Below, one piece after another: positions 1 to 64,000 of a stretch of 64,000 nucleotides of DNA (within the stretch, counting starts at the first letter, position 1; each line of letters begins with the position of its first letter). A program made the translations under genes and the position numbers. Under the pieces are notes generated by a model. The model saw only the letters and a program-made list of their open reading frames with translations, had not been told where the DNA came from and made no database searches. Origin of the DNA: Candidatus Woesearchaeota archaeon (lineage in GTDB: Archaea; Nanobdellota; Nanobdellia; Pacearchaeales; GW2011-AR1); assembly GCA_964366325.1 (NCBI GenBank), contig CAYITD010000002.1, positions 32,428 through 96,427 on the forward strand, in the 5' to 3' direction.

Positions 1-1296
1 CCTTGATCTTCTGCTGTATTTCATATTAGTTCTTCCACCACCCCTATCAAATCTCTCTCTAGGCCTATCGCCCCTAGGTCTAAAGCCGCTATTCCCACTA
101 TTGTGTCCTCTGCGCGGTCTTCCTCCACCACCGCTTCTTCCTCCCATTCTTCGTTTAGAAGGAGCACTTATCTCAATAGGAAGAATCTTCATGTTCCCTG
201 GAATAAGAGTACTTTCAATATTGACTGATTTCTCTTTACAAATACTTCTAAATTCACTATGTTCCCCAGAAGAAACAAAGCTTATAGCAATTCCATTCTT
301 TCCAGCCCTTGCTGTTCTTCCTATTCTATGAATGTAATCATTTCCAGTATTTGGCAAGTTAAAGTTATAGACGTGTGAAACATCTTTTATATCTAAACCA
401 CGAGCAGCCACATCCGTACAAACAAGAATAAGTGATTTACGCGAATGGAATGCCTGCAAAGTGTAATTTCTTTTGGATTGTGATAACCCTCCATGAATTG
501 CAAGAGCATCAATTCCACACTGATAAAGACCGCTAGTCACTTGATCAACATTTCTTCTAGTATTACAAAATACCATTACTACACCATTCTTTTCTAATTT
601 AAGCAAATGCACAAGAAGAGAAAACTTCAATTCTTGTGAAACATCATAATATTTTTGATACAATTGAGAAGGATCAATCTGATCCTTTACAGAAACATGG
701 ACTGGGTTTTTCATATATTTTTTAGCTATATGTCCAATCTCTTCAGAAATAGTAGCAGAAAAAAGTAAAGTCTGTCTTTCGGTTGGGCATTCTTTTATAA
801 TTTTTTCAACATCTCTTATAAAACCCATGTCTAACATTCTATCTGCTTCATCTAACACAAGATATTTCAATTGGCTTAATCTTAGAGTCCTTCTTTCTAA
901 GTGATCCAAAATTCTTCCTGGAGTGCCAACAATTACATCTGCATTTCTTAGTCCATGTATTTGAGGCCCCATTGCTACACCTCCATAAATTTCTTTTACA
1001 TTTAGACCCTTATAAGTTGAAAATCTTCGTAAAGTTTGAGCGACCTGTTCAGCAAGTTCTCTAGTCGGAGTTAAAACAAGCGTCTGTATTCCTAAACCTT
1101 TTTTCATTCTATCTATAAGGCCAGCACCAAAAGCAAGTGTTTTTCCTGATCCAGTTGCAGAACTACCTATAACATCCTTTCCAGCAAGAACTAAAGGAAT
1201 AGTTTTTCCTTGTATTTCACTAGGAGTTGTAAATCCAGCATTACTTATTGTTCTCAACATTCCTTCACTTAATTGCATTAATTTGAAATTCATCAT
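1..1296 (-). CDS. DEAD-box ATP-dependent RNA helicase; C-terminal RGG-rich tail runs off the window edge (partial)
   Basis: My own minus-strand translation from ATGATG at 1296. It shows the Q-motif region (GFTTPSEIQ), Walker A (SATGSGKT), DEAD (VLDEADRM), SAT, and HRIGRTARAG, followed by an RGG/RPR tail. It is missing from the ORF track because it is open at the edge. Confidence 0.9.
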   Translation of the reverse strand, partial: MMNFKLMQLSEGMLRTISNAGFTTPSEIQGKTIPLVLAGKDVIGSSATGSGKTLAFGAGLIDRMKKGLGIQTLVLTPTRELAEQVAQTLRRFSTYKGLNVKEIYGGVAMGPQIHGLRNADVIVGTPGRILDHLERRTLRLSQLKYLVLDEADRMLDMGFIRDVEKIIKECPTERQTLLFSATISEEIGHIAKKYMKNPVHVSVKDQIDPSQLYQKYYDVSQELKFSLLVHLLKLEKNGVVMVFCNTRRNVDQVTSGLYQCGIDALAIHGGLSQSKRNYTLQAFHSRKSLILVCTDVAARGLDIKDVSHVYNFNLPNTGNDYIHRIGRTARAGKNGIAISFVSSGEHSEFRSICKEKSVNIESTLIPGNMKILPIEISAPSKRRMGGRSGGGGRPRRGHNSGNSGFRPRGDRPRERFDRGGGRTNMKYSRRSR

Positions 1297-1333
1297 AATA
1301 CAATTCAGAAAAAAGCAGTTTTAAAGCTATGTT

Positions 1334-2224
1334 TTACTCTAAGATGTTTAAAGCTTCTTTATCTTCAATGAACTCTGCTTTACAAATGCCAGAAAAATAA
1401 GGAATTGACATTTCCATAGCCCATTTTTCAGTCAAATAGTGAGAACATCCTATAACATTTAGTTCAATCTTATTGACTTCTTTTAATATACTTCCATAAT
1501 TTCTTTTATCATAAGTAGAAGCATTTGGAGTGATTATGCCTGTAATATATGTATTAACTCCTCTGTCTTTAGCATCTTGAATAAGCTTGGGAACAAAGCC
1601 TTCGCCAGTAACAACAGCAATTTTGCCAATTGAATCATTAACTTTTCTTATTTTTACTTTGTAATCTAATTTAGAGCTAAGTCTTTTTAGAAAGGCATTA
1701 AGTTTATTTTCATTGACTCTTCCAATTAACCCAAGAAGAATGTCTGGATTATTTTCACTTTCGCTGCCAAACTCTTCTTCAACTTTAAGTTTTAAAATTT
1801 TAGCAAAGGCATAAGCCGTAGAAACAATTTTACCATTTCTATTTTTATCTAAGGGAATATGTAAAGAATAAATAGAAATTCCCATTCCCTCCATTAACTG
1901 ATAATCTCTTTCAGTAAAATTAATAAAACCTTTGCCGTTTCTTCTTCCATCCCAATCAAAGGGATGTTTTACAACTAAAAGACTGTTAATTATACCCTTC
2001 ATGTGTATCTCTTCAAGAACATACCTGCTTGGAGAAAAAGCAGTGTAGATTTTATTTACTTCTTGAGAATTGACAATCATAAGTCCAGTATTGCGTAACG
2101 ACGTTCTAAAAGAAGGAAGAGATTTTCTTACAAACAGGCGGTCAAATAACCAACTCCAGTCATCTTTTACTTTAGATACTTCAAACTCTTCATCTAATGC
2201 TTCTACAATTTTACTAAGCTTCAT
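1334..2224 (-). CDS. NIF3-like (GTP cyclohydrolase 1 type 2 homolog) metal-binding protein
   Basis: 296 aa, with a KHPFDW segment and a C-terminal GCSHYLTEKW matching the GHYxTE signature of NIF3/DUF34. Confidence 0.55.
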   Translation of the reverse strand: MKLSKIVEALDEEFEVSKVKDDWSWLFDRLFVRKSLPSFRTSLRNTGLMIVNSQEVNKIYTAFSPSRYVLEEIHMKGIINSLLVVKHPFDWDGRRNGKGFINFTERDYQLMEGMGISIYSLHIPLDKNRNGKIVSTAYAFAKILKLKVEEEFGSESENNPDILLGLIGRVNENKLNAFLKRLSSKLDYKVKIRKVNDSIGKIAVVTGEGFVPKLIQDAKDRGVNTYITGIITPNASTYDKRNYGSILKEVNKIELNVIGCSHYLTEKWAMEMSIPYFSGICKAEFIEDKEALNILE

Positions 2225-2416
2225 ATTTAATCTCTACCTTTAAGGTTATATAAAGAGATTCTTTAAAATTTCCTACCGAATCGGAGCTTGCTCCGAGGTA
2301 TTCGGAAATTTTTGATTCGAAGAGTTGATTTTAGGTGACTACATTAATCTTTTTGTAGGTACCCACGCTTAAATCTAAAAAGAATGGAACTCTATGAGTA
2401 AAGAAGTAAAAATAAA

Positions 2417-3175
2417 ATGGACAAGCAAAACACTTTTAAAGGTGAAAACACCCACAATAGTATTCAAGTCCCCGGTATGGCTCTTTTGGGTAATGCCGGG
2501 ATTCCTACTCCTTCAAAAAGTAAAAAAGAAGCTATTTTCTTCATTGATGCTAACAATTGGTATCACAATGTTAAAAGATATTATAATCCGTCTGAGATAG
2601 ATATCCTTAGACTAGCTAAATTTCTCTCTGAAGTTAAGAATTACAAGATAAAAGAGATTAGATATTATGCATCCGTTCCAAGTATAGAAGATGGTGCAGA
2701 AACATATTACAACCATATTGCCTTTTTAGATTCCCTTCAGAAAAAAGGAGTTAATGTAATAACTAGAAAACTGCAAAAACTATCAAATAAAGAGATTTTA
2801 AAGAGAAAACAGGAAACAATTAATAATTTGGACCTATGTAAGAATTGTAAGCCACTTGTAGAAGCTAATTTTTTAGATTTGTCAGATATAAAGAGGAAAG
2901 AGAAAGGAATTGATGTTTGGATTGCAGTTGATATGTTGAGACTCTCCACAATTGAAAATGATTGTGAGGTTTGTGTTTTAATCTCTGGAGATGCTGACTT
3001 TGTTCCTGCTTTAGATATTATAAGAAATCATAAGAAAGAGATACTAACTGCTATGACTCCGATGGGATATTCAAGGGAGCTTATTGAAAAATTTCCCTAT
3101 TTCTTATTAAAAAAAGAAACCCTATTTAAATTTTTTAGAGATTACAAAGGAAGAAAAATTAAAACAGATATCTAA
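2417..3175 (+). CDS. NYN-domain (LabA/DUF88-like) predicted ribonuclease
   Basis: FFIDANNWYH, EKGIDVWIAVDM and LISGDADFVPAL match the acidic NYN/PIN-like motifs. Confidence 0.75.
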   Translation: MDKQNTFKGENTHNSIQVPGMALLGNAGIPTPSKSKKEAIFFIDANNWYHNVKRYYNPSEIDILRLAKFLSEVKNYKIKEIRYYASVPSIEDGAETYYNHIAFLDSLQKKGVNVITRKLQKLSNKEILKRKQETINNLDLCKNCKPLVEANFLDLSDIKRKEKGIDVWIAVDMLRLSTIENDCEVCVLISGDADFVPALDIIRNHKKEILTAMTPMGYSRELIEKFPYFLLKKETLFKFFRDYKGRKIKTDI

Positions 3176-3236
3176 AAAATTTGCACCCAGCTAATCATTT
3201 AGAAAGATTCTTAATATTTTAATTCCTAGAGTATAA

Positions 3237-3983
3237 ATGAAAATAATCTCTTGGAACGTTAACGGGATCAATGCTTGTATTACTAAGGGTTTACTTGATT
3301 TTATGAAAGAAGAAAACGCTGATATTTATTGTTTTCAAGAAGTTAAAGCAACTAAAGAAAAAATACCTAAAATAGAAGGCTATCATGAATTTCACTCACA
3401 CGCTCAAAAGAAAGGCTACAGTGGAGTTTCTATCTTTTCTAAAATTAAACCTCTATCTATTATAGAAGGTATTGGAAAAGAAATATTTGATAGCGAGGGA
3501 AGAACAATCACTTTAGAATTTGAGGATTTCTTTGTTATCAACATCTATTTTCCTCATGCACATAGGGAATTAAAAAGACTAGATTTCAAATTAAAATTCA
3601 ATAAAGATTTCTTAGTGTTTTGTAAAAAGTTAGAAAAAACAAAACCAGTTATCATCGCTTCTGACTTTAATGTTGCACATAAATCAATTGATCTTACCAA
3701 TGCAAAATCCAATGAAAAAAACGCCGGATTTACCATTGAAGAAAGAAATTGGTTTGATTCTTTTCTAGAAGAAGGTTACATCGACACATTCAGAGAGTTT
3801 GTTAAAGAAGGTGGACATTATACTTGGTGGGCTTATTTCAACAATGCCAGAGAAAGAAATATTGGTTGGCGTATCGACTATTTTGTTCTGAGTAAAAGTT
3901 TAAAAAACAAACTCCAAAATAGCATAATCTTGAAAGATGTTTTAGGTTCTGATCATTGTCCTATTAGTTTAGAGATTGAATAA
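3237..3983 (+). CDS. xth: Exodeoxyribonuclease III (AP endonuclease, EEP fold)
   Basis: MKIISWNVNGI, CFQEVK, DFNVAH, RIDYF and SDHCP are canonical ExoIII/APE1 motifs. Confidence 0.9.
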   Translation: MKIISWNVNGINACITKGLLDFMKEENADIYCFQEVKATKEKIPKIEGYHEFHSHAQKKGYSGVSIFSKIKPLSIIEGIGKEIFDSEGRTITLEFEDFFVINIYFPHAHRELKRLDFKLKFNKDFLVFCKKLEKTKPVIIASDFNVAHKSIDLTNAKSNEKNAGFTIEERNWFDSFLEEGYIDTFREFVKEGGHYTWWAYFNNARERNIGWRIDYFVLSKSLKNKLQNSIILKDVLGSDHCPISLEIE

Positions 3984-3988
3984 CTATA

Positions 3989-4975
3989 TTAATCGAGTTC
4001 TTGCATAGGAAACTGAACATATTTGTGAATTTTTTCCATATTAATTAAATCGATATTAAGTAAGTCATCTCCTAAAATTGTTCTTATCTCTTTTAGTTTG
4101 CCACCTAATTCAAGAGGGTCTTTAGAAACAATATAAATTACTGCACTATAAACTCCAACAAGTTTTGCCGAATAAAATATATGAGAACTTTTGTGCAAGA
4201 ATTCTTTAAGCTCCCTACTCACATCTTTTAAATTAAGCAAAAGCTGTGTTGTATAAAGCCCATATTTTTGAAAATCGTGCAAAAGGCCAAAGTTCATTAT
4301 GAACTTTCTTTGAGCATATCCATTAACCCTATATCTAATTGTTTCTTGGTTTAAATTAGTCTTTTCTGAGATCTCACTAAATTTTATTCTAGGACTTTTT
4401 AATATTAGAGAGATGATTTTCTTATCTATTTTATCTAGGTTAATAGAAGACCTATCTTCCGATATAGAGTACTCTTTTGTATTAAGAACATACATTTTAT
4501 TTTTTCTATTAGCTGGAATTTTAACTTCGATATCTATTGGCGGGATAATGTTGGTAAATCTCTTAATATAAGATTGAAACTCTGCTATAACCATATCTTG
4601 GACATCAATTATATTTTTAACCTCTTTAATAGCCTTTTCTAATTCTTCTTTACCCTTAACAAGAGCGATAAGTTGTAAGTCATATTTACCATAACTAGAA
4701 TTTATTGAAATTATTTCTTTAATCTTGAATAGAGAATCGTAATTAATATTTACGTCTTTTAGACGAATTAATAAATGATAGTGAGTATAACCTAATAGAC
4801 TATAATCAAATTGAACTGAGAAAGAAGCTAGTTTTTCTTCATCTATTAGTTTCTTTATTTGATATTCTACTGCGTCTTCAGAGCAATGAAGCGATTTAGC
4901 TATATCTTTATTTGAAAATCTACAATTAATAGAAAGAAGCTCTAATAATTGTTTTTGTCTTAGGTTTAACTCCAT
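3989..4975 (-). CDS. Tandem-duplicated Lrp/AsnC-type HTH transcriptional regulator
   Basis: Two repeats, each with an N-terminal HTH (e.g. QLLELLSINCRFSNKDIAKSL; IISLILKSPRIKFSEISEKT) and a following RAM-like segment. It is a paralog of 45613..46572. Confidence 0.7.
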   Translation of the reverse strand: MELNLRQKQLLELLSINCRFSNKDIAKSLHCSEDAVEYQIKKLIDEEKLASFSVQFDYSLLGYTHYHLLIRLKDVNINYDSLFKIKEIISINSSYGKYDLQLIALVKGKEELEKAIKEVKNIIDVQDMVIAEFQSYIKRFTNIIPPIDIEVKIPANRKNKMYVLNTKEYSISEDRSSINLDKIDKKIISLILKSPRIKFSEISEKTNLNQETIRYRVNGYAQRKFIMNFGLLHDFQKYGLYTTQLLLNLKDVSRELKEFLHKSSHIFYSAKLVGVYSAVIYIVSKDPLELGGKLKEIRTILGDDLLNIDLINMEKIHKYVQFPMQELD

Positions 4976-5069
4976 AATACAATTATTACATAATAGATTT
5001 ATAAATATTATGTTTTAATCGCATTTTATCTTAGTAATTCTTTAATATCCATAGTTTTACCTCGTTTAT

Positions 5070-5771
5070 ATGACAACAATAATTGTGCCTGAGAGATATA
5101 GAACTATTCAAAATAATAGTAAGAACTATGTCGCTTTAATGGGTCTTTCGGTAGGTAAACAAGATTTTGAAAATCATAATGCTATGGCTTCATATTGCGA
5201 CTTCATGCAAAGCAACTTTCTTTACGGATTATTTGTTATTGCTGACTTTCCTAAAAAATATAATATTATGGCTTTAGATGGCAGTTCGGAAAAGAGAGCT
5301 GAAGAGAGAACAAGAATAGCAGGAGATAATATGAGAAATGCCCTAGAGAGGATAACAAGAGATTATCCTTTGGTCAAAGTGACTCGTTGGAGAGATTTTA
5401 TGACCTCTTCTTACGAGCAAAATTTGAAAATATTAAGAGAGGCATATTCAAATGATCCAGATTTTCAAGAAAAATGTAATTATAAGGTTTGAAGTTTTCT
5501 TTCTAGTCCTACAAATACAGCTCGTGTAGACAATAATTCTTCTGTATCTGAAAGAGTTAATATCTCTAAAGAATACTTGTTAGATGAACTAGCTTTTCTA
5601 GTTGCAGTGCCTTTCTCAATACCTCTGCCTGTTTGCGAAATATATCCTGGAAGAAATGAACTCCATGAACAAGTGCAAGAAAGAGAATTTTCTTTCTGTA
5701 AAGACCTTCACATTAAAGAAGATAGAGCTTTCATGGAGGCTTATTATGAATCCCCAGATAAGAAAGATTGA
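5070..5771 (+). pseudogene. Cyclodipeptide synthase (CDPS, AlbC-like) interrupted by a single in-frame TGA at 5490-5492
   Basis: ORFs 5070..5492 and 5577..5771 share a frame and no other stop lies between them. The joined 233-aa product carries ALMGLSVGKQDF (catalytic Ser loop), FVIADFPKKYNIMALDG, EYLLDELA (Y/E pair) and IYPG. From my memory of AlbC these align collinearly. Confidence 0.7.
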
Positions 5772-6180
5772 ATCCAAAGATATTGAAAGTGTTTACACTT
5801 TAGGCATGGCTGTCCCAGAATTCTCTACTAAAGACGAGGCAGATCATAGATTCTGGCCAAAAGAGACTTTAGAAAGATTTGTTGATCAAGGATTTTCTTT
5901 AGTAATTGAAGATAATAAAATTGTAGTCGGGTTTTTACTAACTGCTTACCAGCCAGTCACCAAAAAATTAACCTGGGAAAACATGTATCTCGATCTCTCT
6001 TATCAAAAAAGAGGACTAGCTGAAACTTGTTTCAATAGATCTTGGGAATTAGCCCAAAAAGAGGGAGCGATAGTTGCTGAGTGCGTTGTAGCTTCCGATA
6101 ACATTTCTGCGCAGAAAATGTGCAAACGACTTGGGTTTTCTAGCGTTAGAGATTATAAATGGATGTTAAAATGGGAATAA
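5746..6180 (+). CDS. GNAT family N-acetyltransferase
   Basis: The ATG at 5746 gives MNPQIRKIESKDIE..., and YQKRGLAE plus a C-terminal KRLGF fit the acetyl-CoA binding motif A. It overlaps the CDPS 3' end by 26 nt. Confidence 0.75.
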   Translation: MNPQIRKIESKDIESVYTLGMAVPEFSTKDEADHRFWPKETLERFVDQGFSLVIEDNKIVVGFLLTAYQPVTKKLTWENMYLDLSYQKRGLAETCFNRSWELAQKEGAIVAECVVASDNISAQKMCKRLGFSSVRDYKWMLKWE

Positions 6181-6198
6181 AATCTAACCACTCAAAAC

Positions 6199-6507
6199 TC
6201 AATTATTATTCAAAGGCAATAAGTTAATAGAAAGATCTTCAAAAACAGGAATTATTTCATAATTATCTAATTCTTTAGGAATAACTCCAAATGCTCCTTT
6301 GTGAAAATTTTGTTTGCCATAAATAAATTGTCCTGATTTTCTTATGAAATATTTAGTCGCTCCCTTTTGATCTTCTTTATCAGGTCTTTTTTCTATACCC
6401 TGAACATTTAATTTGACTTTTATTCTCTTATTAGAATCAGAATTAGTTTAGTCTATCTTAGATTCAGTCCACAAATCGGAAAGCTTAACTTTTTCCCATT
6501 CGCTCAT
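6199..6507 (-). pseudogene. Type I restriction-modification specificity subunit (HsdS) N-terminal remnant with in-frame TAA
   Basis: My translation is MSEWEKVKLSDLWTESKID*TNS...RIKVKLNVQGIEKR...KYFIRKSGQFIYGKQNFHKGAFGVIPKELDNYEIIPVFEDL. This is the typical HsdS target-recognition-domain start. It is only about 100 codons long and has an internal stop at 6448-6450. Confidence 0.65.
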
Positions 6508-7085
6508 TTTCCAGCATCCTCAAAATCTTTTTCGCTTAATTTAACCCATTTCGAAGCAACACCGAGTAGATGGTTTGATGTTGAAAATTTTGAATTCCTC
6601 AATCTGTCAAAATAAGTGTAAAGTATTATTGAAATTCCTTTTTCTTTCATTCTTTTAATTACGGGAACAAAATCAGAGTCAGAGGCTATAAGAATTATTT
6701 TCTTTATATTTGGATAAGAATCTTTAAAGTCATACATATCTAAGATAATTAAAGCGTCTACTCCTTTTTGATAATAATCTGCTTTTCCTTCTTCATTAAT
6801 TATTTTTTGACATCTCCCTTCTCGCAAGGTTATCCATTTTTTATTTCGCAACATTGATGTCATATTTTGATAATTACTCATCAAGAAATCTTCTTGTTCA
6901 GTTGGTTTTGAGCTTTGGTAAGGTGGAGCAGTATAAATATAGAGATGCTTCAAATTAAGATTTTCTTTATTACAGATATTTCTAAAAGTCTGCAAATATC
7001 TTTTATTTTTACCTGTCTTTCTTTGTAAGTGCTTCTTCACTAACCCGAAAAAGCCATCATCAACAAAAAGCAAAGTGTCTTCCAT
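6504..7085 (-). CDS. NYN-domain (LabA-like) protein
   Basis: LFVDDGFFG, KGVDALIILDM and ASDSDFVPVIK motifs. Its stop overlaps (ATGA) the start of the HsdS remnant. Confidence 0.7.
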   Translation of the reverse strand: MEDTLLFVDDGFFGLVKKHLQRKTGKNKRYLQTFRNICNKENLNLKHLYIYTAPPYQSSKPTEQEDFLMSNYQNMTSMLRNKKWITLREGRCQKIINEEGKADYYQKGVDALIILDMYDFKDSYPNIKKIILIASDSDFVPVIKRMKEKGISIILYTYFDRLRNSKFSTSNHLLGVASKWVKLSEKDFEDAGK

Positions 7086-7283
7086 TAAAAAATACCTCTT
7101 GAATTATTAGAAAGAAAATAAACATCCAGCAACTCTTGCGAATCACTGGGGATCATACTCACAATCCTAAGATTGCTAATATTGTATGCTGTTCTAAGTT
7201 TAAAAGTGTTTCTATCCACCTTCACCATGTGCTCCTAGGTGACATATGTCTCCTTGTTACACAACCTAATGTTAACACCAATC

Positions 7284-8534
7284 TTAATTCCCACACAATA
7301 CCAAAAAAAGATCCCCGACATTCGTATGCGTTTTCCCTGTAACAATAACCCCATTGACTTTCTTCAGGAAATTATAGGAATCATTATTATTCAAGAATTT
7401 CTCTGCCTTTAATCCAATTTTCTTAGCCTCTTTTATAGTATTCTCATCAACAATTCCTCCTGCCGCTTCGGTAATAAAATCAACCCCATCTGAAGAACAA
7501 CTGACAACTACGCCATTTTTTAGAAACGCGCTAGCAGATAAAACAACTTCCTGATTTCTTCCGCCTTTCCCTTTTCCTTTAACTGTAACTGTTGTCTCTC
7601 CAGTTGCGATAACTGCAGTATTTCTTTTAGAAAGAAGGGCAAGCCTTTTTCCAACTTCTCTTGCTTCCCCACTCAATTGAGTTGTTAAAATCCTAGATTT
7701 GTACCCCAGTTCTTTCGCCTTTTCACGCATCGCTTCAGCAGCAGGAACATTTGTAATAAGTAAAATATTAGTCACGTTTGGAAAATTCTTTTTAGGAGTT
7801 TCAATAAAAGGTAATTCAGGCAAATGATATTTCCTCTGGGTCCTCTGAGCATCACGGATTGCCGTTGAGTCTGGAACTGTTGGCCCAGAAGCAATTGAAT
7901 CAAGTTTATTTGTCATTACATCGCTCATAATTAAACTAATTACTGTCCCAGATCTAACAATGTCTGCAAGTTGTCCTCCCTTAATTTTTGAGATATGCTT
8001 TCTTACAGTATTTATTTCTTGAATTTTAGCTCCACTCTTCAAAAGAAGTTTATTCAATTCAATCAGTTTACCCAAAGAAATTCTCGAAGATTCCATTAGA
8101 GCAGACCCTCCACCGCTAATTAAACAAAAAATAAGATCCTGTCTTCCAGTATTTTTCAAAAGAGAAATTATCTTTTCAGTAGCGCTTACATTAATAGAAG
8201 AAGTCAAAGGATGTGTGCCTTTAATAACCTCAATCCTTGGCAGCTTTTTCTTTCTAGTATCTATTACCAAACCACCGTTAATTCTCTTTCCCAATATTTC
8301 CTCTAAGCCTTCAGCCATTTCTGCTGCTGCTTTTCCAGCACCAACAACAAAAATTCTTTTGTATTTTGAAAGATTCCATTTTTTATCATTAATTCTTAAC
8401 ACATTCCCAGAAATAATTAGCTCTCTATGCATTGAAACTTTAGGCAACACCGATTCAATCCCAGCACTGACTATCTCAAGTGCATCTTTCCTGATTTTGC
8501 TTGTTCCAAGTTGTTTAAAATTTTTAACTATCAC
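7284..8534 (-). CDS. Glycerate 2-kinase (MOFRL/DUF4147 family)
   Basis: VVGAGKAAAEMA, ISGGGSAL and GETTVTVKGKGKGGRNQE are signature motifs of MOFRL-type glycerate kinases. Confidence 0.85.
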   Translation of the reverse strand: MIVKNFKQLGTSKIRKDALEIVSAGIESVLPKVSMHRELIISGNVLRINDKKWNLSKYKRIFVVGAGKAAAEMAEGLEEILGKRINGGLVIDTRKKKLPRIEVIKGTHPLTSSINVSATEKIISLLKNTGRQDLIFCLISGGGSALMESSRISLGKLIELNKLLLKSGAKIQEINTVRKHISKIKGGQLADIVRSGTVISLIMSDVMTNKLDSIASGPTVPDSTAIRDAQRTQRKYHLPELPFIETPKKNFPNVTNILLITNVPAAEAMREKAKELGYKSRILTTQLSGEAREVGKRLALLSKRNTAVIATGETTVTVKGKGKGGRNQEVVLSASAFLKNGVVVSCSSDGVDFITEAAGGIVDENTIKEAKKIGLKAEKFLNNNDSYNFLKKVNGVIVTGKTHTNVGDLFLVLCGN

Positions 8535-10156
8535 GTTTTTTTAATATGAGAAACTGCAAAAGAAAGATCTCCGCGTACTTTCTTTCCGGGATTAAAAATT
8601 CCCTTTTCATCAAAAACATCTTTAACTTGCTCAAAAATTTTCATCATCTCCTTACCAAACTGTTCTTCTACAAAAGAAGTTCTAACAAGGCCATCATTAT
8701 GTTCCGCAGTCATAGTTCCCTTGTACTGATGAACAAGTTTAGTAAACTTAGCAAGAACAATTGGAATTTTCTTCCGTTCATTTTTATCTTTTAAGTCCAT
8801 AAGTGGAATAATATGGAAATTCCCATCTCCAACGTGTCCAGCTAAAGTTGGAGTTATGCCATGATCTTCAAGCAATTTATATAATTTTGGAAGAAACTCA
8901 GAAAGATATTCAGGTTTAACACTAAAATCATCTATAAAAGGTGCAGCCATTTTGTTTTTCACTTTTTGTCTCAAAAGGTTAAATGACTCTCTTCGCATAA
9001 CCCAGTATTTCTCACCTTCACTTTCACTTTGCATCGAAATTGACTGTATACCTTCTTTCCTTAGTTCTTTACTAAGAGAATCTGCTCTATTTTGAATCTC
9101 TTTCTCCTTGTCCCCCGTAAGTTCTACAAGCACAATAAAAATAGGAAAACCATGAATAAGCGCTTTGAGCGCCTCCTTTCTGAAACCCCAAAAGAAAGAA
9201 AAAACATTTTTGTTAATTTTTTTAGCTATTTCAGGAAAAAAGCGAAGACCTAAAATTAAAGTATGTTTATCAAAGCTTTCCAAAGATTCAGGCTTATATT
9301 TCTTCACAGTAGAAATCAATTCACTTATTTGATTTAAGTTTTTTAAAGAAACGACAACCAATCTAGAATGTTTTCTTTTAGGAACTAAATCAACGTCAGC
9401 ATTTAACCACATTCCAAGAGTTCCTTGTGATCCAACAAAGAGCTTAGATAAATCAAAAGTCTTCCTATCCCAAACACGCCATAAAAAATAACCTGAAGAA
9501 TTTTTCGTTACTTTTGGTCGAGCAGCCTGAATCAAATCATAATTCTTCTCACAAAGAGCATATATTCTTCTATAGATTTCCCCTTCAAAATCTCTCTTTC
9601 TCATTTTGGCATTAAGTTGATCTCTACTTAACTTCTTCAATTCGTAAATTTTTCCATCTGCCAAAACAACTCTCAACTTATTAACATGATCAACTGTCTG
9701 TCCAAATACGAGGGATTTCTCTCCTCCAGAATTATTAGCAATAATTCCACCCATAGCACAAATAGATTTACTAGCAGGATAACTTGGATACATAACGTTC
9801 TTCTTATCTGTAATCTTCTCAAGATCCCTATAATAAACTCCAGGTTCAACAACCGCGTGTTTCGTACTTACTTCAAGTATATGATTTATATGCTGTGTAA
9901 ACGAAACAACTATTGACTCCGTCAGCGGTCCTCCAGTCATATCAGTTCCAGCCGCTCTAGCAGTAAGAGACAATCCTTTTCTTTTATTAACAAAATTAAC
10001 TAAATATTGTATATCTTCAGCATTTTTAGGACAAACAACAACTTTTGGCCTCACTTCAAATATAGAAGCATCCCTACTATAAGTATTCAAACTTTCCTCA
10101 TCAATTAAAACTTCTCCCTTGAATACTTTTTTCAGTTCATTAATCCAATCATCCAT
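8531..10156 (-). CDS. FAD-linked oxidase (GlcD / D-lactate dehydrogenase family)
   Basis: 541 aa with an N-terminal PCMH-type FAD-binding region (ARAAGTDMTGG, GGIIANNSGG) and a C-terminal HVGDGNFH...EHNDG segment. Confidence 0.8.
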   Translation of the reverse strand: MDDWINELKKVFKGEVLIDEESLNTYSRDASIFEVRPKVVVCPKNAEDIQYLVNFVNKRKGLSLTARAAGTDMTGGPLTESIVVSFTQHINHILEVSTKHAVVEPGVYYRDLEKITDKKNVMYPSYPASKSICAMGGIIANNSGGEKSLVFGQTVDHVNKLRVVLADGKIYELKKLSRDQLNAKMRKRDFEGEIYRRIYALCEKNYDLIQAARPKVTKNSSGYFLWRVWDRKTFDLSKLFVGSQGTLGMWLNADVDLVPKRKHSRLVVVSLKNLNQISELISTVKKYKPESLESFDKHTLILGLRFFPEIAKKINKNVFSFFWGFRKEALKALIHGFPIFIVLVELTGDKEKEIQNRADSLSKELRKEGIQSISMQSESEGEKYWVMRRESFNLLRQKVKNKMAAPFIDDFSVKPEYLSEFLPKLYKLLEDHGITPTLAGHVGDGNFHIIPLMDLKDKNERKKIPIVLAKFTKLVHQYKGTMTAEHNDGLVRTSFVEEQFGKEMMKIFEQVKDVFDEKGIFNPGKKVRGDLSFAVSHIKKT

Positions 10157-11117
10157 GTTTCCTCTTCCTTCTCAAAACATCCTTTACAGCTTTTAAAATA
10201 TCTTTATTAGTACAATTATATTTTTCCAGCAATTGTTCTGGATCTCCAGACTCTCCAAATGTATCTCTAATTCCAACTCTCTCCATCGGAATTGGAAATT
10301 CACTTACTAAAAGTTCAGAAACTGCTCCTCCCAATCCTCCAGTAATCTGATGTTCTTCAGCTGTTACAATAGCCCCAGTTTTTCTTGCAGCTGAAATTAT
10401 CGTTTGATTATCCAACGGCTTTATAGTATGAGAATTTACAACTATTGCACTTATCCCTTCCTTCTTAAGGTTTTCAGCAGCAACAAGCGCCTCATAAACC
10501 ATTCTCCCGCAAGCAACTATACAAACATCTGAGCCATTTCTATATACATCCGCTTTTCCAAAAACGAAAGGAGTTTTGTTATCAGTTATTACTGGAATTT
10601 TATCCCTTCCAAATCTAAGATAAACTGGACCCTTAATTGAAGCCGAAGCAATAGTCGCCTTCTCGGCCTGAACTGCATCACAAGGAACAATAACTTTCAT
10701 ATTTGGAAGAACTCTCATAATAGCAATATCTTCCAAAGCCTGATGAGTTGCGCCATCAGGGCCAACACTAATTCCAGCATGCGCTCCCTGAATTTTTACA
10801 TTTAGATTATTATAACAAACACTAACTCTTAATTGATCCCAATTTCTTCCAGGACTAAAGACAGCATATGAACTTATAAAAGGAATTTTTCCCATAAGTG
10901 CTAAACCAGCAGCAAGTCCAGCCATGTTCTGTTCAGCAACACCAACTTCAATGTATTGTTTAGGAAATTTCTGTTTAAACCACTCTACTCGAGTAGATTC
11001 AGTTAAATCACAACAAAGAGCAATAATATTTTTATTTTTCTCTCCTAAAACAACAAGCGCTTTTCCATATCCATCTCTAGAAGCAACAAGTTCAGGTTTT
11101 TTTAAATCGATTTTCAT
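10149..11117 (-). CDS. Transketolase, C-terminal (pyrimidine-binding) subunit
   Basis: GVAEQNM, GPDGATHQALEDIA and a C-terminal TK domain; this is the archaeal split arrangement. Confidence 0.9.
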   Translation of the reverse strand: MKIDLKKPELVASRDGYGKALVVLGEKNKNIIALCCDLTESTRVEWFKQKFPKQYIEVGVAEQNMAGLAAGLALMGKIPFISSYAVFSPGRNWDQLRVSVCYNNLNVKIQGAHAGISVGPDGATHQALEDIAIMRVLPNMKVIVPCDAVQAEKATIASASIKGPVYLRFGRDKIPVITDNKTPFVFGKADVYRNGSDVCIVACGRMVYEALVAAENLKKEGISAIVVNSHTIKPLDNQTIISAARKTGAIVTAEEHQITGGLGGAVSELLVSEFPIPMERVGIRDTFGESGDPEQLLEKYNCTNKDILKAVKDVLRRKRKHG

Positions 11118-12010
11118 TCTAGCCTCCCAGATTGTTCTAAAAGAATTTTACATTTTTGAGAATCAAAACCTCTAATTCTGCATTCATCTTCACAAATTTG
11201 ACGTAGTGCTTCCATGGCTTCTTCTTTGTTAGGTGTTTTCCCATGCCATTCAAAACGTTTTTCCATAAAACTAACTCCTTTCCCAGGAATTGTCTTACAA
11301 ATAACAACTATCGGTTTTCCCTTATAATTTTTAGCCTTCTCAAATCCAGACAATATCTGTTTCATATCGTTTCCGTTTATTTCGATTACATGCCAGTTAA
11401 ACGCTCTAAATTTATCAGCCAAAGGATCTAAAGGCATAACAACATCAGTTGGACCATCAATCTGAATATTATTTCTATCAACAAATCCAATTAAATTATC
11501 AAGTTTATATTTAGCCGCAAACATGAAAGACTCCCAACATTGTCCCTCATCCAACTCTCCATCACCCATAGATAAAAACACTTTAGATGTTTTGCCATCT
11601 AGTTTAATTCCATAAGCCATTCCAGCTGCAACAGAAGTTCCCTGTCCAAGTGGTCCAGTACTCGTTTCTATTCCAGGAAGAGCATGAAGATGTGGATGCC
11701 CCTGTAATCTGGATCCAAGTTTTCGCAATGTCTTTAGCTCACTCAAAGGAAAATAACCAACTTTAGCAAGCGTCGCGTACAAAACTGGACAAATGTGTCC
11801 ATTAGAAAGTATGAGTCTATCTCTTCCTTCCCAGTCAGGTTTTTTAGGATCATGGTTTAGAATATTAAAATACAGAGCTGCAAAAACATCTGACATTCCC
11901 AGTGGTCCCCCAGAATGTCCAGATCCGGCTTCCACAAGCATTTTGATAATCTCTTCTCTAATCTCATCAGCAATGATCTCCAACTCTTTTACATCTGTAA
12001 TTCTCTTCAT
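11114..12010 (-). CDS. Transketolase, N-terminal (TPP-binding) subunit
   Basis: GSGHSGGPLG, SNGH and GDGELDEGQCWE motifs. The ATG at 12010 is preferred over the TTG at 12037. It overlaps the C-terminal subunit by 4 nt. Confidence 0.9.
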   Translation of the reverse strand: MKRITDVKELEIIADEIREEIIKMLVEAGSGHSGGPLGMSDVFAALYFNILNHDPKKPDWEGRDRLILSNGHICPVLYATLAKVGYFPLSELKTLRKLGSRLQGHPHLHALPGIETSTGPLGQGTSVAAGMAYGIKLDGKTSKVFLSMGDGELDEGQCWESFMFAAKYKLDNLIGFVDRNNIQIDGPTDVVMPLDPLADKFRAFNWHVIEINGNDMKQILSGFEKAKNYKGKPIVVICKTIPGKGVSFMEKRFEWHGKTPNKEEAMEALRQICEDECRIRGFDSQKCKILLEQSGRLE

Positions 12011-12157
12011 CAAACACCTCTTTTCTAATAAATCCAACGTCCTATTTAAATATTAAGGAAAAACTTAAAAATAGCCTGATAGTTGATTAAATTAATATCT
12101 TAAAAAATCTAAACAATTAAATAATCCCTCCATCTAAACTATAAAAATGAGGGAAAA

Positions 12158-12928
12158 ATGAGGGCTTGTGCTTTGTCATCTGGATCATCTGGAAATTGTT
12201 TCTACGTTGAAGATGAAAATTCTGCTGTCTTAATAGATGTAGGGATAAGCACGAAGAAAGTTATAGAAAGAATGAACTCATTGAATCTTAATCCAGAAAA
12301 AATAAAAGCTATATTTATTACACACGAACACATAGATCATATAATTGGATCTGATGTATTCGCTAGAAGATTTAATATACCTATATTCGCGACAAAGGGA
12401 ACAATTTTCCATGGATTCCTATGTTCAAATAAAGATTTAATAAAAAAAATAAATAAAAATGATAAAATCACAATAGGAAAATTAAGAATAGAGGCATTTA
12501 CTAAATCTCACGAAGCCGCAGAACCAGTATCCTATTCAATTCACTATAAAGATAAAATCATTTCAGTAATAACCGATGCAGGATACGCTTGTAAAAACAT
12601 AAATAATAAAATCGCAAAATCAGATTTCTTATTTTTAGAATCTAACCATGATATAAAAATGCTTGAAGATGGCCCATATCCTCATTTTTTAAAAAGATGG
12701 GTAACAAGCGACACAGGACACTTATCAAACACACAAGCAGGTTTAGCAGTATTAGAACATGGGAATAAAAAACTAAAAAATATAGTTCTCTCCCATCTAA
12801 GCAGAACAAATAATTCTCCAGATTTAGCTTTGGAGACATTTCGAAGTTTTTTAAAAGAAAGAAGCGATTTCAACGCCAATCTCTCCGTGTCTCTAGGAGA
12901 TATGCCTACTCAGTTGTTTAGTGTCTAA
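12158..12928 (+). CDS. MBL-fold metallo-hydrolase
   Basis: THEHIDH motif plus downstream His/Asp ligands (TDAG, SNHD, SHLS). Confidence 0.75.
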   Translation: MRACALSSGSSGNCFYVEDENSAVLIDVGISTKKVIERMNSLNLNPEKIKAIFITHEHIDHIIGSDVFARRFNIPIFATKGTIFHGFLCSNKDLIKKINKNDKITIGKLRIEAFTKSHEAAEPVSYSIHYKDKIISVITDAGYACKNINNKIAKSDFLFLESNHDIKMLEDGPYPHFLKRWVTSDTGHLSNTQAGLAVLEHGNKKLKNIVLSHLSRTNNSPDLALETFRSFLKERSDFNANLSVSLGDMPTQLFSV

Positions 12929-12974
12929 AACTCACTTTAAGTAGGTTTAAATAGCCTAATTTAGATAATTAAAC

Positions 12975-13400
12975 ATGGGAAACTTTAGAAGAGAAGGAGG
13001 AAGAAGCGGATTCGGCGGAGGCAGCCGTTCTGGCGGTAGCCGTTTCGGAGGAAGAGGCGGAGGAAGAGATAGAGACTTTGGAAGATCAGATAGAGGGCCT
13101 GTTCAAATGCATGAAGTAACTTGTGATAAATGTGGAAAAAGATGCGAAGTCCCATTCAAACCAACCGGAGACAAACCAGTTTACTGCAGCGATTGCTTTA
13201 GAAAAGAAGAAAGCCCAAGAAACAACTTTAGTTCAAATAATCAAAACGGATCTTCACAAACAGGAATTTCAGCAGAACAGTTCAAACAAATTAATGCTAA
13301 ACTTGATAGAATCCTAAATGTCTTAGAAAGTTTAGAAATGGAAGTAGAAGAAGACTCAGAAGAGGATGCTGAAGAAGATGAAGAAGAGAAAGATGAATAA
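12975..13400 (+). CDS. RGG-rich CxxC-x17-CxxC zinc-ribbon protein with acidic tail
   Basis: The N-terminus is GGRSGFGGGSRSGGSRFGGRGGGRDRD. CDKC-(17 aa)-CSDC was counted directly. The C-terminus is EEDSEEDAEEDEEEKDE. Confidence 0.7.
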   Translation: MGNFRREGGRSGFGGGSRSGGSRFGGRGGGRDRDFGRSDRGPVQMHEVTCDKCGKRCEVPFKPTGDKPVYCSDCFRKEESPRNNFSSNNQNGSSQTGISAEQFKQINAKLDRILNVLESLEMEVEEDSEEDAEEDEEEKDE

Positions 13401-13423
13401 TTACAATTACAGGAGGTATAAAA

Positions 13424-13615
13424 ATGAAAGGTAAAGTAAAATTCTTCAATGAAATGAAAGGTTTTGGATTCATAGCTGGTGAAGATGGAAAAGAATATTT
13501 CGTTCATAGTACAGGATTGAATTCCGGCGTATCTATAAGCGAAAGTGATTCTGTCACATTCGAAATAGAGCAAGGAGACAAAGGCCCAAAAGCTTCTAAA
13601 GTTTCTAAAGAGTAA
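13424..13615 (+). CDS. csp: Cold-shock domain protein (CspA family)
   Basis: MKGKVKFFNEMKGFGFI (RNP1) and EYFVHSTG (RNP2), preceded by a GGAGGT RBS. Confidence 0.9.
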   Translation: MKGKVKFFNEMKGFGFIAGEDGKEYFVHSTGLNSGVSISESDSVTFEIEQGDKGPKASKVSKE

Positions 13616-13684
13616 ATTTTTAAAATTGTTAGTTAATTCTCAGTTATTTATTTTTATTAAATCTTATTGTTATTTTATTATTTT

Positions 13685-14389
13685 TTATATTAGTTCAACT
13701 AAACCATCTGGTTTCATAACTAGCGTTTTTCCAGAACTATCAAAGGAAAACGCGTGTTCAACTAAACTTTTTGATATAACATTTGGATCAGCTAATGAAT
13801 CATAACTCTTAATCACTTCTTTTCTTAATATATTCCTAAAAGTTTCTTCAATTCTTCTATATGCGGTTGTATCTATCGTAGGAAGACAATAATGATTCGC
13901 TTTAATATCTGAATTAGCCAAGGCAAAACTTTGAGTGTATCTTCTTAGTCCTTGTTTAGCTTCTATATAAGGTGCTAATTCTGGGCAATCTTTAACAGGT
14001 CTGTAAGACCATTGACTTCCTAAAGTCACAACAATTGAGTTTTTACTTCTAGATAAATTGCTTTTGAGAGTTTCTAATGTAATTCTTACATAAGTTAGAT
14101 TTCTGTCTAAATGTCTCTTAAAAACATCAGGCGTTTGTTCCTCCAACTTTTTTGGAAAAGCATATCCTGCAACACACCAAATATTATCTATTATCCTATT
14201 TTGTTCTCCGATTTTCACCAAAATAGATTTTAATTTGTCTTTATCTAGAACATCACATTGAAAATGAGTAAAGTCTTGCAAACCAGTTGATGACCTACTT
14301 AAAGTTATAATTTCTGAGCCTCTAGAGATTAGTTCGTCTGATATATATTTTCCTAGACTGCTTGTTCCACCAATTATTAGAGATTTCAT
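13685..14389 (-). CDS. SDR family oxidoreductase
   Basis: The ATG at 14389 gives MKSLIIGGTSSLGKYI (TGxxxGxG-type Rossmann motif). It overlaps the upstream methyltransferase by ATGA. Confidence 0.75.
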   Translation of the reverse strand: MKSLIIGGTSSLGKYISDELISRGSEIITLSRSSTGLQDFTHFQCDVLDKDKLKSILVKIGEQNRIIDNIWCVAGYAFPKKLEEQTPDVFKRHLDRNLTYVRITLETLKSNLSRSKNSIVVTLGSQWSYRPVKDCPELAPYIEAKQGLRRYTQSFALANSDIKANHYCLPTIDTTAYRRIEETFRNILRKEVIKSYDSLADPNVISKSLVEHAFSFDSSGKTLVMKPDGLVELI

Positions 14390-15183
14390 TTTATAGCTTT
14401 CAAGACTTTTAGAGGCCAATTAACTGCGTAACCTCCTTTTTCTTTTTTTATCCCTAGTAATCTTTTACATCCGTCTAAAACAAATCGATACTTTTCCTCT
14501 TCTGATCCTCCAAGAGCTTTTGACATGCCATGAAGAAGATAAATAAATCTACCAAGATCTCTTTCTGTTCTAAAGTGCCATTTTTGAGGTAAATCTTCTA
14601 TGATAATATTTGAATCATCAAACCCTGCTAAATAACATAATGAATAGGCCATCCTTTCAGATAAAAATTTTACATTATGCCCAGTGCATGAGTATTTGGC
14701 GACTTGTTCATCAAAGTGGTCTGCTAGTAAAGAGCCTTGAAATACATCACAAATTACTATTTCGCCTTGTTTTTTTAATGAATTATATATTCTTTTGAAA
14801 GCTTCTTCTTGTTTATCGCAATGATGCATTGCTCCAAACGACCACACCTTGTCAAAACTTTCGCTTGGAAAGTCTATATTCTCCGCCCCCATAACAAATG
14901 TCTCAAGATTTGGGGGGTTTCCAGTTCTGAGCTTTAAATTTTCTAATTGCGAATAAGAAGGTTCTGTAACTATATACTTTCCATTTACTCCAATCGCTTC
15001 TAATATTGGCTTACAGAAAAACCCGTTTCCTTCACCCACTCCTAAAATTATCTCTCCTTCACTAGGATTAAGATGTTTGTGCATCGCCATAATATCTTCT
15101 GCTCGTGCGAGAGGGTATTCACTAATCGCTCTTTCATACATTTCTGATCTTTCTTCATTGAAACCCTTATCTTTTACCATCAT
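14386..15183 (-). CDS. Class I SAM-dependent methyltransferase
   Basis: ILGVGEGNGFF (motif I) and a downstream acidic loop; 265 aa. Confidence 0.7.
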   Translation of the reverse strand: MMVKDKGFNEERSEMYERAISEYPLARAEDIMAMHKHLNPSEGEIILGVGEGNGFFCKPILEAIGVNGKYIVTEPSYSQLENLKLRTGNPPNLETFVMGAENIDFPSESFDKVWSFGAMHHCDKQEEAFKRIYNSLKKQGEIVICDVFQGSLLADHFDEQVAKYSCTGHNVKFLSERMAYSLCYLAGFDDSNIIIEDLPQKWHFRTERDLGRFIYLLHGMSKALGGSEEEKYRFVLDGCKRLLGIKKEKGGYAVNWPLKVLKAIK

Positions 15184-15216
15184 ATAGTCGTTACAAGAAA
15201 AGGCTATATAAAGTTA

Positions 15217-15237
15217 AGCCGTCGCTTTATGACGGCT
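15217..15237. promoter_or_regulatory. GC-rich hairpin (AGCCGTC-N7-GACGGCT) in a divergent promoter region flanked by TATA-like boxes
   Basis: Perfect 7-bp stem read directly. It lies between the methyltransferase start (15183, minus) and the TrmB start (15276, plus). Confidence 0.35.
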
Positions 15238-15275
15238 AAAGAAAAGCTTATAAATTGAGATTTCTTAGATTTAAT

Positions 15276-16001
15276 ATGTACGAAGAATTAGGAGAATTTG
15301 GATTATCAGAAAATGAGATACAAACCTACATCGCTTTATTGAAAACAGGAATTTCTACAGCTAATAGAATTGCAGAAATAACAGGAATTAAAAGAAGTAC
15401 GACCTACGATAATTTAAGTCTTCTAATCAACAAAGGAATTGTTTCAAAGATAATGAAAGAGCATGTGCAGTATTATGAAGCAGCACAACCAGAGAAACTG
15501 ATTTATTTATTAGAGGAAAGAAAAGATAGAATAAAGAAAATATTGCCAAAGTTAAAATCTATACAAGAAAGTACCTCAGAGAAGACAGGGGTTACTTATT
15601 TTGAGGGTAAAAAAGGAGTTCTAACAGTTTTAAATGATATTATCTCTGAAAATAAAGAATTGTGGTTCTACGGATCTAGAACTATGGCTAAAACTGCCTT
15701 GGCCCATTATCCTGACAACTTTATTTATAAGAGAGCAGAAAACAAGATATTTCTTAAAGCCATTTTAGCAGAAGAAGATAGAGAACATCCAGCATATAAA
15801 GAAAAGAATATAATTAAACTATCAAGTCTTAAGTTCTCAAAAGACTTAAACGGCGTTTCAGCCAATGTTTTTATCTATAGCAATAGGGTTGCTTTTATGA
15901 GTTCAGGAGAAAATCTAGTTGGAATTATAATTAAAAACAAAGAAATACTAAATCAACAAAAAAAGATATTTGAAATGCTCTGGAAAAATGCGAAAGAATA
16001 G
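15276..16001 (+). CDS. TrmB family transcriptional regulator
   Basis: LSENEIQTYIALLKTGISTANRIAEITGIKRSTTYDNLSLLINKGIV is a typical TrmB wHTH. The ATG at 15276 is preferred over the TTG at 15255. Confidence 0.75.
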   Translation: MYEELGEFGLSENEIQTYIALLKTGISTANRIAEITGIKRSTTYDNLSLLINKGIVSKIMKEHVQYYEAAQPEKLIYLLEERKDRIKKILPKLKSIQESTSEKTGVTYFEGKKGVLTVLNDIISENKELWFYGSRTMAKTALAHYPDNFIYKRAENKIFLKAILAEEDREHPAYKEKNIIKLSSLKFSKDLNGVSANVFIYSNRVAFMSSGENLVGIIIKNKEILNQQKKIFEMLWKNAKE

Positions 16002-16047
16002 TCTCAAAAATCATAATATATAAATAGCCTTTTTCTTAATTGTAAAT

Positions 16048-16413
16048 ATGAAGCAGAAAACAATTAAAGTGATCTATTGGATCGTTACATCTTTATTTTG
16101 TTTGTTAATGTTGTTTTCTGGTATCTCTGAATTGATGCAAACTCAACAAGGAAATGATCTCTTAATTAGTTTAGGATATCCTCTTTATCTTAATTTTATA
16201 CTTGGAGTTGCTAAAGTTCTAGGAGTTATCGCATTAATCCAGCCAAAATTCAGAACAATAAAAGAATGGGCTTATGCAGGATTTACTTTCGATATATTAG
16301 GAGCTTCAGCTTCATTTGCATTAAATGGCAGCAGTCTTGGAGATTCTCTGTTTCCCTTAATAATTCTAGTTGTAATGTTTATCTCCTACTCTTTGTGGAA
16401 GAAAACCAAATAA
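16048..16413 (+). CDS. DoxX-like small membrane protein
   Basis: 121 aa with 4 predicted TM segments and a DoxX-like layout. Confidence 0.5.
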   Translation: MKQKTIKVIYWIVTSLFCLLMLFSGISELMQTQQGNDLLISLGYPLYLNFILGVAKVLGVIALIQPKFRTIKEWAYAGFTFDILGASASFALNGSSLGDSLFPLIILVVMFISYSLWKKTK

Positions 16414-16463
16414 TTCTAGAAAGGTTCCAGCAGATTTATAAACAAATATTATTTAATACTAAT

Positions 16464-16625
16464 ATGGCAGCAACACCTCCTGGCGCAAGAAAAAGAAAAT
16501 TGGAGTATATGGTAGATCAAACAGTCTTTGATGAATTTATGAAAGCTTGCAGCAGAAAGGGTTTTGCACCACAAATAGTTCTAGAACAGGCTATGAAAAA
16601 ATTTGTTCAAAGCGGGCAAGCTTAA
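16464..16625 (+). CDS. Small hypothetical protein (53 aa), possibly DNA-binding
   Basis: ATG at 16464 (MAATPPGARKRKLEYMVDQTVFDEFMKACSRKGF...). The upstream part of track ORF 16266..16625 overlaps the DoxX gene and is discounted. Confidence 0.35.
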   Translation: MAATPPGARKRKLEYMVDQTVFDEFMKACSRKGFAPQIVLEQAMKKFVQSGQA

Positions 16626-16699
16626 TTTTTGCTATTATTTTATCAAATATAATCTTATCTTTCCATAAATTTAAATAAGGAAAAAAATTTTAACAGCTC

Positions 16700-17146
16700 A
16701 TGAATAAATCAATGACATTTATCACTTTGGCCGTCATAGTTGTTGGAATTTTATTTGGGATAATGTCTTTCATCCGATTTGAACCAAATCAAGTTTACAT
16801 GCCTTCAACAGAAAAAAACACCTTCCTTAACACCTCTAGTCAATCTTCCGAAATTCCATCATCAAATTCTGGAAGTTCAAACCCATTGGAAACTCAAAAT
16901 TCAAATGATAAAATAACCTCTTCAATTTTAGCAACACATAACACCAAGGAAGATTGTTGGGTTGGTTACAAAGGTAAAGCTTATGATATAACTTCATTTA
17001 TACCAAATCACCCTGGAGGCGAAAATGCCATAGCCAAAAATTGCGGAACTTCAGCAGAATTCGAAAACGCATTTACAAAAAAACATGGAACAAGTAAAGC
17101 ACCTATGTTCATGAAAGTCACTATATACAAAGGAGATTTAATATGA
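16700..17146 (+). CDS. Membrane-anchored cytochrome b5-like heme-binding domain protein
   Basis: N-terminal TM helix, Ser-rich linker, then HNTKEDCWVGYKGKAYDITSFIPNHPGG (cyt-b5 HPGG motif). Confidence 0.75.
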   Translation: MNKSMTFITLAVIVVGILFGIMSFIRFEPNQVYMPSTEKNTFLNTSSQSSEIPSSNSGSSNPLETQNSNDKITSSILATHNTKEDCWVGYKGKAYDITSFIPNHPGGENAIAKNCGTSAEFENAFTKKHGTSKAPMFMKVTIYKGDLI

Positions 17147-17550
17147 TGAATCAAAGACAATTAAAAGAATATGCCCCAGCTATAGTTAGGATCTCATTGT
17201 CTCTAGTTTTCCTCTGGTTCAGCTTTAACCAGTTTTTTCTCACAAATAACTTCATTGACTTAATTCCCTCATGGGTTGTTTCATTAAGTGGAATATCTCC
17301 AGATATGTTTGTAATTCTTAACGCAATACTAGAGTTTGCATTTGGAATGTTCCTTTTATTAGGAATTCATGTAAGATTGAGTGCATTTATCTTAGGCCTG
17401 CATTTACTAGGGATCGCTTTCTCTTTAGGTTACGGCACTACCATGATTAGAGATCTAGGTCTTGCTCTAGCAACACTTTCCATATGTTTCCAAGGAAATG
17501 ATATTCTATGTATCGGAAAAAAGAAGACATCAAATACAGAAACAAATTAA
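17143..17550 (+). CDS. DoxX family membrane protein
   Basis: 135 aa with 4 TM segments; ATGA overlap with the cyt-b5 gene. Confidence 0.55.
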   Translation: MMNQRQLKEYAPAIVRISLSLVFLWFSFNQFFLTNNFIDLIPSWVVSLSGISPDMFVILNAILEFAFGMFLLLGIHVRLSAFILGLHLLGIAFSLGYGTTMIRDLGLALATLSICFQGNDILCIGKKKTSNTETN

Positions 17551-17614
17551 TTCTAGATAAAAAATCTAATTAAAACACAACAATTAATAAAAACCTTCAA
17601 AAAAGAGTTGTGAA

Positions 17615-18195
17615 ATGAAAATCGGAGTTGATTTAGATGATGTAACTGTAGATTTTATTAGACCGTTGCTGAGATTCCACAATCAAACTGCAGAAAGAAT
17701 GATCTCTTACCCAGATGTGTTTACATATACACTTGAAGAAGTCTGGGGCGGAACAAGACAAGAAGCAATTGAGATAGTAAGATCTTTTTATATGTCTGAA
17801 GCTTTTGACCAACTACCTTTTATAGATGGCGCGTTAGAGGCTTTACATCAATTGTCTAGAAAATATGAAATTGCTTTTATAACTGCTAGACATAACGAAG
17901 CTAAAGAAAAAACACAAAAATGGCTGGAAAAAACTTGCCTCTTTTGAGAGCACCTGTTTTTTATATTGGAGAATATCAAAATAAAAATGGTAAAAAAGTT
18001 ACAAAAGCAGATATTTGCTTAAGAGAAGGAATAGAATGTATAATAGAAGATAACGGCAAATATGCAACAGAATGTGTCGAGAAAGGCATTAGAGCTTATT
18101 TGTTCAATCGTCCATGGAACACAAATTTCTTAGATCCAAGATTAGTAAGAATAGAAAGTTGGAGAGAAATTCTGGAAGATTTAAATTCTAGTTAA
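17615..18195 (+). pseudogene. 5'(3')-deoxyribonucleotidase (HAD superfamily, NT5C-like) split by a frameshift in an A6 run
   Basis: MKIGVDLDDVTVDF (DxDx[T/V] HAD motif I) is in ORF 17615..17947. The C-terminal half (IIEDN...FNRPWN) is in ORF 17920..18195 in another frame. One extra A at 17928-17933 would join them as ...WLEKNLPLL.... Confidence 0.65.
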
Positions 18196-18263
18196 TTTTC
18201 ACAAATCAAAAGTAATAACAATTTCCACAGAGAATATATATAACTTAAAGAGCTCATAAATAA

Positions 18264-18554
18264 ATGAGTTTAGCTGATTACATTAAAGATATATTTAGTT
18301 TAAGTCTAGGAAAAGTATCTAGAGATATTCAAGAAAGCATAACCAAAACAGTTACATCTCAAATCCATATTATTCAAAAAAATGTAATAAAACAGTTTAT
18401 AGGTCTCGCGGTTATAATCCTCGCTCTCATTTTCTTAGCAATTTCCGTAGTTTTCTTATTTATAGAATACCTAAATCTAAGCAAAACAATTTCATTTTTA
18501 ATAGTAGGAAGTATTTTATTATTCGCTGGCTTAATTGTCAGATTACTAAAATAG
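18264..18554 (+). CDS. Small two-TM membrane protein (YqjE/holin-3_6-like)
   Basis: 96 aa with two hydrophobic helices, immediately upstream of a DUF883-like gene as in yqjD-yqjE type loci. Confidence 0.4.
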   Translation: MSLADYIKDIFSLSLGKVSRDIQESITKTVTSQIHIIQKNVIKQFIGLAVIILALIFLAISVVFLFIEYLNLSKTISFLIVGSILLFAGLIVRLLK

Positions 18555-18566
18555 AAGGAGGTAAAA

Positions 18567-18788
18567 ATGGCTAAAGAAGGTATAAAAGAAAAAACAGTAA
18601 ACTCTGCAAGAATTGCAAAAGAGAAATTCTTAGAAACAAAAGATAAAGCAGAGAATTACGTGAAAGAGCACCCTCTAACTTCAATAGCAATTGCCGCAGG
18701 AGTTGGAGCAGCGGTGGCTATAGGTGTTAATGCTTTAATAAAACCAAGAAAGAGATCATTTCTAGATAAAATAAGAGATAGATATTAA
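18567..18788 (+). CDS. DUF883 (YqjD/ElaB-like) tail-anchored protein
   Basis: Charged helical N-terminus, then HPLTSIAIAAGVGAAVAIGV as the C-terminal anchor; AGGAGGT RBS. Confidence 0.6.
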   Translation: MAKEGIKEKTVNSARIAKEKFLETKDKAENYVKEHPLTSIAIAAGVGAAVAIGVNALIKPRKRSFLDKIRDRY

Positions 18789-18825
18789 TTAAAAAGATTT
18801 AACTACAATAATAATTTATTATTGT

Positions 18826-19440
18826 ATGGCTCAAAAATTTTATTTTATTGCTGAAAATTCCAGCAAAGAGAAGATTAAAACTGCTATAGTCTTTTCTGCA
18901 ATTTTAGTTTTAATAATTGTCTTTATTTTATTTTTTTCCGTAATACAATATCTCGTGCTCCAAAATCTGCCGTTTATAGGAGCTGCAGCGAATTCGATAA
19001 AAAAAGATTTAATAAACACAAGCCCCATTGGCCTTTTTTACAGCCATTTTATCGGAGGCATATTTTTTGTCCCCTCTGCAGATGAAGCGATTTTTTATTA
19101 CGGTTTGCTGACTGGAAACCCTCCATTTTTATCATTCACAGCGGCTTTATGTGGTTTTTTCCTTTCTCAAATATTAAACTACTTCTTTGGATCTAAGATA
19201 AGTTCTTTCATGCTGCCAATTATTTCAAAAAAGAAACTATACAAAACTAGAAGATATGTAAACAAATACGGGGCTTATGGCATATTTCTATTTAACTTTC
19301 TCCCTTTCCCTTCACCATTGCTTACTTTTGCCCTAGGCATAGCAAGATACAACAAGTATAGATTATTTTTAATCATCTTAATAAGTAAAAGTTTAGAATA
19401 CAGCGCTTTAATATTACTTTTTCTATTGATTTCTAAGTAA
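18826..19440 (+). CDS. DedA/YqaA-like (VTT domain) membrane protein
   Basis: Multi-TM protein with YGAYGIFLFNFLPFPSPLLTFALGIARYN, resembling the DedA/YqaA re-entrant motif. Confidence 0.55.
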   Translation: MAQKFYFIAENSSKEKIKTAIVFSAILVLIIVFILFFSVIQYLVLQNLPFIGAAANSIKKDLINTSPIGLFYSHFIGGIFFVPSADEAIFYYGLLTGNPPFLSFTAALCGFFLSQILNYFFGSKISSFMLPIISKKKLYKTRRYVNKYGAYGIFLFNFLPFPSPLLTFALGIARYNKYRLFLIILISKSLEYSALILLFLLISK

Positions 19441-19507
19441 AAGTTTGAGTATATTTCTCTATACAGTCTTCCAAATGATTTTTATACTTGAATATCTTAA
19501 CCAAAAC

Positions 19508-19999
19508 ATGTCTAAAGTACACCACGTAATAAAAAACGAGCTCACTTTAGAAAAAACTGTGAATCTGAAAAAATTAACAGGTAAAAATGTTTTATCAAAA
19601 GGCGGAAAAATCATAGGAAAAATTTCAGAAATAAGAATAAATCCTTATAATCTTAAAATTGAAGGAATTTTAATTAAAAGAGATATTTTTAGAAAACCTC
19701 TCTATATAGGCAAAGGCTACTTTTCACATTTGTCTCATGATTCAGTCATATTAAATATAGAATTGTCGCCATTAATTAAAGGAAGAAAAGTTATTACATC
19801 AGAAGGAAAAATCATAGGAAAAGTCAAAGAAGTTTTGAGAAAAGGAGATTCTAATGAAATAGAAGGTTTAACTGTCAGATCTATGTTTAGTAGAAAATTC
19901 ATTTTACCTTCCTCTGCAATTAAATATATAGGAAAATCAGTTGTCCTTAAATCAAAATATAATGCAAAAAAAAAGTACTTTTGGCAGAGACTTGAGTAA
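19508..19999 (+). CDS. PRC-barrel domain protein
   Basis: Two LxGKxVxSxxGKxIGKVxE-type repeats; start taken at MSKVHH. Confidence 0.6.
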   Translation: MSKVHHVIKNELTLEKTVNLKKLTGKNVLSKGGKIIGKISEIRINPYNLKIEGILIKRDIFRKPLYIGKGYFSHLSHDSVILNIELSPLIKGRKVITSEGKIIGKVKEVLRKGDSNEIEGLTVRSMFSRKFILPSSAIKYIGKSVVLKSKYNAKKKYFWQRLE

Positions 20000-20447
20000 A
20001 GCCATAACCTCTGAAGAAATATTAGGGAAAAACGTTATAGACGTTGATGGGGGAGTTATAGGTGTTGTAGAAAAAGTCTTTATAGATCCTATTTATCTAA
20101 ACTTCGCGGGAATTTCTGTGGATAAAGGTTTTATAAAAAAAGGAGTTTCTATAGGAAATAGCTATATTAGTAAAATAACCAAGCATGCAGTTTTCCTTAA
20201 TATAAGAGTAGCCTATGAAATAAAAGGTATGGTTGTATTTGATAAAGATGGAAAAAATCTAGGAACTGTTTATTCTATTGATCTATATGGAAGCAGAAAT
20301 AAAATAAAAAATATTCATGTCAGAAATAATTTTATCAACACAATTATGAAAAAAGAGTTAGTAATTCCTTATGAAAAAATAAAAGATATCGGAGAAAATA
20401 TCATACTTAATGTAACAAAGAAGAGTTTATCAAATCCTAAATTATAA
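19962..20447 (+). CDS. PRC-barrel domain protein
   Basis: ILGKNVIDVDGGVIGVVEKVFID and a second repeat (VVFDKDGKNLGTVYSIDL). Confidence 0.6.
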   Translation: MQKKSTFGRDLSKAITSEEILGKNVIDVDGGVIGVVEKVFIDPIYLNFAGISVDKGFIKKGVSIGNSYISKITKHAVFLNIRVAYEIKGMVVFDKDGKNLGTVYSIDLYGSRNKIKNIHVRNNFINTIMKKELVIPYEKIKDIGENIILNVTKKSLSNPKL

Positions 20448-20527
20448 AGATGTTCGAACATTTTGTCCCAATATTAAGACAAAATAGTCGACTCGTACAA
20501 ACCAATTGATCCTAAAAGCTCTAATAA

Positions 20528-20794
20528 CTAACGAGTAGATTTTTCTGCCATTTCAATAAATTTCTTAACCTGCTTCTTACTTCCACGTATAACTGTTTGT
20601 AATGGTCTAGCTGAACCTAACAAACACAAATCAACATGTTGAACTACGACTTCTAATCCTTCAAATTCTGGACGGGTGAATGAGAAAGTTTTACTATCTT
20701 CTCCAATTACAAATGTTCCGGCTCCACTTTCCACGAAACTGTCTGCATATTCCCTCAGATATTTTCTATCGAAATATTTTTCTTCGTATACCAT
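20528..20794 (-). CDS. Hypothetical protein (88 aa)
   Basis: Intact ORF with protein-like composition; no family recognised. Confidence 0.4.
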   Translation of the reverse strand: MVYEEKYFDRKYLREYADSFVESGAGTFVIGEDSKTFSFTRPEFEGLEVVVQHVDLCLLGSARPLQTVIRGSKKQVKKFIEMAEKSTR

Positions 20795-20913
20795 AAAATA
20801 GGTTGATAATATCTATTCTTAAATTTATCGTTTAAATTATTATAAATGATCCCAGAGAGAATCGCACTAAGATATTAGGCAGAATATCACCAATCTTATA
20901 ATTATAACAAAAA

Positions 20914-22083
20914 TCATTTATTCAAAAAATCTATCTCTTCCTCGCTCAAATCAAGTTTCTTAATAACACTTTCTTGCTTGATTATCGGCTTCAAAAAGCT
21001 AAAATCTCTCATAGCTCTCGCAGTAGAACAATGAACCAACCGAGCATACTTTTTCATGATGCTTTTCTTTTTTTGCATTTTTTGATTATTTATCCAGATC
21101 TTAAGAATTCTCTTGGGTCTTTCATAACTAGTAAACCCCTGTAAATTATGATCTTTCGCAAAAGAAATACCCGCACTCTGAAATATGTTTTGGTATATTA
21201 AAAACCTCCAAGACTGATGTCTATAAATTCTCCCTCTAAAAACGTCAGCAGCACCCAGAGCATAATAAGCTTTAGCCAAAGATTCATTTTTATACTCTTT
21301 AGGAATATTTTCCTCAATCCAAAGCAATATTTCATCAAGAGATAAAGAACTTTTATCAAACAAATCCAAAAACGGTTCTCTCTCTTTAAAAATTTTCCTC
21401 AAAATATTGAAAATATCTTCTTCAACATCGCGCCTCTCCGTCATATCAACTTCAAGATCATTCTTAGCGTAAGAATCAAGATCATTTAGAGCAGCCCTTA
21501 TATCGCCCTGAGATTTAATAGATATTTGTTTTAAAAATAGAGGATCCTTGCTTAAATTCTCTTTTTCTGAAACTCTCAAAAGTATAGAAATTATGCTACC
21601 TATTGGAAATCTAGTTATTTCAATTAACTTAGCCTTTGCCCTTACTGGAGATAATTTAGATTGCCAAACATCATTGCAAGTCATTATAATCGGAAATTTA
21701 GTCGACTCTATCACCCTTAACAATTCAGGAATGCCTCCTATATCAGTTCCTGTTACGCCATCAACCTCATCCATAAAAAGAATTTTACCCTTGCTAAACA
21801 AAGAGATTTGCTCAGCAGCAGGTTTCAAAGTTGTCTCTAAACTGGATCTATTCCTCAAATCAGACGAGTTTAATTCAAGTATCTCCAAATTGTTTTCCAG
21901 CGCAGCTGCTAAAACAATAGAAGTTTTACCAGTTCCAGAAGGACCATGCAAAATTAAAGCTTTTTTCTTGGGAAAATTCTTCAAAAAAAACTCAACTTCA
22001 GAAATAATTTTTTCCTGTCCAATAAAATCAGAATATCTTCTAGGACGATACTTCTCAGAGAGAGGTGTTTTGTTTAGCATCAT
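20914..22083 (-). CDS. rfcL: Replication factor C large subunit
   Basis: Start at MMLNKTPLSEKYRPRRYSDFIGQE, Walker A GPSGTGKT and DEVD box. It overlaps the rfcS 3' end. Confidence 0.85.
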   Translation of the reverse strand: MMLNKTPLSEKYRPRRYSDFIGQEKIISEVEFFLKNFPKKKALILHGPSGTGKTSIVLAAALENNLEILELNSSDLRNRSSLETTLKPAAEQISLFSKGKILFMDEVDGVTGTDIGGIPELLRVIESTKFPIIMTCNDVWQSKLSPVRAKAKLIEITRFPIGSIISILLRVSEKENLSKDPLFLKQISIKSQGDIRAALNDLDSYAKNDLEVDMTERRDVEEDIFNILRKIFKEREPFLDLFDKSSLSLDEILLWIEENIPKEYKNESLAKAYYALGAADVFRGRIYRHQSWRFLIYQNIFQSAGISFAKDHNLQGFTSYERPKRILKIWINNQKMQKKKSIMKKYARLVHCSTARAMRDFSFLKPIIKQESVIKKLDLSEEEIDFLNK

Positions 22084-23056
22084 TCCAAACTTCTCCCTTG
22101 CCAGCCAAAACAAAAGAAGCCAAAAGAGCCTGTAACTGAACAAACTCATCCGAGCCCTCAATCATCCTAAACTCAGCCTCCCCAGTCTTTTCAGTAAGTC
22201 TAACTTTGATCGCTGGCTCTATCTCAAGGTTCCAAATCTCCTTCTGTATAGCTTTTATAATATCCGTGCCAGAAATACTTTCTTTTAGCATAACATCTAA
22301 CATTTTATCTCTTGCATTTATAAAATCTCCAGCAAGAGCATAATCCAAAACAACACGCACCTCGGCAGGCTTAGCACTAGAAGAAATAATCCTGATCATT
22401 TCAGAACTAATATTCATAGCTATTGCAGCAGTTGCCTGTAAAAGATTTATAGCTCTTCTACAATCTCCCTCCGAAGACTCATAGAGAGTATCAAAGGCAT
22501 CATCACTTAGTTTCAAATCTTCCTTCTCAGAAATGATTTTTATTACTTTTATGATATCCTTCTTTTCTAAAAGCTTAAATCTAAATGAAACACATCTTGA
22601 TTGAATAGGATCAATAATTCTAGAAGAATAATTACATGAAAGAACAAAACGACAAGTGTTAGAATAATTTTCCATAGTTCTTCTCAAAGCCTGTTGAGCT
22701 TCTCTAGTTAAAGCGTCAGCCTCATCCAAAAAAATAACCTTAAACGGAACTCCTTCAATAGCCCTAGTTCTAGCAAAGTCCTTAACTTTTTGTCTAACAA
22801 CATCTATACCTCTCTCATCTGAAGCATTTAATTCTAAATAATTCTCTCTCCACCTTTCACCAAACAATTCCCTGACAACTATCAAAGCCAAGGTTGACTT
22901 ACCAGTCCCAGCTGGACCTGCAAAAAGCATGTGAGGTATGTTTAATGCCTGAACTAACGACCTAACCCGTTTAATTATTTCCTGCTGACCAACCATATCT
23001 TCAAATTTAGCAGGTCTATACCTTTCCGTCCAGATGTTTGTTTGTGACATTAGCAC
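22055..23056 (-). CDS. rfcS: Replication factor C small subunit
   Basis: WTERYRP, GPAGTGKST, FLDEADALT, SCNYSSRIIDPIQSRC; no intein. Confidence 0.92.
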   Translation of the reverse strand: MLMSQTNIWTERYRPAKFEDMVGQQEIIKRVRSLVQALNIPHMLFAGPAGTGKSTLALIVVRELFGERWRENYLELNASDERGIDVVRQKVKDFARTRAIEGVPFKVIFLDEADALTREAQQALRRTMENYSNTCRFVLSCNYSSRIIDPIQSRCVSFRFKLLEKKDIIKVIKIISEKEDLKLSDDAFDTLYESSEGDCRRAINLLQATAAIAMNISSEMIRIISSSAKPAEVRVVLDYALAGDFINARDKMLDVMLKESISGTDIIKAIQKEIWNLEIEPAIKVRLTEKTGEAEFRMIEGSDEFVQLQALLASFVLAGKGEVWNDAKQNTSL

Positions 23057-23111
23057 CTCTTTAACAAGTTAAAAAAGCAGGCAATATAAATATTGTTGTG
23101 ATTAAAAATTC

Positions 23112-23444
23112 TTAATTTTTATCATCTTGATCCAATCCATTATATGAAAGCGCCTTATTTGCAAGCATACCAAGAGTAAATCTCGCCATCATTGATGCTG
23201 GAAAAATTAAAGAAGGTTCAAATAAAGTATCATTTTCACCACGCGCATATTTATACATTCCAAGCACAAGACCCATAGCTGCTGTAAATCCCAATCCAAA
23301 ATCAACAAGCTTAGACCCTAAACTAAAAGACCTAGTCTTGTCATATTCTTCCTCAACTCCTTCTAGTTCATCCAAACTTCTAGCAATATTGCCCAAACAG
23401 ACAGAATCAACTGCACTAGTCCTAACCAAATCAATCAATTTCAT
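23112..23444 (-). CDS. Hypothetical membrane protein (110 aa)
   Basis: Intact ORF 8 nt downstream of the L41e gene, with hydrophobic segments. Confidence 0.4.
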   Translation of the reverse strand: MKLIDLVRTSAVDSVCLGNIARSLDELEGVEEEYDKTRSFSLGSKLVDFGLGFTAAMGLVLGMYKYARGENDTLFEPSLIFPASMMARFTLGMLANKALSYNGLDQDDKN

Positions 23445-23451
23445 ATTAGAA

Positions 23452-23568
23452 TTACAAAGACCTTTCTCTATGAAGTCTTCTCTTACGCTTTTCTTTCTTA
23501 AGTCTCTTTCTCTGCCACTTCCAACGCATTTGATTCTTCTTTTTCCAACGTCTTGAGCTTCTTTTCAT
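23452..23568 (-). CDS. rpl41e: Ribosomal protein L41e (38 aa)
   Basis: My translation is MKRSSRRWKKKNQMRWKWQRKRLKKEKRKRRLHRERSL. It resembles archaeal L41e (KRSSRRWKKK..MRWKW..KRL pattern, recalled from memory). It is below the ORF-track length cutoff. Confidence 0.7.
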   Translation of the reverse strand: MKRSSRRWKKKNQMRWKWQRKRLKKEKRKRRLHRERSL

Positions 23569-23680
23569 ATTTTCTATAGAAAAATTCGGTTTATAAAGAT
23601 TCCTCTGACATAAAATTAGAACACTTCCATAAATTTAAATACAAAAAACTACTCAACCTAATAAGAATTAGAGGTAACAA

Positions 23681-24136
23681 ATGAAAAACAAGAAGCTTAT
23701 TGCTTTCATAACGCTAGCTATATTATTTCTTCTATTTGCCATAAAACTTACTTTTTTCTATGTTCCAAAATGTGAAACGTTTGGATGCTTCATGAGTTAC
23801 ATGAAAAAGTGCGAAAGTGCTAAATTTGTAAATGATGATATAGAAGCTACCTGGAGATATGAGATTAAGGGAAACACAAATAAAAAAGAGTGTGAAATAG
23901 ACGTCACATTAATACAGCCAAAAACTGGAGACTTAGGAATTGACAAATTGGGAGGATACAGCATGACCTGCGTCTTTCAAAAAGGCGCGGCTATGTATCC
24001 TGAAAAGGATTTAGATAAATGTCACGGACCTCTTAAAGAAGAAATGCAAAGTATTGTTATAAAAAAATTACATACTTATGTAATAGAAAATCTAAACACA
24101 ATAGATAGAAACCTCGCTTCAGCATCCGAACAATAA
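23681..24136 (+). CDS. Hypothetical N-terminally anchored, Cys-containing extracellular protein
   Basis: Signal/anchor helix, then a soluble domain with 6 Cys. Confidence 0.45.
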   Translation: MKNKKLIAFITLAILFLLFAIKLTFFYVPKCETFGCFMSYMKKCESAKFVNDDIEATWRYEIKGNTNKKECEIDVTLIQPKTGDLGIDKLGGYSMTCVFQKGAAMYPEKDLDKCHGPLKEEMQSIVIKKLHTYVIENLNTIDRNLASASEQ

Positions 24137-24137
24137 A

Positions 24138-24863
24138 ATGAAGACAATACTTGTAAAGGACAAAAAAGAAGCGAGTAAAATTGCCGCCGAGATTATTTGC
24201 AAAGAAATTAATAAAAAAAGAGATCTCGTTCTTGGTCTCGCAACTGGAAAAACAATGATTCCAGTCTATAAAGAAATAACAAAATTAAGCAAAAGACAAA
24301 AAATAGATTTTAGAGAAGTAAAAACATTTAATTTAGATGAATATTTAGGCTTAAATGAAAAAGACAAAGAAAGTTTTAGAACTTTTATGAACAAAAATCT
24401 ATTTGGAAAAATCAACATTCAAGAAAAGAACATAAGTTTTCTCGATGGAAAAAACAAAGGAATAAAAAAAGAATGCAAAGATTATGAAAATAAAATAAAA
24501 AAACTAGGCGGAATAGATCTGCAAATCCTAGGCATAGGAAAAAACGGACACATAGCATTTAATGAACCTGAGAGTTCATTTTCAAGTGTAACGAGAAAAG
24601 TAAAATTAACAGACCAAACCAGAAAAGACGACTCTATTTTTTTCAAAGATAAAAAAACTCCAGAATATGCCTTAACTGTTGGTTTAAAAACAATAATGAA
24701 TTCAAAAAAGATCATGCTTATTGCATTAGGAAAAGAAAAAACTGAAATAGTAAAGAGATTCTTCCAAACTAAGATCACAAAAAAAGTCCCCGCAACAATA
24801 TTAAAAAAGCATAAGGATTTCACATTTATAATTGATAAAGAGGCATATAAAGGAATGAAATGA
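24138..24863 (+). CDS. nagB: Glucosamine-6-phosphate deaminase
   Basis: LGLATGKT, FNLDEYLGL and LGIGKNGHIAFNEP motifs. Confidence 0.85.
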   Translation: MKTILVKDKKEASKIAAEIICKEINKKRDLVLGLATGKTMIPVYKEITKLSKRQKIDFREVKTFNLDEYLGLNEKDKESFRTFMNKNLFGKINIQEKNISFLDGKNKGIKKECKDYENKIKKLGGIDLQILGIGKNGHIAFNEPESSFSSVTRKVKLTDQTRKDDSIFFKDKKTPEYALTVGLKTIMNSKKIMLIALGKEKTEIVKRFFQTKITKKVPATILKKHKDFTFIIDKEAYKGMK

Positions 24864-25453
24864 AAAATAAAGCAGTTTGTATTGTTGCTCATCCCGATGA
24901 TGAAACAATTTGGATGGGAGGAATGATTTTAAGAAATGAGAATTGGAATTGGACAATCTTCTCCCTATGTAGAGGAAATGACAAAGACAGAGCTCCAAAA
25001 TTTAAAAAGGTCTGCGACATCTACAAAGCAAAAAGCATAATAACTAATCTAGATGATGAAATTCTAAAACCTTTAAAGGAAAATGAAATAAAAAAGCTAA
25101 TACAGGAAAATTTAAAAGAAGATTATGATTACATTTTTACACATGGAAAAAACGGTGAATACGGACATATAAGACATATGGAAATACATCAGACAATAAA
25201 ATCGCTTTCTAAAGAGAATTTTTTTAAGAAAGCTAAGATAAATTATTTTTCCTACAAAAGTGGAAAAGAAAAGGCACCGCATGATAAAATTTTATCAATT
25301 CCAATAGCAGATAAAAAAGCCGAAATTTTAATTGTATTAAATCAAGAAGAATATCAAACGAAAAGAAAAATCATAGAAGAAACTTATGGATTCAAACATC
25401 CAATTTTTGAAACTCTGAGCTGTGGTAAAATGGAGGCATTTTCCCCAAAATGA
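24860..25453 (+). CDS. PIG-L/LmbE family N-acetylglucosaminyl deacetylase
   Basis: VAHPDDETIWMGG and HGKNGEYGHIRH metal-binding motifs; ATGA overlap with nagB. Confidence 0.8.
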   Translation: MKNKAVCIVAHPDDETIWMGGMILRNENWNWTIFSLCRGNDKDRAPKFKKVCDIYKAKSIITNLDDEILKPLKENEIKKLIQENLKEDYDYIFTHGKNGEYGHIRHMEIHQTIKSLSKENFFKKAKINYFSYKSGKEKAPHDKILSIPIADKKAEILIVLNQEEYQTKRKIIEETYGFKHPIFETLSCGKMEAFSPK

Positions 25454-26598
25454 AACTTCTTGTTCTATATCCTCACCCTCCAGAACCAGATGGCGTCAGT
25501 ATGCAAGGACATTATCTAATTAAAGGATTAAAAGAAAATGGCGTTGAAGTTTTACCTTGTGATCGTGAAAACAACATACAAAAAGAATGGAGTTATTTAT
25601 CTTTCAAACCAGATGCAGTTATAGGAATAGGTTTCTGGGCAGACGCTCCAGGACTAATACATAACCCAGAAGAATACGGTATGCTTGCTGTTCCTTGGTT
25701 CAATGCAGATGGGTGGGTTGCGAATTATCATGATGATCTAAACAGATTACCTCTACTAGTCGCAACAAGCAATTGGGTAAAATCTACTTACATAAGAGAC
25801 GGAGTAAAAGGAGATAATATTCACGTATGTCCAATTGGTTTCGATCCAGAATATTTCCACCCTATTCCAAGAAACGATGACAAAGTAAAAGAATTAAGAA
25901 AACTTTTGGATATCCAAGAAGATGAAAAAATGATTTTAACGATTGGAGGCGATGCCACAAGCAAAGGAGCCCAAGAGATGTTTAAAGCTCTTTCAAAAAT
26001 CGGAGACAAATTCACAAAATGGAAATATGTTTTGAAAGTCTGGGACAGTTTCTCCGCAGATGATCATGGCAACGAAGAAGAAAAATTAATTAAAGAATTG
26101 GCCTTAGACGAAGATAGAATTACATATCTAAGAGGAAAATTATCTCCTGAGTTTATAGGCGTTTTGTTAAATGCCTGCGACATTTATGCTGCGCCTTCAA
26201 GACTAGAAGGTTTCGGTATGATTCAATTGGAAGCTCAAGCCTGTGGTAAACCAGTTATCTCCATAAATGTAGGCGGACCAAAAGATACAGTAGTTCATGA
26301 AAAAACTGGCTTTTTAGTCGATGTAGAAAAAGAAATAAAACTAGAAAAAGAATGGGCATATCCTTGGATGGGTTTTGAAACAGAACATCAAATAGAATTC
26401 AAAGAGCCAAAGACGTTTGCATATAGAGCAAATATAGATCAATTAGCGGATTACACTTTAAAACTTCTTACCGATGATTCTCTAAGAGAAAAAATGGGAA
26501 AAGATGCCGCAGAACATGCCCTAAAGAACTTCCACTATAAAGTCACGGCCAAACGCATGATAGATCTGATAGAAAAACATGCGTTGAAAAAGAGTTAA
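25450..26598 (+). CDS. Glycosyltransferase family 4 (GT-B)
   Basis: PSRLEGFGMIQLEAQACGKPVI and TGFLV, the E-x7-E type region; ATGA overlap with the deacetylase. Confidence 0.8.
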   Translation: MKLLVLYPHPPEPDGVSMQGHYLIKGLKENGVEVLPCDRENNIQKEWSYLSFKPDAVIGIGFWADAPGLIHNPEEYGMLAVPWFNADGWVANYHDDLNRLPLLVATSNWVKSTYIRDGVKGDNIHVCPIGFDPEYFHPIPRNDDKVKELRKLLDIQEDEKMILTIGGDATSKGAQEMFKALSKIGDKFTKWKYVLKVWDSFSADDHGNEEEKLIKELALDEDRITYLRGKLSPEFIGVLLNACDIYAAPSRLEGFGMIQLEAQACGKPVISINVGGPKDTVVHEKTGFLVDVEKEIKLEKEWAYPWMGFETEHQIEFKEPKTFAYRANIDQLADYTLKLLTDDSLREKMGKDAAEHALKNFHYKVTAKRMIDLIEKHALKKS

Positions 26599-26602
26599 AA
26601 AA

Positions 26603-26938
26603 TTACTCATACTCTATCTTAATTTCAATTGCCTCAGGAGGAACAATCGGACCCTTGTCATTAAGTCTTATACCTTCTTTAAACTCATCTTCTAACTCTC
26701 TTTTTAAAACACTTTTAAAAGACTCACGGTCTAACGCCTCACTAGATTTAAATCTACGAACTCTTACACCATAATTAACAAGAGGAAAAGAATTAATTCC
26801 ATAATAAAATTGAGGGTTAAAATAATAAGCTATCATTTCAGTTTTACCTAAAACTCTAGCAACCTTGCTCGGCTTTTCAACAAGAGGACCTTTCACATAG
26901 ACAACCAAGCTAGCCAATGACATAATTTTCCTTTGCAT
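26603..26938 (-). CDS. Hypothetical protein (111 aa)
   Basis: Intact ORF; no family recognised. Confidence 0.4.
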   Translation of the reverse strand: MQRKIMSLASLVVYVKGPLVEKPSKVARVLGKTEMIAYYFNPQFYYGINSFPLVNYGVRVRRFKSSEALDRESFKSVLKRELEDEFKEGIRLNDKGPIVPPEAIEIKIEYE

Positions 26939-26965
26939 TCATGACTTAAAAAGTTAATTATTCCA

Positions 26966-28942
26966 TCACTGCGGTAAAACAGCATCCCATGGTGTGACAT
27001 ACCTTGGATTAAGCGGCTGTTTCCTTGTTCCACCGCTTGGAATACACACACCATTTGAACAAGAACAAGTAATCATTTGGCTGTTTACACTATTACCGCC
27101 TAATGTTGAATTATAAGCGCATCCAAATTCTCTAAGACTACTGGTTCCCAAGCAAATATCCTCTTGATAATTTTGTGGAGTTGTTGCAAGATACGCTCTT
27201 CCCTTAATAAGCACATTGCCATTGTCTGTATCAACGCAAATTGGACTGCAAACATTTGGTTGTCCAATACAAGCATATCCGTTCTCTAATTGGCAGATAG
27301 ATGAACAACCATCTCCACTGCCAGCATTTTGATCATCGCACGTTTCCCCAGGGAAGATTAAACCATCTCCACAAACAGATTGCTCATTTCTGCAAAGAGA
27401 TGAACAGCCGTCTCCATTTAATCTACTTCCATCATCGCACTCCTCCCCTCCAACAACAGTTTCAATAACATTATTTCCACACCTAGGACCAACGACAACA
27501 GTTGCATAATCATCTCCCAAAAAGGTAGGAGTTATAGTCAAACCATGTCCAGCATCGTAATAGGTCTGATCCTTAGGCAAAACAACATAAGAAGAATCAT
27601 CTTCATGTGAAGAGGTGTGAGGAGAAAAATCAAGAAGCACACTATCAACTTTCCCAAATTGGTTATTTCCCTGAGGAATAACTATTACTCCATCAGTACG
27701 TATTAAAACTCCATCAAATGCTCCAGGCCCTTTAGAATTATAAATAGATAAATCATATCCGATAGGTCTTCTGTATTCAATATAATAACTATCCGTAATA
27801 GAATCTATATCAGTAGTAGGTTCAAAGGGAACCCTCAAAGTCTTTATTCCCAAAGAACTAGTTTCAATAGGCTCTATATTAACTGCCACTGGTGTCTGTC
27901 TATTATGCATTTTAACTTGGGAACTAGATAACCATCCAAATCTAGATTTATGATACGCCCCGTAGTGGGCATAATAAAAAGAAGTCCCCATTATATCAAA
28001 AATATCCCCATATTCTTCAATATTCGCAGAACTGTAGCAAGAACTTTGAAAAGGCGAACTTCCACATTCTAAATCTCCAGAATGAAAAACGCCAAGATTA
28101 TGTCCAAATTCATGAGCAGCAGTTCCGCTATCAATATATGTTGGATTACTTATAGCACTCAATGAAAGAGGAAAAGTACCTTGGCTTGGAACATTCACAT
28201 TTAGCCAACCAACTGTGCCTAAACCAGAATAAGGGCAACTCGTAGAAGGAAAAACAAAAAAGACACGATCATAATTTACAAAATTAACAAACTGACTTGC
28301 CACACTAATAGCTCCATCTCTTAACATTCCCAAACCACACTTTTGAGTTGAAAAAGCAGATTGAGAAAAAGGAAGAGTATACCATCCATAAACATCTCCA
28401 GAAAGGAAGGTTTGATTGTAAGAAGACTCCCTCATATAGCTATTAATAGATTTCTGCCTGCTAGCGTCAAAAAATCTATCTCTTACATCCTGTAAAGACA
28501 TAGGCGCATTAGAAGGGTTATTATTAAAATTAACAAGAATGACGGCCGTTCTCTGTTCTCCTAAAGAAGAAACTCCCGAACCAGCAACAACACCACTATC
28601 TAAAATTTCCAAAGAATCAACCCCAAACATAGATTCCTCAGAAGCAGTATTAACAAAATTCCCAGAAATTCTTATGTTCTGCCCAGAGATAGAGATCTTT
28701 TCAATATCGGCCTGGGAAAATTGAAGCTTATAAGTTGCATCGCCAGTATTAATATAAAATTCAAAAAAACTGTTTGCTCCATCATAGTGAACAATCTCAA
28801 CAGTTCCTTCTAAAGTCAAAGGAGAATAAAACACTTCGCGATTAATAAAAAGAAAAAAAGCCATATAGACTGCAAATAAAAACACTAAAGCACTAACAAA
28901 AAAAACAAACACTTTTCTCTGCCTCTTTCTCATAAAATACAA
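26966..28942 (-). CDS. Secreted metzincin-type zinc metalloprotease with C-terminal Myxococcus-type cysteine-rich repeats
   Basis: N-terminal TM/signal and HEFGHNLGVFH (HExxHxxGxxH). There are two repeats, CGNNVIE..GEECDDGSRLNGDGCSSLC and CGDGLIFPGETCDDQNAGSGDGCSSIC, then a further Cys-rich tail. Confidence 0.75.
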   Translation of the reverse strand: MYFMRKRQRKVFVFFVSALVFLFAVYMAFFLFINREVFYSPLTLEGTVEIVHYDGANSFFEFYINTGDATYKLQFSQADIEKISISGQNIRISGNFVNTASEESMFGVDSLEILDSGVVAGSGVSSLGEQRTAVILVNFNNNPSNAPMSLQDVRDRFFDASRQKSINSYMRESSYNQTFLSGDVYGWYTLPFSQSAFSTQKCGLGMLRDGAISVASQFVNFVNYDRVFFVFPSTSCPYSGLGTVGWLNVNVPSQGTFPLSLSAISNPTYIDSGTAAHEFGHNLGVFHSGDLECGSSPFQSSCYSSANIEEYGDIFDIMGTSFYYAHYGAYHKSRFGWLSSSQVKMHNRQTPVAVNIEPIETSSLGIKTLRVPFEPTTDIDSITDSYYIEYRRPIGYDLSIYNSKGPGAFDGVLIRTDGVIVIPQGNNQFGKVDSVLLDFSPHTSSHEDDSSYVVLPKDQTYYDAGHGLTITPTFLGDDYATVVVGPRCGNNVIETVVGGEECDDGSRLNGDGCSSLCRNEQSVCGDGLIFPGETCDDQNAGSGDGCSSICQLENGYACIGQPNVCSPICVDTDNGNVLIKGRAYLATTPQNYQEDICLGTSSLREFGCAYNSTLGGNSVNSQMITCSCSNGVCIPSGGTRKQPLNPRYVTPWDAVLPQ

Positions 28943-28969
28943 TGAAATATATTATATTTAAAACTATAG

Positions 28970-30121
28970 TCAAACCTTTTTCAAGCTACTAATAATCTCC
29001 TGAAGGGAAAATTTCTTTACAGTTGTAACAACGTCTCCTCCGCCAGAAAAAATCAAAACATCAGAACCATTTTTGTCAAGAATCAAACCTGTAGGAAAAA
29101 ATACATCCTTATTTTCAAAAGTTCCTTTTTCATATTTTCTAATAGGTAAAATTAAAGGTTTTTCAGATTTCGCAATAATCTTTTTAGGATTATACAAATC
29201 TAGAAGAAGAGCGCCAGCACAGTATATATCCCTAAACTCTTCTTCTTTATCCTCTTTAATAAAATGCTCACGTAAAAAATCAGATATGCTCTTTTCTTTT
29301 CTAATGTGCCTATTTATCACGCCATGATAAATAAAAAGCCAACCATGTTTCGTCTTTAAAGGTGGTGGACCAGCACCCACTCTCCCAGAATCCCACTTTC
29401 CCTTCTGTGAAATTTCCAATGCGAAAGACTCACCCCAATAAGTTAAATCTTGAGAGAAGGAAAGCCAGATATTAGGAGAAGTAAAATTAAAATTTCCCTC
29501 AGGACGATTAAAAGCAAGATATTTATGATTTATCAGTTCAGGGAATATTGTAACATCTTTGTTTTGATGGCCAAAAATTATGCCTCTTCTATACCATTTT
29601 TTAGAATCATTTGAAATTGCTAAGTTTGTAGAAACGTTTCCTGTCCTTGATAAGCCAACATAAGTCATAACATACAAATCCTTTATTTTTGTTATTCTTG
29701 GGTCTTCAACTCCCAGTTCTCCATCCCATTCAAGCCCTGAAAAAGAAGGCTTCTGTTCAATACTCTTTACTTTAAATCCTGAAGAATCAAGAACAACACG
29801 TCTAAAATGAGATATGAAAGTAAGTCTTTTTGTATTATCCTTAAAAGTAAAATCTAAATCAGAAAAGTCTTTTATTTCCGATTTAGGAAACTTGTCAATT
29901 GTTATTTTGAATTTTTCCTCTCCAGAAAAACGGGGAGCATAACAATATTTTTCATCATCTGTTTTTTTCAGTTTTTCTATAACTCTCACATACAAAACTA
30001 TATCTCCATTAGAAAGCCTAGCTACGCCTGGATTCATTGTGCCAATAACTTCAAATTTAGTCGATGAAGGAGTTATATTTTCAGGAGATAAAAGAACTGC
30101 CTCTCTTTTTGATTTTATCAT
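28970..30121 (-). CDS. GH130-family glycoside phosphorylase/hydrolase (beta-mannoside type, PH1107-like)
   Basis: NPGV, GVEDPRITKI, NKDVTIFPE, FNRP and GWLFIYHGV follow the GH130 five-bladed propeller motif order. Confidence 0.75.
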   Translation of the reverse strand: MIKSKREAVLLSPENITPSSTKFEVIGTMNPGVARLSNGDIVLYVRVIEKLKKTDDEKYCYAPRFSGEEKFKITIDKFPKSEIKDFSDLDFTFKDNTKRLTFISHFRRVVLDSSGFKVKSIEQKPSFSGLEWDGELGVEDPRITKIKDLYVMTYVGLSRTGNVSTNLAISNDSKKWYRRGIIFGHQNKDVTIFPELINHKYLAFNRPEGNFNFTSPNIWLSFSQDLTYWGESFALEISQKGKWDSGRVGAGPPPLKTKHGWLFIYHGVINRHIRKEKSISDFLREHFIKEDKEEEFRDIYCAGALLLDLYNPKKIIAKSEKPLILPIRKYEKGTFENKDVFFPTGLILDKNGSDVLIFSGGGDVVTTVKKFSLQEIISSLKKV

Positions 30122-30131
30122 TGTAAAAGTT

Positions 30132-31274
30132 TTAAATCAATAAAACCCTCTTATTTTTTAAAGATTCATAAGCCAAAATATAAGTTCCAGCGTTCCAACC
30201 TTGTCCTCCACCAATGCTTGGTTTTCCAGTTTTTCCATGTATCCATTCACTAAAATTCTCGTTCATCAAAAGGTTAGCTTCTGCCACTTTCTCAAGTTGC
30301 TCTTTCGCTTCCTTAAACATTTTTAACTTTATCAAAGAGAGAACATAAAAAGATCCTATATAAGGCCAAACGCCTCCGTTCAAATACGAAAAAGGTTTTC
30401 CAGCATCAGAATCTTTAAAGTAATCCTTCCATTCTTTAGTTCCCTGTTTTATAGGAGGGTAAATTGCTTTAACAGGAAAGGGAAAGTCAATCTTATTTTT
30501 TTTAATATAACTTATAATTTTCTTAGCCTTTAGTTCATCAGCAAGACCAAACAAAATAGCTAATAAATTACCCAAAGAATCAAACCACTCACCTATTTCT
30601 CTGTATTTATTATGATTTTTCCATCTATAAGCATAATAATAATTTCCATTCCATAAAAGACAATCATCTTTGTCTTCATTAACTTTTCTTCTCAACGCTT
30701 CAGCCTCTTTAGTCTTCCCAGTAATTATAAGAACTTTATAATAAAGAGCCTGCGTGTTAATTGTATGTCCATACCTGTGAGGAAAAGCATCCTGCCAATC
30801 AGTTGTAGGCAATTGTTCTAAAAGTCCATCCTCCCCCATATCTTGATAAGAAAGCCAAACAAGAGCCTTTTTTATATTACCTTCCAATTTCTCAAACAAA
30901 GATAGATCCCTATATCTTTCCTTAAAAACATAGCATCCAATTATGAACCAAAGAGAAGAATCAATCGATTTAAAATCTACATGCGCCTTCCTATCTTTTG
31001 AAAAAATATCAACTGCATTGGGTATCTGCCCTTTCTCTGATTGATGTTTTGCCAAAGTAATCAAAGAATTTTTGAAAGTCTCTCTAAAATCCGCTCCCAA
31101 AAGGGAAGAACCTAGAGAAATAATCATACTATCCCTTGCCCAAACAGCATCATATCCTGGAAAAGCAGCAAAAAAACCATTTGGAGTCGAAGCCTTTTCA
31201 AGTAACTCAACAGATTTCGCAAAGCATAAATCACTTTTCTCCCCAATCAATTTATTTCTTAGAATTTCACCCAT
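30132..31274 (-). CDS. Six-hairpin glycosidase-like protein (GDE_C / amylo-alpha-1,6-glucosidase-like)
   Basis: VWARDSMI, TTDWQD, GGVWPY and QGWNAGTY motifs typical of (alpha/alpha)6 GDE_C/GH100-like enzymes. Confidence 0.65.
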   Translation of the reverse strand: MGEILRNKLIGEKSDLCFAKSVELLEKASTPNGFFAAFPGYDAVWARDSMIISLGSSLLGADFRETFKNSLITLAKHQSEKGQIPNAVDIFSKDRKAHVDFKSIDSSLWFIIGCYVFKERYRDLSLFEKLEGNIKKALVWLSYQDMGEDGLLEQLPTTDWQDAFPHRYGHTINTQALYYKVLIITGKTKEAEALRRKVNEDKDDCLLWNGNYYYAYRWKNHNKYREIGEWFDSLGNLLAILFGLADELKAKKIISYIKKNKIDFPFPVKAIYPPIKQGTKEWKDYFKDSDAGKPFSYLNGGVWPYIGSFYVLSLIKLKMFKEAKEQLEKVAEANLLMNENFSEWIHGKTGKPSIGGGQGWNAGTYILAYESLKNKRVLLI

Positions 31275-31360
31275 TTTTCCTCTTTATGTTAATAACAGTA
31301 TTGTTTAATATTTAAAGGTTTTACCTTGCAATTTATAGAATATTATTTTAAGTTTGTTTC

Positions 31361-31696
31361 CTAGAGGACCTTGCTAATTTCAAACTTAATCTTTTCAAGA
31401 GTTTTATCATTAATTTTTCCTATTTTCATAATAATAAGATTTTTCTTAATTGTAAAAATTTTATCAATTCTAATCCTGCTTTGTTTTAACAATTTACCAG
31501 ATTCTAGACTGTCTTGATTTAGTATTAAAGAGAAAGGCTCATTTTTTATTACAGTTGTTAAAGGAACCAATACGCAATCTTCACATCTCTTGTTGAAGTT
31601 ATCATTTGAAACAATTATCGCTGGTCTAACCTTACTACCTCCTTGATCACTAAATGGATAAGGTAATAAAACTAACTCTCTTTGTTGGAATATCAT
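31361..31696 (-). CDS. mazF: Type II toxin-antitoxin toxin, PemK/MazF endoribonuclease
   Basis: RELVLLPYPFSDQGGSKVRPAIIVSND is the canonical MazF N-terminal motif. Confidence 0.85.
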   Translation of the reverse strand: MIFQQRELVLLPYPFSDQGGSKVRPAIIVSNDNFNKRCEDCVLVPLTTVIKNEPFSLILNQDSLESGKLLKQSRIRIDKIFTIKKNLIIMKIGKINDKTLEKIKFEISKVL

Positions 31697-31697
31697 G

Positions 31698-31958
31698 TTA
31701 TTTTCTTAAATAAGAAGCCCAGATATCATCCTCTTTATTGTCCCAAACTTCTTTTAAAGAGTCTTCATTGTATTTTAAAATATCCTCAAAATCATCTTTC
31801 ATAGATTGAGAAACCCTATCTGCCTTTTCGATTAAAATCTTTCCTTCTGTTTCAACTAATAATAACTCATCACCCTGTTCAATTCCTACATTTTCCCTCA
31901 TAGAGGTTGGAATTGCTATTTGCCCTTTCTCCGAAACTCTAACTGTCTTAATTTCCAT
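31698..31958 (-). CDS. mazE: AbrB/MazE/SpoVT-type antitoxin
   Basis: [28 protein letters not shown] is a swapped-hairpin AbrB-like motif. There is a 1-nt gap to mazF. Confidence 0.8.
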
Positions 31959-31964
31959 GATCGT

Positions 31965-31980
31965 GTAAGAATTTTCTTAC
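31965..31980. promoter_or_regulatory. 16-bp perfect palindrome GTAAGAA-TT-TTCTTAC between a TATA-like box and the mazE start (candidate operator)
   Basis: Read directly. On the minus strand, TTTATAAG lies just upstream and the mazE ATG (31958) about 7 nt downstream. Confidence 0.45.
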
Positions 31981-32002
31981 TTATAAATATTTCCAATTTA
32001 AT

Positions 32003-32917
32003 TTATTCCCACTTTTCATACTTTCTAGAACCACCAAACCATTCAGCATAATCTAAATTGGGAGTTTTATTTTCCTCTCTTTCTTGGCGACTATTTTTAA
32101 AAACACGCCCTCCTTCTATAACCTGACCAAGCAAATAAATTGGATTTTGACTTGTTTGAAAAAATATTTTTCCTCTAGCGACTGGTCTAGTTTCTCTAAC
32201 AAGAGCAACAGCACCCATAAACTCTTCTGGAGAGGCTAGATAGGGAGAACTAACAGTAAGATCATCAACCCATCTAGTATATGCGCAGCCTCTTTCCTTA
32301 GCTTTCGAATCAAGCAAATCATCTAAATCATATAAGGCTCTATTAAACAAAGGCATACTGTGAGGAGATCCTTGAGGAAGAGATCTTTGATCGTTATAAG
32401 TTACTGTACACACTTGTGCTAAAAATCCTGCACATTCAATTCTTTCTTCTTGTCCAAAGTCACCAAATGCTTTATAAAAAAAATCAAAAACCTGCCTTAT
32501 TCCAACATTATTAAATGCGTTTGCTAAATCAAAAGATAAAACTGAGGCACAAGGAACATGGGTTTCCAAACTTCTCTTTGGGCTCCACCCTTTTTCACCT
32601 CCATGCGCAGTTGAATGTATAGATCCTCTCTGAATAACAGGAACTAATCTTCTCAGAAAGTATCCAAATTCTTCATTTGGAACTGCCAAAGCCCTCTTTT
32701 TCCCATTCACCTCTTGTTCCCATCTTGAATACAACTTTCCCCTTTGATACAAATCTCTCATTCTAACCATAGCAGTCTCCACTTCGTTTAGTGGAAAAAG
32801 TGTCTCTTCCGTTCCTTCCATAGCTTCAACAAGCAGAGTCTTTGCGCTAGTATCTAAAATTCTAAATGGGTCTCTTGCCTCTGCTATATAATTATCAAAT
32901 TCATTTGTAGCTACCAT
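32003..32917 (-). CDS. Stand-alone reverse transcriptase (304 aa, RT domain only; retron/Abi/UG-like)
   Basis: The ordered RT motifs are: NGKKRALAVPN (motif 1), FLRRLVPVI (2), AHGGEKGWSPKRSLETH, VLSFDLANAFNNV (A), LPQGSPHSMPLFN (B), YTRWVDDLTVSS (C, YxDD), ARGKIFF (D) and IYLLGQVI (E). No maturase, endonuclease or effector extension is present. Confidence 0.8.
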   Translation of the reverse strand: MVATNEFDNYIAEARDPFRILDTSAKTLLVEAMEGTEETLFPLNEVETAMVRMRDLYQRGKLYSRWEQEVNGKKRALAVPNEEFGYFLRRLVPVIQRGSIHSTAHGGEKGWSPKRSLETHVPCASVLSFDLANAFNNVGIRQVFDFFYKAFGDFGQEERIECAGFLAQVCTVTYNDQRSLPQGSPHSMPLFNRALYDLDDLLDSKAKERGCAYTRWVDDLTVSSPYLASPEEFMGAVALVRETRPVARGKIFFQTSQNPIYLLGQVIEGGRVFKNSRQEREENKTPNLDYAEWFGGSRKYEKWE

Positions 32918-33013
32918 TTTACCTCTTTTACTTGATTTGAGCTATCTAAGAATTATAAATACATTTGTGTGATTTGCAATAATACTTAAAAACTCAACTA
33001 GTTTCCAATCAAA

Positions 33014-33328
33014 ATGAAATATAGAGCGAAATTCGAAATAGATTGTGGAGTTTCAAATGGTTATGGTTTGAAATGTCCAGATAATGTAGAAAGAACAGAA
33101 TCATTTTCTGAAGAAAATGATCAACTAGCTTATCAAGAGTCTATGAGGATGGCTGAAAGCTTCTCTAATGATTATTTGAGTAATCCGAACACAGGTCTAA
33201 CCACAGTTAAATTAAAGTCATTAAGAGAAAAAGACAGAGAAGTTTCTTTTAATGAATGTGGGTCAACTGTTCAGCGTTCAATGTTACAGCACATATTAAC
33301 TATGGATACAAAACAAGAGAGAGTTTAA
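33014..33328 (+). CDS. Hypothetical protein (104 aa), divergent from the RT
   Basis: Intact ORF 96 nt from the RT start; no family recognised. Confidence 0.35.
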   Translation: MKYRAKFEIDCGVSNGYGLKCPDNVERTESFSEENDQLAYQESMRMAESFSNDYLSNPNTGLTTVKLKSLREKDREVSFNECGSTVQRSMLQHILTMDTKQERV

Positions 33329-33339
33329 TCTCATTTTAA

Positions 33340-35553
33340 TCAAACCAATTCTTCCATCTCAAGTCTCGCAGAAAGATAAGCCAAAGTTGATTCCGCTCCC
33401 TGATTCAAATTTAAATCATTTTTATCTAAGCCATCATAACATCCACCAGTACCTTCATTATAAACAACCTGATTCAATGTATTTTTTCCTAAAAACCATT
33501 GAAAAGCTTGTAGGGCCTTTCTCTCATATTCAGAATCATTCGCGATCTTATAAGCCAAAGAAAGAGCTTGAACCATAGCTGCAACATCCAAAGGCTGTTG
33601 ATCATAATAAGCCTTCTGTCCACCTTTTTTATACCAACCATTCTGACCTACAGGAACAAATAAATCATTCTCAAAAGTTTTGGACATTAAGAAGTTTAAA
33701 GAGGAAATAGCAACATCAAGATACTCTTTATTTTGTGTACTGATATACGCATAAAAAAGAGCCTCGCACATTCTGCTATTAGAATAAGTCAATTCATTTT
33801 CAAACCAATTCCAATCCGATGAAGAATTTTCTTTATACAATCCAACAAGATAATCTGAAAACTTTCTTATATTTTTGATAGTATCTTCAGAATAGTTATC
33901 TTTATTGTAATAGTATAAACTAGAAATAACATAAGAAATAGCCCTTGGTGCATGAAACTCAGAAGTTACAGGGATAGATTTTAAGAAAATTTCCTTCATT
34001 TCATTTCTTATTTCCTGAGGAATGGCTTGAAAGCTTGCGACTAAAGATAAAGAGCGCATGGCTCTTCCATGAGCTTCTTCACTCCAAGAAGATTTGTTTA
34101 TTTTTCTGTCCTTTGAAACAACATTATAAAATCTACCTTCTTTGCCCTGAACAAATTTAACATAATTCAGATAAGTCTTAAGCAATTGCAAAAATACAGG
34201 ACTCTTTGATCTATTATATAATTTGGCGGAAACAATTAAAGCCCTAGAATTATCATCCAAAGTATATCCTGAATTTTTATTTGGTTTAGTATATTTAGCA
34301 AACTGTATTATTCCAAAGTCGTCAGTGAGTCTTCTCATGTGTTTTGTATTTATTCTTGGAAGCTCCTCAAAATAAGTCTCTGGGATGGAAAAGAATTTTC
34401 TAATTTCATCTCCATAAGACAATGCGACGTTAGGCCAAGTCATATGTCTTGTAAACTCATAATTTGTCTGTTCTATATCTTTCATTTTTTTCTTATCTTT
34501 TAATATTTCCAATAATGCATCTTTAAAAGATTCAGAGTTATGAAAATCTGGCAATAAAACTCCGTGTTCAGGGCTAACAAGATCCTGGGCATGAAGGAAA
34601 GGAGTAGAAACAACGGCCCGTCCACAACCAAGAGCATAAGCTAAAGTTCCTGAAGTTATTTGTTCAGGAGTTAAAGAAGAAGAAACATAAATGTCAGTAG
34701 CCTTCAAATACTGTATAATTTCTTTCAAAGTTACATACTTGTTATAAAATTTCACATTATCCTGAATTCCAAACTTCTTAATCTGTTTGTCTAAAAAGTT
34801 TCTATACTTCTCTCCCTCTTGTTTTCTTACAACAGGATGGGTCGCGCCTACAATAAGATAAACTATGTTGGGATATTTTTTCACAACTTCAGGAAGAGCT
34901 TGAATAACATACTCATATCCCTTTCCACGATTTATCATACCAAAAGAAGATAATAAAATCTTACCCTCAAATCCCATTTGCTTTTTAAGATTATTTTGCG
35001 ATTCATAAGACACAACTGGAATACCATGGGCGATCACTTTTATAGGAGTTGAAATATTATAGTCTCTCTTTAAAATTTCAACACCTTTAGGAGTCATAAC
35101 CACAATTTGAGTAACTTTCTCAGCTATCCTTCTGACAACATCCAGTCTTTTTTTATCAGGCGATGGAAGAATACTATGAAAAGTAATAAATGAAGGTTTC
35201 TTAAGAACACTTAAAAAATCAATTATAAATTCGCCGTATTCTCCTCCAAAAATCCCAAATTCGTGCTGAATAGAAACTAATTTTACACTGTCATTTTTAT
35301 TTATCTTTTCTGCAACTTTCTTATATTCAGGTCGATTGCTATCACTCAGTTGATAAATAACTTTTTTAGGATAATTGTAAACGTTCACGCCATTATTATT
35401 CATAGCAAGAATTTTAGTTTTCAAAAATGGAGAAAATTTCTTTTCAATAGCGTCTGAAAGATCTTTTGTAAAAGTCGCTATACCGCACTCTCTTGGAGGA
35501 TAAGTACTAACAAATAGAATACAATTCTCATCAACCTCTCTCTGCATCAACAA
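33340..35553 (-). CDS. GT4 glycosyltransferase fused to a C-terminal ~340-aa (alpha/alpha)-toroid-like domain
   Basis: N-terminal FVSTYPPRECGIATFTKDL and SGTLAYALGCGRAVVSTPF are GT4 motifs. The C-terminal half is helical-repeat rich, with no motif I can name. Confidence 0.7.
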   Translation of the reverse strand: MLMQREVDENCILFVSTYPPRECGIATFTKDLSDAIEKKFSPFLKTKILAMNNNGVNVYNYPKKVIYQLSDSNRPEYKKVAEKINKNDSVKLVSIQHEFGIFGGEYGEFIIDFLSVLKKPSFITFHSILPSPDKKRLDVVRRIAEKVTQIVVMTPKGVEILKRDYNISTPIKVIAHGIPVVSYESQNNLKKQMGFEGKILLSSFGMINRGKGYEYVIQALPEVVKKYPNIVYLIVGATHPVVRKQEGEKYRNFLDKQIKKFGIQDNVKFYNKYVTLKEIIQYLKATDIYVSSSLTPEQITSGTLAYALGCGRAVVSTPFLHAQDLVSPEHGVLLPDFHNSESFKDALLEILKDKKKMKDIEQTNYEFTRHMTWPNVALSYGDEIRKFFSIPETYFEELPRINTKHMRRLTDDFGIIQFAKYTKPNKNSGYTLDDNSRALIVSAKLYNRSKSPVFLQLLKTYLNYVKFVQGKEGRFYNVVSKDRKINKSSWSEEAHGRAMRSLSLVASFQAIPQEIRNEMKEIFLKSIPVTSEFHAPRAISYVISSLYYYNKDNYSEDTIKNIRKFSDYLVGLYKENSSSDWNWFENELTYSNSRMCEALFYAYISTQNKEYLDVAISSLNFLMSKTFENDLFVPVGQNGWYKKGGQKAYYDQQPLDVAAMVQALSLAYKIANDSEYERKALQAFQWFLGKNTLNQVVYNEGTGGCYDGLDKNDLNLNQGAESTLAYLSARLEMEELV

Positions 35554-35638
35554 GATAGCTAATTTGGATTAATAAATTTAACTCAATCTTATTGCTCGAA
35601 CTGAGTTAATACCCTCCAACTTGCTGTGGTTGGGATTT

Positions 35639-36022
35639 TTATTTTTTCTTGAATCCTAGAGCTGCTGAATTAATACAAAATCTTTTACAACCATTTGAAC
35701 CATCATCAAAAACATGACCTAAGTGCCCACCACATTTTTTACAAATCACTTCGACTCGACGCATTCCGTGACTGGAATCTTCTTTAAGCTCAACATTCTT
35801 TGTGTTAGCCGGTTCCGTAAAACTAGGCCAACCTGTTCCAGAATCAAACTTTGTATCGGAAGAAAAAAGCTCTGCACCACAACCAGCACAATTATACATT
35901 CCTTTCTCCTTGTTATGCAAATACTCACCAGTGAAAGGCTTTTCAGTTCCTTTTTCCCTCAGAATATCATGCTGTTCCTTACTAAGCTTATTCAATTTAA
36001 TCTTGTCTTTTCTTGCTTCCAT
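35639..36022 (-). CDS. msrB: Peptide-methionine (R)-S-oxide reductase
   Basis: CAGCGAELF, GWPSF, CKKCGGHLGHVFDDG and RFCINS. Confidence 0.92.
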   Translation of the reverse strand: MEARKDKIKLNKLSKEQHDILREKGTEKPFTGEYLHNKEKGMYNCAGCGAELFSSDTKFDSGTGWPSFTEPANTKNVELKEDSSHGMRRVEVICKKCGGHLGHVFDDGSNGCKRFCINSAALGFKKK

Positions 36023-36227
36023 AATTATTGATTATAGCTCCAAGTGCAACTATAATTAAAACTAAAGGAAGCCATGGAACATTGAAGTTAATGTATCCAG
36101 TCTCACTCAAAAACCAAATCACAGCTACAACCAAAACTATAAACCAAAATGTCGGAAAGCTCTTGTTTTTAACCATACAAAATGCAAAGAAGATAAGTTT
36201 ATAAATATTAAGAAGGCACTTTTTCAA
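35997..36227 (-). CDS. Small membrane protein (76 aa)
   Basis: Two hydrophobic helices; overlaps the msrB start region. Confidence 0.35.
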   Translation of the reverse strand: MKKCLLNIYKLIFFAFCMVKNKSFPTFWFIVLVVAVIWFLSETGYINFNVPWLPLVLIIVALGAIINNYGSKKRQD

Positions 36228-36237
36228 CTTTCCTTAA

Positions 36238-36675
36238 TTAATCTAACACTTCAACAAGCCCTTTTCTAACTCTCTTTTCCAATTCACACCTAGTAGAATA
36301 TGAAACTAAGCCGATAGATAATACATATATAGAGCCAAAAAGTAAGAGATCAGGATCCGACTTCATGTCCCTAGGCCTTAAAGAAGATTCATAACCTCTA
36401 ACTTCTCTTGCTAATTCAGCATCAGATGTTAAATCATTATGTTCCCCAATATTTTGTCTTAATAACTCTCCAGATTCAGAAGTCCGATCATCCGATAGAT
36501 TTAATGACTCATTAGCAACATAATTCGTCAAATTCTCTCTAAGTTCAACATATCTCTGAGCCTTAGGACCGATAAAAGAACTCGAGCTCGACTGAAGCAC
36601 TGTATAAATTCCCCCAATAGCACTACCAAACAAACCAGCCAACCCACCAACACTAATAAGTAAATTCCTATTCAT
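36238..36675 (-). CDS. Hypothetical membrane-anchored protein (145 aa)
   Basis: N- and C-terminal hydrophobic segments; no family recognised. Confidence 0.35.
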   Translation of the reverse strand: MNRNLLISVGGLAGLFGSAIGGIYTVLQSSSSSFIGPKAQRYVELRENLTNYVANESLNLSDDRTSESGELLRQNIGEHNDLTSDAELAREVRGYESSLRPRDMKSDPDLLLFGSIYVLSIGLVSYSTRCELEKRVRKGLVEVLD

Positions 36676-36777
36676 CTAAACCATCACAAAATTATGTTTT
36701 TAAATTTATAGCTAAAAATTGCAACATTATCCAAACAGACTATAAAACATTTAAAACCCACGCATCTATCTGATTTT

Positions 36778-38499
36778 ATGGAAAAAGAGCTGTTAAAATT
36801 CATAAGAGAAAATAATTTATCTCCTTTTAATAAAAATAAAACTCCTGTGAAAAATGAATCAGAAAGTATATACAAGACAAAAGATGCAAAAGCAATCCAT
36901 AATAAACTGCTTTCAACTTTATCATCAAAATTCTACTTCTCAGACACTTCAAATTTATTTAATTTCTTTTCCTCATTTCCAAACTCAAAAGAAAAAGAAG
37001 AAAGGCAAAATTTCTTTGAAAAACTAAAAGAAAAAATAGAAAACAATTTTCTTAATGAAATCAAAGAACCAAAAAGATGGTGGAACCATAAGTATAGTGT
37101 TATAGCCGTAACAGAAGATGAAAAAACATTTAACGAATTACAAAAAAAAGGTTGCCCAACACGTTTTCTAATAACTCCCTCAGATCTGGATTCCTTAGAA
37201 GATTATGATATAGTGCAAATAATAGATTGTGAAGGTTTCTCCAGAATGTTAGAAGGTTTACCACAATCTGTATTCATAGATTCAGTAGATGAAGCCTATC
37301 TTGAAAGACATCTAAAAACTCTATCTGGATGGACAGAAAACATAAAAATACTAAAACAAAATAAAACAAATAAAGAAATATTATCTATAGTAAGTGAATT
37401 GGAAGAATTATCTCCTTTACTTGATGATGGTAAAGCAAACAATATAAAAAAAGAAGACGTAGAGTCAAGTTTAATCGAAATAAACAAAGAGATCTCTTCA
37501 GAATTAAAAGGACTAACAGTTTCTGGAGAATCTCTGTATACAATGTTAAGCAAAAGTTCCCTGCCTGATGAATTAAACAAAATTATTGAAAAAGTCATCT
37601 CTAATTCTAAAATGCCTGAAAACTTATTCACAAGAAGTATCCCTGTTTCTATTGAAGAAAAAGAATTAGAAAATTTAATTAAAAGTCAAGGAGCAAAAGA
37701 ACACACAAACACAGCAGAAAAAATAAAAAGAAAAGCAGAACCATTAAGAAATTCGCCTAAAAAATTACAAGACCTTTCAGATCATTTGTTACTTTTTGAT
37801 TTCCTTTCTGGGATATCAAACTTCACATCTGAAGAAAAAAGTTTTCCTGTAAATTCAAACGAAATAATAATAGAAATTTCGTCTAATTTATTTTTAGAAA
37901 ATGCACAACCTATTTCATTTAGTCTAAATGATGAAAGCAGATGTTCAATTCTAACGGGAGCAAACAGTGGAGGAAAAACAACTCTGCTTGAACACATAAT
38001 TCAATTGATAAGTCTAACAAACCTGGGTCTCAGAATATCTGGAAAACTAAAAATGCCTGCATTTTCAGAAATATATTACTTTGCAAAAAACAAAGGAGCA
38101 GCAAACAAGGGAGCATTTGAAAATCTTCTGCTCCAAATGTCAAAAATAGAAGCTGGTAAAAATACCCTAATTCTAGCAGATGAAATAGAATCAGTAACAG
38201 AACCAGGAGTTGCAGGAGCAATTGTCTGTGCAACTGCAGACTACTTCATAAAAAAAGGCTGTTTTCTTGTTATCGCAACTCATTTAGGAAAAGAAATACA
38301 AAAAAACCTCCCAGAATATGCCAGAATAGATGGAATTGAAGCGAAAGGCCTTGATGAAAACTATGACTTGATAGTAGACCATAATCCAGTTCTAGGAAGA
38401 TTAGCAAATTCCACCCCAGAATTAATTATAAAAAAAATGGCAAACTCACACAAAGGAGATTACTTAGAATTTATATACAAATCAATAATAAAGGATTAA
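36778..38499 (+). CDS. MutS-related ATPase (MutS domain V only; archaeal MutS-like, no Smr)
   Basis: ILTGANSGGKTTLLEHI (Walker A), LILADEIESVTEP (Walker B) and ATHL; the N-terminal ~370 aa are unassigned. Confidence 0.7.
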   Translation: MEKELLKFIRENNLSPFNKNKTPVKNESESIYKTKDAKAIHNKLLSTLSSKFYFSDTSNLFNFFSSFPNSKEKEERQNFFEKLKEKIENNFLNEIKEPKRWWNHKYSVIAVTEDEKTFNELQKKGCPTRFLITPSDLDSLEDYDIVQIIDCEGFSRMLEGLPQSVFIDSVDEAYLERHLKTLSGWTENIKILKQNKTNKEILSIVSELEELSPLLDDGKANNIKKEDVESSLIEINKEISSELKGLTVSGESLYTMLSKSSLPDELNKIIEKVISNSKMPENLFTRSIPVSIEEKELENLIKSQGAKEHTNTAEKIKRKAEPLRNSPKKLQDLSDHLLLFDFLSGISNFTSEEKSFPVNSNEIIIEISSNLFLENAQPISFSLNDESRCSILTGANSGGKTTLLEHIIQLISLTNLGLRISGKLKMPAFSEIYYFAKNKGAANKGAFENLLLQMSKIEAGKNTLILADEIESVTEPGVAGAIVCATADYFIKKGCFLVIATHLGKEIQKNLPEYARIDGIEAKGLDENYDLIVDHNPVLGRLANSTPELIIKKMANSHKGDYLEFIYKSIIKD

Positions 38500-39038
38500 G
38501 GAAAATATTTCTTTAGCTCCAATCTTATTTTATCTAAACATCCATCTCTGGAAATGTAAGAAAAACGAGCAATAGGCCTACAAGAATTTTCAATTTCCTC
38601 TACAGCACTTGAAACATAACTCTCCCTGTCTCTAGGCCAAAATAACAAAAAAGGTCTCTGACAACAGTCCACCGTAGCAAGCATAGAACCAAGAGGCTTA
38701 CTTTTTTCAGTAAGATGGACCAATACACCTTTAGATTTATCTATTTCATCAATAGCAGCGTCAACCGAATCCTCAAGATCTCCCCCATTATCTCTAAATG
38801 TTTCATGAGGAGAATAACCTCTTTGTCCATAAACGGCTGTAGTAATATCAAGGACCCTATCATGAAAAGAATAGTGTTGCACATCGTTAGGTTGACAAGC
38901 CAAGACAAATTTTGGTTTTTTTCCAGAACCACTCATCAAAGCTGGCTTAACACTTGCACCTTTACTAGCAATCGCTCCTGCAATCTGCCCCCTAAGCTCA
39001 TCTAAGCGCTGGTCTCCACCAAATTCCTTTACAGCCAT
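38496..39038 (-). CDS. Hypothetical protein (180 aa), visibly more GC-rich than its neighbours
   Basis: The ATG at 39038 gives MAVKEFGGDQ.... It shows an alternating beta-alpha pattern (KFVLAC..., KGVLVHLTE..., FLLFW...). It converges on the MutS-like gene with a 4-nt overlap. Confidence 0.4.
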   Translation of the reverse strand: MAVKEFGGDQRLDELRGQIAGAIASKGASVKPALMSGSGKKPKFVLACQPNDVQHYSFHDRVLDITTAVYGQRGYSPHETFRDNGGDLEDSVDAAIDEIDKSKGVLVHLTEKSKPLGSMLATVDCCQRPFLLFWPRDRESYVSSAVEEIENSCRPIARFSYISRDGCLDKIRLELKKYFP

Positions 39039-39126
39039 AAATAAAAACAAATTACCTTATTTTTATTCTTTTCTGTGTTGAAAGCTAAATGCCCAGATTT
39101 ATAAACAAAAATCTCTACAAAATTAA

Positions 39127-40005
39127 ATGCGAGTCAAATACATATTTTCATCAAGAAAAACCTGGATGGCCAGATCTATGCCTACTAACAGACATAAGAA
39201 AGCAATCCCAAAAATAGTAACAGAAGTAATAAAAATCTCAGACGTAGTGTTAGAAATCCTAGATTCAAGATTTATAGAAAAAACAAGAAATATAGATGTT
39301 GAAAACCTGATAAAAGAACATGGGAAGAAAATTATCTATGTAATAAATAAATCAGATCTTGTAAATAAGGATAATCTATTACTCGAAATAAAAAATAGCA
39401 CGCTTTATCCTTATGTTCTTATATCTTGTAAATCGGGTTTGGGTGTTAAAGAATTAAGAAATAGAATAAAAATTGAAGTTAAAAGGTTAAATATATTGGA
39501 CGAACACAAAAAAGCACATATAGGAGTAGTCGGTTATCCAAATACAGGAAAAAGTTCTCTAATAAACATTCTAACAAGAAAAGGTTCAGCAAGGACTTCT
39601 GCGCAAGCTGGATTCACAAAAGGTATACAAAGAATAAAACTTACAAAAGATATACTCATTCTTGATACTCCTGGAATAATTCCATTAGATGAAAACTCAA
39701 CCACAGAATTAAAAGATCTGAAAAAACACGCAGAAATAGGGGTAAGAACTTACGACAAAGTAAAAAACCCTCATTTCGTAGTTTCTGAGATAATGAAAAA
39801 CCATCCAGGTTTATTAGACTCATTTTACAAAATAAATTCAGAAAACGACCCTCAAATACTTTTAGAAGAATTAGGAAGAAAAAAGAACTTAATACTTAAG
39901 AAAAATAAAATAGATCTAGACAGAACAGCAAGACTAATCTTGAAAGATTGGCAAAAAGGAGACATCAGAGAAAAAGATAATGTCAAAAAGTATGTTATGG
40001 TTTAA
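39127..40005 (+). CDS. Circularly permuted GTPase (YlqF/RbgA/Nog2-like ribosome biogenesis GTPase)
   Basis: G4 (INKSDL) precedes G1 (GYPNTGKSSLIN) and G3 (DTPG). The start may be the internal Met at 39166. Confidence 0.75.
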   Translation: MRVKYIFSSRKTWMARSMPTNRHKKAIPKIVTEVIKISDVVLEILDSRFIEKTRNIDVENLIKEHGKKIIYVINKSDLVNKDNLLLEIKNSTLYPYVLISCKSGLGVKELRNRIKIEVKRLNILDEHKKAHIGVVGYPNTGKSSLINILTRKGSARTSAQAGFTKGIQRIKLTKDILILDTPGIIPLDENSTTELKDLKKHAEIGVRTYDKVKNPHFVVSEIMKNHPGLLDSFYKINSENDPQILLEELGRKKNLILKKNKIDLDRTARLILKDWQKGDIREKDNVKKYVMV

Positions 40006-40240
40006 AGCAAAAAGATATGGTTGGGGTTGGTATCCCTCTAGTTTAGAAGGTTGGCTTGTTTTAGGCCTATATGTCATTCTAGAAGTTTCGTCTTTTATAA
40101 GAATAGATTCAAAATCTCATTCAGTAAGTGATACTTTGATTAATTTTATACCTCTAACACTATTACTTTCTATCATTCTCATTCTAATTTGTTATTTAAA
40201 AGGTGAGAAACCAAAGTGGAACTGGGGAGACCAACTCTAA
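39980..40240 (+). CDS. Small membrane protein (86 aa)
   Basis: Two TM helices; overlaps the GTPase 3' end. Confidence 0.35.
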   Translation: MSKSMLWFKAKRYGWGWYPSSLEGWLVLGLYVILEVSSFIRIDSKSHSVSDTLINFIPLTLLLSIILILICYLKGEKPKWNWGDQL

Positions 40241-40308
40241 AGCATATTTTTCAAACTATACCTTGCTAAACAACAATAATTTAAATAATGGATTAAGGTA
40301 AATAAAAA

Positions 40309-41058
40309 ATGAAAAAGTTACTATTCCTCTCTATAATTGTACTATCTTTTCTAATGATGGGTTTAGTCAGCGCATCTTCTAGTTTTGACTGTAAAAAGCA
40401 ATGTAATTTCATAAAAAGCATAGATACTAAATCATGCAACACAGAATATTCTTTTTGTAAAGATAACTGCGAAAGCTCTTCCTGTAGAAGAAATTGTTTT
40501 GAAGAAAAAAAAGTGTGTATAAAAATAGTTGCAAGTTCCTTATCTTCATGCAACACCGATTGTCTCTATAAAGACAAAAACATCACTTGTGAAAAAGGAA
40601 AATATAACGCAGGAGAAACCTTCCTCAAAGGATGTGAAAGCTGTTCTTGTGACTATAAAGGAAAAATAAAATGTAAAAAAACAGATTTCTGCAATTTTAA
40701 TAACGTATCAATTGAAAAAGAGACCTGTCTTCAGTCTGGAGGATTATTCCAAGCACTATGCAATGGGCCATATTTTGACGTGTTATGTAGCCAAGAAAAA
40801 TATTGTCTTTGCAAAGGTAACAATAACTATTCCTGTCCATCAAATTCTCTATGTATAACGAATTTCATCCCGCCAAATAAAAGAATTCATACAATAAATG
40901 GCTGGAGAAGTCTTCAAGGTTTTCCATTAGGAAACATAGGAATATGTGCTAATCTTCCTGATATTCAAAGTTGCGGTAACGGGATATGTGAAAATGTTGT
41001 ATGTAAAAACTGCACCACTGCTGAAACCACTTTTAACTGCCCAACAGACTGTCAATAA
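40309..41058 (+). CDS. Secreted cysteine-rich protein (249 aa, >30 Cys)
   Basis: Signal peptide (MKKLLFLSIIVLSFLMMGLVSA) followed by dense CxxC / CxC spacing. Confidence 0.5.
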   Translation: MKKLLFLSIIVLSFLMMGLVSASSSFDCKKQCNFIKSIDTKSCNTEYSFCKDNCESSSCRRNCFEEKKVCIKIVASSLSSCNTDCLYKDKNITCEKGKYNAGETFLKGCESCSCDYKGKIKCKKTDFCNFNNVSIEKETCLQSGGLFQALCNGPYFDVLCSQEKYCLCKGNNNYSCPSNSLCITNFIPPNKRIHTINGWRSLQGFPLGNIGICANLPDIQSCGNGICENVVCKNCTTAETTFNCPTDCQ

Positions 41059-41088
41059 CTTTAAATATCAATTTCCTTTGTATTAAAA

Positions 41089-41307
41089 ATGAGAAAAGAG
41101 GTCATTGAAAAACTTGCTACACTAATTACAGCAGCTTTCGGACTTATTGCAGCCTTAGCTTGGAACGAAGCAATTCAATCAATTTTTAAAAAAGTATATG
41201 GTGAAGCGTCAGACATCTACGCCATGATTTTCTATGCTATAATTGTAACGATCATAGCCGTAATGTTAACAATTTGGATTGGAAAAATCTCTGATAGAAT
41301 AAAATAA
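41089..41307 (+). CDS. Small two-TM protein (DUF5654-like)
   Basis: AAFGLIAALAWNEAIQSIF followed by a second TM; the family assignment is from memory only. Confidence 0.4.
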   Translation: MRKEVIEKLATLITAAFGLIAALAWNEAIQSIFKKVYGEASDIYAMIFYAIIVTIIAVMLTIWIGKISDRIK

Positions 41308-41308
41308 A

Positions 41309-42055
41309 ATGTTAAGCATAATTTCTTACTCGATAATAAGTGTTTTTATAGTAAGTTTAATTTCTTTTATAGGTGTCTTTACATTAAGCATAAAAACTGA
41401 AAAGTTAAAATCTTTCCTTATATACATGATTGCATTTTCTGCAGGGGCACTTTTAGGCGATGCTTTCATACACCTTTTTCCAGAATTAATTGAAAAAGGT
41501 TTTACATTTACAACTTCTCTATACGTTCTTGGAGGTATAGTCTTATTTTTCATAATAGAAAAATTCATCCATTGGCAGCATTGTCACATGCCCATTTCAG
41601 AAGAACACAGACATCCATTCGCATACACAAATTTAGTTGGAGATGCAATTCACAACTTTCTAGATGGAATAATTATCGCTTCTTCATACATAGTTTCAAT
41701 CCCAACAGGAATAGCAACAACTATTGCAGTTATAATGCATGAAATACCTCAAGAGATAGGAGACTTCGGAGTTCTTCTTCACGGAGGGTTCACAAAAGGA
41801 AAAGCCCTTTTGTTAAATTTCGCTTCAGCATTATTCGCAATCTTCGGTACACTATTAACTTTCGCACTCTCTAATTCAATAGAAAAAATAGAAACAATCT
41901 TTATACCTATTGCAATTGGCGGTTTCATCTACATCGCAGGCTCAGATCTTATTCCTGAACTCCACAAAGAGACAAGAATGAGAAAGTCGTTATTACAGCT
42001 AATCTTCTTCATAATAGGAATACTTGTTATGGCTGCTTTGTTGTATTTTGAGTAA
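41309..42055 (+). CDS. ZIP family divalent-metal transporter
   Basis: HNFLDG and HEIPQEIGDFGVLL signature motifs; 8 TM. Confidence 0.85.
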   Translation: MLSIISYSIISVFIVSLISFIGVFTLSIKTEKLKSFLIYMIAFSAGALLGDAFIHLFPELIEKGFTFTTSLYVLGGIVLFFIIEKFIHWQHCHMPISEEHRHPFAYTNLVGDAIHNFLDGIIIASSYIVSIPTGIATTIAVIMHEIPQEIGDFGVLLHGGFTKGKALLLNFASALFAIFGTLLTFALSNSIEKIETIFIPIAIGGFIYIAGSDLIPELHKETRMRKSLLQLIFFIIGILVMAALLYFE

Positions 42056-42113
42056 TTAACTACCTGATCAATAAGCCCATAATTTTTTATATTCTAAATT
42101 ATAAAATAACCCT

Positions 42114-42650
42114 ATGGTAGATGAACTCGTTGAAGTGGTCAATGAAAAAGATGAAATTGTAGGGAAAAAGATGAAATCAGTATGTCATTTAGAGGGTATC
42201 TGGCATAGAATATCCTGCGTGATTTTATTTAATTCTCAAGGAAAAATATGGTTACAAACTAGAAAAAAAGGAAAGATAAGTGAAGGTCTTCTAGATTACT
42301 CAGCATCAGGACACATAAAAGCAGGCCAAAATTATGAAGATGCAGCTTATAGAGAATTAAAAGAAGAATTAGGAATTAAGACAAAATTAACTTTACTTTC
42401 TCTCAAAACATTATATGGAAAAATAGACATTGAAGGAAACAAAGTTAGACATGCTTTGAGAGTTTATCATGGAAAAAATGATGGCCCATTTAAAATTCAA
42501 GAAAGTGAGCTTGAAAAAATTGAAGCATACGAACTCGATAAAGTTAAAGAACTAGTCAAAGAAGATTCTAAATTAATGACTGAAGGGTTAAAAGTGGGAC
42601 TAAGTGATTTTTTAGGAATAATCCGTAAAAAAGTTAAACCTCAATCTTAG
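42114..42650 (+). CDS. NUDIX hydrolase
   Basis: Nudix box GHIKAGQNYEDAAYRELKEELGI. Confidence 0.8.
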   Translation: MVDELVEVVNEKDEIVGKKMKSVCHLEGIWHRISCVILFNSQGKIWLQTRKKGKISEGLLDYSASGHIKAGQNYEDAAYRELKEELGIKTKLTLLSLKTLYGKIDIEGNKVRHALRVYHGKNDGPFKIQESELEKIEAYELDKVKELVKEDSKLMTEGLKVGLSDFLGIIRKKVKPQS

Positions 42651-43392
42651 AGAAAAAGTAACTTCCCACTAATAAGACAACGACAGCTGAAATACAAAGC
42701 ACAATTAAATCTAATCCTATGCCAAAATGAGAGACTCCACCTAAGGAGAGTCTTAATCCATCAACTGCATAAGACATGGGGTTAAATAGGGCAATCAATT
42801 TTATAGCAGTAGGAGCTGAATCAATAGGAAAGACTGCCCCAGAAAGAAAGAAAACAGGCATTATAATGAAGTTCATTATCAGAGGGAATGCCTGCATATC
42901 TTGCACTTTACTTGCGAAGGCTGTTCCTAGTGCAGTAAAAACAAAAGCAAGAAGAAACATAAAAACAAAAAACAAAGGCAGATATACAAAACTAGTAGGT
43001 CTAAACCCGATTAGTAAAGTAATTATAAAAAGAACAATTCCTTGTATTAAAGCTACACTAGCTCCGCCTAAAGTTCGCCCCATAAATATACTCAATCTTG
43101 AAGAAGGAGAAACTAAAGTTTCTTTTAAGAATCCCAGTTGTCTATCCCAAATAACTTCCATTCCAGAAAACATCGCTGTGAACAAAATGCTCATTCCAAT
43201 TATCCCAGGAGCCAAGAACTGAAAATAGTTTCCTGCGCCTGCTTGTTGAAAAACAGGGCCTAGACCGAAACCCAAAGCAACCAAAAACAAGACTGGTTGG
43301 GCTAAAGATCCTACAATTCTAGATCTGGTTCTCCAATACCTTATCAACTGCCTTAGCCACATAACATAAACCGCACTCATCTTACCCCCCAT
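42634..43392 (-). CDS. ABC-2 type transporter permease
   Basis: 6 TM with an ABC-2 layout. The alternative ATG at 43380 makes an ATGA overlap with the ATPase gene. Confidence 0.8.
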   Translation of the reverse strand: MGGKMSAVYVMWLRQLIRYWRTRSRIVGSLAQPVLFLVALGFGLGPVFQQAGAGNYFQFLAPGIIGMSILFTAMFSGMEVIWDRQLGFLKETLVSPSSRLSIFMGRTLGGASVALIQGIVLFIITLLIGFRPTSFVYLPLFFVFMFLLAFVFTALGTAFASKVQDMQAFPLIMNFIIMPVFFLSGAVFPIDSAPTAIKLIALFNPMSYAVDGLRLSLGGVSHFGIGLDLIVLCISAVVVLLVGSYFFSKIEV

Positions 43393-44204
43393 GATTTTGC
43401 AGCTTCCCTTACTCTATCAATAGCCACTCCACCTTCCTCACGCATCTCATTTCCTGTCAGTTTCAAAAATGCTTCTTCCAATGACTTAGTTTTTGTTTTT
43501 TTCTTCAAATCTGCTGCAGTTCCTGTAACTTTAAGCTTCCCATGATCAATTATTGCTATCCTCTTTGCGTACTTTTCAGCTTCATGCATATAATGGGTTG
43601 TAAAGAAGACAGTCATTTTCTCTTCTTTATTTAAATTTTTTATATAGTCCCACATCTTGTTTCTTGTCTGTGGATCAAGGCCAAGAGTAGGTTCATCTAA
43701 AAATAAAATTTTAGGATGGTGTATCAATCCTCTAGCAATCTCTAACCTTCTCTTCATTCCTCCTGAATAGGTTTTAACAAAATCATTTCTTCTGTCCCAC
43801 AGTTCAACAAGTTTCAATAAATGGACAATTCTCTCTTCCGAAAGATTTCTTGGCACATTATATAAAGAAGAATGAAATCTAAGGTTTTCCAAAGCAGTAA
43901 GCTCGTTGTCCAAACTAAAGTCCTGAAATACAATTCCAAAAGCAGATCTTGCTTTATGCTGTTCTTTCAAAGGATTAAATCCATTAATAAAAATCTTTCC
44001 AGATGTTGGTTTAAGAAGAGTAGTTAGCATCCTGATTGTCGTTGTCTTCCCCGCTCCATTCGGACCCAAAAATGCAAACATCTCACCTTTTGTAACGTTA
44101 AAAGAAACGCTGTCTACTGCTTTAACTTTTCCGAAATCCTTTGTCAATCCCTCAACTTCTATAACATATTCATTTTCTTTTGAACTCATTTGAGTATCGG
44201 ACAA
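43377..44204 (-). CDS. ABC transporter ATP-binding protein (DrrA-like)
   Basis: GPNGAGKTT, YSGGMKRRLEIA and LFLDEPTLGLD. Confidence 0.9.
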   Translation of the reverse strand: MSDTQMSSKENEYVIEVEGLTKDFGKVKAVDSVSFNVTKGEMFAFLGPNGAGKTTTIRMLTTLLKPTSGKIFINGFNPLKEQHKARSAFGIVFQDFSLDNELTALENLRFHSSLYNVPRNLSEERIVHLLKLVELWDRRNDFVKTYSGGMKRRLEIARGLIHHPKILFLDEPTLGLDPQTRNKMWDYIKNLNKEEKMTVFFTTHYMHEAEKYAKRIAIIDHGKLKVTGTAADLKKKTKTKSLEEAFLKLTGNEMREEGGVAIDRVREAAKSWGVR

Positions 44205-44263
44205 ACAATATATTTAAATGTTTTGAGCGATCATTTTATAAATATATTTTAATTAAGCTTCAA

Positions 44264-44812
44264 ATGGAAAAAAAGAGTTCGATTTTTAAAGTTGTAATGT
44301 CGCGTGTCTGGTCTTTACTCCTATTCTTCATTGTTTTAATAGTATTGAGCTTCATTTCATCAAATCTAAAATTCTCTTTCTTCAAAAACATCTACGAACT
44401 GCTATATTCAAGCACTTTACTAATTATAGGCCTAAACATTTATTTTATTCTTGGTGGTGTTTTTATGAGGATAAAATTTCCTTTCAGCATGGCTTCTCCA
44501 ATATTCAACGCTCCAGGAGCCGTCTTACTAACAGAGTTTATAATAAAAATAATGCATTTTATGGATAACTACATTGTTGGGGAAGTTTTTTCTTTCTTAA
44601 CACCTATAGAAAATAACATAAGATTCCTAGTCTATATACTTACAATAGTGATAGGATATATAATTGTCATATCTGAAATAGAAAATAAAGAAGATTTATC
44701 AATGAAAGAAGTCAAAACAGAATTCAAAGAGAGCTTCTCAGAATTCTTCTCCAAATTCAAAAAACCATTTAAAAAAGAAGATAAAAAACCGAAAGATAAG
44801 AAAGAAAAATAA
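44264..44812 (+). CDS. Hypothetical membrane protein with Lys-rich tail
   Basis: ATG at 44264 (MEKKSSIF...), 4 TM, C-terminal KKEDKKPKDKKEK. Confidence 0.45.
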   Translation: MEKKSSIFKVVMSRVWSLLLFFIVLIVLSFISSNLKFSFFKNIYELLYSSTLLIIGLNIYFILGGVFMRIKFPFSMASPIFNAPGAVLLTEFIIKIMHFMDNYIVGEVFSFLTPIENNIRFLVYILTIVIGYIIVISEIENKEDLSMKEVKTEFKESFSEFFSKFKKPFKKEDKKPKDKKEK

Positions 44813-44962
44813 ATTATGAAAAAACAGGTTTTACTAATTTAACGCCTCTACGAATCTTCAAACTAAAAATAGCAAAATCTAAAACAACCAGAGATTTTAT
44901 TATAAGTGTACGCCATTTATATCTCCAACAGGAAAACTGAAAAAAGAATAAATGAATATATA

Positions 44963-45162
44963 ATGTTGAGAGAAGATATAAAAGAAAAACTGGATAGACT
45001 AAAAGAAGAACCAAGGAGATCAAACAGCGCTCATCCACTTCATGGAAAGCTTAAAGGGAAATGGGCAGCTGGCTAGGCTCAAATATTAGGTTGATATACA
45101 TTATAGACGACTCCAAAAAAATAATTTATATAGACTCTGTAGGATCACATAAATTATACTAG
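44963..45162 (+). pseudogene. RelE/ParE-family toxin remnant with a frameshift near 45066-45076
   Basis: Frame 1 reads MLREDIKEKLDRLKEEPRRSNSAHPLHGKLKGKWAAG*. From 45070 another frame reads WLGSNIRLIYIIDDSKKIIYIDSVGSHKLY*. Together they make a RelE-like L.G.L.G.W..R.G..RLIY.ID....I.I..VG.H pattern. Confidence 0.55.
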
Positions 45163-45386
45163 TATTTTAATTCCCAAGCTTTTCCTTTCTTTCGGTTTCT
45201 TTCACTAGCCTTTATCTGAGCCATTAGATCTTTATCCTCTAGTATCTCCTTCTCTTCTAATTTTCTTATTTTATCTCTTATTGCTTCTCTAATAAACTCT
45301 GTCTTGGTCATATAATTATGTCTTTTCATAACCTTATTTATAGCATTCATGAAATTCCCTTCTATCTTTAAGCTTACATTTTCCAT
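45159..45386 (-). CDS. Ribbon-helix-helix (CopG-like) protein
   Basis: VSLKIEGNFMNAINKVMKRHNYMTKTEFIREAIRDKI is an RHH pattern. It converges on the RelE remnant with a 4-nt overlap. Confidence 0.65.
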   Translation of the reverse strand: MENVSLKIEGNFMNAINKVMKRHNYMTKTEFIREAIRDKIRKLEEKEILEDKDLMAQIKASERNRKKGKAWELKY

Positions 45387-45612
45387 ACTACTTTATACTA
45401 CTTAATAGTATTTAAATATTATGAACTTCCAGCATGGTTAATCCTTAGGATTAACACCTCCCCGCGATTATTTAACCTTAGTTTAAGAGTCTCACGAGAA
45501 AATTGAGTTGTTTGTCGACGATAAGATTTTTCCATCAAAAAAGTTAGTTTTCAAAAATTGGTAAATTTAAACTTTGCAAAAATGAGCAGTTAAGTGCCCT
45601 CGAAGTAACTAA

Positions 45613-46572
45613 TTAAAAAGGAACATAGTTTAGTTTTAACAGTTTGCTATTAATTACTATTTCATAAGAATCAATTAGTCCAGAAAATTTCTCTTTGAAT
45701 TCATCTATAAATGAGTTAAGATCTTGAATGTCTGTAATTGCCATATTAATCTCAAAATCAAAATGACCTACTCTTTTTGTGCAGTACAGCACATTTTTCT
45801 TGTTTGTACACCAAATAACTAGGTCTTCTTCGTCTTTTTTACTTGCTCTCCTCATTTTTAACATCAATACATAATGATAGTATCCTAATTTTCCTAAATT
45901 AAAAAGAGCCCTATAAGAGTTAATTATATTAGAAGATAATTTTTTTAGACGGTACTTAATAATATCTGGAGTGAGTTTAGTTTTTTCTGCAATATCTAAA
46001 ATAGATAAATTTGATCTTTGTGATAGTAAACTAATTATTCTCTTGTCTTTTTCGTCTATGGTTATCGTTTCTTCTTCTCCAGAATACTTATCAAACTTAA
46101 TTTGTATTTCCTTTTGATCAAGAAGTAATTTGTTTAATTTGAATATTTTAGTGTAAACAATTATACTCACAAAATAGTCTTTAATAAAATCTCTAAATCT
46201 TGTTTTTACTTCTGTGAGAAAATTATCCAATTCTAAGATGTTTTTAACGGCTATTGCAATAGAATAGTCAAAAGACCCCTCAGTTTTCAAGCAATGAATA
46301 ATTGATTTATGATGTATCAGAAAATCAAAAAAAGGTTTTTCAGAGGTTTTTGTAGAAAACTGTGTCTTAAAATAAATCTTGTAAGTTTTATATCCTAATT
46401 TACCAAGATTTATAGAGCAAATATAGTTTGATATTATGCCTTTATCTTCTAAATTTTTTATCCTATATGCTGCTACGTTTCTTCCTATTCGTAATTCGTG
46501 AGCTATTTGAGAGACTGGCTTTCTACAATTCATATCCAAAGCACACATTATTTTCTTATCTATCAAGTCCAT
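45613..46572 (-). CDS. Tandem-duplicated Lrp/AsnC-type HTH transcriptional regulator
   Basis: IDKKIMCALDMNCRKPVSQIAHELRIGRNVAAYRIKNLEDKGII plus a second HTH (RIISLLSQRSNLSILDIAEKT); a paralog of 3989..4975. Confidence 0.7.
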   Translation of the reverse strand: MDLIDKKIMCALDMNCRKPVSQIAHELRIGRNVAAYRIKNLEDKGIISNYICSINLGKLGYKTYKIYFKTQFSTKTSEKPFFDFLIHHKSIIHCLKTEGSFDYSIAIAVKNILELDNFLTEVKTRFRDFIKDYFVSIIVYTKIFKLNKLLLDQKEIQIKFDKYSGEEETITIDEKDKRIISLLSQRSNLSILDIAEKTKLTPDIIKYRLKKLSSNIINSYRALFNLGKLGYYHYVLMLKMRRASKKDEEDLVIWCTNKKNVLYCTKRVGHFDFEINMAITDIQDLNSFIDEFKEKFSGLIDSYEIVINSKLLKLNYVPF

Positions 46573-46665
46573 ATTATAGATTACAGGTAAATTATTTATA
46601 AATCTTACCTATTTTGCTTAAAATATGGAAGCAGATTATAATTAGGTATTTTTCTACAATAGACT

Positions 46666-47811
46666 ATGAAAAGACAAGCAATATATGCATTATCAGGAGA
46701 CCCAATACATTATGGTCATATAGACATAGTGGAAAGAGCGTCGAAAATATTTGATAAAGTTGTTGTGGGAATTGGTGTTAATCTTTCTAAGAAATACTTG
46801 TTTAGCTTAGAGGAAAGGCTTGATCTGGTTAGAAAAGCATTAGTCTCTGTTCCAAATGTTGAGGTAAAATCGTTTCAAGGGTTACTTGTAGATTATGCTG
46901 CCGAGAATGGAATAGCAACTGTAGTAAAAGGAATCAGAGGAGAATCAGATTTAGACTATGAATTAATGCTTCATCATGTTGGAGAAAGCCAGAGGCTTGG
47001 AATAGACACTTTCTTTATACCTGCAAAGCAAGAAATGACTCACTTTAGCTCAAGCGCAGTTAAGGCGCTCCAGATAGAACAAGGATTGGTACACGGGTAT
47101 GTTCCCTTGAATGTCAAACAAGCACTTGAAGAAAAGATGTCTGGCCAGCATATTTTAGGTTTGACTGGTGAAATTGGAGTTGGTAAGTCTTATGTTGGAA
47201 AAAGATTTGAAACCTTAGCCAAAAATAAAGGATTAGAAGCACATAATATAGAATTAGATAGCATAAGCCATCAAATTCTCGGAGAGTTAAAAGAAGAACT
47301 ATATGCAGATACTAGAGACCAAATAGCTGCTGAATTTGGAGAATGTGTTAGAACTCGGGAAGGAATAATTGATAGAAAGGCTTTAGGAGAGATTGTTTTC
47401 CATGACTCTTCAAAAATGAATAGATTAAACCAATTAATGTATACTCCTTTATTGGTAAAACTCAGAAGAGAATTATATGGTAAAAAAGGACTGATAATTC
47501 TCAATGCTGCTTTGTTGGCAGAATCAAAGATGACTTATTTATGCAATAATAATGTTGTGCTGGTTTCTGCTAAAGAAGAAATTCAGGCAAGAAGATTGGA
47601 ACAAAGAGATCTTTCTCCAGATCAAGTTCTAAGAAGAAAGGAAAGCCAATATGACACAGAAGAAAAAGCTTCAACTCTGAGAAAAAGAATAGAATTAGAT
47701 CGCCACGGAAAACTTTGGGAACTGGACAACTCTGAGGGAAAAGAAGAGATTGATGAAACATTATGTGACGTATTAAATTATTTCAATCTCGGGGGTGAAA
47801 ATGAACGCTAG
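46666..47811 (+). CDS. Fusion of bacterial-type phosphopantetheine adenylyltransferase (CoaD) and dephospho-CoA kinase (CoaE)
   Basis: The N-terminus has AIYALSGDPIHYGHIDIVERAS (T/HxGH nucleotidyltransferase). The C-terminal half has ILGLTGEIGVGKSYVG (P-loop of CoaE). Confidence 0.8.
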   Translation: MKRQAIYALSGDPIHYGHIDIVERASKIFDKVVVGIGVNLSKKYLFSLEERLDLVRKALVSVPNVEVKSFQGLLVDYAAENGIATVVKGIRGESDLDYELMLHHVGESQRLGIDTFFIPAKQEMTHFSSSAVKALQIEQGLVHGYVPLNVKQALEEKMSGQHILGLTGEIGVGKSYVGKRFETLAKNKGLEAHNIELDSISHQILGELKEELYADTRDQIAAEFGECVRTREGIIDRKALGEIVFHDSSKMNRLNQLMYTPLLVKLRRELYGKKGLIILNAALLAESKMTYLCNNNVVLVSAKEEIQARRLEQRDLSPDQVLRRKESQYDTEEKASTLRKRIELDRHGKLWELDNSEGKEEIDETLCDVLNYFNLGGENER

Positions 47812-48442
47812 ATACGAAGATTTTGGAAAGTTTTTGGAAATGTGGTTCGCTTTACATTTAGATAATCCAAAAGTAGATCCTTATCGGATTAAAGCTAATC
47901 TTGATGTAATCTATAGTTCAGCAGGAAGATATTATCATAATGCGACGCACATCAATGACGGATTAGTGGAACTAGATTCTGTTAGAGATTTAACCGCCAA
48001 ACCAGAAGAAGTTGAAGTGGCTTGGTATTTTCATGATGTTGTTTATGATTCTAAGGCTAAAGATAATGAAGAAAAAAGCGCAGAATTAGCTAGAAAAGTT
48101 TTAGCTGATAGTGGAGTCAACTTAGAAAGAATTTCAAGAGTAGGAAATTTAGTTCTTGCTACAAAACATCTTATAGTTCCAACTAAGAGAGATGCGCAAG
48201 TTCTTGTTGATATAGATTTGTCTATATTGGGTAAATCTGGAGAAGTTTTTGATGAATATGAGAGCAATATTAGAAAAGAATATTCTTGGGTTCCAGAAGA
48301 TCAATTTAGAGCTGGTAGGAAAGCCGTCTTGAGAGCTTTCTCAAAAAGACCCATACTATATTCAACAGAGTTTTTTAGAGATAAATATGAAGATAAAGCT
48401 AGAGAAAATCTTGCAAGATCTATAAATCAACTTTCAGGTTAA
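47801..48442 (+). CDS. HD-superfamily phosphohydrolase-like protein (COG4339-like)
   Basis: RYYHNATHI, WYFHDVVYD, NEEKSAELA and LATKH follow the COG4339 pattern recalled from memory. Confidence 0.5.
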   Translation: MNARYEDFGKFLEMWFALHLDNPKVDPYRIKANLDVIYSSAGRYYHNATHINDGLVELDSVRDLTAKPEEVEVAWYFHDVVYDSKAKDNEEKSAELARKVLADSGVNLERISRVGNLVLATKHLIVPTKRDAQVLVDIDLSILGKSGEVFDEYESNIRKEYSWVPEDQFRAGRKAVLRAFSKRPILYSTEFFRDKYEDKARENLARSINQLSG

Positions 48443-48443
48443 A

Positions 48444-48800
48444 ATGAGCATCTTAGAGGAACTTGTAAAAAAATTACCTTGGGAGGAAGGTAGACAAAAA
48501 ACAGGTTATAAAAAAATTAAACTTCTTGAGTCCGAAAGATTGAATTTTGATTGCTATTTACTTTACTATCCAGAAGGAAGTGAGATCCCTCAGCATTTTG
48601 ATAAAGTTGAATCTGGTAGACATTACAGGATGAATATTGTTCTGAAAAAAGCAGATGTTGGAGGAGATTTTGTTTGTCAGGACGTTATATTTAGCAAGTA
48701 CCGAACAAATATTTTTAGGCCAGATATAGCAGAACATAGCGTGACAAAAATTGAAAAGGGTTACAGATTAGTTTTGTCTATTGGATGGTTAAAAGAATAG
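48444..48800 (+). CDS. Small double-stranded beta-helix (2OG-Fe(II) oxygenase-like) protein
   Basis: Candidate HxD...H triad (PQHFDKV ... AEHSV); 118 aa. Confidence 0.35.
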   Translation: MSILEELVKKLPWEEGRQKTGYKKIKLLESERLNFDCYLLYYPEGSEIPQHFDKVESGRHYRMNIVLKKADVGGDFVCQDVIFSKYRTNIFRPDIAEHSVTKIEKGYRLVLSIGWLKE

Positions 48801-48810
48801 GATGTTTTTC

Positions 48811-48926
48811 AGTTACACGCTCCCCAATCAATTACCCGGAAAACACACAAAAATTCATCAAAAATTTCCCTAAAATTATCTAATTATTTTATCGCCTATA
48901 AAAAATTACGCGAGGAGCGTGCAACT
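48811..48926. repeat. 116-bp AT-rich segment bounded by 13-bp imperfect inverted repeats (AGTTACACGCTCC / GGAGCGTGCAACT)
   Basis: Read directly: 12 of 13 positions are complementary and the interior is very AT-rich. It lies in a 194-bp gap between convergent genes. Confidence 0.4.
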
Positions 48927-48994
48927 AGCGTTTATCGTAGATAAGATATATACGCCTCCACGAGTTTGTTAACTCCCCCCTTCACATACAATAA

Positions 48995-49567
48995 TCAGTT
49001 ATCCCTTCTTCTCCTCAAATAATTAACAAGTTCATCTGATACTCTTGGCTTTCCATTTACAATTGGATAAGAATAGGGAAGAATTGTCGATTCAATTCCA
49101 TTTATCCTTATTTCTATTTCATTTTTAAATTTTAAATCTCCAAATTTCTTCCCATGCAGTATCTCAGAAACAACAAAAACCGCATTATCCGTGCTTAGTT
49201 GTTCTTTTCCAATATTTCTTGATTCTGCTAAATTAAGAAACTGTGTAAGCTCTTCCTTAGTTCTTTTTCTTGGAGGGTAGTCTCCTAAAATGCCTCCAAA
49301 AACAAAGTATTCAAACTTCTCTTTATCTGAAGTTTCCAAAGTTTTTTTCGCTTCAGGATCAAGGATGCAAACCTTTTTCAAATTCATACTTTTGATAGAT
49401 TCTCTGAAAACTTTACCATAATTTTCAAGTTCCTTCGAACCTCTCTTCACATTAGTTATCCACAAATAATCTTTTCCTACAATTTTTGAAATACTTTTAT
49501 ACTCTATGACGCACCACTTCCACATTCTTTGTTCCATATGTTCTATTATGAAAATAGGTTTTCCCAT
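48995..49567 (-). CDS. Possible SPOUT-class RNA methyltransferase (DUF431-like)
   Basis: FIIEHMEQRMWKWCVIEYKSI resembles the DUF431 N-terminus; a weak, memory-based call. Confidence 0.35.
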   Translation of the reverse strand: MGKPIFIIEHMEQRMWKWCVIEYKSISKIVGKDYLWITNVKRGSKELENYGKVFRESIKSMNLKKVCILDPEAKKTLETSDKEKFEYFVFGGILGDYPPRKRTKEELTQFLNLAESRNIGKEQLSTDNAVFVVSEILHGKKFGDLKFKNEIEIRINGIESTILPYSYPIVNGKPRVSDELVNYLRRRRDN

Positions 49568-49568
49568 T

Positions 49569-50627
49569 CTACAAATATCTCCTAAAATAATAAAAAATTA
49601 TTTCTATAATTTTTCCAAAAGAAGACCTTCTTTTCCATTCATCATAACTAAAAGGTTCTGAATGTTTTAAGCTTTCAAGAAAATATTTTTTCAATTCTCC
49701 AATTAGCTTTTTATCATTACCCGTTAAATTTATATCATACTGATGTATAAAACTCCTATAATCTAAATTTGATGAACCTAGAATAAAGAAAGAATCATCC
49801 ACTATCATTAACTTAGAATGTAGTTTACTTTTTTTATAATAATGTATATTTATACCTTTATTGTGCAAATCGCCTAAATAAGCATTTCTAGCAATATCAA
49901 CAACACGAACATCTGATATGTATGGTAAAATTATATCTACTTTTACTTTCCTTCTGACAGCTCTTTGCAAAGCTCTCCTTATTTTTTTAGAGGGAATAAA
50001 GAAAGGAGTCTCTATAAAAATATTCTTTTTTGCTCTTTTTATAAGATGAATGTATTTTTTCTCTGCAGCCCTCTCAATATTATGTGGAAAATCTTCAACT
50101 ATTTCAAAACCTTTGTTTAAATAATATTTAATCTTTCTTCTAGTAATTTTTCCAGCTGATCTCCAACTCCTTAAAAAAGAAGATCTAAAAGCCCTAGCAG
50201 AAGACCCATTAATTCTTAAAACAAGCTCTCTCCAATCTAAACACTTTGCAGTTATATTAGCGGAACCAAGATAAACAATTTTATCATCTACTATTAACAA
50301 CTTCCTATGATTCCTCTCATGATTTTTTGTAAAAACTCTTACAACATATTTAAACTCTCTAAAAAATCTTACTCTGCCCCCGCTATTGACTATTTTTTTA
50401 AAAAAGTCTTTCTTAGCGCTTGAGCCCCAAGCATCAACAAGGATCTTTACTCTAACTCCTTCCTTAACTTTCTTGTAAAGAGCCTCTCTGAATAATTTGC
50501 CTATATAATCATCATTATAGATATAAGTTTCCAAGTACACTTTTCGTTTAGCGTTCAATATATCTTTCAACATAGAATTATAAAAAACCCTTGGAGCAGA
50601 ATAAACTTTAAAATTTTCCATCCACAA
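49569..50627 (-). CDS. Phospholipase D family protein (cardiolipin synthase-like, two HKD motifs)
   Basis: NHRKLLIVDDKIVYLGSANI and LHSKLMIVDDSFFILGSSNLD. Confidence 0.85.
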   Translation of the reverse strand: MWMENFKVYSAPRVFYNSMLKDILNAKRKVYLETYIYNDDYIGKLFREALYKKVKEGVRVKILVDAWGSSAKKDFFKKIVNSGGRVRFFREFKYVVRVFTKNHERNHRKLLIVDDKIVYLGSANITAKCLDWRELVLRINGSSARAFRSSFLRSWRSAGKITRRKIKYYLNKGFEIVEDFPHNIERAAEKKYIHLIKRAKKNIFIETPFFIPSKKIRRALQRAVRRKVKVDIILPYISDVRVVDIARNAYLGDLHNKGINIHYYKKSKLHSKLMIVDDSFFILGSSNLDYRSFIHQYDINLTGNDKKLIGELKKYFLESLKHSEPFSYDEWKRRSSFGKIIEIIFYYFRRYL

Positions 50628-50725
50628 TAAAAATAGTATCTTTTCTTATATCTTTTGGTTCAAAAGTAGAATAATAAGATGAAAATCACAAAAAAACTTA
50701 AATACCTAATAAATGAGTTGATTTT

Positions 50726-51112
50726 ATGGTAAAAGATGATATAACAAGAAATTTTGAATTTATTTACACAGGTGTTGGAGGGCGTGCAAATATAGATAGG
50801 GATAGAGACTTACCCTTAAGTGTTATTAGAGACCTTGGAGGAAGAGAGCGAATAATTATCATTGAAAAAGGTAATGAAAGAATAGGAAATGCCTCAACAC
50901 AATCAGATTATGAGTTTAGAGTAATGAGTTTTCCAGACTCAAGAATGAGAGCATATGTAACCAGAGAAACTTTTCCAGATTCAAAAGAGGATAGTGGTAG
51001 AAGACCTTCTGATGTAACAAGAGTAAGACTATGTAATTATGATCTAGAAAGCGAAGAAGCGTTTACAAGAGAAGTTTCTCTTGCACTTGATAAACTTCCT
51101 AGAATTTCATAA
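50726..51112 (+). CDS. Hypothetical protein (128 aa)
   Basis: Intact ORF; no family recognised. Confidence 0.35.
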   Translation: MVKDDITRNFEFIYTGVGGRANIDRDRDLPLSVIRDLGGRERIIIIEKGNERIGNASTQSDYEFRVMSFPDSRMRAYVTRETFPDSKEDSGRRPSDVTRVRLCNYDLESEEAFTREVSLALDKLPRIS

Positions 51113-51123
51113 TGAATCATCTT

Positions 51124-51354
51124 TTAGTTTTCAGGTTCATAAGTTTTTTGCATTTCATCTGCAATACTTAAAACTGATTCAGCAATAAACCCTCGTGAAC
51201 CTACTAACTCTTCTTCTCCAATTGGAGACAAAAAAGCCAAATCATATTCACGACCAGTAGTTGAATCCTCTAATCCTCTTCTTGACGATAAAGCTCTTCG
51301 TCTATCATAACAAATAGGTCTTACTTGTAACTCACTCGTATTAAATATAACCAA
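51124..51354 (-). CDS. Hypothetical protein (76 aa)
   Basis: Intact ORF convergent with the previous gene; no family recognised. Confidence 0.3.
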   Translation of the reverse strand: MVIFNTSELQVRPICYDRRRALSSRRGLEDSTTGREYDLAFLSPIGEEELVGSRGFIAESVLSIADEMQKTYEPEN

Positions 51355-51470
51355 AGATGATTTATATAATTATCCATAATTTTTTGAGCCTAGTTATTAG
51401 AAAGTAGAATACTTTAAAAGTATCAAACAGCTTAGATAAAAAATAGTCTATATAACTGGGAAAGAAGTAA

Positions 51471-51878
51471 ATGATAAGAAAATCAAAAATTTCAGACATA
51501 AAAGAGATAAAAAAGCTAATTGACAATACTAAAGAAATGGATACAACTCAAGAAACATTTTCCGAGGATTATTTTAAAAGATTGGTAAAAAAAGGTATAA
51601 TACTTCTAGCAGAAGAAGATAACAGTATAATAGGTATTTGTTTTGGAACATATAATAAGAAAGAAAAGTGGGCAGATTTACTAGGATTAATGGTGAAGAT
51701 AGAATATAGAAAAAAAGGAATTGGGTCTGCTCTAGTTAAAGAATTTGAAAAAATAGCAAAACTTAACAAATTAAAAACGATTGATTTATTTGCAGACAAA
51801 CAACAAATTAATTTATTTAACAGTTTAGGCTATAAAAAAGGCAGAGTTTATACAGCTCTTAGGAAAAAACTAAACTAA
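51471..51878 (+). CDS. GNAT family N-acetyltransferase
   Basis: YRKKGIGSALV (motif A Q/RxxGxG/A) and C-terminal LGYKK. Confidence 0.75.
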   Translation: MIRKSKISDIKEIKKLIDNTKEMDTTQETFSEDYFKRLVKKGIILLAEEDNSIIGICFGTYNKKEKWADLLGLMVKIEYRKKGIGSALVKEFEKIAKLNKLKTIDLFADKQQINLFNSLGYKKGRVYTALRKKLN

Positions 51879-51906
51879 TACACAAATCTCTCAAAAAAGC
51901 AATTTC

Positions 51907-52251
51907 CTAAGTTTTATAATTAAACCTCTTAGCGTAGTTTTTATGATCAAAATATTCCATAATAACGGCTAAAATTTCAGATTCATTTGTTGCAATAGAA
52001 TAAACAAGTCGCCAACCATCAGGCAAGGGATACCACCACAAGTTATCAATATTATATTTTTTAATATATTCCAAAAGAATTAATCTTTTTTCTATTTTAT
52101 TTCCACGAAAAGCGTTTTCCTTCAAATTTTCAATTGCCCTTTGTATTCCTTTCTTTATAGGGTGCTTTTCTGGAAGAGAGACAAAATCATCTTCTAAATT
52201 CTGTTCTACAAACTTAACCTCTTTTGCCGGTTTAATCAGCATACATATCAA
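51907..52251 (-). CDS. RelE/ParE-like type II toxin
   Basis: The C-terminal NLWWYPLPDGWRLVYSIATNESEILAVIMEYFDHKNY follows the RelE-fold pattern. There is an ATGA overlap with the upstream gene. Confidence 0.55.
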   Translation of the reverse strand: MICMLIKPAKEVKFVEQNLEDDFVSLPEKHPIKKGIQRAIENLKENAFRGNKIEKRLILLEYIKKYNIDNLWWYPLPDGWRLVYSIATNESEILAVIMEYFDHKNYAKRFNYKT

Positions 52252-52565
52252 TATGCTTTTCTATTTTTAAGCTTCTCTATCAAACTTGGGTTCCAAACAT
52301 AAATCATATAATCCTCTTTATCAATTCCAATCTTATTATTGTTCCACAAATATTGCAAAATGACATTGAATGTTCCCCACATTATCTTTCTTGGTAAACT
52401 ATGAAACAATTCTGTTTTCTTATACTCTCCACTATGTTCTTTGATGAACTCCTCGACCATCACTAAAGTATCCAATCTAGGGCTTCTGGATATTATATTT
52501 TCTACATTAAATTTCATTTCTTTTATTTCTTGTTCAACCATATTATATATTGATAATATTATCAA
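52248..52565 (-). CDS. Candidate cognate antitoxin (about 97-105 aa, wHTH-like)
   Basis: Position and translational coupling with the RelE-like gene; no motif recognised. Confidence 0.4.
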   Translation of the reverse strand: MIILSIYNMVEQEIKEMKFNVENIISRSPRLDTLVMVEEFIKEHSGEYKKTELFHSLPRKIMWGTFNVILQYLWNNNKIGIDKEDYMIYVWNPSLIEKLKNRKAY

Positions 52566-52620
52566 TTGATTATATAAATGTTTCTACTCAATTCACTTAA
52601 ATTATAGTAAAAACTTGCAC

Positions 52621-52671
52621 CTTCCATAAACCCTTTTTTGTCCATCAACTGTCCACAAACTATCCATTAAT
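52621..52671. repeat. Helically phased 11-bp direct repeats (CTTCCATAAAC ... TGTCCATCAAC TGTCCACAAAC TATCCATTAAT)
   Basis: Three contiguous copies at 52639-52671 plus one copy at 52621-52631. They lie in the divergent intergenic region between the TA pair and the nuclease gene. Confidence 0.5.
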
Positions 52672-52737
52672 TATCAAACGAATTAGCTAAAGGCTTTTAT
52701 ATATATTAATCTTAACTTTTTAGTAATAGGAGACTAC

Positions 52738-53385
52738 ATGAAATTCAAACTTTCACACTCAAGTTTAAGTTTAATGGAAGAATGCCAGAGATGTTTTTGG
52801 TTAGATAAACATGGCAAGTGGAATAGACCAAAAGGTATTTTTCCCTCACTTCCCTCTGGAATGGATGGAATTTTAAAGAATCATTTTGATAAATTCAGAG
52901 ACAGAGGAGAATTACCTCCAGAAATTAGAAACCATCAGCATACAAAAGGCTTAAAGTTATTCAATGAATCAGAGTTATTAAAAGTCTGGAGAAGTAATTT
53001 TAAAGGAATTAGATGGGAAGATAAAAAAGGAAACGTGCTTTCTGGCGCAGTAGATAACATTTTAGTTAAAGGAAAGAAACTGATTGTTTTAGATTATAAG
53101 ACTAGAGGTTTTGCTGTAAAAGAGGACACAGCAGACCACTATCAGAATCAATTAGACTTCTATAACTTCCTATTAAGGAAGAACGGACATGAAACAGAAG
53201 ACTATGCGTTCTTATTGTTTTATTATCCTAAAGAAGTAATGGAAGATGGAAAAGTGGCATTTGATTCTTTACTAGCTAAAAGAGAGGTAAATGTCAAGAA
53301 CGCAGAAAAGATATTTGAGAACGCAATAAAGTTATTAAACTCTGGATGCCCTAAGAAAAGTTGTGAGTGGTGTGATGGCAAGTAA
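52738..53385 (+). CDS. PD-(D/E)XK nuclease, Cas4/RecB-like with terminal Cys clusters
   Basis: N-terminal HSSLSLMEECQRCFW, core GAVDNILV...LIVLDYKT, QNQLDFYNFLL, and C-terminal CPKKSCEWC. Confidence 0.7.
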   Translation: MKFKLSHSSLSLMEECQRCFWLDKHGKWNRPKGIFPSLPSGMDGILKNHFDKFRDRGELPPEIRNHQHTKGLKLFNESELLKVWRSNFKGIRWEDKKGNVLSGAVDNILVKGKKLIVLDYKTRGFAVKEDTADHYQNQLDFYNFLLRKNGHETEDYAFLLFYYPKEVMEDGKVAFDSLLAKREVNVKNAEKIFENAIKLLNSGCPKKSCEWCDGK

Positions 53386-53851
53386 TAATATTGGTCTAGC
53401 GGGGGAATTCTATGCTATGCATAAACTATTTCTACAAGGTTATGAAGCAAGTCTAACTCTTGGAAATACTAAGGGGATAGACATACTGGTTTACAATCCC
53501 AAAAACGAAAAACAGTTTAAAGTTGAAGTTAAGACATCTACTACAATAGCTAATGAAAAATTATTTGGAAAAAACATGAGATGGATTATGAATAAAAAAC
53601 ATGAGAGGATTGAAAATAAAAATTTAATCTACTGCTTTGTTTTTATAGATAAAACTGGAAAGGGAAAAACTAGAATTTTCTTTTATCGCCCAGAAGATAT
53701 TAATCTATACATTTATACTCAACACAAAAAATGGTTACACGCAGTGCATAAAAGAAAAGTCAAGGATACAGATATGAGAACATTTAGAATTGATTTAGAA
53801 CATGTGGATAAGAACAAGTTTCAGGATAATTTTAAGATTTTTGAAGAATAA
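53375..53851 (+). CDS. Small PD-(D/E)XK-fold (Hjc/restriction-endonuclease-like) protein
   Basis: GLAGEFYAMHKLFLQGYEASL...KGIDILVYNP...FKVEVKTS gives a D-x(n)-E-x-K arrangement. It overlaps the upstream nuclease by 11 nt. Confidence 0.5.
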   Translation: MASNNIGLAGEFYAMHKLFLQGYEASLTLGNTKGIDILVYNPKNEKQFKVEVKTSTTIANEKLFGKNMRWIMNKKHERIENKNLIYCFVFIDKTGKGKTRIFFYRPEDINLYIYTQHKKWLHAVHKRKVKDTDMRTFRIDLEHVDKNKFQDNFKIFEE

Positions 53852-53942
53852 GGATTTGTTTAATAACTACCTACACGAAGCCAGATTATTTCATATTTTT
53901 GAGAGAAATAAGGTTTTTATAGATTGTTTTTATTGTGTAAGT

Positions 53943-56900
53943 ATGAAAAATACACTTTTCAATGATAAAACAATTCAGAGGCTAGTTTCTAATGTTAAAA
54001 TAACATCTAAGCAAAAAAAAGCATCTCAAGAATGGATGGAATTAATAGATAGGAGGGAGCTAATGAAAGAAAAAGAGGGTTATCTTAAATTTTATGATAT
54101 AATTTTGAAAGATTTGTTAGGGTATGATAATATAAAACATGAGAAAGAAGGTGTTGAGTTTTCTTATGAAAAGGACAGTAAAAGTTTAGTTAGAATTGAA
54201 GCAAAGGGTATGGACACTCTAGATTTATTCTTACCACAAAAAAGGGCAAAGGAAGAATCTCCAGTTCAACAAGTATGGAGATATATGCAATTACACGCCA
54301 CCCCATATGGGATTGTAACTAATTATAGAATATTTATATTATTCAAATATGATGTAGGAAGCACAAAGTATTATTTATATGACTTTGAAGATTTAAAGAA
54401 GAACTCAGAAGTATTAAAAGAATTTATAGCTATTTTTTCTAAAGAAAGCATCGATAATGGATTTATAGAAAGTTTATATGAGAAGTCTATAATTGAAGAA
54501 AGAGAATTTACAAAAGAGTTCTATAAGTTATACCATGAAACAAGATTAATGTTAATAAAAGAATTTGAACAAAATACTGATATTAACAAAGACGCCTCTG
54601 TACATTTTGCACAGATTTTTCTTAATCGATTGATGTTTGTATTATTTGCAGAAGATACAGGTAAAATAGAGAGAGGAGTTATTGAAGAAAGATTATTAAA
54701 AACATTGAGCAACATTCATTTGTTTTCTTCAAACTCTAACAACATATCTAACGTTTTGGTAGGATTGTTTAAAGATTTAGATAAAGGTAGCGACTTCCCT
54801 ATAAAATTATTTGGATTTAATGGAGGCTTGTTTAAACATCCTATTCCAGAAAGAATACACTTTAAAGATTTAAGAGAAGATAAATTTTTTATAGAAGTTT
54901 ATCAAAATTCTAAATTGAAAAACAGAGACCTAGAATTAAACGAGAAAGAAAGAGAGATATTTGAAAAATACAAAAATAAATTAAATCCGATAATAAGAAA
55001 TGTTTTATTAATGGCATCGTTTGATTTCAAGTCAGAAGTCAATGTTAATATTTTAGGGCACATATTTGAACAATCCATTTCCGATATTGAAAATTTAAAG
55101 ATAGACAATACTTCAAGAAGAAAAAAAGAAGGCATATTTTATACTCCAGAATATATAACAGATTATATTTGTAGAAATACAATAATACCTTACTTATCTA
55201 ATAAAGGAGTAGACACAGTTCCAGATTTAATTAAGGAATACTTTAATAACATAACAGAATTGGAAAGAAAATTTAAACAAACTAAAATATTAGACCCTGC
55301 TTGTGGTTCTGGAGCTTTTTTAATAAAAGCCACAGAGATAATGCTTGAGATATTCAAAGCAATTCAAGATTTTAAACAACAAGAAGGAAAATATAAAGCA
55401 CAGAGGGGACTAAAAATAAAAAGTAAAAATGAAGGACAATTAGTTTTAGCAAAATGGAATGAGGAAGAAGAAGCCAGAGAGATTATAGAAAATAATATTT
55501 ATGGAGTAGACATCAATGAAGAATCTGTTGAAATAACAAAACTTTCCTTATTTTTGAAGATGGCTAGAAAAAATAAGAAATTGACAGATTTATCAAATAA
55601 CATTAAACAAGGAAATAGTTTAATTGCAGATGAACTGATTGCTGGAAAAATGGCTTTTGATTGGAACAAGGAATTCCCATTTAAATTTGATATTGTTATA
55701 GGTAATCCTCCTTATGGTGCTGAGGGAGAAGGCTTAACTGAAGAAAGTTATATAATGTTTTACAAAAAGGGTTTTGAGTTAATGTGTGAAGATGGTCTAC
55801 TTGGATTTGTAACACCAGATACTTGGGCAATAAACAATAATGGTCATGAGATTAGAGATTTAATAAGAAATAATCTTACTATCCTAAAGATTTATGATGT
55901 ATATAAGCCATTTGAGGATGCTAAAGATGTATGGTGTCATATAGTTATTTTAAAGAATAGAAGTTCTAATGATGGTTCGAAATATAGTGTTAAACGTATC
56001 CCTCCTTACAATTTAGAAATTTTCGATTTTGAAGCTTATCAAAAAAATTTACCTAATAAAGAAAAAAGATGGTTTCTTTATATATCGCCAAATATTCAGA
56101 ATAAAATATTCAATAAAGTGGAAGAAATTAAAACTAAAGCAAATATTAAGTGGCATAGAGGAATAAGTCCGTCGCCAAATCCAAAGAATCTAACTCAGAA
56201 TAAGACAGAAAGGTTAGTCATCGGAGGAGAAGATGTAAGTAGATACGGCTTTAATTGGCATAGAAAATATCTAGTTAAGGATTATAAAAATACAGAGACT
56301 ATTAAAAACCTCATCTTGAATGAAAAAATTGTGATTCAAAGAATACGGACTAATTCTACCGACTTTGGCTCAAGATGGTTAGTAGCAACATATATTCCAA
56401 AAGATTATATCCCCATAGATTCCTTAGGATATATCTTCTCTGAAGAATCTTCTTTAAATCTATATTTTCTATTGGCATTAATCAATTCTAAATTATTGAA
56501 TTTTTATTACAAACTACACTTTACCGATAAAAATGTTAAACCAATATATTTGAATGAATTACCAATGCCTTCAATAGAAATTGAAAAACAGAAAGAACTA
56601 ATTGAAAAAGTAAAATCTCTTTTAAAATTAAATAATGAAGTTTATGAAAAAACATATAAAATTCTTGAATTAATTAAGAACGAATTCAATTTAAAAAAAA
56701 TCTCGAACAAATTAGAGAAGTTTTATGAGTTAGATTTTAATAGTTTTGTTAAAGAATTTGGAGAACATAATTTATCTCTAAACAAAAAATCAGAATTGAT
56801 TGAATTTTTTGAGGAGAATAAGATGAAAGTTTTAGGATTATATAATAAAATAAATAACATAGATTACGAAATTGACCAAGAAGTCTACAATTTATATGGA

Positions 56901-56945
56901 ATTGCAAGGGAAGAGCAAAAAATAATTGAGGAAAATTTGAAATAA
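53943..56945 (+). CDS. Type IIG restriction-modification enzyme (N-terminal nuclease + gamma-class N6-adenine methyltransferase + TaqI_C-like specificity domain)
   Basis: The ATG at 53943 gives a 1000-aa product. It has DSKSLVRIEAKG (D...ExK), ILDPACGSGAFL (motif I), VIGNPPYG (motif IV), and a C-terminal LVIGGEDVSRYGF / LLALINSKLLNFYY region typical of Eco57I/MmeI-like enzymes. Confidence 0.8.
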   Translation: MKNTLFNDKTIQRLVSNVKITSKQKKASQEWMELIDRRELMKEKEGYLKFYDIILKDLLGYDNIKHEKEGVEFSYEKDSKSLVRIEAKGMDTLDLFLPQKRAKEESPVQQVWRYMQLHATPYGIVTNYRIFILFKYDVGSTKYYLYDFEDLKKNSEVLKEFIAIFSKESIDNGFIESLYEKSIIEEREFTKEFYKLYHETRLMLIKEFEQNTDINKDASVHFAQIFLNRLMFVLFAEDTGKIERGVIEERLLKTLSNIHLFSSNSNNISNVLVGLFKDLDKGSDFPIKLFGFNGGLFKHPIPERIHFKDLREDKFFIEVYQNSKLKNRDLELNEKEREIFEKYKNKLNPIIRNVLLMASFDFKSEVNVNILGHIFEQSISDIENLKIDNTSRRKKEGIFYTPEYITDYICRNTIIPYLSNKGVDTVPDLIKEYFNNITELERKFKQTKILDPACGSGAFLIKATEIMLEIFKAIQDFKQQEGKYKAQRGLKIKSKNEGQLVLAKWNEEEEAREIIENNIYGVDINEESVEITKLSLFLKMARKNKKLTDLSNNIKQGNSLIADELIAGKMAFDWNKEFPFKFDIVIGNPPYGAEGEGLTEESYIMFYKKGFELMCEDGLLGFVTPDTWAINNNGHEIRDLIRNNLTILKIYDVYKPFEDAKDVWCHIVILKNRSSNDGSKYSVKRIPPYNLEIFDFEAYQKNLPNKEKRWFLYISPNIQNKIFNKVEEIKTKANIKWHRGISPSPNPKNLTQNKTERLVIGGEDVSRYGFNWHRKYLVKDYKNTETIKNLILNEKIVIQRIRTNSTDFGSRWLVATYIPKDYIPIDSLGYIFSEESSLNLYFLLALINSKLLNFYYKLHFTDKNVKPIYLNELPMPSIEIEKQKELIEKVKSLLKLNNEVYEKTYKILELIKNEFNLKKISNKLEKFYELDFNSFVKEFGEHNLSLNKKSELIEFFEENKMKVLGLYNKINNIDYEIDQEVYNLYGIAREEQKIIEENLK

Positions 56946-56946
56946 T

Positions 56947-57102
56947 ATGGTAAAAAAAGTTTCTTTCTGGGCAACAAAATACATAAGGAAGCCGACTAAG
57001 GTCGAATTTAGAAGATCCGATGGTTCAATAGCTAAGTTCAGAGCAACTAAGATTGTCTCAAAACCTAAAAAAGTCACATTTTATACTAGGAGAAAAAACT
57101 AA
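56947..57102 (+). CDS. 51-aa highly basic protein, candidate antitoxin of the following PIN gene
   Basis: My translation is MVKKVSFWATKYIRKPTKVEFRRSDGSIAKFRATKIVSKPKKVTFYTRRKN. Its stop abuts the PIN gene ATG (57103). It is below the ORF-track cutoff. Confidence 0.4.
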   Translation: MVKKVSFWATKYIRKPTKVEFRRSDGSIAKFRATKIVSKPKKVTFYTRRKN

Positions 57103-57555
57103 ATGGTAAAGAAAATCTTTTACCTTGATGCCTGTATTTTTATTAACCTATTCCTTAAAGAAGTTGGGCATAAAGAAATAACCTCTTTTCTTAATGATCC
57201 AGACATAGATTTTGTAACTTCTGAATGGACATGGACTGAAATTGTTAAGGTTTTAATAAAAGAAAAGAAAATATCAGAAAAGAAAGTTTCCAATTATATT
57301 CAATATCTAATGAGAAAGAAAAGAATTGGAGATGTATGCTTTAAAATAGTGTCTGTCAGCCTAAAAAAAGATTATACATTTAGCGAATTTTTTTATGAAG
57401 TTCAAGAAAAATTAATGAAATATAAAGGAAGTTTGGCAGATGTAATACACAGCGTTATTATGAAAAACAATGAAATAAACACTATTTTAACCACTGACTC
57501 TGAATTCGAAGGAATGAAAGGAATATACGTAATTAACCCTTTAAAATTGAACTAA
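57103..57555 (+). CDS. PIN-domain (VapC-like) ribonuclease toxin
   Basis: Acidic quartet candidates are YLDACIF (D9), TSEW (E), LADVIH (D) and LTTDSEF (D), in PIN order. Confidence 0.7.
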   Translation: MVKKIFYLDACIFINLFLKEVGHKEITSFLNDPDIDFVTSEWTWTEIVKVLIKEKKISEKKVSNYIQYLMRKKRIGDVCFKIVSVSLKKDYTFSEFFYEVQEKLMKYKGSLADVIHSVIMKNNEINTILTTDSEFEGMKGIYVINPLKLN

Positions 57556-57963
57556 CTAAAACTCTTCGTCAATCCTTTTAGCTACCTCAAGGATCCTTTC
57601 AAACATCCTATCAGAATCGCGTCTCATTTCTTCAATTGCATCACTAAAACTTCTTCCCCTCAAAGCAACTTTTCTCTTCTCTCTTATAATTATCCCAGTT
57701 TCCATTAAGTTTCTCAAGTGGTGATTTATAGTTGGAGCCTCAATCTTCAATGACTTAGCAATCTCCTCTGTAGCAACTACATCTTTCTCTCTAAATTGTC
57801 CCAACAGTTCAGCCATAATCTTTAAAGAAGTTTCTTCAATATCTCTTCCAGAAGCAAATCCAAGACTATCGCAAATCCACTTCAAATCATCATCAGCCTT
57901 ATCTTCTCTAGGTTTCTCAATATCTCTTATTATGATTCTCTGTCTCACCCCTTTTTGTATCAT
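57556..57963 (-). CDS. Winged-HTH (ArsR-like) transcriptional regulator divergent from grpE
   Basis: ATEEIAKSLKIEAPTINHHLRNLMETGIIIREKR is an HTH-plus-wing pattern; 135 aa. Confidence 0.55.
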   Translation of the reverse strand: MIQKGVRQRIIIRDIEKPREDKADDDLKWICDSLGFASGRDIEETSLKIMAELLGQFREKDVVATEEIAKSLKIEAPTINHHLRNLMETGIIIREKRKVALRGRSFSDAIEEMRRDSDRMFERILEVAKRIDEEF

Positions 57964-58005
57964 TCGCCATATTTAAACTTTATTATTAAGTAATTAATTA
58001 AGAGA

Positions 58006-58030
58006 TTAAGTAAACATCATGTTTACTTAA
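58006..58030. promoter_or_regulatory. Perfect 25-bp palindrome TTAAGTAAACAT-C-ATGTTTACTTAA upstream of grpE-dnaK-dnaJ (candidate operator)
   Basis: Read directly: 12-bp arms are perfectly complementary. TATA-like ATTTAAAC and ATTTAAATAG flank it on either side. Confidence 0.5.
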
Positions 58031-58067
58031 CGAAAGATTTAAATAGTTGTATTTATGATTAGAGCCT

Positions 58068-58631
58068 ATGACAAATAAAACTGAACAAAAAATAAAGGAA
58101 AACGGTAATCAATATATAGAAATAGAAAGTGAAAAATCAAAAGAAAAAGAGATTGAAGAGTTAAAGAAAAACTTAGAGAATGCAAATTTTTTAGCAGATG
58201 AGAGGCTGAATCACCTTAAATATCTACAAGCTGACTTTGACAATTATAGAAAAAGATTTGACAAAGAAAAAGAGAATATAATAAAATTATCAAATGAAAA
58301 TTTAATTCAAGAACTAATAATTATATTAGATGACTTTGATAATTCAATAAAATTTATGGAAAACGAAAAAGACAAAGAAGGCATTTTAAGGATATATAAA
58401 AAATTGTTTAATATGCTTGAAAAACATGGGCTTAAACACATCGAAGCTTTAGGGAAAAAGTTCGATCCTAATTTTCATGAAGCCATCCTTAAAGAAAAAA
58501 GTCATAAAGAAGATGATTTAATAATAGAAGAAATACAAAAAGGATATATGTTAAATGCAAAGGTTATTAGACCTACAAAAGCGAAGATATCAGAAAATAA
58601 AGATTTAAAAGCTAAACAGATGAACAAATAA
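58068..58631 (+). CDS. grpE: Nucleotide exchange factor GrpE
   Basis: [22 protein letters not shown] and [17 protein letters not shown]. Confidence 0.9.
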
Positions 58632-58632
58632 A

Positions 58633-60498
58633 ATGGCAAAAGAAAAGATTATAGGGATAGATTTAGGAACTTCAAACAGCCAAGCTGCTGTAGTTTTAGG
58701 AGGAAAACCAACAATAATACCCTCCGCAGAAGGAGCCACAGTAGCAGGTAAAATGTTTCCATCAGTTGTTGCATTCACCAAAGACGGGCAATTGTTAGTT
58801 GGAGAACCTGCAAAAAGACAGGCAGTCTCAAATCCAGAAGGAACTGTTATAAAAGCGAAAAGAAAGATAGGCTCCAATTTTAAATATGAAATTTTTGATA
58901 AAGAATACACGCCTCAGCAAATTTCTTCGTTTATTTTACAAAAAATTAAAAGAGATGCGGAAGCATTTTTAGGCGAAGAAGTTAAAAAAGTAGTAATAAC
59001 TGTTCCAGCGTATTTTAATGACAATCAAAGAACTGCAACTAAGGATGCTGGAAAAATTGCAGGTTTAGACGTTGTAAGACTAGTTAATGAACCTACTGCT
59101 GCCTCAATGGCTTATGGATTAGATAAAGAGGGAGAGCATAAAATTTTAGTTTTTGACTTGGGAGGAGGAACTTTAGATGTAACTGTAATGGAATTTGGAG
59201 ATGGAATATTTAATGTTTTGTCTACTTCTGGAGACACTCAATTAGGTGGAACAGACATGGATGAAGCAATTATAAAAAATATTATTGAAGATTATAAAAA
59301 ATTAGAAGGAATTGATTTAAGAGAAGACTTAACAGCTATACAGAGAGTTAGAGAAGCTGTAGAGAAAGCAAAAATTGAACTTTCTAATACATTAGAAACA
59401 GAAATTAATATACCTTATATTAGTGCCACGAATAAAGGGCCAAAACATTTGCTAATAAAATTAACGAGGTCAAAATTAGAGCAAATAATTGAACCATTGA
59501 TTAATAGATGCATTCATCCAGTTGAACAAGCGTTAAAAGATGCAAAAATAAAGAAAGAAGATAAGTTCAAAATCGTTTTAGTAGGCGGTCCAACAAGAAT
59601 GCCGATTATACAGAAATTTATTGAAGAAAAAGTTGGGAAAAAAGTTGAAAAGACAGTTGACCCTATGGAATGTGTTGCAATGGGTGCTGCCATTCAAGGA
59701 GCAATATTATCTGGAGATATAAAAGATATAGTATTATTAGACGTTACCCCTTTAACTTTAGGAATTGAGACATTAGGGGAAGTTATGACTCCTTTAATAG
59801 AAAAAAACACAACAATACCTACAAAGAAAAGTCAGACATTTTCAACTGCAAGTGACTTTCAAAATGCTGTAACAATACATGTTTTGCAAGGTGAAAGACC
59901 TATGGCTAAAGACAATATAAGCTTAGGTAATTTTAATCTAATAGGAATTCCTCCTGCTCCTAAAGGAATACCTCAAATAGAAGTTACATTTGATATTGAT
60001 GCTAATGGCATTATAAATGTAAAAGCTAAAGATATGGGAACTGGAAAAGAGCAGAAATTAACCATAAGTGCTTCTACAAAATTATCTGAAAATGAAATAC
60101 AAAGAATGGTTAACGAAGCTAAAGAACATGAAGAAGAGGATAAAAAGAAAAAAGAAGAAGTTGAAATAAGGAACAATACAGACTCTTTGATTTACACAGT
60201 AGAGAAAACTATATCAGATTTAGGAGACAAAATCAATAAAGAACAAAAAGAAGAAGTTGAAAAGTCATTGAAAAAAACAAAGGACTCTTTAAAGACAAAT
60301 GACTTAGATGAAATTAAGAAAAATTCAGAGGAATTGCAAAAAATCGTGCAAGAAATAGGAGCTACGATTTACGAAGAGGCTTCTAAGAAAAATACTGAAG
60401 AAAATGGAAATAAAGAATTTGACGAAAATAAAAGAGAGAAAAAAGATGATAAAGATGATGCAATAGATGCAGATTATGAAGTAAAAGAAGAAAAATAG
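58633..60498 (+). CDS. dnaK: Molecular chaperone DnaK (Hsp70)
   Basis: [27 protein letters not shown] and the full substrate-binding domain. Confidence 0.97.
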
Positions 60499-60553
60499 TT
60501 TAATTTATTAAGATCAAACATTCTTTTCATTTGAAGTTACTTAAAATAAAAAT

Positions 60554-61618
60554 ATGGCAGAAAAAGATTATTATAAAATTCTTGGAGTAGAAAAGGGAGC
60601 AAGCCAAGATGAGATAAAAAAAGCATTCAGACAGCTTGCTAGAAAGTATCATCCAGATGTTAATCAAGGAAACAAAGAAGCGGAAGACAAATTTAAAGAG
60701 ATTAATGAAGCCTTTCAGATATTAGGAAATGAGAAAAAGAAAGAACAATATGATCAATATGGAAGCTCGGCTTTTAGCCAAGAAGATATGTCTGGTTTTA
60801 GGACAGCTAACTTTAATTTTGATGATCTATTCTCAGACCTAGGAATTGGAGATCTTTTTGGCATCTTCTCTGGAGGAAGAAGAAAACAAAGAGATGATTA
60901 TGAAGAAGGGGCTGATTTAAGATATGACTTAGAGATAACTCTTGAAGAGGCATTTAAAGGAATAAAAAAAACAATCGAAATACCAGTGCATGAAATTTGT
61001 AAAAAATGTAGTGGTTTTGGAGCAGAATCAAAAAATATGGAGAAATGCACTAGATGTGAGGGGAGTGGAAAAATAAGAACAACAAAAAGACAGGGGTTTA
61101 CACAATTCGTAAGTCTATCGCCATGTGATAAATGCCAAGGTATTGGAAAAGTAATTATGAAATATTGCGAAAATTGTAAAGGAAAAGGAAGAATTGAAAA
61201 AGAAAAAACAATCGAGATTAAAGTGCCGAAAGGAATAAATCATGGACAGCATTTAAGAATTGAGGAAGGAGGAGAAATTGGTAGAAATGCTCCAAATGGA
61301 GATTTATATATTGTGATCCATATTAAGAAACATCAATCCTTTAAAAGAGAAGATGAAAATTTATTTCTTGAGAAAGAAATTAGTTTAGCAGTAGCGATTT
61401 TTGGAGGATATATAGAAATAGAGGGAATTGATAAAAAAATAAATTTAAAAATTCCACAAGAGACTCAGAGCCATACACCCTTCAAGCTTGAAGGGCAGGG
61501 AATGCCCTTAATAAACTCAAGAGAAAGAGGAGATTTGTATGTTTTAATAACCGTTAAGATACCTAAAGTAAATAAGAATAAAGAAAAAAAGTTTGAAGAC
61601 TTTTTTGAACATATATGA
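60554..61618 (+). CDS. dnaJ: Co-chaperone DnaJ (type I, with zinc finger)
   Basis: J domain with YHPD, a G/F region, and four CxxCxGxG repeats. Confidence 0.95.
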
Positions 61619-61819
61619 AAATTTGCAAAACCCTAGCAATCTCAAAAAAAGGTTAATTATGGATAATTCTGTGGCTTATATGACTTCTCGTCAGAATTGT
61701 CCATTAGAAGTTATATACAAATTGTAATGTATCTTACAGAATTCTCTATAAGTTCTATCTGCAAAGTACTTAATAACAAAAAAAGAAAAATATAATAACA
61801 CCCTAATTTCATAGTTTTA

Positions 61820-63220
61820 ATGGAAAACTACCTTGAAATTATAGAAAAATTTATAGATAAAAAAATAGTAGTAGTAGGAGATGTTATGCTTGATACCTAC
61901 CTTGAAGGTTCAGTATCTAGAATATCCCCCGAAGCCCCTGTTCCGATTGTTAAAATTGAAAAAGAGTTCTATGAAGCTGGAGGAGCAGGAAATGTAGCCC
62001 TAAATATTGCATCACTTAAAGGCAAACCTTATTTATTTGGTTTTGTAGGTAAAGACAATGCAGGAAAAATCCTTACAGAAATTCTTAAAAAAAATGGTGT
62101 TTCTTCTTTTTTTGATGAAAGTGAAGTAACGATTGAAAAAACAAGAATAATAACAAAAAAGAATCAGCTATCAAGATTTGACAGGGAAGTTGTAAAAGAC
62201 AAATTCTTCTCTAAAAATACAAAAGAAACTCTTAAGGAAAAATGCGAAGAAGCAGAGATGATTGTCATATCAGATTATGCAAAAGGGACAATAACTGAAG
62301 ATTTAATAAACTTTTTACAACCTTATCTTAATAAAATTATAGTTGACCCCAAACCAAAAAACAAAAACTTGTACAAAAACTGTTTTCTAATTAAATTAAA
62401 TGATGAAGAGAGTTTTGATATGACTAAAATTTCAGATACGAATGAAAGAGGTAAAGTCTTAATGAAAGACTTAAACGCGAAAATAATAATAACTAAAGGG
62501 GACAAAGGAATGGTTTTATTTTCAAAAGATAGTTTTATAGAAATCCCAACATACGCCAAGGAAGTATATGATGTAACAGGAGCAGGAGATACTGTAATAG
62601 CCTCTTTAGCCTTATCTTTATCTTCAGAATCTTCCTTAACAAAAGCAGCGATAATAGCAAACCACGCAGCCTCAATATGTGTCTCAAAAAAAGGCACATA
62701 TGCTGTAAGTCTAGAAGAACTAAAAGAAATACTATCAGAAGAAGAAACGAAAATAACTGACCTAAAAACATTAAGAAAAACATGTGATAATGAAAGAAGA
62801 AAAAATAAAAAAATCGTTTGGACAAATGGATGTTTTGATTTAATGCATATAGGCCATATTAAGTATCTAAAAGAAGCAAGTAAAATGGGCGACATTTTAA
62901 TAGTTGGTCTAAATTCAGATGCCTCAGTAAAAAGATTAAAAGGACCAGAAAGACCAATTCAATCAGAGTATGACCGAGCTGAAATTCTTTCTTCTTTTGA
63001 TTTTATAAATAAAATAATAATCTTTGATGAAGATAATGTTTCAAATTATCTCAAAATAATAAAACCAGAAGTTTATATTAAAGGTGGAGATTACAGCCCA
63101 AATAGTATAAACAAAGAAGAAAAAGAAGCTATAGAAAGCTATGGTGGAAAAATAGAATTCGTATCCTTGCAAGAAGGGAAATCAACTTCAGATATCATAA
63201 ACAAAATAAAGAATTCCTAA
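61820..63220 (+). CDS. hldE: Bifunctional D-glycero-beta-D-manno-heptose-7-phosphate kinase / heptose-1-phosphate adenylyltransferase
   Basis: N-terminal pfkB kinase (DVTGAGDT) and C-terminal cytidylyltransferase (TNGCFDLMHIGHIKYL). Confidence 0.85.
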   Translation: MENYLEIIEKFIDKKIVVVGDVMLDTYLEGSVSRISPEAPVPIVKIEKEFYEAGGAGNVALNIASLKGKPYLFGFVGKDNAGKILTEILKKNGVSSFFDESEVTIEKTRIITKKNQLSRFDREVVKDKFFSKNTKETLKEKCEEAEMIVISDYAKGTITEDLINFLQPYLNKIIVDPKPKNKNLYKNCFLIKLNDEESFDMTKISDTNERGKVLMKDLNAKIIITKGDKGMVLFSKDSFIEIPTYAKEVYDVTGAGDTVIASLALSLSSESSLTKAAIIANHAASICVSKKGTYAVSLEELKEILSEEETKITDLKTLRKTCDNERRKNKKIVWTNGCFDLMHIGHIKYLKEASKMGDILIVGLNSDASVKRLKGPERPIQSEYDRAEILSSFDFINKIIIFDEDNVSNYLKIIKPEVYIKGGDYSPNSINKEEKEAIESYGGKIEFVSLQEGKSTSDIINKIKNS

Positions 63221-63221
63221 G

Positions 63222-63740
63222 ATGAAAAACAATATAATGAAGAAGATAAATAGTAAGGACAAAGGAGAAGTTGTTTGGAGAGATAATAGAATAATTGACA
63301 ATGTCTTGACAATTATTTCTATAGTTGGAATTTTATTTGGAGGCTATATATTACTAATTATGGCTACAACATATATTGAAAAAATTGAATCAATATTAAT
63401 AATATTAGTATGTATAATTGTGACTTATTCGCAAATAATTAGGAAATTATCTTTTATTTGCACAGAAGGAATATTTATTGGAAATGCTTCTTTGAAAGAA
63501 TGGAATAGTTTAAACCTAATAAAAAGAATTTTTCTAAAATGGAAAGATGTTAGATATCTAAAACTTGAAAATCATGAAGTTAAAGTCTCTAAAGGATCGT
63601 GGTGTAAAACTTTTATTGTTATAACGACAAAAAGGAACAAAAAATATCAGTGTGTTGTTTATGATCCAAAAGGCTTCATCCAAGCACTTAAAAAACTAAA
63701 AAAATACCACTTGCTAAGCAAAGATTCAAAATATAGGTAA
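63222..63740 (+). CDS. Hypothetical membrane protein (172 aa)
   Basis: Two TM helices then a soluble tail; adjacent to hldE. Confidence 0.4.
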   Translation: MKNNIMKKINSKDKGEVVWRDNRIIDNVLTIISIVGILFGGYILLIMATTYIEKIESILIILVCIIVTYSQIIRKLSFICTEGIFIGNASLKEWNSLNLIKRIFLKWKDVRYLKLENHEVKVSKGSWCKTFIVITTKRNKKYQCVVYDPKGFIQALKKLKKYHLLSKDSKYR

Positions 63741-63746
63741 AAATAA

Positions 63747-64000
63747 ATGAAGAAAAAAAGAGGTCTAATAAAGTTATTCTTATTTGTATTATTAATGCTC
63801 CTAGTTTACAATTTTAGAGGCAACATAACTTCCTATGTTATTTCAGATACAAATCAGGACCAAGAAAAAATAAGAATAGCAAATTGGAATCTTCAGATCT
63901 TCGGTGAAGCAAAAGCAGAAAAAAATGATTTGCTAAACAATTATCTAGATAAAATTGATAACTATGATATAGTTTTTATTCAAGAAATTAGGGACATTTC
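63747..64000 (+). CDS. Secreted endonuclease/exonuclease/phosphatase (DNase I-like) family protein, partial
   Basis: My translation is MKKKRGLIKLFLFVLLMLL...IRIANWNLQIFG...YDIVFIQEIRD, the EEP N-terminal motifs. It runs off the window. Confidence 0.6.
   Translation, partial: MKKKRGLIKLFLFVLLMLLVYNFRGNITSYVISDTNQDQEKIRIANWNLQIFGEAKAEKNDLLNNYLDKIDNYDIVFIQEIRDI

Follow-up and report, generated by a model that had tools for sequence, protein, structure and literature searches.

The 64,000-nucleotide stretch of a Candidatus Woesearchaeota contig analysed here (the window) encodes a small reverse transcriptase (RT) that is a member of a small, sharply delimited and previously undescribed retron-related family of about 80 clusters, confined to DPANN archaea. 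The genes mazE and mazF, located directly downstream of the RT gene (Table 1), are judged to be neighbours outside the RT unit. Their adjacency to the RT gene, which among the examined loci is unique to this genome, is most likely a coincidence and not a new RT-toxin defence system. We regard it as rather probable that the intact retron-clade RT of this DPANN-only family is a stand-alone accessory unit, while mazEF is a separate toxin-antitoxin (TA) module and the 104-aa open reading frame on the other side of the RT gene (ORF104) an unrelated ORFan.

Retron-clade RTs are nearly all bacterial. Those of archaea are reported to account for a few percent of archaeal RTs and are uncharacterised (PMC8632793). 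A DPANN lineage which keeps the catalytic core without a helical thumb, a neighbouring ncRNA or an effector would test the minimal needs of a retron-type RT as well as the way in which such enzymes find their templates.

Table 1. Features at the RT locus; coordinates are positions in the window.
Feature	Position	Strand	Length	Characteristics
mazF/PemK-like endoribonuclease toxin	31361..31696	-	111 aa	PF02452 2.3e-17, NF007386 4.5e-7
mazE-like antitoxin, AbrB/SpoVT-type	31698..31958	-	86 aa	PF04014 1e-8, TIGR01439 7e-12
RT-mazE spacer	31959..32002	-	44 nt	TATA-like TTTATAA at 31987-31981; perfect 7+7 palindrome GTAAGAAaaTTCTTAC at 31980-31965, just before the mazE ATG
RT gene	32003..32917	-	304 aa	ATG start; ORF list, Pfam RVT_1, PADLOC retron RT profiles, PDB profile search, AF2, Foldseek, family alignment
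Spacer upstream of RT	32918..33013	-	96 nt	TATA-like TTTATAA at 32959-32953; SD-like GAGGT at 32925-32921
ORF104	33014..33328	+	104 aa	ORFan; no Pfam, PADLOC or NCBIfam family

An earlier note, made from the sequence alone, had described a small, intact, single-domain RT of a DPANN-like archaeon with all RT motifs in order and no fused effector domain, and this description was borne out. The translation contains KKRALAVPN, SLETH, SFDLANAF, LPQGSPHSMPLFN, YTRWVDDLTVSS and YLLGQ. With 34.9 bits, Pfam RVT_1 exceeds its gathering score of 29.6 and is the only domain; a second one was absent from the Pfam, PADLOC and NCBIfam profile searches. The relatives of the RT are found in metagenome-assembled genomes of Woesearchaeota, Nanoarchaeota and Pacearchaeota, and the sole database match of ORF104, which is ORF104 itself, is labelled 'Nanoarchaeota archaeon'. 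The contig is present in the samples H43, H51 and H52 of its source, the Hainich aquifer. The replacement of the retron signatures NAxxH and VTG by SLETH and LLG, also pointed out in the note, holds across the whole family alignment: SLETH and YLLG are the family consensus, in which only the His and the Gly of the two signatures are retained. NAxxH and V[TA]G are present in distant bacterial matches from the same scans. In the alignment of 42 sequences, D130, G183, D218, D219 and K250 are invariant along with other residues, D130 and D218-D219 being the catalytic ones. With only 35-58% identity to the window RT, some 40 sequences nevertheless agree in all catalytic and motif residues, which indicates purifying selection. 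The AF2 model of the RT has a pLDDT of 95 and a pTM of 0.90. Judged by its sequence and this model, the RT is intact and predicted to be catalytically competent.

After residue 245, the AF2 model contains, according to DSSP, nothing but strands and two short helices (5-6 residues). The xDD motif is followed by a median of 86 residues in the family, compared with 106-128 in bacterial retron-type RTs. The C-terminus of the family is thus predicted to be shortened and to have no helical thumb, and the N-terminal helical region to be extended.

The statement of the note that the RT fits no recognisable class could not be upheld, as PADLOC profiles, a PDB sequence search and Foldseek with the AF2 model all put it clearly in the retron clade. 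In the profile-HMM classification that the note had proposed, the PADLOC retron RT profiles match the window RT with E-values of 6.6e-28 and downward. The best of them is RT_VI (6.6e-28, 95.8 bits, over part of the profile), RT-Protease_XI (1.5e-21) is among the better ones, and the best-ranked PADLOC families among the matches listed are all retron RT profiles. All of these profiles match 42 of 42 family members. Family-wide, II-A (best E-value 4e-34) and III-A (3e-31) are ahead of VI (2e-29), the preference for RT_VI being not general to the family. In the PDB profile search, the RT of Ec86 was the best match (1.5e-20), followed by that of Ec67 (2e-14), while group II, DRT2 and Cas-RT entries had E-values of at least 1e-7. 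The top 18 Foldseek matches are all retron RTs (TMq 0.58-0.65). The NCBIfam model retron_St85_RT gave 70.9 bits with a cutoff of 235. By sequence profiles and predicted fold, the RT is therefore assigned to the retron clade but to no defined retron type.

Other RT classes were rejected, for group II introns and diversity-generating retroelements (DGR) in agreement with the note. No group II intron RNA of Rfam and no maturase match was found in the window (TIGR04416, 19.3 bits, cutoff 300), and in both the PDB search and Foldseek all retron RTs are placed ahead of the group II RTs. A direct repeat of TR/VR type is absent within +/-8 kb of the RT gene (24000-41000), and the DGR RT 8ub7 reaches only 3.2e-3 by sequence and the 33rd position by fold. 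For the UG/Abi/DRT group, NCBIfam Drt2 gave 23.3 bits (cutoff 390), and the structures of DRT2, DRT9 and DRT3 rank below those of retron RTs.

An exhaustive search of 1.84 billion representatives (clusters at 50% identity) delimits the family. Eighty representatives score at E<=1e-30; full-length members reach 200-410 bits, followed by a plateau of generic retron RTs at about 100 bits. Named sources of family members are all DPANN (Woesearchaeota, Pacearchaeota and Nanoarchaeota), and the family is found in only a few percent of the DPANN genomes of these groups. Tandem-RT and kinase-RT proteins, with scores between those of the family and of generic retron RTs, were rejected as near relatives, as it takes two ordinary retron-like domains (26-35% identity) added together to reach these scores. 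A viral origin was also rejected, since no family member was present among the contigs of IMG/VR.

The survey of the genomic context covered 90 retrieved loci. A family RT is present in about 60 of them, and 44 non-redundant loci provided a census of 150 RT neighbours. The note had considered MazF a coupled effector, and had made this dependent on a neighbourhood of mazEF or the 104-aa ORF conserved among homologs. However, tblastn with MazE, MazF and ORF104 gave zero matches in the 90 loci, and PemK does not recur among the 150 neighbours, so that the proposed coupling is unsupported. The census was dominated by a metallophosphoesterase (15), TopA (7), methyltransferases and Kae1. The commonest neighbour, a wHTH/PLD-like protein of about 280 aa adjacent to the RT in 33 loci, was rejected as a true partner: it forms at least 1565 clusters versus 42 for the RT, also occurs without the RT and co-diverges with the housekeeping neighbours and not with the RT. 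The metallophosphoesterase is encoded convergently, often overlaps the RT stop codon and has a weak PADLOC match to PDC-S10. It was rejected as an effector, because its position reflects host synteny and it co-diverges with TopA (rho 0.79), not with the RT. The RT gene of some relatives is directly adjoined or overlapped, in an operon-like manner, by a small ORF of unknown function. Only two small families of such ORFs recur, one in L002 and L011 and another in L006 and L026 (once upstream, once downstream); the remainder are many unrelated singletons, several of them ordinary enzymes, and one hidden effector family is not supported. A conserved accessory or effector gene was thus not found in the family loci, where housekeeping genes or diverse ORFs of unknown function surround the RT, and no known effector or defence gene is consistently located beside the RT. 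Within the window, a defence island was likewise rejected as the context of the RT, the only clear defence-type matches being a type IIG restriction-modification-like gene and a PLD-like gene, both placed by motif about 17-21 kb away.

Flanking genes of the family loci co-diverge with one another (rho 0.50-0.79), whereas the correlation of the RT with its flanks ranges from -0.01 to 0.39, values calculated from non-independent pairs of 8-21 loci. In RT-free genomes the same slot holds other cargo. As its divergence does not track that of the flanks, the RT appears to act as accessory cargo in a variable slot. The family would accordingly consist of single-gene accessory units, usually occupying by themselves a variable slot within a conserved block of housekeeping genes.

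The spacer upstream of the window RT has no unusual fold (z-score -0.56). Its putative promoter and SD signals have a similar layout in the closest relative, L001 (TATTTATAA ... AAAAGAGGNAAAATG), and DNA homology between the window and L001 begins only 13 nt upstream of the RT start codon. The 423-nt region 32918-33340 folds with a z-score of -1.1 (16 of 100 shuffles fold as well), no Rfam family including retron msr matches in the window at E<=10, and inverted repeats suited to an msr-msd (a1/a2) were not found, nor was a conserved RNA structure within the RT coding sequence; the power of these tests is limited by sequences that are 40-50% identical, by an RNA that may lie in trans or be highly divergent and by a 423-nt region that can be compared with none of the relatives. 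The gaps beside the RT in the 44 loci are small, mostly -14 to +40 nt downstream and either up to 6 nt or 60-115 nt upstream, and therefore usually leave no room for an msr-msd. The sole conserved upstream element, a palindrome with a TATA box, was rejected as an ncRNA or operator of the RT, because genomes without the RT have it as well, ahead of the wHTH gene.

The divergent orientation of ORF104 and its distance of 96 nt from the RT start were given correctly in the note. Among 5.8 billion proteins, ORF104 has no homolog other than itself, and its single-sequence AF2 model is uninformative (pLDDT 44). GC and AT skew are positive on the plus strand over ORF104, as expected of a gene on this strand, and it is probably a real gene. 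ORF104 is an ORFan, and nothing ties it to the RT.

The position of the RT gene 44 nt upstream of a co-oriented mazE-mazF pair was likewise confirmed. The PF04014 and PF02452 matches are above the gathering scores, and the mazE stop codon is separated from the mazF start by 1 nt. From its sequence, the spacer between RT and mazE is inferred to be the putative promoter and operator of mazEF itself. The window RT would be served by promoter-like and SD-like signals of its own, and mazEF would be a separate, self-contained type II TA module, with the palindrome possibly acting as its operator. For annotation, the locus illustrates that an RT beside a TA pair should not be taken for a system unless the neighbourhood is conserved; here the linkage vanishes once relatives are inspected.

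For the function of the family, we favour a stand-alone RT that would polymerise DNA on an RNA other than a classical cis ncRNA encoded next to it; the template may be trans-encoded, or a cellular or viral RNA. To judge from every retron-clade RT characterised so far, and from the patchy, flank-decoupled distribution of the family, the role of the product would most likely be an accessory one, in conflict or against viruses, and not a core cellular one.

Such a core role would apply if the RT were a domesticated housekeeping enzyme, inherited vertically in some DPANN lineages and performing a core nucleic-acid function. The same chromosomal positions recur, among genes for TopA, Kae1, MCM and ribosomal proteins and the widespread wHTH gene; the sequence is strongly conserved and the fold confident, no members occur on viral contigs and no effector is linked. 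The GC3 of the RT gene (0.220) is at the host background (0.238 +/- 0.036), which together with the housekeeping embedding is also compatible with a long-resident, domesticated gene. This reading is nevertheless unlikely, as the cluster count of the RT is only about 3% of that of the adjacent wHTH gene, RT-free genomes bear other cargo in the same slot, the RT does not diverge in step with its mutually correlated flanks, and the copy in the window lies in a wholly different context. The full-length reading frame, the invariant catalytic and motif residues, the very confident AF2 model and the promoter-like and SD-like signals conserved with L001 also speak against an inactive remnant of a retroelement, decaying and now without function. 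This is very improbable, even though the RT lacks a partner and an ncRNA, its thumb is truncated, and it stands alone in a foreign context in the window. A canonical retron, with a msr-msd hidden on the minus strand upstream of the RT (32918-33340) and antisense to a spurious or dual-use ORF104, is somewhat less improbable than a remnant. The ncRNA of a classical retron immediately precedes the RT on the same strand, ORF104 has no homologs, an imperfect 28-nt hairpin is found at 33203-33270, and the 'hyRNA' of type VI retrons is a precedent for retron RNAs that overlap coding sequence (10.1101/2025.10.22.683967). Yet the fold energy of the region is ordinary, retron msr of Rfam is not matched, the skew favours a coding gene on the plus strand, the TATA-like box of the RT is only about 40 nt from its ATG, L001 shows no upstream homology and in most relatives the gaps are too small for such an RNA.

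A functional unit of RT and mazEF, in which cDNA or RT activity would control MazF in a retron-like defence system comparable to type VI retrons, is also improbable, if a little less so than a hidden msr-msd. MazE or MazF homologs are found in no family locus, PemK is not among the recurring neighbours and one TA neighbour in 150 corresponds to the chance expectation. The co-orientation and the short distance of the two have to be set against the TATA-like box and palindrome that mazEF has of its own. The operon-like small ORFs of some relatives, variable as they are, make swappable, modular partners conceivable. The 44-nt spacer resembles the post-RT spacer of L001 although the downstream genes differ, but the motif common to both is the generic promoter consensus AAATATTTATAAG, which is also present upstream of the L001 RT. 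Type VI retrons are a precedent for an RT combined with a TA pair (bioRxiv 10.64898/2026.04.27.721009), and RT_VI is the best PADLOC profile of the window RT; this preference is not family-wide, however, and the type VI partners (Cro/C1 HTH and SP, upstream on the same strand) are absent. With this precedent, RT-TA coupling is not a new idea either, bacterial type VI retrons having been described in this way already (also 10.1101/2025.10.22.683967). Unlikely too, and less so than such a fixed unit, is a new class of stand-alone archaeal retron-clade RTs without cis msr-msd and helical thumb, with swappable cargo that includes MazEF here. An RT of this class might depend on an RNA supplied in trans, by the cell or by a virus, or be primed in an unconventional way, and the locus, if the reading is true, would be the first archaeal RT-controlled MazF system.

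Compared to known MazEF type II TA modules, the pair in the window, with an AbrB/SpoVT-type antitoxin, a PemK-fold toxin 1 nt further on and a palindrome in the promoter region, has nothing unusual in itself; only its place beside an RT is unusual, and this is not conserved. Type VI retrons such as Retron-Vpa2 and Retron-Sen3 consist of an SP toxin, a Cro/C1 HTH antitoxin and an RT, and the window RT resembles them in its best PADLOC profile. They were originally without recognisable ncRNA or detectable msDNA, with the RT beside a toxin-antitoxin pair (PMC7736814; 10.64898/2026.04.27.721009; 10.1101/2025.10.22.683967), and the gene of the HTH protein (91-110 aa) precedes the RT gene on the same strand or overlaps it, frequently accompanied by one for a small protein of 75-79 aa (PMC7736814; 10.64898/2026.04.27.721009). 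Here, in contrast, a MazE(AbrB)/MazF(PemK) pair is located downstream with promoter-like signals of its own and is not shared by relatives; the sole upstream ORF, ORF104, is divergent with no HTH or family match, and type VI partner genes do not appear in the neighbour census of the relatives. Retron types VIII and XI also comprise retron-clade RTs reported without recognisable ncRNA modules (PMC7736814). The DPANN family is like these and other ncRNA-less retron-clade RTs in this respect, and RT-Protease_XI is among the better profiles of the window RT, but its members are RTs alone, lacking fused domains as well as conserved neighbours, whereas types VIII and XI have a fused or linked protease or esterase. 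From bacterial retrons in general the family differs in its archaeal host, in SLETH for NAxxH and LLG for VTG, in a C-terminus that is reduced by 20-40 aa and modelled without a helical thumb, in a longer N-terminal helical region, in the lack of a detected contiguous msr-msd and of a conserved effector beside the RT, and in profile scores of about 60-100 bits, far under those within a type. Nevertheless, bacterial retron RTs (Ec86/Eco1, Ec67/Eco2, Ec78, Ec83 and Eco8) are its best sequence-profile and structural matches. Like them, the window RT is a single domain of about 300 aa and keeps the His of NAxxH, as SLETH, and it aligns with Ec86 both in the order of the motifs and across the retron-type region that separates motif 3 from motif 4.

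The 304-aa ORF described in the earlier note was recovered by ORF detection and translation with all the reverse transcriptase (RT) motifs quoted there, and so was its setting between a co-oriented mazE-mazF pair and a divergent 104-aa ORF (ORF104). The gap between mazE and mazF is 1 nt. The RT matches Pfam RVT_1 with 34.9 bits (gathering score 29.6), while no second domain was found with Pfam, PADLOC or NCBIfam, confirming that no effector domain is fused to it. The host is a DPANN archaeon, and the genes flanking the locus belong to sugar metabolism according to Pfam (GH130, a GDE/invertase-like hydrolase and a 737-aa GT1-family protein). Neither Rfam families (at the gathering threshold) nor tRNA genes were detected across the 64-kb window. 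The GC3 of the RT gene (0.220) equals the background of the window (0.238 ± 0.036), and there is therefore no sign of a recent foreign origin; its overall GC content is higher, which reflects the amino acid composition. No defence island surrounds the RT. The sole strong PADLOC matches in the window were to type IIG RM-like and PLD/DrmC-like profiles, and the ORFs that most likely correspond to them are located approximately 17–21 kb away.

Features of the RT locus and of related loci (window positions unless a fetched relative locus, L, is named)
Feature	Position	Strand	Description
PemK/MazF protein	31361..31696	-	111 aa; above Pfam cutoff
MazE/AbrB-type protein	31698..31958	-	86 aa; above Pfam cutoff; begins 44 nt past RT stop
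Perfect palindrome GTAAGAAaaTTCTTAC	31980-31965	-	Directly ahead of mazE ATG, in 44-nt spacer
TATA-like TTTATAA	31987-31981	-	In 44-nt spacer ahead of mazE
RT	32003..32917	-	304 aa; ATG start
ORF104	33014..33328	+	104 aa; divergent; 96 nt from RT start
350-aa ORF, two HKD motifs	49569-50621	-	Probable source of PLD/DrmC-like matches; assigned by motif only
1047-aa ORF, NPPY motif	53802-56945	+	Probable source of type IIG RM-like matches (best 6e-53); assigned by motif only
~55-nt element	L005 ~5760-5830; L015 ~5790-5860; L038/L042 ~4890-4960; L091-L093 ~3880-3960		L091-L093 RT-free

The RT had been regarded as fitting no class, a view not upheld by profile, PDB-sequence and structure comparisons, all of which place it in the retron clade. 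With PADLOC, RT_VI was the best profile (6.6e-28), followed by about 35 other retron RT profiles. When the family profile was compared to all PDB sequences, the retron Ec86 RT was the top match (1.5e-20) and Ec67, Ec83, Ec78 and Eco8 came next; group II intron, DRT2 and Cas-RT sequences were found at 1e-7 or worse and a DGR RT at 3e-3. An AlphaFold2 model built from the family alignment (pLDDT 95, pTM 0.90) had exclusively retron RTs as its best 18 Foldseek matches in the PDB (TMq 0.58–0.65), with the GsI-IIC, G2L4, DRT2, DRT9 and DGR RTs ranking below. Judged by profile scores, the RT belongs to no defined retron type: the profiles II-A, III-A, VI, 'other', 'outgroup' and XI score about equally over 42 family members, and the NCBIfam retron models are far under their cutoffs (retron_St85_RT, 70.9 bits vs 235).

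Among 5.8 billion proteins, 42 relatives were found at 35–58% identity, and all named sources are Woesearchaeota or Nanoarchaeota. Most are approximately 300 aa long, while a subset of 373–411 aa carries an N-terminal extension. In layout and RT match statistics, L008 (JANBVM010000034.1; labelled 'Patescibacteria group bacterium') is identical to the Woesearchaeota contig L007; mis-binning of an archaeal contig is the likely explanation. When 1.84 billion representatives at 50% identity were searched exhaustively with an HMM, 80 proteins were found at E<=1e-30, with full-length family members at 200–410 bits, and 5550 proteins at E<=1e-10; below the family the score drops sharply to approximately 100 bits, where generic retron-type RTs form a plateau. 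Three bacterial proteins with tandem retron-like RT domains, both with YxDD (P0219, 1381 aa; P0221, 719 aa; P0298, 977 aa, Myxococcota), score in between only because two domain scores add; in P0219, a Ser/Thr protein kinase domain is additionally present at the N-terminus. P0233 (910 aa) and P0239 (886 aa) are fusions of a retron-like RT with a histidine-kinase-like 'HisKin-conflict' domain (PF22561).

In the family alignment, the catalytic triad (D130 and D218-D219), G183, K250, H120 and other residues are invariant, pointing to an active polymerase under purifying selection. The retron signatures NAxxH and VTG are replaced by SLETH and YLLG. A median of 86 residues follows xDD, compared to 106–128 in bacterial retron-type RTs from the same scans. 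Four helices precede the fingers in the model, and only beta strands and two helices of 5–6 residues lie beyond the palm, so that no helical thumb is predicted. Most members end in an aromatic [YF]-x-x-W motif, here a confidently modelled YEKWE (window 32003-32020). These RTs stand alone, have a reduced thumb and form a lineage of the retron clade that is restricted to DPANN and of which no description was found in the literature. Archaeal retron-type RTs make up about 4% of archaeal RTs, and DGRs dominate in DPANN (PMC8632793).

The flanks, for which a search for a conserved ncRNA had been proposed, gave nothing in support of a retron-type RNA. Folding of the 423-nt and 96-nt stretches upstream of the RT was no better than that of shuffled sequences (z -1.1 and -0.6), no convincing a1/a2-type inverted repeats were found, and a permissive Rfam scan returned noise only. 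DNA homology to the closest relative, L001, is restricted to the RT ORF, 13 nt upstream and approximately 37 nt downstream. Among 44 non-redundant loci, most downstream gaps measure -14 to +40 nt; upstream, the gap is either <=6 nt or 60–115 nt, the latter filled by a host element. Inside the coding sequence, the consensus energy was about zero throughout (RNAalifold in sliding windows along the codon-aligned sequences of 29 RT genes, with power limited at this divergence). The RT would make DNA on an RNA other than a classical ncRNA encoded in cis, and a trans-encoded RNA may be its template.

In total, 90 loci were fetched: 23 from GTDB species representatives (16 DPANN), 62 from metagenomes (41 at family-level similarity) and five by exact look-up; about 60 carry a family RT. 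MazF had been put forward as an RT-coupled effector, for which the co-oriented placement of mazEF speaks; no homolog of MazE, MazF or ORF104 was found by tblastn in any of the 90 loci, and PemK was not recurrent among 150 neighbours (44 non-redundant loci, two neighbours to either side of each RT). The relatives therefore lack a shared neighbourhood with mazEF or the small ORF, an outcome that the earlier note itself gave as refuting its reading, and it is very unlikely that RT and MazF act as one system. The layout of the spacer ahead of mazE is what a leaderless TA operon under autoregulation would be expected to show, and the likeness of this spacer to the one past the RT in L001 reduces to a generic promoter consensus, AAATATTTATAAG, also present upstream of the L001 RT. 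ORF104 is an ORFan whose single database match is itself (a 'Nanoarchaeota archaeon' MAG); it also occurs on Hainich groundwater contigs. Strand skews suggest a real gene on the + strand, and a single-sequence structure model was uninformative. Most likely it is by chance that the RT lies next to this ORFan and to a mazEF module of the ordinary kind.

Pfam annotation of the 150 neighbours was led by metallophosphoesterase (15), TopA (7), methyltransferases (4), Kae1 (3), NTP-transferase (3) and DUF192 (3). In 33 loci, a protein of approximately 280 aa with weak wHTH and PLD-like Pfam matches is encoded upstream, in divergent orientation to the RT; a convergent metallophosphoesterase lies downstream in 24, often with a 4-nt overlap with the RT stop, and TopA further out in 18; the N-extended subclade lies between DUF192 and Kae1/MCM. 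These candidates were rejected as RT partners and are host genes. The wHTH protein has at least 1565 clusters at 63–76% identity among its best matches compared to 42 clusters for the RT, and RT-free genomes carry other cargo on the divergent side of its gene. The conserved element between both genes (ACAACACTATGGACAAAATATGTCAAGAAATATGTATATAG..CAAGTC, a TGACA-N5-TGTCA palindrome plus TATA-like box) is equally present upstream of the wHTH gene in RT-free genomes and is probably an operator with a divergent promoter. In pairwise-identity correlations, co-divergence is seen among the flanking genes (rho 0.50–0.79) but not between these and the RT (rho -0.01 to 0.39). The RT is therefore accessory cargo, found repeatedly in a variable slot within a conserved block; either it is exchanged via the conserved flanking sequence, or its evolution follows a pace of its own. 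In L003 (2747-5887, -), whose sequence contains an X/N run, the RT-adjacent TopA (1046 aa) has an apparent LAGLIDADG intein-like insertion.

A heterogeneous set of small ORFs abuts or overlaps the RT in some loci. Two small families recur (L002/L011/L033 and L006/L026); others match M78/IrrE, thymidylate kinase or sigma-70 r2 weakly or resemble ordinary enzymes upon sequence inspection, and no known effector was matched. In L024:4156-7400, the locus of the closest relative (58% identity), three same-strand ORFs of 142, 465 (weak sigma-70 region 2 match) and 149 aa flank the RT. In composition these seem to differ from the AT-rich proteins typical of DPANN, and together with the RT they may constitute a small island.

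The locus harbors an intact retron-clade polymerase of a DPANN lineage that keeps its conserved active site and stands by itself beside mazEF; an RT-MazF system is not supported. No family member was found on IMG/VR viral contigs. An accessory conflict or antiviral role is most likely, given the clade, the patchy distribution and the decoupling from the flanks. In contrast to canonical retrons, neither the signature motifs nor a contiguous ncRNA or an effector were found in the family. The closest conceptual analogue of an RT-toxin pairing is the bacterial type VI retron, consisting of RT, small toxin and HTH antitoxin (10.64898/2026.04.27.721009; 10.1101/2025.10.22.683967; PMC7736814), but neither the partners nor the gene order that define it are present here. 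The likeness to retron RTs lies in the catalytic core, which works as in a retron RT.
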